DNA from: Candidatus Velamenicoccus archaeovorus
GTDB taxonomy: Bacteria > Omnitrophota > Gorgyraeia > Velamenicoccales > Velamenicoccaceae
NCBI RefSeq assembly: GCF_004102945.1
Contig: NZ_CP019384.1
Span: forward strand, 1,560,001 to 1,592,000
DNA length: 32,000 nucleotides
Direction of reading: 5' to 3'
Position numbers and translations under genes: made by a program. Below the pieces are notes generated by a model. That model saw only the letters and a program-made list of their open reading frames with translations. It did not search any database and was not told the DNA's origin. Each line of letters starts with the position of its first letter. The stretch's first letter is position 1. Below, piece by piece: positions 1-32,000 of the stretch.

Positions 1-2
1 GG

Positions 3-410
3 CTCATCCGCACGGCCCGGCATGCGGTCCTCAACGCCAACTATGTCCTGGCCAGGCTTAAAGACCACTATGACACGGCGGCCTCGCGTTGCATGCACGA
101 ATGTGTCTTGTCTGCCGCCCCCCAGACCGCGCACGGCGTCCATGCGCTTGATATCGCCAAATATCTCATCGACTGCGGCTTCCATCCGCCGACGATCTAC
201 TTTCCCCTCATCGTCAAAGAAGCCCTTATGATCGAACCGACGGAGACGGAATCCAAAGAAACCCTGGATCATTTTATCGACTGCATGGTCCGCGCCGCCT
301 GCCTGGCCAAAGAAAATCCGGAAGCCCTTAAAAAAGCGCCTCTCACCACGCCTGTCGCCAGGCTCGATGAAACCAAGGCCGCACGCGAAATGAATTGCGC
401 CTCTATCTAA
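3..410 (+). CDS. gcvPB: Glycine dehydrogenase (decarboxylating) subunit 2, C-terminal fragment; the 5' end lies outside the window
   Basis: Frame 3 is open from base 3 ([23 protein letters not shown]...) and runs into track ORF 93..410. [35 protein letters not shown] is the conserved P-protein subunit-2 C-terminus. Lipoylation genes follow. Confidence 0.85.
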
Positions 411-510
411 AAGAGGCAACCGGCTTAGGTTGACGGACCAACGAAAAAACATCTCTTAACTCGATCCCCGGCAAACCCATGCGCTCGCTACCCCGCAAAG
501 CTCTAAACCC

Positions 511-1353
511 ATGAAAACCTTCCGCCTGATCACGTCCGGATATGCCGACGCAGCCACGAACATGGCCGTCGACGAAGCGCTTTTTTTCTCCTACAGGCAA
601 AACGGCAGCCTGCCGATCCTGCGCCTCTATGGTTGGAGACCCGCCGCATTCTCCTTTGGCGTTTCTCAGGACCCCGCAGCACTTTTCAACTTCAAGGCCC
701 TTGAGGCCTGCGGCACGGCCATGGTACGCCGGCCCACGGGGGGCGGCGCCCTTTTTCATAACGATGAACTGACTTACTGCATTGTAGCCTCGACCGAAGA
801 CCTGGGATTGGAGACGCGCGGCGTCAAGGCATCCTACGGAAGAATTACGTCCTTTCTGATAGAAGCCTACCGGATCCTCGGCCTAGAAGCCTGCTTTGCC
901 GGAGACAGCGGCGTTCACGGCATGGATCACAAAATCGCAGACTTATGTTCGAGCCGTAACGAAGAATACGATATCCTCATCGACGGCAGGAAACTCGGGG
1001 GCAGCGCGCAAAAACGCTCCAAAAACATCATCCTCCAACACGGTTCGATCCCTCTAAGCTTCGATCGCCGCCGGCCGGAACCCTGCCTGCGGCACCCCTT
1101 GCCGGATGTCGCAGATTTAAGCACCCTTCTGAAACGGCGTATCGGCGGACATGAAACATCGGAAGCCGTCGTATCGGCTTTTAAATCCCACTTCTGTGCC
1201 GATTTCCTGGATTCAAGGCTGGACCGGAAGGAAGAAAAAATAGCCGCTCTCCTGAAAGACAACAAGTACGCCGGGGCCGGCTGGAATCTCAAAAGAATCG
1301 ACCCAATGACAGAAACCATCCATGCCTATCGAACGCAGGCCGCCATGGCTTAA
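511..1353 (+). CDS. Lipoate-protein ligase family protein (BPL/LPL catalytic domain only, LplA/LipM-like)
   Basis: 280 aa with ATG start. It has the NMAVDEAL, RRPTGGGALFHNDELTY and GRKLGGSAQKR (catalytic Lys region) motifs typical of LplA/LipM. It overlaps lipA by 32 nt. Confidence 0.8.
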   Translation: MKTFRLITSGYADAATNMAVDEALFFSYRQNGSLPILRLYGWRPAAFSFGVSQDPAALFNFKALEACGTAMVRRPTGGGALFHNDELTYCIVASTEDLGLETRGVKASYGRITSFLIEAYRILGLEACFAGDSGVHGMDHKIADLCSSRNEEYDILIDGRKLGGSAQKRSKNIILQHGSIPLSFDRRRPEPCLRHPLPDVADLSTLLKRRIGGHETSEAVVSAFKSHFCADFLDSRLDRKEEKIAALLKDNKYAGAGWNLKRIDPMTETIHAYRTQAAMA

Positions 1354-2173
1354 AAAAAAGATAGAATTCTCGGGCAGCAAAGAGACGGCCGAACTGCTGG
1401 CCCGCCGCGGTCTCAATACCGTCTGCCGCGAAGCGCGCTGCCCCAACATCTCCGAATGCTACAAGAACCGGCATACGACATTCCTCATCTTGGGAAAAGT
1501 ATGCACCCGTTCCTGCGCCTTTTGCCATGTCGCCAAAGGTACCGCCCCGGAACCCCTTGACCCAACGGAACCTCAACGTGTCGCCGCATGCGCCCGAGAG
1601 ATGGGATTGCGCCACGTCGTTGTCACCAGCGTCACGCGCGACGATCTTGCCGATGGCGGCGCCGGCCACTTTGCGCAGACCATAAAGATGCTGCGACAAA
1701 TCTCATCGCAACCCACCATTGAAGTCCTCGTGCCGGACTTCCAGGGAAACAGGGATGCCGTCGCCGCCGTTGCCGCCAACACGCCCGACATCTTCGGGCA
1801 TAATCTGGAGACTGTCCGCCGCCTTTATCACCTGAGGCCAGGGGCGGATTACAGGCGTTCCCTCGACGTCCTCGCCTCGGCTAAAAAGAAAAACGCACGC
1901 CTCAAAACAAAAACAGCCCTCATGCTGGGGTTGGGAGAAACGCAGAGTGAAGTCACGGAGGCATTCCGTGACTTAAAAAGCGTGGATTGCGACTTTCTGG
2001 CGCTGGGGCAATATCTGAGACCGGACAAAAAAAATACCGAGGTCAAGGAATATCTCCCCCCCGGAATGTTTGAAGAGTACTGCCGGATCGCCCTCTCTCT
2101 GGGCTTCCTCCATGTCGAAAGCGCGCCTTACGTGCGCAGCTCATACCATGCAGGATCTTATCTAAAGCCTTAA
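1322..2173 (+). CDS. lipA: Lipoyl synthase
   Basis: Carries both LipA cysteine motifs: CREARCPNISEC (auxiliary cluster) and CTRSCAFC (radical SAM CxxxCxxC). The conserved C-terminal SSY is present. Confidence 0.95.
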   Translation: MPIERRPPWLKKKIEFSGSKETAELLARRGLNTVCREARCPNISECYKNRHTTFLILGKVCTRSCAFCHVAKGTAPEPLDPTEPQRVAACAREMGLRHVVVTSVTRDDLADGGAGHFAQTIKMLRQISSQPTIEVLVPDFQGNRDAVAAVAANTPDIFGHNLETVRRLYHLRPGADYRRSLDVLASAKKKNARLKTKTALMLGLGETQSEVTEAFRDLKSVDCDFLALGQYLRPDKKNTEVKEYLPPGMFEEYCRIALSLGFLHVESAPYVRSSYHAGSYLKP

Positions 2174-2199
2174 AACAGCATGCATCCGCGGCTGAACCG

Positions 2200-2451
2200 T
2201 TATAAGCGGCTTTTCAGCAGTATAGCGATGATCGCAGCCATGGCGGCAACCACAAGAAACAATCCCATCGCCTTCGTGTTACGCACCTCTTTCTGCATGG
2301 AAACAGGCTGCATATTCCAGTTGATCCGCCGATAGAAAGCGATCTGGAACTGGATGGCCTTGTCCGGTTTAAGGTAAATGAAAAGGCCGACGATAAGACT
2401 CAACGCTGAAAAAAGATACAATGCGGGAAAACAATAAAGCAATCGCCACAT
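2200..2451 (-). CDS. Small two-TM membrane protein, hypothetical
   Basis: The track ORF starts at a GTG (2457). The ATG at 2451 is preceded by AAGGAGG with a 5-nt spacer, and there are two hydrophobic helices. No family recognised. Confidence 0.5.
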   Translation of the reverse strand: MWRLLYCFPALYLFSALSLIVGLFIYLKPDKAIQFQIAFYRRINWNMQPVSMQKEVRNTKAMGLFLVVAAMAAIIAILLKSRL

Positions 2452-2460
2452 ACCCACCTC

Positions 2461-2821
2461 CTTATCCCACCTCCGGTGGGATAACCCCGCAGCCTGCGCC
2501 GTTCATTTTGTGAGTGCCTCTGGCGCATATGAACAAAATGAACAAGCCGATTAGGCAAGGGGTCCTCTCTCTCGTTTCCCTCCGCCTCTGGCGGGATGAC
2601 TCCGATCACCCGGCCCCATCGGATGGGCCGGTGCGCCGCTTTCTGCGGCGGCGTATCTTGAAAATATCTGGATGCACCTGGCCTTATCAGAAAGGCCAGT
2701 ATTCCGCTTTCTGCGGAACCCGTCCGAACTCTGTGAGGACTGGTCGCAGACAGATATTTTCGAGATGTTTACGCGAGGAGTCTTGCCTCGATTTCCCTCC
2801 GCCTCCGGCGGAACGACCTCC
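2461..2821. repeat. Cluster of eight GC-rich hairpins, including two pairs of near-identical repeat units, in an ORF-free intergenic region
   Basis: Hairpins at 2464-2482, 2582-2594, 2610-2631, 2634-2650, 2678-2699, 2702-2718, 2774-2790 and 2798-2812. The 30-nt units at 2574-2603 and 2791-2821 are near-identical. CCGCTTTCTGCGG occurs at both 2636-2648 and 2704-2716. Confidence 0.6.
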
Positions 2822-2843
2822 TTGTGCCCGATACCCCGCAAGA

Positions 2844-3626
2844 TCACTCTTCGAATTTCGGCGTGCGGCCGGCCCTTGAAAAAAACCGGACAAGATTCAA
2901 GGCAATCAGCCCAAGGACACCGGCAAGGCTGACAAGGAAAACCGACCGCCAGAACACATTGGCGGCCTTGAGGATCCTGATGTCTTCGACGAAAATAACC
3001 TCACAGGCCCCGGCGCCGCTGTCTGTGCGGCTGGTGCTCGTATGCCAGCTGACTTCGGCCGGTGAATCCCAATCGCCGCCGGCACCAAGCTTGCGGGCCT
3101 TGACGTTCACCAGCTTTCCCGTGATCTTGATCTGGTCCCCATAAACCAGAAAACCGATGATCCTCTCAAATTTCCTGCTGTTCATCAAGAGATGATTGTT
3201 GGAAAGCTGGTTCAGATTGAACGGCAGAGACTCTCTCCACTGCGCCCAGCAGAACCGACAGTCCTGAGAAAAAGACAAAGTGTTGGCCCGATATGACTTT
3301 TTCGAAAGGTTGTCTCCCCAGATCAGACAAAGGTCAAAAGGAAACACCTTATCGAAATTATAAATACTGAACGTCCGGTAATTAAGCTTGTGCACGAGCA
3401 TGGCGTTGATCTCGTAATGATACAGCGGCTCAAGCTCATAGGCATAACCGTTGGCCCTGAAGGTAATAGGCGGGGATACCGGGAGGGGTGTCTGGATGGG
3501 GTCCTGGAGGGCCTCGGCGGCAATGCCAACGACACCCTTATAGTTGTTGCGGCCGAAAAAAGAAACGACCAGCAACCCCAAAAGTATCCAAAAAAGGTTC
3601 TTCCTGACGAAAGACAGGATTTCCAC
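2844..3626 (-). CDS. Hypothetical protein with N- and C-terminal transmembrane anchors
   Basis: 260-aa ORF with a GTG start and no clear SD. Hydrophobic segments lie at both ends (LFWILLGLLVVSFF; VFLVSLAGVLGLIALNLV). No family recognised; the start is uncertain. Confidence 0.55.
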   Translation of the reverse strand: MEILSFVRKNLFWILLGLLVVSFFGRNNYKGVVGIAAEALQDPIQTPLPVSPPITFRANGYAYELEPLYHYEINAMLVHKLNYRTFSIYNFDKVFPFDLCLIWGDNLSKKSYRANTLSFSQDCRFCWAQWRESLPFNLNQLSNNHLLMNSRKFERIIGFLVYGDQIKITGKLVNVKARKLGAGGDWDSPAEVSWHTSTSRTDSGAGACEVIFVEDIRILKAANVFWRSVFLVSLAGVLGLIALNLVRFFSRAGRTPKFEE

Positions 3627-4046
3627 AGCGCTATTATATCACGACACCTGGGAAAAATAAGGGGGAATTCCAAAAGGGACAAAACGGCGGGCCTTTTGGC
3701 GGCAAACTGATGGCTCCGCCATGCGCGACAGCGCCAATGAATATGTATTTAACTCTTTGTAATGGAAGTAGTTACGAAATTCCAGAGGATTTGACCTGGC
3801 AAAAAAAGGACAAGGGGAGAAATCTGTTATAGATTACCGGGCATAGCCTGCCCTCTAGTAGTTTCTCCCCCTGTCTAATATCTTGTTTCGCTATCTACTG
3901 CAAATTTAACACAAGAAACGCAGGATTTTCAAGGGGTGATAAAAAAGAAAAAATAATTATTTTACAAGGAGAGGAATGCCGGAAAAATATTTTTACGAAA
4001 AACAACCGTTTTATTTTTTGTCGAAAAGCCTCTCCAAAAACCCTCC

Positions 4047-4532
4047 TCATAAACTCGTCAGCTCCGCGTATCTTTCGGGAAATCTGTAACCGCGCCACGT
4101 GATGACGCCCTCTTTGTTGATGATCAAAAAGACGGGGACACCGCCGATATCGTAAATGTCGCAGATTTTCCCATCCTCATCCAAGAGGACAGGGAAAGGA
4201 AGGCCTTGCTTGCCGGCGAAACTTGCGACCTTGGCGGCCGCTTCCTTCTTGTTCACGGCCAGGACCTCAAAACCCTCCTTCTCCAATTTCTGATATCTCT
4301 CCTTGAGATTATTGAGCTCGAACGGACAATAAAGGCCGTTCGTCTTCCAGAACATGATGATGACGTTCTTTTTGTCCTTGTAATCGGAAAGCGAAACCGT
4401 CCGTCCTGCTGTCGATACCAACGTAAAATCCTGCGCCAGCTTCCCTTCGCCTGCGGCCGCCATCAAATCCTGGAAAGACAACACCAGAAGAAACCCCAAA
4501 AAAACCATACCTATCGCTATTTTTACTTTCAT
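4047..4532 (-). CDS. Exported thioredoxin-fold redoxin (AhpC/TSA-TlpA-like) with a single active-site Cys
   Basis: ATG preceded by GGAGGAG. There is a signal-like N-terminus, and the redoxin layout FTLVS..G..VSLSDYK.K.VIIMFW....CP.E...L has CPFE in place of CxxC. Confidence 0.75.
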   Translation of the reverse strand: MKVKIAIGMVFLGFLLVLSFQDLMAAAGEGKLAQDFTLVSTAGRTVSLSDYKDKKNVIIMFWKTNGLYCPFELNNLKERYQKLEKEGFEVLAVNKKEAAAKVASFAGKQGLPFPVLLDEDGKICDIYDIGGVPVFLIINKEGVITWRGYRFPERYAELTSL

Positions 4533-4610
4533 ACCATCTCCTCCTGCAACACCATAATTTCGGTTAAAGCTATTCCCTTTGGCGGCTTTTAAAAAACCGG
4601 CTCACCACGC

Positions 4611-4982
4611 CTACTTTTCCGAAGAATCCTCAAGATCCTTATCCTCCTGCGTCGCTTCGCCGCCTGCGCTCTCCTTCTTCGTTTCAGTCTTTTTGGTCCG
4701 GATGGCGCGATATTCCCTTTTGATGGACGCCAGGTCTCTCTTCAACCGGGCGGTATCCTGGCTCAGTCTCTCTTTGGCAAGCTTGACCGCCTGGGGGTTA
4801 TTGGCTTTCTTGGCCGCTGCCAGTAATCTGCGATCGATAGCAATGGCCTGCCTATCCGAAATAATGACGGGGTTCTTGTTGACGTCAGGCGCTTGCGCGC
4901 AGACGCGCGCCGGCCAGGCCGCCATAAGAAATAATACGGCCAGCATGACTACTTTTTGTCCGAAATATTCCCCCCTGCCCAT
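4611..4982 (-). CDS. Secreted hypothetical protein with a Lys/Glu-rich C-terminus
   Basis: The track ORF extends to 5027. The ATG at 4982 has AAGGAG upstream and yields a signal peptide (VVMLAVLFLMAAWPARVCAQA). No family recognised. Confidence 0.5.
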   Translation of the reverse strand: MGRGEYFGQKVVMLAVLFLMAAWPARVCAQAPDVNKNPVIISDRQAIAIDRRLLAAAKKANNPQAVKLAKERLSQDTARLKRDLASIKREYRAIRTKKTETKKESAGGEATQEDKDLEDSSEK

Positions 4983-5137
4983 AGTGCTCCTTTTCATTTG
5001 CGGCCGCTTTTCCGCCCTTCTTCGCATTTCTTTTTATTATATGCCGATAAAAAATAAAAAGCCAGGATTTAAGCCTTCCGGGCCAACGCCGCATTTTGCC
5101 CCGCTGTGGGACGCCGGACAACATCGACGGAGGGCAC

Positions 5138-5169
5138 AAAAAACGGGGCGGGAAAATCCCGCCCCGTTT
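5138..5169 (-). terminator. Intrinsic terminator after the Cys-rich peptide gene
   Basis: 11-bp GC stem ACGGGGCGGGA/TCCCGCCCCGT with a 4-nt loop, followed on the minus strand by TTTTTT. Confidence 0.8.
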
Positions 5170-5191
5170 GACCAGGCTCGCCGCCAGCTGC

Positions 5192-5413
5192 TTATTTCTT
5201 GCAGCAAGCGCCGCCCTGACAACACTTGGACGCAGCACAGGCGCATGCACCATCCTTGCAGCAAGCGCATGCACAGGCGCAGGCGCCCTTCTGACAGCAT
5301 GCTTCGATGGCACAGCCGCCGCCCTTAGCCCCACAACACTTCCCTTCCGCATAGGCCTGTCCCGTCAACAGAAACAAGGCCATGAACAGCACAAACAAAA
5401 GTGACTTATTCAT
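5192..5413 (-). CDS. Sec-signal-bearing, extremely Cys-rich small protein (metallothionein-like)
   Basis: ATG with AAAGGAG 6 nt upstream. The signal peptide MNKSLLFVLFMALFLLTGQAYA is followed by a 51-aa mature part with 16 Cys (CC pairs and CACACACC). A terminator lies directly downstream. Confidence 0.75.
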   Translation of the reverse strand: MNKSLLFVLFMALFLLTGQAYAEGKCCGAKGGGCAIEACCQKGACACACACCKDGACACAASKCCQGGACCKK

Positions 5414-5448
5414 AGATACTCCTTTGTTATGAATGTTTGAAAAACAAC

Positions 5449-5742
5449 TTATGACGGATCAGCGAGGGCCGGATTCGGGGGATGAAAAACGGTACGGACA
5501 GCCTTGTGTTGATACGCAAACTCCGGCGCCAGCGGGAGTGCGCCGGCCGAAACGAGGCGCGGGGAAAAGACATCCCTTTCTATCTTTGCCGGGCTGACAC
5601 ACACATGAAGACAGGCAAGGATCTTGCAATGGCATGACGCGCAGCAACACGCATGGTCAGGGGCAGAGAAAACAACAGGGATGCCGCCAAAAAAAATGAC
5701 GGCAACCATCAAAATGATCAGGATTTTATGGCGTTTATGCAT
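5449..5742 (-). CDS. Membrane-anchored Cys/His-rich hypothetical protein
   Basis: 97 aa. One N-terminal TM helix is followed by DHACCCASCHCKILACLHVC. It sits 36 nt upstream of the Cys-rich peptide gene on the same strand. No SD was seen, so confidence is modest. Confidence 0.45.
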   Translation of the reverse strand: MHKRHKILIILMVAVIFFGGIPVVFSAPDHACCCASCHCKILACLHVCVSPAKIERDVFSPRLVSAGALPLAPEFAYQHKAVRTVFHPPNPALADPS

Positions 5743-5880
5743 AAAGCAAGTTTAGTATATATCTATCGGGTGCTCAAGCCTTGGTCGACGGACTTCCCTC
5801 ATGGCCCTTCGATCCCAAACTTCGATGAGGCTGCCTCGGGAACTCTTCTCTTTGACCAGCTTCTCCAAATCCGATTAGAA

Positions 5881-6300
5881 TTATTTCAGCCAGTCTTTTA
5901 TTTTTTGCTTAATTTGATCCCTGATCGTTCTTGTTTTTTCCAGCTTTTCATCGTAGGCGCCCTCAAAAGCCGCCGGATCGTCAAAGCCCCAATGAAGTCT
6001 CCTGCCGCTCCCCGGAAATGCCGGACATCTGCCTGACTGCGATTCATCGCAAACTGTGATCACATAATCATATTGCTTGCCCTGCTTGTAAAAATCAAAC
6101 ACACTCTTGGTCTTGTTTTGCGAAATGTCGACCCCGGCTTCCTTCATGACCTCGACAACAATAGGATTCAGCTTGCCTGGCTCAAGACCTGCGCTCTCAA
6201 CATCAAACCTATCCGGCGCCATCTGCTTGAGGAAGGCCTCAGCCATCTGAGACCGGGCGGAGTTGTGGACGCAGACAAACAAGACTTTCTGTTTAGTCAT
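5881..6300 (-). CDS. arsC: Arsenate reductase, LMW-PTPase (thioredoxin-coupled) type
   Basis: The [18 protein letters not shown]-loop (CX5R) and downstream Cys residues are present. The ATG at 6300 overlaps the acr3 stop (ATGACTAA). The track's extension to 6339 starts at a TTG inside acr3. Confidence 0.9.
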
Positions 6301-7339
6301 GAAAATACCTGTTTTTGAATCTGAGGGCGACGCTGACAAGGCTGATGAGCACCGGAACCTCTACGAGAGGCCCGATCACAGCCGCAAACGCCTCGCCCGA
6401 ATTGATCCCAAAGACAGCCACGGCCACCGCGATGGCCAGCTCAAAATTGTTGCTGGCAGCGGTAAAGGCAAGTGTCGATGTTCTGGCGTAACCGGCATGG
6501 ATTTTGACACCCAAATAGAAAGATACCAAAAACATCACAACGAAATATATAAGAAGTGGTACGGCTATGCGCACGACATCAAGGGGGATCTTGACGATAT
6601 ATTCTCCCTTCAAGGAAAACATGACGACGATGGTAAAAAGCAACGCGATGAGGGTGACGGGACTAACCCTGGGAATGAATTTCTTTTCATACCACTCTTT
6701 ACCTTGAAGCCTGATAAGGACAAAACGGGTCATAAGCCCTGCGATAAAAGGGATCCCCAGGTAGATGAAAACGCTCTTGGCGATCTGGGATATCGTGACA
6801 TGCACCGCCATACCGCGAAGACCGAACCAGGTCGGAAGAATTGTAATAAACACCCATGCGTACACGGAGTAAAACAGCACCTGAAATACGGAATTCAGCG
6901 CAACCAGGCCGGCGCAATACTCGGTATCGCCGCGGGCCAGCTCGTTCCACACGATGACCATCGCGATGCAACGCGCCAGCCCGATCATGATCAAGCCGAC
7001 CATATATTGCGGATAATTCCGCAGGAACGCGATCGCCAGCACAAACATCAAAACCGGGCCGATGATCCAGTTCTGGACCAGCGAAAGCCCTAAAACCTTG
7101 TAGTCGCGAAAGACATCTTTCAATTCTTCATACCTGACCTTGGCCAGCGGCGGATACATCATGAGAATCAAACCGATGGCGATCGGAACATTGGTCGTCC
7201 CAACCTGAAACTTATCCCAGAAATTCACGATTTGAGGAAAAAGGTATCCTGACCCGACGCCTACAACCATGGCCAGAAAGATCCAAAGGGTCAACAACCT
7301 GTCCAAAAATGAAAGTTTTCCAACAATGCCATCGCTCAT
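6293..7339 (-). CDS. acr3: Arsenite efflux permease, ACR3 family
   Basis: 348 aa and about 10 TM segments. The N-terminus [21 protein letters not shown]...[22 protein letters not shown] is characteristic of ACR3. It is translationally coupled on both sides. Confidence 0.93.
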
Positions 7340-7641
7340 CTTTTACTCTTTGTTTTAATCTTGCAACATCCGCCCTCGATCTTTATCGCTTTGATGTTGA
7401 CCAAGGCATCGGCTATTTTTTTATGCGCTGAGGCAATAATCCTGGAGAATGTCGGCCGGGAGATCTTCATCAGCTTGGCCGCATCGACTTGCTTCATTTC
7501 TTCAAGATAGGCAAGCCGCATGGCCTCAAACTCATCAATGCTTAAAATAACACCATCGAGCCTGCGTGGCGGTCTGCATTTCGGACGAAAGCACCTCTCC
7601 CCCGGCAAACACTTGACCCATCTTGTCTTTTTCGGCCTCAT
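7336..7641 (-). CDS. DUF134 (UPF0251) family putative DNA-binding protein
   Basis: [11 protein letters not shown]....F.P......[33 protein letters not shown]...[19 protein letters not shown] matches my memory of the DUF134 signature. Its stop overlaps the acr3 ATG (ATGA). Confidence 0.85.
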
Positions 7642-7655
7642 GGACCCCCCGGTAT

Positions 7656-7675
7656 TTATGAACCAATGTTCATAA
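7656..7675. promoter_or_regulatory. Perfect palindrome TTATGAAC-CAAT-GTTCATAA, candidate operator of the DUF134-acr3-arsC operon
   Basis: 8-bp arms with a 4-bp spacer, read directly. It lies 15 nt upstream of the DUF134 ATG. Confidence 0.4.
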
Positions 7676-7749
7676 TTATTTTATCGCGGGATCCTCTTGT
7701 GTCAATGAATTCTGAAAAACGACAAGTATGTACGCAAAAGGACGGCCTC

Positions 7750-7780
7750 AAAAAAAGGACCGCCTTTTTCAAGGCGGTCC
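7750..7780 (-). terminator. Intrinsic terminator of the two-small-ORF unit
   Basis: Stem GGACCGCC/GGCGGTCC with loop TTTTTCAA. An A7 run on the plus strand gives a U7 tail on the minus strand. Confidence 0.8.
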
Positions 7781-7951
7781 TTTCAAGGATTGTCCTTCGT
7801 CGCGCTTCGCTTGCTCAGGACAATGGCGCGCACAACCGAACCACGTCCGATTTATCCGCTATTTTTAAGCTGAATTATCTCCGGCTTCTTGCGCCGCAAT
7901 AAGCAGAAATATATCCGCTCTCAAGAGACGGACATTTCGCCTCTTTAGGAG

Positions 7952-8110
7952 CTAACGTCCTTCGTTTTTATGCTTCGAATAACAATCTTTGCAGTATATC
8001 GGTCGACCATCCCTTGGCTTAAAAGGGACTTCGCACTCTTTCTTGCAATCTGAGCAAATCGCCTTGTGCATCTCCCGCGGACGGCTGAATCCGCCATCTT
8101 GATACCCCAT
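7952..8110 (-). CDS. CxxC-x17-CxxC zinc-ribbon small protein (52 aa; below the ORF-track cutoff)
   Basis: My translation is MGYQDGGFSRPREMHKAICSDCKKECEVPFKPRDGRPIYCKDCYSKHKNEGR. GGAGGG sits 5 nt upstream, and the cysteine spacing is exactly CxxC-17-CxxC. Confidence 0.7.
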   Translation of the reverse strand: MGYQDGGFSRPREMHKAICSDCKKECEVPFKPRDGRPIYCKDCYSKHKNEGR

Positions 8111-8119
8111 TATTCCCTC

Positions 8120-8281
8120 CTATTGTTCACTCTGAAGATCCTGGCTTAAAGGGACCTGCTCGATCTCAGGCGCACCCTCTGCCGCTTTTTTCTCCAGTTT
8201 TCTCCGTTTCTTTTCCTCTGCCTTCTTTTTCCTGGCCAATTCTTTCTGATACTTCTTATACGAATAATTATCTCTGCTCAC
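8120..8281 (-). CDS. Lys/Glu-rich 53-aa hypothetical protein (GTG start)
   Basis: AAGGAG lies 6 nt before the GTG. The sequence is SRDNYSYKKYQKELARKKKAEEKKRRKLEKKAAEGAPEIEQVPLSQDLQSEQ. Its stop TAG is fused to the next gene's SD. Low complexity, so low confidence. Confidence 0.4.
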   Translation of the reverse strand: MSRDNYSYKKYQKELARKKKAEEKKRRKLEKKAAEGAPEIEQVPLSQDLQSEQ

Positions 8282-8360
8282 GATGTGCTCCTTACTTGGA
8301 AACCTTCTGCTTATATGCCCTATCTAGCGACTTGAGATGAATATGGCAATAGGCTTCGTG

Positions 8361-8388
8361 ATTATAAATGCTTAAAATATTTTTGCAA
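8361..8388 (-). promoter_or_regulatory. Sigma70-like promoter for the two small ORFs
   Basis: On the minus strand: TTGCAA, a 16-nt spacer, then TATAAT. Confidence 0.5.
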
Positions 8389-8437
8389 CCAGGAAACTTG
8401 CATCTCCTGCCCTTATGCGAAGTCATTATTTTTTTCA

Positions 8438-9736
8438 TCAGCTAAAGATACCCTCTTGCGCCAGCCAACGCATGCTGCGGTTATGCCGCAACCAGTCTTT
8501 GACGATCTTATGGCCCATAAGGCGAAGGAATGCATTCCTGAAATGCAATCTGACAAATAAAACCAGGGTGTTGTAAACGGAATAAAACCTGGCATAAGCC
8601 TTGAGCACATTCATCTGAAGCTCCCGGGCGGATAATAATTTAGGAGCGAAAACAATGTGCTGCCCGTCGTAGAGCGACCAATCTCTGCTGAAAATACGTT
8701 TCTGTTTTTCTAGCTCCTCGTACACCTTGGTCCCGGGCAAAGGAGTCAGGATCATCATTTGGATGGTATCGATTTTGTGCCTGACCGCGAAGCGCAGCGT
8801 GTCCCACACTGTTTTCTTGTCATCATCATCGCCGCCTAAAACAAACATCCCGTGGATTTTAATCTTTTTTTTGTGGAAAGACCCTATGGCATGGATGATC
8901 TCTTCAATCGTCTGTTTCTTATCATACGCCTCGAGGGTTTTATGATTAACGGACTCAAAACCTATGCATGCGGTATTACATCCGGCGCGGGCCATGAGTG
9001 CAAGCAAACTTTCATCTTTTGCGGCATCGCAGCGCACCTGACAAGCCCAATGGCGCTTCTTCATCCGGACAAGAAACTCCAAGAGCTGGCGTGTGCGCTT
9101 TGGGTTCGCGGTAAAGTTGTCATCGCAGAAAAAGATATTCTTGGACCGTACGGCCAGCAGTTCCTTTCTGATATTTTCGGCGCTGCGGAAACGATACGTC
9201 CTGCCAAACATCTTGGTCACGGAACAAAAACTGCAGTCAAAAGGGCAGCCGCGCGATGTCAAAACAGGAGTGATAAAAGCGGGCAGACGGTAACCTTTAA
9301 TCAAAGAAAAATCCGGGTAAGGCAATAGATCTAAATTTTCAACTGGTTTGCCGTATACAATTTCATCCCGAACCTCGCCGTTGACGATGTCTCCGATGAC
9401 CCCCTCGGCCTCACCGACGACCACCTGCCGGGCAAATCTCCTGGCCTCCTGCGGCACAAGACTTGCATGCACCCCGCCTATAATGACTTTCTCTTTGGGG
9501 AATTTTCTGGCAATCTCATAGCCGCGGTTAGCGGTGGCGGTCAAAATAGAGATTCCGATGATATCGGCTTTGATGCCGGCATAGTCAGGGGTATAAATGT
9601 CTTCCTTGTAGATCTCGACCTCATGCCCCTGGTTCTTTAGGATCGTTCCCAAATACACCGGACCCAGCAACGGCATGGAAATCTTGCTATAGACATTGGC
9701 GATCGTTGAACCTGGCTCTATGAGGACTATCTTCAT
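8438..9736 (-). CDS. B12-binding domain radical SAM protein (class B)
   Basis: The N-terminal Rossmann-like cobalamin-binding region (KIVLIEP...DIIGISILTA...IIGGVHAS) is followed by SRGCPFDCSFC (CxxxCxxC). Confidence 0.9.
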   Translation of the reverse strand: MKIVLIEPGSTIANVYSKISMPLLGPVYLGTILKNQGHEVEIYKEDIYTPDYAGIKADIIGISILTATANRGYEIARKFPKEKVIIGGVHASLVPQEARRFARQVVVGEAEGVIGDIVNGEVRDEIVYGKPVENLDLLPYPDFSLIKGYRLPAFITPVLTSRGCPFDCSFCSVTKMFGRTYRFRSAENIRKELLAVRSKNIFFCDDNFTANPKRTRQLLEFLVRMKKRHWACQVRCDAAKDESLLALMARAGCNTACIGFESVNHKTLEAYDKKQTIEEIIHAIGSFHKKKIKIHGMFVLGGDDDDKKTVWDTLRFAVRHKIDTIQMMILTPLPGTKVYEELEKQKRIFSRDWSLYDGQHIVFAPKLLSARELQMNVLKAYARFYSVYNTLVLFVRLHFRNAFLRLMGHKIVKDWLRHNRSMRWLAQEGIFS

Positions 9737-9792
9737 GCTGGTGCCTGCTTATTCTTTTGCGACATGCACATGGGGGTAACGTTCCGCAAATA

Positions 9793-9833
9793 AAAAAGCC
9801 GTAAAGGTTAGTAGACCTGCCCTTTTCGGCTTT
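9793..9833 (-). terminator. Terminator-like hairpin in the leader of the radical SAM gene (possible attenuator)
   Basis: Imperfect 7+5 bp stem (AAAGCCG..AAAGG / CCTTT..CGGCTTT), followed on the minus strand by TTTTTATTT. It lies 57 nt upstream of the ATG at 9736. Confidence 0.5.
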
Positions 9834-9868
9834 AGATTTGCTAATCTTTATATTCTGCGGTTGGCATT

Positions 9869-9896
9869 ATTATACCACCTTGATACGAAATACCAA
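9869..9896 (-). promoter_or_regulatory. Possible extended -10 promoter for the radical SAM gene
   Basis: On the minus strand: TTGGTA, a 16-nt spacer, then TGgTATAAT. Confidence 0.35.
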
Positions 9897-9907
9897 AGGA
9901 CAGTTTC

Positions 9908-9943
9908 AAAAAAAGACCGCCTCTTTCAAGGCGGTCTTTTTTT
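9908..9943. terminator. Bidirectional intrinsic terminator
   Basis: A7-GACCGCC-TCTTTCAA-GGCGGTC-T7. The stem and loop are nearly identical to the terminator at 7750-7780. Confidence 0.8.
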
Positions 9944-10004
9944 GAAATTTGACGGTGGTTGGCCGCCTGCGGGTTTCACCCTGCGGCGGCACTGCCCTGA
10001 ATGT

Positions 10005-10036
10005 AAAAAAGCCGACCAGAAAAGGTCGGCTTTTTT
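10005..10036. terminator. Bidirectional intrinsic terminator downstream of cusA
   Basis: A6-GCCGACC-AGAAAA-GGTCGGC-T6. Confidence 0.8.
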
Positions 10037-10048
10037 ACCTCATTAAAG

Positions 10049-10090
10049 TGGTTGCGGGGAACTGAGGTCTATAGGATTTCTTCTCCCTTA
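10049..10090. repeat. Conserved terminator-adjacent element, full copy A
   Basis: TGGTTGCGGGGAACTGAGGTCTATAGGATTTCTTCTCCCTTA. 33 of the first 40 positions are identical, ungapped, to 16388-16429. Confidence 0.65.
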
Positions 10091-10151
10091 TGCTAATTGA
10101 GCGATATTTTCTTTTTTCACAATTTTTATTATTAAATTTGGAAGCTAGGCG

Positions 10152-13100
10152 TCAGGCCTCTAAGTCTCTCTTCTTCCACAACAAATAGATGGCGGGATAG
10201 ACGACGAGTTCCATGATGAACGAAGTGAATATCCCCCCAACCATGGGAGCGGCAATGCGTTTCATGACATCAGCGCCAGCTTCATAGGTTTGCGCCCACA
10301 TAATGGGCAAAAGGCCGATAAATAAAACACAGGCCGTCATCATCTTGGGCCTCACTCTTTTCACTGCACCATGAAGAATAGCTTCTTTGAGATGACCGAC
10401 GGTCTTCATCATGCCTCTTTTTTTCATATCCTCATAGGCAAGATCAAGATAAAGAAGCATGAATATCCCAGTTTCCGCATCAACACCCAATAGCGCGATG
10501 ATACCGGCCCATACGCCTATGCTCAAATTATAGTGCAGGAAAACCAAAATCCAGGCAACGCCTATGAGGGAAAAAGGAACTGCCAGTAAAATGATGAACG
10601 TCTTGGCAAAGCTGCCGGTATTCAAATGCAACAGGAAGAAAATAATAAGGAGCGTCAGCGGCACAACGATCTTCATTCTCTCTTTGACCCGTTCCATAAA
10701 CTCATACTGACCGCTGAAAACAAGGGAATAACCTGCCGGTAATGTCAAATTTTTCTTTAAGATCTCTTTAGCTTCGTTCACGTAACTGCCAATATCCCTG
10801 TCAGCCACGTCGATATAGACATAGCCTGCCAACGAGCCGTTTTCATCCCTGATCATCGCTGGACCTGTCGTTACTTCTATATCGGCAAGCTGCGCAAGAG
10901 GAATATTGGCGCCCAAAGACGTGGGAATATAGACATTTTTAAGTTTTTCAATATCGTCCCTCAATTCACGCGGGTAGCGCACATTGACAGGGAACCGCTC
11001 CCTCCCCTCTATGGTTTGGGTGATATTCTCGCCGCCAACAGCAGTCATCAGAGCTGTCTCTACATCTTCGACAGTCAATCCATAACGGGCAATATCATCT
11101 CTTCTTAATTTGAAGTTGACAAAATAACCTCCAGAAGTCCTTTCCGCATAGATGCTTCGCGTACCTTTGACCTGCCGCAGATGGCCTTCAACTTCAGTCC
11201 CGATTTTTTCAATCTTTCCGAGATCATCCCCGTAAATCTTTATCCCAACAGGAGTACGCACACCTGTGGTCAACATATCGACTCTTGCCTTGATAGGCAT
11301 AGTCCATGCGTTAACCTGGCCTGGCAACTCAAGCTTTTCATTCATCTCTTTAATAAGGTCATCCCAGGAAATCCTGTCAGGCCAGATTATCCGTAAAGGC
11401 GATTTTAAGAATTCAGGCAGAATACTTGAATACCACCGGTGCTTAGGCCGCCATTCATTCTGGGGCTTTAAGACAACGACTGTTTCCATCATGGAATACG
11501 GCGCCGGGTCCGTTGAGGTAGCGGCGCGGCCTGCTTTTCCGAAAACCGTCACAACTTCTGGAAAAGTTTTTAAAATCTTATCCTGAATCATAAGAAGTTT
11601 TGTCGCCTCTGTGACGGAGATCCCAGGGGGGGTCGTCGGCATATAAAGGATGGTGCCTTCATTCAAAGGCGGCATAAATTCTTTACCGAGGCTAAAAAAG
11701 ACCGGTACCGTCAGCAGGAAAACCAAGACAGCCGAACCAATAATGGCTCGCGGCTTCTTCAAAACGAATTGGACAACAGGTTCGTAGAATTTAAACAGCC
11801 TTTTACTGATAGGGTGCTTCTCTTCAGAATGGATCCTTCCCACAAGAACATGGTTGACGATAACACAGAGCCATTTTGGCCTAAAACTATAGAAATCAAG
11901 ACGCGTAAAAAGCAATCGTATGGCCGGGTCTAATGTTATGGCAAGAAGTGCTGCAAAAAATATGGCAAATGTCTTGGTAAAGGCGAGCGGCTTAAAAAGC
12001 CTTCCTTCAAATCCTTCCAGGGTGAATATGGGTATAAAAGAAACCGCGATGACGAGAAGTGAAAAGAAAGATGGCCTCCCCACTTCTTTGACAGCATTGA
12101 TGATGACTTCTTTATAATCCCCTTTTCTTCCTTCCTCTTGCCAGTGTGAAAGTTTTTTGTGGGCATTCTCAACGACAACAATGGCGCCGTCCACCATGGC
12201 GCCTATGGCAATAGCGATACCGCCCAAGCTCATGATATTTGAAGTCAGCCCCATAAGATACATCGGGATAAATGCAATAATAACGGCAATGGGCAATGTC
12301 ACAATAGGGATAATGGCCGATGGGATGTGCATTAAAAAGACTAGAATAACAAGGCTGACAACGATCATTTCTTCAATGAGCTTCCGTTTCAAGGTATCGA
12401 CTGATCTTAATATGAGATCTGACCTGTCGTAGGTGGTCACCAGCCTGACTCCGTCAGGAAGCTTGACATCATGAAGTTTCTTTTTGACGCGCTCAATGAC
12501 TTTAAGTGCATTTTCTTTATATCTCATAACAACTATGCCGCCGACCACCTCGCCTTTGCCGTCCAGCTCGGCAACGCCCCGGCGGATATCAGGCCCGAAT
12601 TGCACCAACGCGACGTCTTTAATCTTGACCGGCACTCCGTCCTTACCGACTTTAAGCACGACTTCCTTAATATCATCCAGCGAAGAAATATATCCTCGCA
12701 CGGTCACCATGTATTCCTTGCCGGAAAATTCCAGGAGCCTGGCGCCGACTTCCTGGTTGGATTTTTTAAGCGCCATCATCACATCATTGATGGAAATACC
12801 TGTGGCAACCAGGGCATCGGGATTAACGAGAACCTGATACTGTTTGACAAAGCCGCCGACGCTGGCGACCTCGCTGACGCCTTTGACGGACTGGAGCGCA
12901 TATTTAAGGTGCCAGTTCTGAAAAGTCGTCAAATCCTGGAGGGAATGTTTGCCGGATTCATCAACAAGCGCGTACTCAAAAACCCAGCCGATGCCCGTGG
13001 CATCGGGGCCGAGCTCGACCTGCACATCCTTTGGCAGTTGTGGCGTGACTTTAGAAAGATATTCCAGGACTCTTGAACGCGCCCAGTAGATATCAGTCCC

Positions 13101-13403
13101 CTCGTCAAAGATGCAATAGACGTAAGAAAATCCGTAATCTGAAAAACCGCGGATATCTTTTATCTTGGGAGCGCCGAGAAGCGATGAAACAATTGGGTAA
13201 GTGACCTGGTCCTCAATGACCTGCGGAGGCCTGTCCCATTTTGCGTAAACGATGACCTGCGTATCAGAAGGGTCTGGGATAGCGTCGAGGGGGATATTTC
13301 TTATGGCGACGATGCCGCCAACGACAGCCACGCCCACCATAATAAAAACAATGAGCTTATTTTTGGCGCAAAACTCTATGATCCTGTCTATCAAGCTACC
13401 CAT
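10152..13403 (-). CDS. cusA: Cu(I)/Ag(I) efflux RND permease, CusA type
   Basis: Collinear with my memory of E. coli CusA (GFS..G.SYVY.IF.EGTD.YWARSRVLEYL; LGPDATG.GW..EYALVD.SGKH). The three transport Met contexts are conserved (LYMPTT, SMMETV, VDMLTTG). The ATG at 13403 is preferred over the track's TTG at 13406. Confidence 0.95.
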   Translation of the reverse strand: MGSLIDRIIEFCAKNKLIVFIMVGVAVVGGIVAIRNIPLDAIPDPSDTQVIVYAKWDRPPQVIEDQVTYPIVSSLLGAPKIKDIRGFSDYGFSYVYCIFDEGTDIYWARSRVLEYLSKVTPQLPKDVQVELGPDATGIGWVFEYALVDESGKHSLQDLTTFQNWHLKYALQSVKGVSEVASVGGFVKQYQVLVNPDALVATGISINDVMMALKKSNQEVGARLLEFSGKEYMVTVRGYISSLDDIKEVVLKVGKDGVPVKIKDVALVQFGPDIRRGVAELDGKGEVVGGIVVMRYKENALKVIERVKKKLHDVKLPDGVRLVTTYDRSDLILRSVDTLKRKLIEEMIVVSLVILVFLMHIPSAIIPIVTLPIAVIIAFIPMYLMGLTSNIMSLGGIAIAIGAMVDGAIVVVENAHKKLSHWQEEGRKGDYKEVIINAVKEVGRPSFFSLLVIAVSFIPIFTLEGFEGRLFKPLAFTKTFAIFFAALLAITLDPAIRLLFTRLDFYSFRPKWLCVIVNHVLVGRIHSEEKHPISKRLFKFYEPVVQFVLKKPRAIIGSAVLVFLLTVPVFFSLGKEFMPPLNEGTILYMPTTPPGISVTEATKLLMIQDKILKTFPEVVTVFGKAGRAATSTDPAPYSMMETVVVLKPQNEWRPKHRWYSSILPEFLKSPLRIIWPDRISWDDLIKEMNEKLELPGQVNAWTMPIKARVDMLTTGVRTPVGIKIYGDDLGKIEKIGTEVEGHLRQVKGTRSIYAERTSGGYFVNFKLRRDDIARYGLTVEDVETALMTAVGGENITQTIEGRERFPVNVRYPRELRDDIEKLKNVYIPTSLGANIPLAQLADIEVTTGPAMIRDENGSLAGYVYIDVADRDIGSYVNEAKEILKKNLTLPAGYSLVFSGQYEFMERVKERMKIVVPLTLLIIFFLLHLNTGSFAKTFIILLAVPFSLIGVAWILVFLHYNLSIGVWAGIIALLGVDAETGIFMLLYLDLAYEDMKKRGMMKTVGHLKEAILHGAVKRVRPKMMTACVLFIGLLPIMWAQTYEAGADVMKRIAAPMVGGIFTSFIMELVVYPAIYLLWKKRDLEA

Positions 13404-13431
13404 CAAACACCGCTTTCTTTAAAGAAAGGTG

Positions 13432-14700
13432 TTATTGCTGATGCTGGTGAGTTTGCGTGGCTGCGGGTGCTTTCAATTGGCTCTCTGAATCCACAAAGAA
13501 ATTGCCGGAGGAGACAACGTTCTCTCCTTCCGTCAAGCCGGAAAGCACTTCGTAATACTTTTCAGCTTTTGTTCCTAGCGTGACATCACGGGAGTCGAAA
13601 TATCCTTCCGGAGTCGCAACAAAGACGATTTTGCGCTCTCCTGTATCGATCACCGCATCCTCAGGCACAGCTAATTTTTCGCCGATGTCTATCTTTATCA
13701 TCGCGGAAACAAACATTTCTGGTTTCAACTTATCATCGGGATTCTTTATTTCTACGCGCACCTGATTAGTGCGGGTTGCGGCATCCAAAACAGGATTGAC
13801 GGAAGCAACCTGGCCCTGGAATACCTCGCCCGGATAAGCAACGGCCTCAATATCCACAGGCATGCCAACTTTGATAAGCCCTATCTCATATTCATAAACA
13901 GAAACATACGCCCACACATTTTCGCCTTTGGCTGGCAGATACAGGTTCGTCTGCGCTTTCCGCGTCTTTTCAAGTTCGGCAATCTGGTCGTCGCTCATAC
14001 CCTTCAATTTCAGCTTCTGGCGGGCTGCATCTGTGACGGATTTAGCGCGGTCAATAACGTCCTGCAGAGGAGAATCTTTTGTCTCGTCCTGCACTTTAAG
14101 CGCCTGGATGAATTCTTCCTGGGTCACAACAAGCTCGGGATCATAGGCGATCTTGCCAGAGGCGTGAACGATCTTTACAAGGTCTCTTTTCGTAACAGGC
14201 GAAACGCTAATCCCCATCAGTTTCTGCTTTTCAGGGCTGATAGAAACGCCTTCGGGATGCGCAGCTCCTTCCTCCTCATAAACAGGAACATACTCCATGC
14301 CCATAGAATCTTTCATAGGCACGGGTGACGTGACTTGCGGATTCATCGGATTACGATAAGCGATAATTTTGCGCTCTTCTTTGGCTGCTGCATTTTTTTC
14401 TTCAGCAACCGGGACGATTTTGCTATTTTCCGTCGTGATATATTCACCGCAAATAGGACACTTTATTCTCTCGCCGGGCTTCAGATGTACTCTTACCTGC
14501 ATCCCGCATTGATGCATAGGACATTTATGTTCCAGGCAAACTTCCTGCGGAGTCTTGCCTTGAGAGGAAGAAACATCTTGCATGGCAGTCATCGAATCAT
14601 GACGCATCTGTTCCCCAGCCGCCATAGAATGATATGCCAATAAAGCTATACTCAAGGCAACTAAAATAACAATGATCAATAAAGGATTATTTCTTTTCAT
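13432..14700 (-). CDS. cusB: RND periplasmic adaptor, CusB-like, with an N-terminal metal-binding region
   Basis: Signal anchor, a Met-rich stretch, a Cys motif (HKCPMHQC...IKCPICG) and YRNPMNP...KDSMGMEYVPVY, followed by a barrel-sandwich/beta-barrel adaptor body. The ATG at 14700 has AGAGG upstream. Confidence 0.88.
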   Translation of the reverse strand: MKRNNPLLIIVILVALSIALLAYHSMAAGEQMRHDSMTAMQDVSSSQGKTPQEVCLEHKCPMHQCGMQVRVHLKPGERIKCPICGEYITTENSKIVPVAEEKNAAAKEERKIIAYRNPMNPQVTSPVPMKDSMGMEYVPVYEEEGAAHPEGVSISPEKQKLMGISVSPVTKRDLVKIVHASGKIAYDPELVVTQEEFIQALKVQDETKDSPLQDVIDRAKSVTDAARQKLKLKGMSDDQIAELEKTRKAQTNLYLPAKGENVWAYVSVYEYEIGLIKVGMPVDIEAVAYPGEVFQGQVASVNPVLDAATRTNQVRVEIKNPDDKLKPEMFVSAMIKIDIGEKLAVPEDAVIDTGERKIVFVATPEGYFDSRDVTLGTKAEKYYEVLSGLTEGENVVSSGNFFVDSESQLKAPAATQTHQHQQ

Positions 14701-15964
14701 AAGCAACCTCTTTTACTTGTGAACCGTCAAGATCTGTTCCGATGGCGCGCTCTAAGTCCGCCAGAGCGACTTTAAGCTCAAGAATGGCATTATAGTGTTT
14801 GAGTTTGAAATCGATGAGCATTCTTCGGCTGTCCAAGAGCGTGAGAAAATCAGACTGATTGGATTCGTAACCTTTGAGCGATGCCTCCAACGTCTCTTCT
14901 GCTTGAGGCAAAAACGACGTCTCGTAAAGTTCTATTAATTTTTTATTCGCTTCCACGCGCGCATAAGCATCCCTGACATCAAAAAGCACGGCCTTCTCTT
15001 TGGCAGCATACTCGGCCTTTACCATCTCGAGCTCTGACTTCATCTCTTTAACGCCAAAAGCCTGTTTTTGGAAAAACCATAACGGGACGGTAACACCCAC
15101 CATTCCCGCCCAAGACTTTTCATCATTCATCATCTGTTTATACGTCACTCTGAAATCAGGCAAAAATTCATTTTGGGCGAGATGATAAGCTGCCTGGCCC
15201 TTATCTATGGCATAGCGATAGGCTTTCAGCTCAGGATTATTTTGTTTAGCGAGAGCATAGCAATCTTGCAGTGTCTGACTGAATTTTATCGTCTCGCCGG
15301 CAGAAGGTGCGCCGAGCTCATCTTGAGGGTCTCTATTCAGAAGAACATTTAATCTGCCTTGGGCTGTCAGGCGTCTTTGCTCAAGCATAACAAGCTCTGT
15401 GTCAACGCTTGCCAGCTCCACCTGCGCTTTCAAAACATCCGCCTGGGGACCTTCTCCTGTTTTATACCGCGAGACGGCTGATTGTGAAAGTTGCTCTAAA
15501 ATACTTTTGTCTTCTTTGTTAACTTCAATCTCTCGATAAATCACAAAAAGTTCTGCATAGGCGCTCTTGACTTGGGAGATGATTTCTTTTTCTTTGGCCT
15601 GATAGTTCTCATAGGCCATTTTGGCGAGCTTTGAGGCAACCTTAGCGCGCAAAAAAAGCTTAGTCGGAAAAGGGATATCCTGTGATATCTCGTAGGTCTT
15701 CATGGGCTCGCCTGTCAGCATCCTGTCAGCGGTCATCTTATCATAGCCGACCGAAAACATGGGATCAGTAAGGCTTGCCGCCTGCCAAATACGTGCGTTC
15801 GCAGCCTCATACGACCTTTTGGCGGACAAAATCTCAGGATTCGCCTCTAAGGCCTCATTCATGGCCCTCTTCAAGTCCAGTTCTTCGGCTGCCGTGATAA
15901 CAGAGTCGAATAAGAAAAAAACAAACAAAACAATTATTGCAACACTTATTTTTCTATTTTTCAT
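14687..15964 (-). CDS. cusC: TolC-family outer membrane factor of the cus operon
   Basis: Two TolC repeats. The ATG at 15964 gives a signal peptide (MKNRKISVAIIVLFVFFLF...AAE). The track's extension to 16102 runs through the putative promoter. Confidence 0.85.
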   Translation of the reverse strand: MKNRKISVAIIVLFVFFLFDSVITAAEELDLKRAMNEALEANPEILSAKRSYEAANARIWQAASLTDPMFSVGYDKMTADRMLTGEPMKTYEISQDIPFPTKLFLRAKVASKLAKMAYENYQAKEKEIISQVKSAYAELFVIYREIEVNKEDKSILEQLSQSAVSRYKTGEGPQADVLKAQVELASVDTELVMLEQRRLTAQGRLNVLLNRDPQDELGAPSAGETIKFSQTLQDCYALAKQNNPELKAYRYAIDKGQAAYHLAQNEFLPDFRVTYKQMMNDEKSWAGMVGVTVPLWFFQKQAFGVKEMKSELEMVKAEYAAKEKAVLFDVRDAYARVEANKKLIELYETSFLPQAEETLEASLKGYESNQSDFLTLLDSRRMLIDFKLKHYNAILELKVALADLERAIGTDLDGSQVKEVAYEKK

Positions 15965-16019
15965 GTTATTGTTATAACATAACTGCAAACAGTTATTGAA
16001 TTTCAACCGAACTGTCCCC

Positions 16020-16049
16020 ATTATACTCCGACAAAAATAAGAAAGCCAA
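16020..16049 (-). promoter_or_regulatory. Putative sigma70 promoter of cusCBA
   Basis: On the minus strand: TTGGCT, an 18-nt spacer, then TATAAT. Confidence 0.45.
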
Positions 16050-16063
16050 GACATTATGTCTTG
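16047..16063. promoter_or_regulatory. Palindrome CAAGACA-TTA-TGTCTTG overlapping the -35 (candidate operator)
   Basis: Perfect 7-bp arms read directly. A second palindrome, ATAACTG-CAAA-CAGTTAT, lies in the 5' UTR at 15979-15996. Confidence 0.35.
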
Positions 16064-16144
16064 ACTGGATTGGTTGGCCGCCCGTATAAGAGGAACGTAC
16101 ATTGAGAAACGGGAACCGTTCAGGACCCTATTCTATGTCATATT

Positions 16145-16178
16145 AAAAAAACACCACCCTTCCGAGTGGTGTTTTTTT
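16145..16178. terminator. Bidirectional intrinsic terminator
   Basis: A7-ACACCAC-CCTTCCGA-GTGGTGT-T7. Confidence 0.8.
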
Positions 16179-16182
16179 AATA

Positions 16183-16198
16183 TGGTTGCGGTGGTCCG
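16183..16198. repeat. Truncated copy of the terminator-adjacent element
   Basis: TGGTTGCGGTGGTCCG matches 16388-16403 at 15 of 16 positions, then diverges. Confidence 0.5.
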
Positions 16199-16209
16199 AT
16201 TTTTAATAA

Positions 16210-16322
16210 GGGCATGACTTACGGAATGAGCGTAGCGAATAAACGTAAGTCATCTGCCCGAATTAACTCCGAAGGCCGCAAGAAAATTTGGAAAAAATTT
16301 TCGCAGCGAATGGCTTTCGGAG
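16210..16322. other. Two long tandem hairpins in a terminator-enclosed, ORF-poor segment (candidate structured RNA)
   Basis: Hairpin 1 pairs 16210-16223 with 16244-16259 (14 bp, 2-nt bulge, 20-nt loop). Hairpin 2 pairs 16267-16277 with 16312-16322 (11 bp including one G-U) and has an inner stem GAAAATTT/AAATTTTC (16282-16289/16295-16302). Confidence 0.5.
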
Positions 16323-16352
16323 GAACGGCGCCACGAGGGCCCCTGGCTACCC

Positions 16353-16388
16353 AAATAAAAAGACACCCTTTCGGGTGTCTTTTTATTT
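16353..16388. terminator. Bidirectional intrinsic terminator (perfect 16-nt arms)
   Basis: AAATAAAAAGACACCC-TTTC-GGGTGTCTTTTTATTT. Confidence 0.85.
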
Positions 16389-16429
16389 GGTTGCGGGGGT
16401 CCGGGGTCTATAGAACTTCCTCTCCCTGC
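16388..16429. repeat. Conserved terminator-adjacent element, full copy B
   Basis: TGGTTGCGGGGGTCCGGGGTCTATAGAACTTCCTCTCCCTGC. It is a direct repeat of 10049-10090. Confidence 0.65.
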
Positions 16430-16614
16430 TTGGATCGCCTAATTATATAGCAAATTGGCTGTTTTTGGGCTGTTTTTGCGCTTTAGAGATAGTTATTTTG
16501 TCCAAAATGTCCGCCTTTTTGAAGCTCATTTATCTCTAACTTTTTGCACTGTAAATGGTAGAGATATGTCCACTCTTAAGAGGTGGACATCTATTAAAAA
16601 AATTGTTTCTCGCC

Positions 16615-16824
16615 CTACGTAACCTTAAAAAATAATCTTACAACCCATCGCATAATCAGGTCGGCTGTTTTTAAACATGCTAAAACCGCCAAAACAAGTA
16701 AAATTATTGCAATTATCGACAACACCTCTATCAATCTGCTTATATTGCCATCTTCTTTGCTTCTTAGAAATGTTTGTTTTAATCTTGTCTTCACGGCTAT
16801 TCTCTTCAACATAGTGATAAACAA
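16615..16824 (-). CDS. Small membrane protein, hypothetical
   Basis: 69 aa with a TTG start (ATG alternative at 16812), beginning 3 nt after the radical SAM stop. It has a basic N-terminus and one clear TM helix (VLSIIAIILLVLAVLACL). Confidence 0.45.
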   Translation of the reverse strand: MFITMLKRIAVKTRLKQTFLRSKEDGNISRLIEVLSIIAIILLVLAVLACLKTADLIMRWVVRLFFKVT

Positions 16825-16827
16825 AAA

Positions 16828-18270
16828 TTAAATAAACGCCTCGCCCTTCAAGAAACATTCCTCTGCCTTGGATGCAACTTCCATATAATTACGGCAACAA
16901 GCAGCCACTAAAGGACTGGAGTATCCATGAAGCATTCTTTGAATCCGTTTTTGCTTGGAATAAAACTCTCTATTCATCCATGCAGCCAAACGATTAATTT
17001 CTTCTCTTGAAAGATATTTTGTAGGCATTAAAGCATGGGCCATATCAAAAAAACGGAAATCTTTTATTTCCAGTCTCGGGCTATCCTTTAATTCATCCCA
17101 CAGGTCTGTCCCCGGATAAGGAACAAGGATATCGACAGTCATTAAATCGGGGTCCAACTCGTCCAATAGTTGGGCACGACGCTTGATTATCGCCTCATCA
17201 TCATCCCAAAAACCGATCATTATAGTTCCACAAGTAGCTATATCATTTCTGCGCAACTCATCAATACCATGTTTAATTTCGGATATGGTGATATTCTTAC
17301 CCATAGACTTTAGCTTTTCGTCAGTCTCGGCCTCTACGCCGACTAGGGTCAAAATACAACCGGCTTTTCTCATCTTGGGAAATAACCCAATCTGTTTAGC
17401 GAATGCATCGGCCCTGCCTAAAAACATCCAAGAAAAATGCAAATCTCTTTTTATGACTTCATCGCAGAATTCTTCGATACGTTCAGCCTGATTATTAAAT
17501 TCATCATCCTGGATATCAAACATTTGGACGCCGTATTTCGTGACCAAAAGTTCGGCCTGATCGGCTATGCGTTTGCCGGAAAGACCTCTCCAAATGCCAA
17601 CATTTTCTTTCATTCTCTTATCGTACTGTTGCCATTGAACGCAGAAGCTGCACCTGCCAGAACAACCTCTACTGGTTACTATCCGCACGGCCCTTGGCCA
17701 GTAAGAATAATGAACATACTTTTCTATCGGAAATAAATGGTAAGCAGGAAGCGGCAAAGAATCTAAATCTTTGATGAGACAGCGTGGCTGGGTTAAGACA
17801 ACCTTGCCATTTTTTCTATAGCCTAAACCGTTTATTTTGTCGTAATCAGGGCTTCTTTTTTTAGATTCTTCTAAAAATTCCAAGAGGGTATTTTCACCTT
17901 CTCCGACAACAACAAAATCAATCTCCGGATGTTCCTTTAGGGATTCAATAGGCATAGCATTAAAATGCATTCCCCCGCAGAGAATTTTTATATCTGGAAA
18001 TCTCTTTTTAATCTGCTGGGCTGCCTCATATACGCAATGAACCCAAGTCGTACCGCACCCCATGCCGATAATATCGGGCTTAATCGTATTGATCTCATCC
18101 AACATCTGCTGATGAGTATATTCATAAGCTGGACAGTCCAAAACAGCGACCTCGACATCCGACTTCTCAAGTAAATAAGCGGCCAATTGGGCATATCCAG
18201 GATAGATAGATTTCATTCTTCCAAAATAAACCCACATACCCATAGGCGGGGTCAAAAATAATATCTTCAT
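16828..18270 (-). CDS. B12-binding domain radical SAM protein (class B)
   Basis: ATG with GAGGA upstream. The cobalamin-binding N-domain (KILFLTPP...DIIGMGCGT...ILCGGMH) is followed by SRGCSGRCSFC (CxxxCxxC). Confidence 0.9.
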   Translation of the reverse strand: MKILFLTPPMGMWVYFGRMKSIYPGYAQLAAYLLEKSDVEVAVLDCPAYEYTHQQMLDEINTIKPDIIGMGCGTTWVHCVYEAAQQIKKRFPDIKILCGGMHFNAMPIESLKEHPEIDFVVVGEGENTLLEFLEESKKRSPDYDKINGLGYRKNGKVVLTQPRCLIKDLDSLPLPAYHLFPIEKYVHYSYWPRAVRIVTSRGCSGRCSFCVQWQQYDKRMKENVGIWRGLSGKRIADQAELLVTKYGVQMFDIQDDEFNNQAERIEEFCDEVIKRDLHFSWMFLGRADAFAKQIGLFPKMRKAGCILTLVGVEAETDEKLKSMGKNITISEIKHGIDELRRNDIATCGTIMIGFWDDDEAIIKRRAQLLDELDPDLMTVDILVPYPGTDLWDELKDSPRLEIKDFRFFDMAHALMPTKYLSREEINRLAAWMNREFYSKQKRIQRMLHGYSSPLVAACCRNYMEVASKAEECFLKGEAFI

Positions 18271-18273
18271 CGG

Positions 18274-18729
18274 CTAATCCTCATTATTATCGACTTTTAA
18301 TTTTCCTTTATTCAACCCCATACAAACACCATAAAATGTACCGTCTGGAAAATCTTTCATTTCTTTGCCGTCGGGCGTCATCTGGGCTTTCCTCAACAAG
18401 GCAACAATGCCCTGGGCTATCTCGTGGATCAGATCGACCAGGTGGATGCAGCCCTGATCGCCCCCTATCGCCTTTTTGACCTTCTGGCGGAATCCTCTTC
18501 CGACCGCTACCCCCCTTAAACCAACCAATCTGTCAAAAGGGACTCGGCAGACTTCTTTCGGCAGTTTATTAATTTCGACTTTAACATCCACCACTTCTAA
18601 ATTGGGCAGTTTAAAAATCATCCTACATTTAAAATCGTGATAATCATCGGAAAAACTGCCCGAAGACAGAATCCTGCCTCTCTCTTTTTCTATTTCGAGA
18701 TCTATTTGGATATTGCGGGCGAATTTCAT
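18274..18729 (-). CDS. DUF2889 family protein
   Basis: The D.YHDF, P...C and GGDQGCIHLVDLIHEIAQ motifs match my memory of the DUF2889 signature (G..GC.HL..L). ATG with GAGGA upstream. Confidence 0.7.
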   Translation of the reverse strand: MKFARNIQIDLEIEKERGRILSSGSFSDDYHDFKCRMIFKLPNLEVVDVKVEINKLPKEVCRVPFDRLVGLRGVAVGRGFRQKVKKAIGGDQGCIHLVDLIHEIAQGIVALLRKAQMTPDGKEMKDFPDGTFYGVCMGLNKGKLKVDNNED

Positions 18730-18738
18730 GCGCGATCC

Positions 18739-19176
18739 TCACAAATCCAAGATCTTGAGCTTCTTGGATAATTCAATAAAGATTTTTCTTTCTTCAGAAC
18801 CCAAATCGCAGGCTATCTTTTTAAAAAAAGCCGTTAATTTCTTCCGATAGCTGTCGCTTTTTGCTTTACCGTTTTTGCTGATCCTGATAAGCACGGTCCT
18901 TCTGTCTTTCGGATCGTACTCGCGCGCTGCCATCTTTTTCTCAACCAACCTACCAATCAAGCCGGTCATTGCCGCCCGAGTCAAACCAAATTCATTTGCC
19001 AGCGCAGTCATGCTTACGGAAGATTTATCTTTCAAAAAAGTAAGCGCCTGCGCTTGTTGATAACTTAGGTCTATTTCTTTTGCCGCGGCCTCCAGGCGTT
19101 TCCTAAGGACGAGATAAAGTTTCAGAGACGCATCTGCCAAATTTTCGTAAACTAAGCGACGGGACAAATTTTCCAT
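18739..19176 (-). CDS. MarR family transcriptional regulator
   Basis: Winged-helix region LSYQQAQALTFLKDKSSVSMTALANEFGLTRAAMTGLIGRLVEKKMAAREYDPKDRRTVLIRIS. The ATG at 19176 (AAGGA upstream) is preferred over the track start at 19251, which overlaps the upstream gene. Confidence 0.85.
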   Translation of the reverse strand: MENLSRRLVYENLADASLKLYLVLRKRLEAAAKEIDLSYQQAQALTFLKDKSSVSMTALANEFGLTRAAMTGLIGRLVEKKMAAREYDPKDRRTVLIRISKNGKAKSDSYRKKLTAFFKKIACDLGSEERKIFIELSKKLKILDL

Positions 19177-19213
19177 GATCAATTTTCCTTGGGGCTTCCC
19201 CTGTGTCTGATTC

Positions 19214-19870
19214 CTATATCCAGCCCTGTTCCTTCCAGTAGCGATATTCACCAGGCCAGTCTTCTTTCTTTGCCATAATCACTTGCTTAAAATACTCCCT
19301 CTGGGTCTGGATAACCGCTTCTTCAACAGGAAATATCTTCTTTCTTTTTATAGCCTCGCTTAAATCCACGCCTAAATTATACGCCTTCCTTTTTATCTCT
19401 TTGTCAAGAGGTACCGCGGTAGAAACTCCACCCACATAGCGGGCTCCGCAGGCAGTCGTATATTGTTTTATGTATTCCGGAACCATATCATGCGGCCCGC
19501 CTCCCGATGTTGCCACTGCCGCCGCATATTTCTCCAATAATCTCTGGCAGTGGATAAAATGGCTTGAGCGATCCAAGAGATTTTTTAAGTGACCTGTAAT
19601 ATGGTGGATGTATACGGGACTGGCAAAAATAATCGCATCGGCCTCCAATATTTTCTGTTGCAAAAGACGGACATCGTCTTTTATGGGGCAGGATAAGATG
19701 TTTTTATGGCAGGCCTCGCAATGCCGGCAGAATTCTATTTTATAGTCGCAGAGATGGATGATTTCTTCGCAAAAACCATGTCCTTGCGCAGCAGAAAGTG
19801 CTTCTTTAAGCAGATCCAAGGTGTTGCTTTTATTTTTGCGCGGACTGGCCAGAATACCCAATATTTTCAT
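19214..19870 (-). CDS. Flavodoxin-fold NAD(P)H-dependent FMN reductase / iron-sulfur flavoprotein-like protein
   Basis: MKILGILASPRKNKSNT, a CRHCEAC......CP cysteine cluster and IFASPVYIHHITG match the Isf/NADPH-FMN-reductase layout. Confidence 0.8.
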   Translation of the reverse strand: MKILGILASPRKNKSNTLDLLKEALSAAQGHGFCEEIIHLCDYKIEFCRHCEACHKNILSCPIKDDVRLLQQKILEADAIIFASPVYIHHITGHLKNLLDRSSHFIHCQRLLEKYAAAVATSGGGPHDMVPEYIKQYTTACGARYVGGVSTAVPLDKEIKRKAYNLGVDLSEAIKRKKIFPVEEAVIQTQREYFKQVIMAKKEDWPGEYRYWKEQGWI

Positions 19871-20471
19871 TCTCTCTAACCCCTTCTTTTAACGCCTCAT
19901 TAAATTTCTTCAGCTTACCGCCTCCTGCGATTACTGCCAAGGCAGCGTCAACGACCTTAACATCATATAGCAGACCGCTATTTTGTTTGATCTCCTGCAA
20001 GGCCTGATCCACTGTGGATGCAGGCCTATACACCTGCGGGGAGGTCATCGTATCTACCACATCGGCAACCGCAATTATTCTTGCTACAGGATTAATATCC
20101 TTGACGCGCAAACTGAAAGGATACCCTGAGCCATCCAGTCTTTCGTGGTGCTGAAGCGCGACTTCCGCAATGATAGAATCCGGTTTTAGAAATTCCAACA
20201 AACGATATCCTGACTCCGGGTGCCTCCTGAGTATCGCAATCTCTTTTTTATTGAGAGCGCTCGGCTTATTAAGAATCTGTTCCGGCGCCTCGATTTTTCC
20301 GATATCATGGAAAAATGCCGCTAAGCGGACCTGCCTGATACCCTCCGCGCAATATTGCATTTTCTTGGCAATGGCGCAGGCAATGTCCGCAACCCGTTTT
20401 CCATGCATAAAAATCCGCTTATCTTTGTTTAAAAGCCTTATGATCAAAAACAACGAGTCCAAGACATCCAT
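19830..20471 (-). CDS. Stand-alone HD-GYP domain protein (putative c-di-GMP phosphodiesterase)
   Basis: The HGKRVA, FFHDIGK and HHERLDGSGYP motifs are present. There is no N-terminal sensor domain. Confidence 0.9.
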   Translation of the reverse strand: MDVLDSLFLIIRLLNKDKRIFMHGKRVADIACAIAKKMQYCAEGIRQVRLAAFFHDIGKIEAPEQILNKPSALNKKEIAILRRHPESGYRLLEFLKPDSIIAEVALQHHERLDGSGYPFSLRVKDINPVARIIAVADVVDTMTSPQVYRPASTVDQALQEIKQNSGLLYDVKVVDAALAVIAGGGKLKKFNEALKEGVRENENIGYSGQSAQK

Positions 20472-20510
20472 TATCTGTTTTGTTTTAAAAATCCCTGTTT
20501 GTCCGAGAGG

Positions 20511-20791
20511 TCATTCTCCAGATCTTATATATAAATATTCTACGGCATCTCCGATTATCAGAAACTTATCGGCGTCATCATCGGAAATTTCCACGTTAAA
20601 CTCATCCTCCAGGATCACCGCCGCTTCTATATAATCCAAGGAATCAAAATTCAGGTCTTCTTTACAATGAGTATTTGGCTCCAACTCAAGTTCAGTATGT
20701 TTAATTTTTTAGCTAGCACCTGCTTTATTCTCTGAATATATTCCTGCTTCTGATATTCCGGGATTTCCAGCTTTTTCTTAAAAAATTTCAT
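20511..20791 (-). pseudogene. Acyl carrier protein-like gene interrupted by a -1 frame change at an A6 run
   Basis: The N-terminal frame (ATG 20791) reads MKFFKKKLEIPEYQKQEYIQRIKQVLAKK... and stops at 20651. The -1 frame continues ...ELELEPNTHCKEDLNFDSLDYIEAAVILEDEFNVEISDDDADKFLIIGDAVEYL (ACP DSL motif; Ser codon 20640-20642) to the stop at 20511. The frames join at the A6 run 20705-20710. Confidence 0.65.
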
Positions 20792-20798
20792 TCTACCC

Positions 20799-21014
20799 TT
20801 AAAGTCCTCTATAAATTTTATCCCCCGCTTTTCCCAAAAGCTTGCTGAAATATTTTTCCGGCATGAGGCTGATTATCTTTTTATCGGCTTGAGCAAAAAC
20901 CAACAGGCGGTCCCGCGGCTTAATAGCGAAAGATTTTCTTAATTTGGCCGGGATAACTACCTGCCCTCTCTTTCCTACTTTTACAGCGCCATGAATTTTG
21001 CTTTTAAAACGCAT
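20799..21014 (-). CDS. AbrB/SpoVT-type DNA-binding domain protein
   Basis: VKVGKRGQVVIPAKLRKSFAIKPRDRLLVF is a swapped-hairpin AbrB/MazE-like motif. Its ATG overlaps the upstream stop (TGATG). Confidence 0.8.
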   Translation of the reverse strand: MRFKSKIHGAVKVGKRGQVVIPAKLRKSFAIKPRDRLLVFAQADKKIISLMPEKYFSKLLGKAGDKIYRGL

Positions 21015-21226
21015 CAATCATCCTTTGCCATTACGATTACAACATAAGCTATAACAATTATGGCTGCGATAATCCGCATTTTTTCTTTAACGATAAAATG
21101 ATAATCGTAGCCTATATGTATCCCAAACCAAGAAAGCGAATGCCATTCTTCCCTAAGCCCTGAAAATAGCAAGGCAAGAATGGCACCGATCAATAATGCG
21201 TATTTGCGCACCCTGCCGATTTTCAT
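21014..21226 (-). CDS. Small two-TM membrane protein, hypothetical
   Basis: 70 aa; ATG with GGGGAG upstream; two hydrophobic helices; translationally coupled to the AbrB-like gene. Confidence 0.55.
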   Translation of the reverse strand: MKIGRVRKYALLIGAILALLFSGLREEWHSLSWFGIHIGYDYHFIVKEKMRIIAAIIVIAYVVIVMAKDD

Positions 21227-21271
21227 CCGGCTCCCCTTAGGTTATCCCATCCAAACTCCAGACAAACTCCT

Positions 21272-21886
21272 TTACATCTTTATTACAACCTCATCAAAAT
21301 TTTTTCTCCTTAAGCGTGTGAGCAAAGGTTTTTCTTTGTCGTGATAACCTACAGCAATAAGCATCGCTACCTCATATCTATCAGGGATATTGAATGCCTC
21401 TTTGACTTTATCCTGCTCAAAACCATCCATGGGATGAGTATCAATGCCAAGGTATTTAGCAGCCAATATAAAACTCATTGCAAAAAGCCCCGCATTTCTT
21501 AAGGCAAATCCTCTGGCGGAAATATCATTCCCATAAAGGCTTTTGGCAAGCCCTGCGTAGGTATCTCTTGCTTCTTCTTTTTGATAGCCTTTCTCTACCA
21601 TATCATCAAAGACTTTATTTATTTCTTCATATCCTTTGATATCCGCTAGTAAAACAACTATAACTGAAGCCTCTTCTACTTTGGGTTGGTTTAAGGCTGC
21701 CTGGCGCAGTTTCTTTTTCTCCTCAGGGTTAGAGATCAAAAGTATCTTCCAAGGCTGAAGGTTAAATGAGGAAGGGCAAAGACTTGCCATCGCATAAATT
21801 TTCTTGACTTCTTCTTCGCTTACTTTGCGTTTTGCATCAAAAAAATTTACTGATCGCCTTTGTTTAAATACCTCTCTTAAATCCAT
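21272..21886 (-). CDS. Nitroreductase family protein
   Basis: RRSVNFFD, PSSFNLQPW and the GYEE... layout fit the family. A strong AGGAGG RBS is present. Confidence 0.9.
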   Translation of the reverse strand: MDLREVFKQRRSVNFFDAKRKVSEEEVKKIYAMASLCPSSFNLQPWKILLISNPEEKKKLRQAALNQPKVEEASVIVVLLADIKGYEEINKVFDDMVEKGYQKEEARDTYAGLAKSLYGNDISARGFALRNAGLFAMSFILAAKYLGIDTHPMDGFEQDKVKEAFNIPDRYEVAMLIAVGYHDKEKPLLTRLRRKNFDEVVIKM

Positions 21887-21900
21887 TCTCGCGCCTCCTT

Positions 21901-22200
21901 TTAAGTCATCTCCTCAAGCGGTAAAACAAATGCCTTTACGCCTTCTTTGCCCAATTTCTTGCGCAATTCTTTAACATACAAAATGAGCTGCCTTGCTTCA
22001 TTGTCTTGACAGGCCGCGTATAAAATATTGTTCCTGCCGGGCCAGATGTCATCGCCTAAATGCGTGCCGCTGGTTTCGCCCTTACCAAAGACTCCTTTTA
22101 TCTTAGTGTAATTCTTCACCCCGCAACTCTCCAAAATCTCCATTACTTCATCGTCAATCGCTTCATTATAGGTAATCATTGTCATCATCATCGTCATCAT
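21901..22200 (-). CDS. Small P-II-like RND transporter-associated protein (resembles the DUF3240 / PG0541-type families, from memory)
   Basis: 99 aa with a Met/Thr-rich start, then ITYNEAIDDEVMEILESCGVKNYTKIKGVFGKGETSGTHLGDDIWPG. Its ATG overlaps the RND stop (ATGA). Confidence 0.6.
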   Translation of the reverse strand: MMTMMMTMITYNEAIDDEVMEILESCGVKNYTKIKGVFGKGETSGTHLGDDIWPGRNNILYAACQDNEARQLILYVKELRKKLGKEGVKAFVLPLEEMT

Positions 22201-25200
22201 TTCTTTTTGCCTCCCTGCCTGCCGGCAGGCAGGCGTTCTTTTCTAATCTTTGCCTCAAACACAGCGTAAAGCGTAGGCACAAAAAACATAGTAACTAACG
22301 TAGATAAACTAAGTCCTCCTAGCATAGTAATACCTAGCGGCTGCCAAACCTCTGAGCCCTCTCCTGTTGAAAGAGCTAAAGGCAGGAGCCCAGCTACGGT
22401 GGTAATCGTAGTCATCAACACCGGTCTTAACCTTTCTTTACCTCCGATGGTTACCGCATCCAACATAGATAATCCGCGGGCACGCAGGATATTTATATAA
22501 CTTACAAGTACTATGGCATTGTTGACCACTATTCCCATAAGCATAACCATACCCAAGAAGGTTATTACACTCAAAGTAGTTCCTGTCAAAATAAACCCCA
22601 GGATTACTCCGGTAAAAGTAAAGGGTATAGCAAACATAATAATAAACGGGTCCAATAAAGACTCAAATTGCGCGGCCATAACCATATATACCAAGGCAAT
22701 GCCTAACAGTAAGAGAAGAATCAAATCCTTGAATGCCTTTCCCTGCTCTTCTGCCTCGCCGCCAAAATTTATCACAATATCCGAGGGTATGGTTATCTTC
22801 TTGAGGCTCTTTTTAATATCCTCAATAACCTTACCCATTGAGCGCTTATAGGTATTACATTCTACTCTCAGCACTCTTTCGCGGTTCTTACGCTCAATCT
22901 CAATAGGGCCTGCGGTTTCATAAACCCTGGCAACCGTGCTTAATTTAATCTGTTTTCCCGTAAAAGGTGAGACTATGGAAAGATTCTCCACGTCTTCGGG
23001 TTTGGCGCGGAACTGCTCTTCCAGGCGCACATATATGTCGTAGGTTTCTCCCTTTTCGCGGTATTTAGTGGCGGTTGCGCCCTCCACAAAAGTCTTGATG
23101 CTGTCGGCAATAGTGCGCATATTCAGACCCAAGGCCGCTGCCTTTTCCCGGTACACCTCTATTCTTAGCTCCGGCCGGTTCAATTCGCGGGAAATACTTA
23201 TATCAATTGCCCCCGGTATTTTTTCCATAATTTCTTTTATTTTTTGCGCCACTGTATTCGTGTCTTCAAAAGAATGGCCGATAATTTCAACCTGAACCTG
23301 TTTGCCTGCTGTGCCGGTAATTATTCTGCCGATGGGGCTTCCTGTTGTGATATCGGTCTTTAAGACGCCGGGGATTTGCCTGATTCTATTTCTGATGACT
23401 TGGGCGATTTCTTTAACCGAGCGCTTTCTTTCGGTTTTAGGCACAAGCTTAGCTCCTCCGGAAGTAATATGAGTCCCTGACTGCCCTCCAAATACCGCGC
23501 CCACGCCTGTGGTTAGCCCACTTCTTACATACATAAATTTCTCTTCCGGCGCTTCTTCTTTAAAAATATCTTCTATTTTCGTAGCAACTTTATCAGTCTC
23601 CTCTAGGCGTGTGCCTATGGGAAGATTTACTGTAGTGCGCAAATCTCCTGAATCCTGTTCGGGTATGAACTCGTTTCCCACAAAGCGGGTTAAAAATAAA
23701 CTGAAAATAAAAGCCCCCAAAAATCCAAAGATGACTATTTTTTTATGCCCCAGGCACCAGGCTAAGCATTTTCTGTAGAATTCTTCCCAGGATTTAAACC
23801 AATGTTCGGAAATCTGGTAGAATTTACTAAACCATTTAAATTTAGCTTTTGCCTGGCCATTATTAACTCCCATCCACTTAGAGGCAAGCATCGGGGTAAA
23901 TGTTACCGCAGTAAAAAGCGAGGCTAAAAGCGTGACTATTACAATGATCGCCAATTCTCCGAACATTATTCCCACCACTCCGGTAATGAAAATCAAGGGC
24001 AAGAACACTACCACGGTAGTGAGGGTGGATGCGGCAATGGCGAGAAACATCTCAGACGTACCAAAGATCGAAGCCTCCTGCAGACGTTGTCCTCTTTCCA
24101 GATGGCGATGGATATTATCCACCACAACAATCGCATTATCTACCACCATTCCTATAGCAATAGTCAAAGAAGAAAGGCTGATGGTATTGATGGTCTTGCC
24201 GCTTAAGAAAAGATAGATAAAGGCAATCAGGAGCGAAAAAGGAATGGTCAGGGCGATTACCAAACTGGGCAAAAACTGACGCAGGAAAAACCAGACTACG
24301 AGAATTACCAGGATTCCTCCTACCCAAACCGTAGATTTAAGCGAATTAAGAGAATTGATAATGTCATGAGAAGAATCCATAACCGGGTACATTTTTACGT
24401 CTTTAGGAAGAGTTTTTTGCAGCTCATCCATCTTTTTCTTCACCCGGTTTGCTACTTCCACGGTATTGGTTCCAGTCTGTTTTTGGATCATCATCAAAAG
24501 GCCCTGATGGCGGTTGATGCGCACAATGTTGGTTACTTCTTTAAAGCTATCTTCTACCCGGGCAACGTCTTTGAGGTAAACAAGATTGCCGTTGCGTTTG
24601 CCCAGGATAACCGAGTTTATCTCATCAGGAGTGGCAAACTCTCCGGGCACGCGCAGAAGATAATCCGTAAAACCGGATTTTATGCTGCCTGCCGGCTGGG
24701 TAACGTTTTCTTTAGCTAAAACATCTTGGACGTCAAGTATGGAAAACCCGTATCCCTCAAGCTTGTGCCTGTCTATCCAGATATTAATCTGGCGCTCTAA
24801 CCCTCCGTTAAGCTGCACTGTGCCTACTCCGGGAATCTGCCTTAGGGGGTCTCCTACTCTTTTGTCAATCATATCAAAAAGCTCAGGATAACTCTGCTCT
24901 GCGGTAATCCCTACCATAAGAATAGGGAACATGGCAGTATTAAATTTAAAGATAAAAGGGGTATCCATTTCATCGGGAATATCGGGGAGAAAGCGCTTGG
25001 CGCGCTCAATGCGGTCGCGGATATCATTTGAAGCCTCATCAAGATTAGTACCCCAGACAAACTTAAGCGTCACAACTGAAAGTCCCTCAAGTGAGCGCGA
25101 AGTGATTTTTTCAATTCCCGGAGTAGTGGCTAATTGGTTTTCCAGTGGTTCGCTTACCTTTATTTCTACGTCTTCAGGGCTGGCGCCTTCATAGGTAGAG

Positions 25201-25343
25201 ATGACGGAAATCGACGGCGGCTCAATCTCCGGCATAGAATCTATTCCTAAGCGGGTCAGGCTGTATAATGCCAAAATAATAATCGCCGAAAAAATCATTA
25301 TATTCGTAACCGGCCTTTTTACGCCAAATTCCGGTAAGTTCAT
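22197..25343 (-). CDS. RND multidrug efflux permease (AcrB/HAE1-like)
   Basis: 1048 aa with 12-TM RND architecture. The N-terminus is FGVKRPVTNIMIFSAIIILALYSLTRLGIDSMPEIEPPSISVISTYEGASPEDVE. AGGAGG RBS. Confidence 0.95.
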   Translation of the reverse strand: MNLPEFGVKRPVTNIMIFSAIIILALYSLTRLGIDSMPEIEPPSISVISTYEGASPEDVEIKVSEPLENQLATTPGIEKITSRSLEGLSVVTLKFVWGTNLDEASNDIRDRIERAKRFLPDIPDEMDTPFIFKFNTAMFPILMVGITAEQSYPELFDMIDKRVGDPLRQIPGVGTVQLNGGLERQINIWIDRHKLEGYGFSILDVQDVLAKENVTQPAGSIKSGFTDYLLRVPGEFATPDEINSVILGKRNGNLVYLKDVARVEDSFKEVTNIVRINRHQGLLMMIQKQTGTNTVEVANRVKKKMDELQKTLPKDVKMYPVMDSSHDIINSLNSLKSTVWVGGILVILVVWFFLRQFLPSLVIALTIPFSLLIAFIYLFLSGKTINTISLSSLTIAIGMVVDNAIVVVDNIHRHLERGQRLQEASIFGTSEMFLAIAASTLTTVVVFLPLIFITGVVGIMFGELAIIVIVTLLASLFTAVTFTPMLASKWMGVNNGQAKAKFKWFSKFYQISEHWFKSWEEFYRKCLAWCLGHKKIVIFGFLGAFIFSLFLTRFVGNEFIPEQDSGDLRTTVNLPIGTRLEETDKVATKIEDIFKEEAPEEKFMYVRSGLTTGVGAVFGGQSGTHITSGGAKLVPKTERKRSVKEIAQVIRNRIRQIPGVLKTDITTGSPIGRIITGTAGKQVQVEIIGHSFEDTNTVAQKIKEIMEKIPGAIDISISRELNRPELRIEVYREKAAALGLNMRTIADSIKTFVEGATATKYREKGETYDIYVRLEEQFRAKPEDVENLSIVSPFTGKQIKLSTVARVYETAGPIEIERKNRERVLRVECNTYKRSMGKVIEDIKKSLKKITIPSDIVINFGGEAEEQGKAFKDLILLLLLGIALVYMVMAAQFESLLDPFIIMFAIPFTFTGVILGFILTGTTLSVITFLGMVMLMGIVVNNAIVLVSYINILRARGLSMLDAVTIGGKERLRPVLMTTITTVAGLLPLALSTGEGSEVWQPLGITMLGGLSLSTLVTMFFVPTLYAVFEAKIRKERLPAGRQGGKKK

Positions 25344-25418
25344 CGAATTCCTCCTATATACAACTGCGAGTAGCCCATTTCTTCAAAAATTTAAAGACTT
25401 ATCATTAAAACGGCCATT

Positions 25419-26198
25419 TTATTTATCCGGATGCTGCTGTTTAAAGGGAATTACGGGCTTTGTCCAAGGTGTCTGCTGATTTATCACTGAAATTTCCAAA
25501 GGACAAACATTCGCCGGTACGCTTAAAGCAAACTTTAATGCGTTTTCTATTGCTTCCGTCGTCATCAAACGCGAGGTATCCGCGGTTATATCTTTTAACT
25601 TCCCGGTTAACTCCGTATCGGTTACCCCGGGCAAAATCGAAGTGACCTTTATGCCATGGTCGCGTAACTCCCAAAATAAAGCTTTTGAAAAAGCGCGCAA
25701 GCCTACTTTTAATGAGCTATAAACGATGAAATTTCTCGGGAGAGGATCATTTAGGGTCGAGCCGGAAACCATATTGATAATCGCTCCGGACTTATTTTCT
25801 ATCATATCGTTGATCACTAAACGTATCAGGCGCACATAGCCGAGATAATTTGTATGCGCTAATTTCTCGAGATCTTCCAAAGGCTGGTTCTGGAAAGGAT
25901 ACTGGCTGGAAACTCCCGCGTTATTGATTAATATATCAATGCGGCCGAATTTCTCTTTGGTTTTATCAACTAGGTTTTCTAAGTCCTCTAATTTTGTGAC
26001 ATCGCATACCACCGGCAGGACGGCAACTTTGTATTTCTCGGCAATTTCCTCGGCGGTTTCCTTTAAAGGACCTTCTCCCCGCGCAGCAATCGCCAAATTA
26101 ATCCCTAAGCTTGCAGCGGCCGCTGCCAACGCCTTGCCAATGCCCCTGCTGGCTCCGGTAACCACCGCGACTCTCCCATTCAGATATGCCTGGTTCAT
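25419..26198 (-). CDS. Short-chain dehydrogenase/reductase (SDR)
   Basis: Has TGASRGIGKA (TGxxxGxG), NNAG and YSSLK (YxxxK). Its ATG overlaps the adaptor stop (ATGA). Confidence 0.92.
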   Translation of the reverse strand: MNQAYLNGRVAVVTGASRGIGKALAAAAASLGINLAIAARGEGPLKETAEEIAEKYKVAVLPVVCDVTKLEDLENLVDKTKEKFGRIDILINNAGVSSQYPFQNQPLEDLEKLAHTNYLGYVRLIRLVINDMIENKSGAIINMVSGSTLNDPLPRNFIVYSSLKVGLRAFSKALFWELRDHGIKVTSILPGVTDTELTGKLKDITADTSRLMTTEAIENALKFALSVPANVCPLEISVINQQTPWTKPVIPFKQQHPDK

Positions 26199-27136
26199 CT
26201 TTGCCCCTCTCTTTTGGATTCTTCTTTTTGGCCGCTTTTTTCTCCTTCAATGCTGACAGGAGCAAGATCGTACAATTGCTGCTGTCCCATTACCACGACC
26301 TGATCCCCTTGCTTTAGCCCATCGATTACCTCGTAATCAGCGCCCTGGCGTATCCCTAATTTGATATTCCTCTGATGCGCCGCATCGCCGTTAACGGCAT
26401 AAACGTAAAGACCGGGCTCTTTGCCCATAATCGCCTCTTTCACAATCACCGGCACATTTTTACGCTCCTCAATCACTAATTTTACATTTGCAAACATACC
26501 TGATTTTAATGCGTGCTCCGGATTGGGAATAATTATCTCTATGGGGGCGGTGCGCGTCTCTAAATCCAGCACCGGGCTTATCCGCGAAACCTTACCCGTA
26601 AAATTTTCTTTAGGATAGGCCTGCACAAAAACCTGCGCGGTCTGGCCGACGGAGATTTTCGGCAGGTATTGCTCCGGGATATCCAGGTCTATTTTTACGT
26701 TATCCATTCGCACTGCTAAAACAACCGGGGTCTGGGGCGTTACCTGTGTCCCGATATCCACGTAAACCCTGCCGATAATCCCGCTCATCGGGCTTTCTAC
26801 CGGCGCCTTCTCAAATTTAAATCCCACCTCATCGCGGTCAATGTAAGCGATAACATCCCCTTTAGCCACAGAATCGCCTTCATTCTTAAGCTTCTCGATT
26901 ATCTTTCCGCCTACCTTGGGATAAACGACTGCCTCATCCTCCGCCTTGATATCTCCCACATAATCCAGGGTATTTTGTATATCCTTGAGCTCAACCCGCA
27001 TAACTTTGACGGGGATAGCCTCTTTTTGCTCTTTTGCTTTTTCTTTGGAAGACGGGCCGCATCCGGCGACAGCAAAAGAAAATACCAATCCAAAGACTAA
27101 ATATAAAGGTAAGCGCAAATTATTTTTGTTTGCCAT
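26195..27136 (-). CDS. RND periplasmic adaptor lipoprotein (MFP/HlyD family)
   Basis: Lipobox FAVAGC and a barrel-sandwich hybrid region (GDVIAYIDRDE...). GAGGAG RBS. Confidence 0.9.
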   Translation of the reverse strand: MANKNNLRLPLYLVFGLVFSFAVAGCGPSSKEKAKEQKEAIPVKVMRVELKDIQNTLDYVGDIKAEDEAVVYPKVGGKIIEKLKNEGDSVAKGDVIAYIDRDEVGFKFEKAPVESPMSGIIGRVYVDIGTQVTPQTPVVLAVRMDNVKIDLDIPEQYLPKISVGQTAQVFVQAYPKENFTGKVSRISPVLDLETRTAPIEIIIPNPEHALKSGMFANVKLVIEERKNVPVIVKEAIMGKEPGLYVYAVNGDAAHQRNIKLGIRQGADYEVIDGLKQGDQVVVMGQQQLYDLAPVSIEGEKSGQKEESKREGQR

Positions 27137-27140
27137 TTCT

Positions 27141-28694
27141 TCACTCCTCTAATTTTATATCATTCTTAACTAAAGTTAAGCCTTGAGATTTATCCAGATT
27201 AATGAGAGCTATGTTGTATTCAATCAACGCGTTAACATAGTCAAGTTCGGACTGCGCTAATTTATCCTGATAATCCAGCATATCATGTGTAGAAACCTGT
27301 CCTGCAGCATAACGCTCCTTCTGCGCCTCGTAATTTTCAGTTTCTTTTTGTTTAGAGAGCTTAGCCACATCTACGTGCTGCTCGCGCGCTTTGACTAATC
27401 TGACCTTATCCCTGACTTCCAGGATAATATTCTGCTCTAATCTTTTAAATGACAGCAGGGCTTGGGCTTTTTCTAATTTTTTCTGGTCATATTTTGCCCG
27501 GTCGCCGCTGCCCCAGGGAACGCTGAACTTGACTCCTACGCTCCAATCGGTATAGTCGGAATTAACTTTTTCAAGGGCATTCTGATAATCCTCTCCTAAT
27601 CCATTCAGGCCAAAACTGCCCGTCAGGTCAACCGTAGGAAGCGCGGCATTCTTGGCAGCGGCAATCTTTATATCCCGGTTTTTTAAATCTATCTTCGCCG
27701 AGTAATAATCCGGCCTGTATTGAAAAGCGTCCTGGAGGCTTCGTAATAAATCCACTTCTTCAACCTTAAATTCCGGCTGGTCTATCAATTCAACCTTAGC
27801 ATTCCAAACCTCGGGGTCATCAACTAAATTAGTAATAAGCTTAAGGTCGTCTTCTGCTTTTTTCATCAATGTCTCAGCCGCAATTACTGCTTTCTCTCTC
27901 TGGGCCGCGGCAGCTTCTGTTTCCAGCAAATCAACCGAACTAATCAGCCCTTTCTGATACCGGGCCTTGTTAATCTCCAGTAAATTTTGGGCGCGTTCCA
28001 AAGATAACCTCGCAATGGCATAAGCCTCAAGATAGTAAATATAATTATAGTAAGCGGTCTTTGACTTGCTGATGGTATCCATAACCGTATCTTTAAAAGA
28101 TGCGTCGGATTGCAGCCTATTATTCTGGGCTACTGTAATATCCGCTTTATTAACCAAGATGCCGAATCCTTTAAAAAGCGGCTGGGTAATGGTGATCTTA
28201 GGCTCTGCTGTATAATAAGGGTTGTAAACCTGATATACAGAATCGCTTTTATATCTCTGGTTAAGAAACTCCATCTTATATTCTGTGCCGGTTACAAGCT
28301 TGCCTGAAACATCCGCGTTAAGCCTCGTGTCCTGGGAATTATAAACACCTGCTCCCTGCAAAACATTAGATGAAACTTCATTCTTATCGTGTATTGTATA
28401 TTCGGCATTAAAAGTCGGCTCAAAATCCGCCTCGGCTATTCTTACGTCATCCTGTTTTAGCTTCGGCTCAATGCGCTTGATAAGTATTTCTGAATTATTC
28501 TTTAAAGCGTAAGCAATGCAATCTACCAGGCCGATCCTCAAAACTCTATTCTGCGCTCCTGCGGCCATAAAAAGGGCTTTTTCTACTTCCCTTGCTTTTT
28601 CCTCATCAGCGGCTTTTTTATCTAAGGCATTTGCCTCAAGAGCAGGCGCAAAAATAAGAATGTTTATAAGCAAGAGATTTAAGAGTTTCTTCAT
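27141..28694 (-). CDS. TolC-family outer membrane efflux protein
   Basis: 517 aa with a signal peptide and two TolC repeats. Its ATG overlaps the tetR stop (ATGA). Confidence 0.9.
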   Translation of the reverse strand: MKKLLNLLLINILIFAPALEANALDKKAADEEKAREVEKALFMAAGAQNRVLRIGLVDCIAYALKNNSEILIKRIEPKLKQDDVRIAEADFEPTFNAEYTIHDKNEVSSNVLQGAGVYNSQDTRLNADVSGKLVTGTEYKMEFLNQRYKSDSVYQVYNPYYTAEPKITITQPLFKGFGILVNKADITVAQNNRLQSDASFKDTVMDTISKSKTAYYNYIYYLEAYAIARLSLERAQNLLEINKARYQKGLISSVDLLETEAAAAQREKAVIAAETLMKKAEDDLKLITNLVDDPEVWNAKVELIDQPEFKVEEVDLLRSLQDAFQYRPDYYSAKIDLKNRDIKIAAAKNAALPTVDLTGSFGLNGLGEDYQNALEKVNSDYTDWSVGVKFSVPWGSGDRAKYDQKKLEKAQALLSFKRLEQNIILEVRDKVRLVKAREQHVDVAKLSKQKETENYEAQKERYAAGQVSTHDMLDYQDKLAQSELDYVNALIEYNIALINLDKSQGLTLVKNDIKLEE

Positions 28695-29314
28695 TGTTTC
28701 TGCTCCACTCCGTTAAAGAAAATATCCAGGATAAAATCTGTCATATCGGTTATTTTTTCTTTCTTGCAAGCTCCTTTAAGCCAGGGGAAGATAACCGCAT
28801 TTAACATCGAAGCCAACACATAAGCTAATCTTTTTGCCTCTAAGTCTTGCCTAATCAGGTGCTTTCCTTGGGCATCCTTGAGCAGTTCAGTAATGTAATC
28901 GAGGTATTTCACAAATTTATCCACTGTGTTCTTTGAAATCTTATCTTTTATCGCCCAACGCAAGCCCCCTCTTTCTGAAAAATAGATTCTGAAGAAATCC
29001 TGGTTCTCCTCAAAATACGTTAATTGCTGACGGACCAAGACCTTGATTTTTTCTTTCGCATCTTCTGTATTATTTACTTCTTTTTTTACTCCGGATATTA
29101 AATCCCCTATCTTTCTTTCTATCAGCTCCAGATACAAAACTTCCTTGTCCTTAAAGTACAGGTAAATTGTCCCTACGGCATACTGGGCTTCTTTCGCAAT
29201 GTCTTGAATTGTCGCCTGATGATACCCCTTTATGGCAAAAATACGCTCTGCCGCTTTGAGGATATCGCTTTTGCGCAATAACTTATCTCTTTCTTTTCTG
29301 TTAAATGCTGCCAT
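28691..29314 (-). CDS. TetR/AcrR family transcriptional repressor
   Basis: The N-terminal HTH reads ILKAAERIFAIKGYHQATIQDIAKEAQYAVGTIYLYFKDKE. It is the first gene of the efflux operon. Confidence 0.9.
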   Translation of the reverse strand: MAAFNRKERDKLLRKSDILKAAERIFAIKGYHQATIQDIAKEAQYAVGTIYLYFKDKEVLYLELIERKIGDLISGVKKEVNNTEDAKEKIKVLVRQQLTYFEENQDFFRIYFSERGGLRWAIKDKISKNTVDKFVKYLDYITELLKDAQGKHLIRQDLEAKRLAYVLASMLNAVIFPWLKGACKKEKITDMTDFILDIFFNGVEQKQ

Positions 29315-29349
29315 TTTGGCCTTTTACCTCTTTAGAGGTATTGCTCAAT

Positions 29350-29369
29350 TAATGAATTATTATTCATTA
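29350..29369. promoter_or_regulatory. Palindromic operator TAATGAAT-TATT-ATTCATTA (likely the TetR site)
   Basis: Perfect 8-bp arms, immediately downstream of the -10 on the minus strand. Confidence 0.55.
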
Positions 29370-29373
29370 TAAA

Positions 29374-29402
29374 AATATATCATTCAATTTCTATTTTGTC
29401 AA
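29374..29402 (-). promoter_or_regulatory. Sigma70 promoter of the tetR-efflux operon
   Basis: On the minus strand: TTGACA, a 17-nt spacer, then TATATT. Confidence 0.6.
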
Positions 29403-29473
29403 GCGTTTTTGGGCGTAATAAGAAATCGTTTATTGGGATAGCTGGTTTTTTAAGTAAGGCGGGGGGAGGTGTT

Positions 29474-31042
29474 CTAATCTATAAGAGCCACTTCATCGGT
29501 GCTCTTAACGGTCCTGCTATGCGGCAGGAATAAAATAAAGAGCGTAACAAATGCGAACATCAACATAAAAATCCAAGATAAGTCATTGTAAGAAAGCATC
29601 GTCGACTGACGGTTTATAAGATGGTCAATAAATGAAAAAGTACCGAGCCGGTCGCTGACAGGCCCATAGCCGTTTTTATGCAAATACCCGGTAAACATAT
29701 GATAAATATCCAGGAAACGCCCGTGCGAGGCGGAAATATTCTCAACCAGATGAGAACGGTGAAATTGCATCCTGCGCTGCAATATGGTAACGGTTACGGC
29801 GTAACCGACATTGCCCCCGATGCGCTGCATGAGAGTATACAGGCTTGTCGCATTCGTCATATCTTTGTTTGGTATGGTAATCAGGGATACGGTGGAAAGC
29901 GGGACAAACACAAAAGCCATCCCCGCTCCCATCAAAAGCAATATGGGAACCAGGCTCTCGAAGGCGATATTAAGCGAAAGATGCCCCAGCAATGCGTAAG
30001 ACCAACAACTAACGCCTATGCCTAAAATAATCATTTTTTTTGCATCTATATGGTTATAAAGCCTTCCTGCAAGAGGCATAAATATAAATAAGGTAAGGGC
30101 CCTGGGCAGAAGCGTCAGGCCGGATTGATACGCCGAATACCCCAATAAACTCTGCGTCAACTGCGGCAAAATAAAAGTCGTCCCGTAAAGCGCGATTCCG
30201 TATATCCCTACTACGGTAAACCCGATCGCAAACGGAACATTGCGCAATATGCGCAAATTAACAACCGGCTCATCAGTCCACAATTCCCAAAAGATCAAAG
30301 CGAGCAACGCAACTACGGATACGATTGACCAGGTTATGATAAATGTGGAATCAAACCAGTTTTTTTCCTGGCCTCTCTCCAAAACTATTTGCAAGGCCGT
30401 AAGGCCGACCATAAGAAATGATATACCGAACCAATCGACTTTCTTTATGCCGCGTTTTAGATATTCAGGATCATGCACATAATGATAAACCATCCATATT
30501 CCTACCAAGCTGATAGGAATGTTGATATAGAAAATCCATGGCCAGCCATAGTGGTCAATCAGCCAACCGCCCACGATCGGCCCTAACGCGGGCGCCAACA
30601 CGATGCCCATCCCGAAAATAGCCATGGCCATACCATGCTGTTTTCTGGGAAAAGTCTCGCGTAAAATTGCCTGGGAAATCGGTATTAGAGCTCCACCCCC
30701 TATCCCCTGGATAATCCTATAGATAAGCATTTGGGGGAATGTCTTGGCTGTCCCGCATAAAACCGACCCTATGGTAAACAAAATGAAAGAAAATAAATAA
30801 AGGTTTTTCCTGCCCATCAATGCGCTCAGCCAGCCGGTCATGGTAATGACTATAATAGCGGCAATAGTGTAGATGGTAGCTATCCAGGTAATTGCGGATA
30901 AGGTTTCGGCAAAGTTCCCCATCATATAGGGAAGAGCGACATTGACTATACTCGTATCCATAACAGACAGGAATGCCCCAAGCATTACCGCTGTCGTAAC
31001 CATCCATTTATTACTGCCATGGGCAGGGCTTTCAGCAACCAT
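29474..31042 (-). CDS. emrB: DHA2-family (14-TMS) MFS multidrug efflux permease, EmrB-like
   Basis: Collinear with my memory of E. coli EmrB (F..V.D.SI.NVA.P......; RIIQGIGGGALIPISQA; WPWIFYINIPI). The ATG at 31042 has GGAG upstream. Confidence 0.9.
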   Translation of the reverse strand: MVAESPAHGSNKWMVTTAVMLGAFLSVMDTSIVNVALPYMMGNFAETLSAITWIATIYTIAAIIVITMTGWLSALMGRKNLYLFSFILFTIGSVLCGTAKTFPQMLIYRIIQGIGGGALIPISQAILRETFPRKQHGMAMAIFGMGIVLAPALGPIVGGWLIDHYGWPWIFYINIPISLVGIWMVYHYVHDPEYLKRGIKKVDWFGISFLMVGLTALQIVLERGQEKNWFDSTFIITWSIVSVVALLALIFWELWTDEPVVNLRILRNVPFAIGFTVVGIYGIALYGTTFILPQLTQSLLGYSAYQSGLTLLPRALTLFIFMPLAGRLYNHIDAKKMIILGIGVSCWSYALLGHLSLNIAFESLVPILLLMGAGMAFVFVPLSTVSLITIPNKDMTNATSLYTLMQRIGGNVGYAVTVTILQRRMQFHRSHLVENISASHGRFLDIYHMFTGYLHKNGYGPVSDRLGTFSFIDHLINRQSTMLSYNDLSWIFMLMFAFVTLFILFLPHSRTVKSTDEVALID

Positions 31043-31055
31043 CAATTCTCCTGGT

Positions 31056-31946
31056 TTACTTTATCTTGATAGCAGGTATTACCGACATCCCTAATGCAAG
31101 CGGATGCTTCGGATCAGGTTCTTCATCAAATACTATTTTAACCGGCACCCTTTGTACAATCTTTATGTAGTTACCCGATGCGTTTTCAGGCGGCAAAAGG
31201 CTGAAACGCGCGCCTGTGCCTCTTTGAATACTATCTACATGCCCTTTGAAGACTTTTCCGGGATAAGCGTCTATGGTTATCGTTACCGGCTGGCCAGGCA
31301 ATATATTCTTAAGATCTGTTTCCTTAAGATTAGCCACAACCCAGCGCTCAGGAGTTACGATAGTTAACAGCATCTGGCCAATCTGCACAAATGCGCCCTC
31401 CTCCACTGACTTTTCAGTCACTCTGCCTGCGGATGGCGCATAAATCTTGGTATAGGAAAGCTCAAGCTTTGCTTGTTCTAGAGCGGCTTTTGACTGATCT
31501 GCCTCTGCGTTAGCCACCCTCGCCCTGACAAGAACATGCTCCATGTTCTGTTTAGATATCTCATCGTTTAAAATAAGCTTCTTATAGCGGCTGACGTCTT
31601 CCTCGGCCTGGGCTGCCTTTGCCTGGGCTGCTTCTAAATTTGCCTCTGCCATCTTTAAGCGCGTCTCATAATCACGCGGATCTATCTCGGCTAAAAGCTC
31701 TCCCTCTTTTACTTCCTGATTATCATCGATATAGACTTTTAAGATATGCCCGGAAACCTTAGGGCTGATCGAAATGGCATGTCCTTCGATAAAAGCGTCG
31801 TCTGTGGAGGTATGCGACAAGGCGTAAAAATAATAATAAAGGCCAAAGGAACATCCTAAAATCAGCAAAACAATTGCCGGGATGATGAATCTTTTCTTAT
31901 GCAGCAATTTGATTTTTTTGACCGGAACATTTAACTTATCGCTCAT
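31056..31946 (-). CDS. emrA: HlyD-family membrane fusion protein, EmrA-like
   Basis: N-terminal TM anchor, TDDAFIEGH...ISPKVSG, a coiled-coil and the QRVPVKI motif. AAGGA RBS. Confidence 0.9.
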   Translation of the reverse strand: MSDKLNVPVKKIKLLHKKRFIIPAIVLLILGCSFGLYYYFYALSHTSTDDAFIEGHAISISPKVSGHILKVYIDDNQEVKEGELLAEIDPRDYETRLKMAEANLEAAQAKAAQAEEDVSRYKKLILNDEISKQNMEHVLVRARVANAEADQSKAALEQAKLELSYTKIYAPSAGRVTEKSVEEGAFVQIGQMLLTIVTPERWVVANLKETDLKNILPGQPVTITIDAYPGKVFKGHVDSIQRGTGARFSLLPPENASGNYIKIVQRVPVKIVFDEEPDPKHPLALGMSVIPAIKIK

Positions 31947-32000
31947 CTTATTTTCCTTTCTTGGAAAGAGTAAATGTTTCTATGTTGCCTAAAGCGGAGT

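Follow-up and report, generated by a model that had tools for sequence, protein, structure and literature searches.

Close to the arsenic-resistance genes of Candidatus Velamenicoccus archaeovorus, an organism reported to prey on archaea and bacteria (PMC12583861), lies a short open reading frame whose predicted product is an exceptionally cysteine-rich exported peptide. Is it a real gene, does it belong with the arsenic-resistance genes, and what might such a peptide do once exported? We addressed these questions in the 32,000-nt stretch of DNA that contains the gene (the window) and in related loci from other lineages. Together with the gene for a small protein immediately upstream, the peptide gene makes up a previously undescribed two-gene unit that occurs across Omnitrophota, an uncultured phylum. 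As to function, we lean tentatively, with a little less than even confidence and on the basis of sequence features, toward a mature peptide that is exported, binds soft metals or metalloids through thiolates and acts with the small protein as its partner.

The peptide gene and its partner

Translation bore out the description of the peptide given by the sequence-only reading of this locus, which had divided it into a 22-residue Sec-type signal peptide and a 51-residue mature part with 16 Cys and no His or aromatic residues. The signal part, MNKSLLFVLFMALFLLTGQAYA (codons 1-22, nt 5413-5348), has the canonical n-h-c architecture with an AxA site, and cleavage, assigned by rule both here and in the partner, would fall between AYA and EG. 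The mature part, EGKCCGAKGGGCAIEACCQKGACACACACCKDGACACAASKCCQGGACCKK, is 31% Cys, includes five CC pairs and is made up of four Cys units (CC-x6-C; CC-x4-C-x-C-x-C; CC-x4-C-x-C; CC-x4-CC). As had also been claimed, the gene is preceded by a strong Shine-Dalgarno sequence and followed by its own terminator, a GC-rich hairpin with a T-run for which we obtained approximately -30 kcal/mol over a 48-nt stretch that includes a short upstream stem (Table 1). RefSeq carries the product as a hypothetical protein (WP_128700394.1).

That this is a gene, and not a GC-rich shadow ORF, had been argued from these signals and is now supported by its evolution. Measured against relatives at pS 0.40-0.55, pN/pS is 0.06-0.11, indicating strong purifying selection, and all of the Cys codons (16/16) are kept despite many exchanges between TGT and TGC. 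Therefore, it is the ORFs overlapping the peptide gene on both strands that are shadow ORFs, and dN/dS excludes that identity for the peptide gene itself. A Cys-codon attenuation leader was likewise rejected, since conservation extends to the signal and to residues other than Cys, and since the gene comes last in the unit, at its 3' end, with the terminator after it. Both the peptide gene and the small gene upstream of it are real coding genes.

The upstream gene encodes 97 aa on the same strand, as proposed, although the gap between the two genes is 35 nt rather than 36 nt. Its product begins with a hydrophobic N-terminus (either a signal peptide or an anchor), continues with DHACCCASCHCKILACLHVC, and includes the Cys cluster DHxCxCxSCxCKILACLxxC and a conserved C-terminal RTVFHPPNP that contains the family-invariant FHPP; its pN/pS is ~0.36. 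The characterization of this partner as Cys/His-rich holds in part. In the window the Cys stretch contains two His, but in the Velamenicoccus clade these are not conserved (H to S/G and H to Y/N), and CCC there becomes CSC. Partners in general carry a cluster of 6-7 Cys in the mature part and, in most lineages, 2-3 His. Doubt attaches to the suggestion that the partner is anchored in the membrane: in most partners the hydrophobic core spans 13-16 residues and leads into an AxA-type site (AYA before N, or VYA before D), an arrangement that looks like a cleaved Sec signal peptide. AlphaFold2, run for the partner with a 3-sequence alignment, gave a pLDDT of 51.

Like the partner, proteins of DUF6660 (PF20365), a family from Bacteroidota on whose function our literature search found no paper, are ~100 aa long with an N-terminal hydrophobic helix and a central Cys/His-rich cluster, and the C-terminal aromatic-x-P-P-basic motif reads IWQPPK in DUF6660 vs. 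IFHPPK in the partner. None of the 23 partners matched DUF6660 in Pfam at E<=10, and hhalign of the partner against two probe sequences that Pfam assigned to DUF6660, neither of them a curated member, aligned only 11 C-terminal columns at 56% probability. Membership in DUF6660 was rejected because the C-terminal motif alone aligns. The FeoB-associated Cys-rich membrane protein family (PF12669) gave non-significant matches in 3 of the 23 partners (best E 0.016), and Feo genes flank the pair in three lineages (L014, L020 and L034).

Table 1. Features of the window around the two-gene unit (all coordinates are window positions)
Feature	Position	Strand	Details	Basis
Exported AhpC/TSA-type redoxin	4047..4532	-		AhpC-TSA 1.4e-25; ResA-like below cutoff
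Secreted coiled-coil-like protein, predicted	4611..5027	-	138 aa; downstream of the terminator	No family match
Intrinsic-terminator-like hairpin GGGGCGGGATTTTCCCGCCCC and T-run	~5136..5170	-	Ends the two-gene unit	Terminator site 5166..5149
Exported Cys-rich peptide gene	5192..5413	-	73 aa; stop TAA 5194-5192	ORF, pN/pS, family, RefSeq
Shine-Dalgarno AAGGAG of the peptide gene	5419..5424	-	5 nt before ATG	Sequence reading
Partner gene BU251_07365, QAT17547.1	5449..5742	-	97 aa	ORF, accession, homologues upstream of the peptide gene
DUF134 - Acr3 - ArsC arsenic-resistance genes	5881..7641	-	Upstream of the partner, same strand	Pfam
ArsC (LMWPc; LMW-PTP type)	5881..6339	-		
Acr3	6293..7339	-		
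B12-radical-SAM gene	8438..9736	-		
RND system with CusB-like adaptor	10152..16102	-		
B12-radical-SAM gene	16828..18270	-		

Distribution and gene neighbourhoods of the pair

A homologue search recovered relatives of the peptide with conserved Cys spacing in approximately 32 protein clusters of 68-85 aa, and all of the named members are from Omnitrophota. They share the frame CC-x5/6-C-x4-CC-x4-C-x-C-x3-CC-x4-C-x-C; across 33 sequences, 8 Cys positions are invariant and 7 nearly so, and the CC-x4-C-x-C units are invariant. Every member has, by rule, an n-h-c signal with an AxA site. The mature peptides, 45-51 residues long with 14-16 Cys (45-50 residues and 12-16 Cys when counted from the first CC onward to the C-terminus), are net cationic and rich in Lys, Gly and Ala, with Lys flanking the CC and CxC motifs, and Phe, Trp and Tyr are absent from all 32 distinct mature peptides, while His occurs in 2 of them. 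Most of these (25 of 32) have 15 Cys, an odd number, and therefore full intramolecular disulfide pairing is impossible. AlphaFold2 with the 33-sequence alignment returned a pLDDT of 56, with no defined fold in the mature part and no helices outside the signal peptide.

The two genes also travel together. Of the 23 lineages whose upstream DNA is long enough to judge, 22 have a partner of 94-109 aa with the FHPP end encoded 30-57 nt upstream of the peptide gene, and L037 has a peptide gene without a partner. On the 3' side of the peptide gene, a hairpin with a T-run is found in 23 of 24 lineages. Even at permissive E-values, neither the 33 peptides nor the 23 partners had a meaningful match in Pfam or NCBIfam. 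The peptide alignment, searched as a profile against PDB sequences, retrieved 0 matches at E<=10; viral contigs yielded no relatives, and an exact-sequence lookup on contigs gave no match. A scan of GTDB genomes with the partner alignment found one close relative only (L006), because the patterns were derived from the Velamenicoccus clade. The literature searched (on Velamenicoccus, on cysteine-rich Omnitrophota proteins and on periplasmic metallothionein) does not describe the family.

The sequence-only reading had placed the pair among an exported redoxin, arsenic-resistance genes, a cus-like RND system and two B12-radical-SAM genes, and all are present in the window (Table 1). No terminator-like site was found on the minus strand of the 138-nt gap between arsC and the partner gene (5742-5881), so co-transcription with the ars genes is possible in this genome. 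However, linkage to ars or cus genes did not prove to be a property of the family. It holds in the Velamenicoccus clade, where Acr3-ArsC is also near the pair in the close relatives L005 and L006 (in L006 assigned by similarity to window proteins), but L001, which belongs to the same clade, has pst/phoU in place of the ars genes, and the only other case is L030, with DUF134-ArsP-methyltransferase downstream. With arsenic genes beside it in two lineages, the Velamenicoccus clade and L030, the pair is not specifically tied to arsenic resistance, and a place for it as a component of the ars operon was rejected because this gene context is not conserved across lineages. The best explanation of the locus is a self-contained two-gene cassette, characteristic of Omnitrophota, that lies outside the ars operon. 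The redoxin gene, which is also beside the pair in L001 and L002, is a clade-specific neighbour; its exported product could keep exported thiols reduced. The 138-aa protein has homologues in L001 and L006 and is absent from lineages outside the Velamenicoccus clade; it probably does not belong to the core unit.

In the enrichment culture, the region is transcribed. Three CDS between the pair's neighbours have TPM values of 20, 6 and 12, similar to those of ArsC and Acr3, although in the published TPM and proteome rows the flanking genes alone are mapped by accession and the three intervening rows are not individually assigned. The redoxin is present in the metaproteome (QAT17544); neither the peptide nor the partner was detected there, and small Cys-rich peptides are hard to detect.

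Across lineages, genes with links to thiols or soft metals recur beside the pair. Among the approximately 15 lineages with readable flanks, the most common neighbours are MetY-CysK-MetX-MetW and Thi4, followed by NifSU, Feo, CsoR and TetR-RND. The cassette comes directly after Rrf2-MetY-CysK-MetX-MetW and/or beside Thi4/ThiM/ThiE/ThiG in 9 of these lineages, NifS-NifU is immediately upstream of it in L011, CsoR is 4 nt upstream in L013, and FeoAB/DtxR and TetR-RND are further neighbours elsewhere. The gap between the cassette and the upstream gene is often only 36-40 nt, which suggests co-transcription. The commonest of these neighbours are sulfide-assimilating biosynthetic genes and not genes for metal resistance, and they fit a sulfur role at least as well as a role in metal binding; we take MetY, CysK, MetXW, Thi4/ThiG and NifSU all to be consumers of sulfide or cysteine sulfur. 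The peptide and its partner would then capture or carry sulfide or sulfane sulfur outside the cytoplasm as persulfides or polysulfides, or form a cysteine reservoir for the adjoining sulfide-dependent enzymes, which we consider conceivable but improbable. Several of the sulfide-assimilation loci share neighbours at 77-87% identity; they are related to one another and may reflect inherited synteny, and the context counts are therefore not independent. In other lineages the neighbours are quite different (ars, pst, CsoR, EF-G, amino-acid permease), and the export of a 31%-Cys peptide would be an odd way of storing cysteine. Moreover, the sulfur carriers SoxYZ, Sud and TusA use a single reactive Cys in a folded domain.

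A metallothionein-like reading of the peptide

Metallothioneins fold only on metal binding, and the definition of the class fits the features of the peptide (PMC7558416). At less than 10 kDa and 31% Cys, the mature peptide falls within the usual limits of size and Cys content (<10 kDa, with ~15-30% Cys or more), and, in a class marked by CC, CxC and CxxC motifs with few or no aromatic residues and His, the 32 mature peptides combine CC-x4-C-x-C units with the absence of aromatic residues and the near absence of His. The peptide thus resembles the metallothioneins of animals (MT1/2) and bacteria (SmtA/BmtA, MymT) in being small, with ~30% Cys in Lys-flanked CC/CxC motifs, no aromatics, almost no His and no ligand-free predicted fold. 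It differs from them in having no sequence homology, in carrying a Sec signal and in being encoded alongside a small partner protein. In Pfam at E<=10, Metallothio_6 was matched by 2 of the 33 members (E 0.16) and no other metallothionein family by any, and BLASTP with human MT2A gave low-complexity matches only (E 0.41). Because of its Sec signal, the peptide should act outside the cytoplasm. The bacterial metallothioneins described so far are, to our knowledge, rare, all cytoplasmic and without export signals, and SmtA and BmtA also employ His ligands and have a zinc-finger-like fold. An overview figure of copper-binding proteins likewise places metallothioneins among the cytosolic binders (PMC7558416).

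We propose that the mature peptide may be natively unfolded, as metallothioneins are, and that it would do its work outside the cytoplasm, folding only around soft ions such as Cu(I), Zn(II), Cd(II), Fe(II) or As(III). It might thereby buffer metal or metalloid ions, or pass them on, in the sulfidic and anoxic surroundings in which these tiny cells live, and the co-exported partner might load, unload or dock the peptide by means of its own Cys/His cluster. Metal binding, the identity of the metal and the role of the partner are what we infer here, the last of them purely so. A broader version, which we think rather unlikely, is that Omnitrophota possess a phylum-specific, Sec-exported metallothionein system in which, outside the cytoplasm, the unfolded ~15-Cys peptide and the Cys/His FHPP partner would scavenge arsenite, iron-sulfide species or thiophilic trace metals from anoxic, sulfidic water and deliver them to uptake or efflux systems.

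Thiolate stores outside the cytoplasm do exist in bacteria, an example being Csp1 of methanotrophs, a Tat-exported, Cys-lined copper store (PMC7558416). As an exported, Cys-based store for soft metals, Csp1 would be the counterpart of the peptide. However, Csp1 is a pre-folded, tetrameric four-helix bundle exported by Tat, whereas the mature peptide has 45-51 aa, no predicted helices and a Sec-type signal; Csp proteins are Cys-lined bundles of >100 aa, and the peptide has no twin-arginine in its N-terminal MNKSLLF... and no Pfam match. Bufferins are small, Cys-containing, copper-binding periplasmic peptides with a Sec signal (PMC11626156). The peptide shares their Sec signal, small size and Cys content, but bufferins require MNIO and DUF2063 proteins, and only a few of the bufferin Cys become thiooxazoles, whereas the peptide has neither gene nearby and a far higher Cys density; Pfam detected no DUF692 or DUF2063 among window ORFs of at least 150 aa or among the neighbours in the ~15 readable lineages. 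The distinction that had been drawn from SmtA/BmtA, Csp proteins and bufferins was therefore upheld, both by the lack of Pfam or NCBIfam matches and by the absence of DUF692 and DUF2063 from the window and related loci. PcoE and SilE are small exported proteins, natively disordered, that fold once several Cu(I) or Ag(I) ions are bound; their ligands are Met and His, suited to an oxidising periplasm, in contrast to the Cys-only peptide.

If such a phylum-specific system exists, we know of no earlier example of a natural metallothionein that works outside the cytoplasm, nor of one that has an obligate protein partner. The exported soft-metal binders that we know of are Met/His sponges, folded Cys-lined bundles (Csp1) and enzymatically modified peptides (bufferins), and a genetically simple, Sec-exported 30%-Cys peptide that stays unmodified and has a fixed partner would add a fourth kind. 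Conserved across a phylum of ultra-small, often host-dependent anaerobes, the cassette would bear on the acquisition and detoxification of thiophilic metals, or on sulfur handling, where sulfide controls metal availability.

Structural, modified-peptide and effector alternatives

Within the PVC group, Chlamydiae are considered related to Omnitrophota, and their OmcA is, like the peptide, small, exported, very Cys-rich and encoded beside the gene for a second Cys-rich protein. By analogy, the peptide and its partner, both small, exported and Cys-rich, might be oxidised into intermolecular networks and so form a disulfide-crosslinked component of the envelope or surface. The odd Cys count would provide a free thiol for intermolecular links, and the exported redoxin adjoins the pair in the Velamenicoccus clade. 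Nevertheless, we judge this decidedly improbable. OmcA is a lipoprotein crosslinked by disulfides, whereas the peptides have no conserved lipobox before the first Cys, and none of the 33 members matched Chlam_OMP3 (PF03503) or another Pfam family. The habitats are anoxic and reducing, the source being a methanogenic enrichment, and the peptides offer no hydrophobic or aromatic residues that could pack a folded disulfide domain. Structural proteins are also usually abundant, but neither of these proteins was detected in the metaproteome.

It is very unlikely that the peptide is a RiPP precursor whose Cys are enzymatically converted, for example by a radical-SAM enzyme, with the partner as a recognition or scaffold protein. 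Bufferins show that Cys-containing RiPP precursors with a Sec signal exist (PMC11626156), and modification by the two B12-radical-SAM enzymes of the window had been offered as an alternative. However, their genes lie 3 and 11 kb from the pair, and in L001, the closest relative with long flanks, there is no B12-radical-SAM gene within 10 kb upstream or ~9.7 kb downstream of it; modification by these enzymes was rejected because they are not co-conserved with the pair. Across the ~15 lineages whose flanks are readable, no modifying enzyme is a conserved neighbour of the pair, and the DUF692/MNIO and DUF2063 genes are missing, as described above. A SPASM-type radical-SAM gene (the SCIFF, ranthipeptide and sactipeptide type) does lie two genes downstream of the pair in L013, but it is beyond the terminator and was found in this one lineage only, the other ~14 with readable flanks having none next to the pair.

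Hardly probable at all is a secreted cationic Cys-rich effector or toxin directed by predatory or epibiotic ultramicrobacteria against prey or host cells: the predatory habit of V. archaeovorus and the export and net cationic charge of the peptides would suit it, but the peptides lack any hydrophobic or aromatic residues, we know of no defensin-like peptide with 15 Cys in ~47 residues, no conserved immunity or transporter genes accompany the pair, and the housekeeping-type neighbourhoods are unlike those of a weapon.

As for the metallothionein-like reading, which we prefer, the peptide is short enough for direct synthesis. Both genes of the cassette are often missed or mis-called: gene finders left the partner uncalled at 5 of the 7 distant loci looked at first, and at one locus a shadow ORF was called in place of the peptide gene. 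Two new families could therefore join annotation libraries.

A conserved two-gene cassette of Omnitrophota

Both ORFs described by the sequence-only reading are present in the window: an exported Cys-rich 73-aa peptide (RefSeq hypothetical protein WP_128700394.1) and, on the same strand, a 97-aa Cys-rich partner that matches, at 100% identity, BU251_07365 (QAT17547.1) of Candidatus Velamenicoccus archaeovorus, which GTDB places in the Omnitrophota, class Koll11. The ribosome-binding site and separate terminator claimed for the peptide gene were also found, the latter as a GC-rich hairpin and T-run 3' of the stop codon. We compared the window by Nei-Gojobori count with six close relatives (L001-L006, five metagenome contigs and one MAG, which together with the window form the Velamenicoccus clade). 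The peptide gene gave pS of 0.40-0.55 and pN/pS of 0.06-0.11, with all 16 Cys codons kept while TGT and TGC exchanged freely, and the partner gene gave pS of 0.27-0.37 and pN/pS of about 0.36. Therefore, both are protein-coding in the frames tabulated below, and the peptide gene is a real gene, as had been proposed, and not a shadow ORF. The long ORFs overlapping it on both strands are themselves the shadows, a consequence of its GC-rich Cys/Ala codons (TGC/GCA-rich).

A word-indexed search with the peptide returned one cluster only, HMMER, run exhaustively over 1.8 billion representatives, returned a dozen proteins that were 68-85 aa long and alike in architecture, and a profile search enlarged the family to 32 clusters; every member with a named organism belongs to the Omnitrophota. 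Cys spacing is conserved, contrary to the refuting case set by the sequence-only reading: a signal peptide is followed by CC-x5/6-C-x4-CC-x4-C-x-C-x3-CC-x4-C-x-C-..., typically in repeated units of CCxDGKCxCKGx, and 8 Cys are invariant and 7 more nearly so among 33 sequences. We next examined the stretch preceding each peptide gene on the contigs of seven distant members and at 23 further metagenome loci, grouped into 24 lineages at 75% peptide identity. In 22 of the 24, the peptide gene is preceded at 30-57 nt by a same-strand ORF of 94-109 aa; these ORFs are homologues of the 97-aa protein in the window (hmmsearch E 1e-17 to 1e-44). Of the other two, the L017 contig is too short upstream to be scored, and L037 is the sole lineage with a peptide gene and no partner. 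A tautomerase-like ORF directly precedes the L037 peptide gene and precedes the partner in L016 and L034, which suggests that the L037 partner gene was deleted. A strong hairpin and T-run follow the peptide gene in 23 of 24 lineages. The locus is thus shown to be a conserved, terminator-closed Omnitrophota cassette of two small proteins with export-type N-termini and varying neighbours; the original observation is real, and more general than could be seen from the window.

Velamenicoccus archaeovorus, an ultramicrobial predator, comes from a methanogenic limonene enrichment, and the published expression data for that culture list the CDS in genome order (PMC12583861, Table S1). We mapped the flanking genes by accession. 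Three CDS, which the authors could not map to GenBank proteins, lie between QAT17545, the CDS just before the pair, and ArsC (QAT17548); taken as a group, they have metatranscriptome TPM values (20.2, 5.7 and 11.7) comparable to those of ArsC (12.8), Acr3 (16.3) and the redoxin (11.1). The pair region is therefore transcribed, at the level of the region only. In the metaproteome, neither these three CDS nor QAT17545 (TPM 38.5) were detected.

Features of the window and of related loci (L-numbers, metagenome contigs or MAG)
Feature	Position	Strand	Locus	Remarks
Peptide gene	5192-5413	-	window	product MNKSLLFVLFMALFLLTGQAYA/EGKCCGAKGGGCAIEACCQKGACACACACCKDGACACAASKCCQGGACCKK
AAGGAG ribosome-binding site	5 nt before peptide ATG	-	window	read from sequence
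Shadow ORFs over peptide gene	4579-5328, 4885-5352, 5096-5404	+, -, +	window	long ORFs
Shadow ORF	590-802		L004	opposite strand; picked by metagenome gene caller instead of peptide gene
Partner gene	5449-5742	-	window	97-aa ORF; ends 35 nt upstream of peptide gene
Promoter-like pair	region 5742-5777	-	window	weak; TTGAGC, 17 nt, TAAACT; ends 6 nt before partner ATG
TATAAT	region 5620-5670		L007	~15 nt before partner ATG
Tautomerase-like ORF and peptide gene	5794-6222		L037	peptide gene begins 24 nt after ORF
138-aa ORF	4611-5027	-	window	signal-like N-terminus; charged, coiled-coil-like C-terminal half (VNKNPVIISDRQAIAIDRRLLAAAKKANNP...)
DUF134 gene	7336-7641	-	window	predicted HTH; first of the Acr3-ArsC genes
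DUF134 gene	1603-1932	+	L030	heads ArsP_1 permease + SAM-methyltransferase pair
Zinc-ribbon gene	7952-8110	-	window	52 aa, CxxC-x17-CxxC treble clef (TIGR04272, PF23477)
RND efflux systems with CusB-type adaptors	10152-16102, 22197-31946	-	window	two; regions also hold a further HlyD/CusB-type adaptor gene, MFS, TetR, MarR, nitroreductase, FMN reductase, HD-domain protein
Tandem pstSCAB-phoU sets	190-9842		L001	two, where window has DUF134-Acr3-ArsC
Genes after terminator	region 6438-8854		L013	206-aa protein; SPASM-type radical-SAM (PqqE-like, below cutoffs); another protein
Rrf2-MetY-CysK-MetX-MetW and/or Thi4, ThiM, ThiE or ThiG	upstream (Rrf2-MetW); adjacent (Thi)		9/about 15 lineages
NifS-NifU	upstream of pair		L011
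FeoB-DtxR/FeoA, or FeoA-FeoB	beside pair		L014, L020, L034
CsoR	stop 4 nt before partner start		L013
TetR + RND components	beside pair		L025
DUF134-ArsP-methyltransferase	downstream of pair		L030
Acr3-ArsC	upstream of pair		Velamenicoccus clade (window, L005, L006)
pstSCAB-phoU	upstream of pair		L001, Velamenicoccus clade
EF-G	beside pair		L007
Amino-acid permease	beside pair		L038

Properties of the peptide and its partner

The mature window peptide has 51 aa, of which 16 (31%) are Cys, with five CC pairs and neither His nor aromatic residues. Among 32 distinct mature peptides, 25 have 15 Cys, 3 have 16, 3 have 14 and 1 has 12; Phe, Trp and Tyr are absent from all, His occurs in 2, and Lys outnumbers Asp plus Glu in every one. 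With an odd number of Cys, disulfides within one molecule cannot pair them all, and without hydrophobic residues the peptide cannot form a conventional core. AlphaFold2, run with the 33-sequence alignment, gave a pLDDT of 56 and a mature part without a fold; metallothioneins fold only around metal-thiolate clusters (PMC7558416). Judged by composition, the peptides carry the sequence hallmarks of metallothioneins.

Partners share an N-terminal hydrophobic segment, a Cys cluster (typically HQDCSCC-x3-C-x5-CH-x5-C-x-C), an aromatic-rich stretch and an invariant F-H-P-P near the C-terminus. Within the Velamenicoccus clade, six Cys are kept, conservation does not extend to the two His within the Cys stretch, and CSC replaces CCC. 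Gene finders often miss the partner, which is uncalled at five loci (L007, L009, L013, L014, L016). The window copy has no Shine-Dalgarno sequence, and its mRNA may be leaderless or nearly so; a consensus promoter scan did not score the TTGAGC/TAAACT site.

Export signals were judged by rule. That of the peptide is canonical (Lys-containing n-region, uncharged stretch of 13-22 residues, AxA-type site). Most partners have about 16 uncharged residues and then E-x-x-Y-A/[SND] (slash, putative cleavage), and so look like proteins with cleaved signal peptides, whereas the Velamenicoccus copy, with 22 uncharged residues, a GG-IP break and VFS/A or FSA/P, is ambiguous. The hydrophobic N-terminus of the partner thus stands, but its description as membrane-anchored is doubtful.

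No member of either alignment had a significant match in Pfam or NCBIfam scans, profile searches of PDB sequences and searches of viral contigs found no relative, and literature searches found no description of either family; both are undescribed. In architecture, the partner is similar to Pfam DUF6660. Two non-curated probe sequences, which Pfam called DUF6660 (E 4e-15 and 4e-10), aligned with the partner by hhalign in the C-terminal motif only (IFHPPr vs IWQPPk, 56% probability), and PF20365 matched 0 of 23 partners; we treat the likeness as a lead and not as established membership.

Neighbouring genes and possible roles

The neighbours listed by the sequence-only reading are all in the window (an exported AhpC/TSA-type redoxin; ArsC, Acr3 and a DUF134 protein; RND efflux with a CusB-like adaptor; two B12-radical-SAM genes), but its ars/cus framing did not carry over to the roughly 15 lineages with readable flanks. 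Arsenic genes adjoin the pair only in some of these, so that this linkage is lineage-specific; it recurs twice, each time with a DUF134 gene. In L001, the closest relative with long flanks, the first pstSCAB-phoU set also bears an LMW-PTP/ArsC-like gene. Between L001 and the window, the site upstream of the pair is thus taken by genes for either phosphate or arsenic oxyanions. Sulfide assimilation is the dominant theme, and beyond it come thiol, iron-sulfur and soft-metal biology; as they have neighbours in common at 77-87% identity, several of the Cys/Met-linked loci are not independent.

From these sequence comparisons, a metal sink appears to survive as the best of several hypotheses. We tentatively infer, with somewhat less than even confidence, that the peptide would be a thiolate ligand for soft metals or metalloids outside the cytoplasm, and that the partner would load, unload or dock it. 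A rival sulfur- or cysteine-handling role is favored by the commonest neighborhood. By analogy with chlamydial OmcA, the peptide might instead be a disulfide-crosslinked envelope component, or it might be a secreted effector. A further rival is a RiPP precursor, but the earlier alternative of B12-radical-SAM modification is not supported: no modifying enzyme travels with the pair in the lineages with readable flanks, and the window's B12-radical-SAM genes are absent from the DNA flanking the L001 pair, over 10 kb on the upstream side and about 9.7 kb on the downstream side. A SPASM radical-SAM gene occurs in L013 only, beyond the terminator, where it could belong to a separate peptide-maturation cluster.

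In placement the peptide is like Csp1, PcoE/SilE and bufferins, all exported soft-metal binders, and in composition like metallothioneins. It belongs to none of these families. Profile matches fail, and no homology to known metallothionein families is detectable. The four-helix bundle that defines Csp1 is absent from the peptide, and the MNIO and DUF2063 partners that define bufferins are absent from its loci; as had been noted, no DUF692 or DUF2063 gene occurs in the window. By sequence, the peptide is metallothionein-like, predicted to be Sec-exported and paired with its partner.

Other genes of the window

Besides a second RND system, the rest of the window has genes for an MFS transporter, TetR, MarR, a nitroreductase and an FMN reductase. 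These RND, MFS, regulator and reductase genes mark an efflux and detoxification island with the cassette at its edge. In these genomes, arsenic-responsive regulation may fall to DUF134 in place of ArsR. The 138-aa ORF, which has no Pfam or NCBIfam match, adjoins the pair only in the Velamenicoccus clade and is probably QAT17545, by gene order. The zinc-ribbon gene has the ars genes on one side and a B12-radical-SAM gene on the other.
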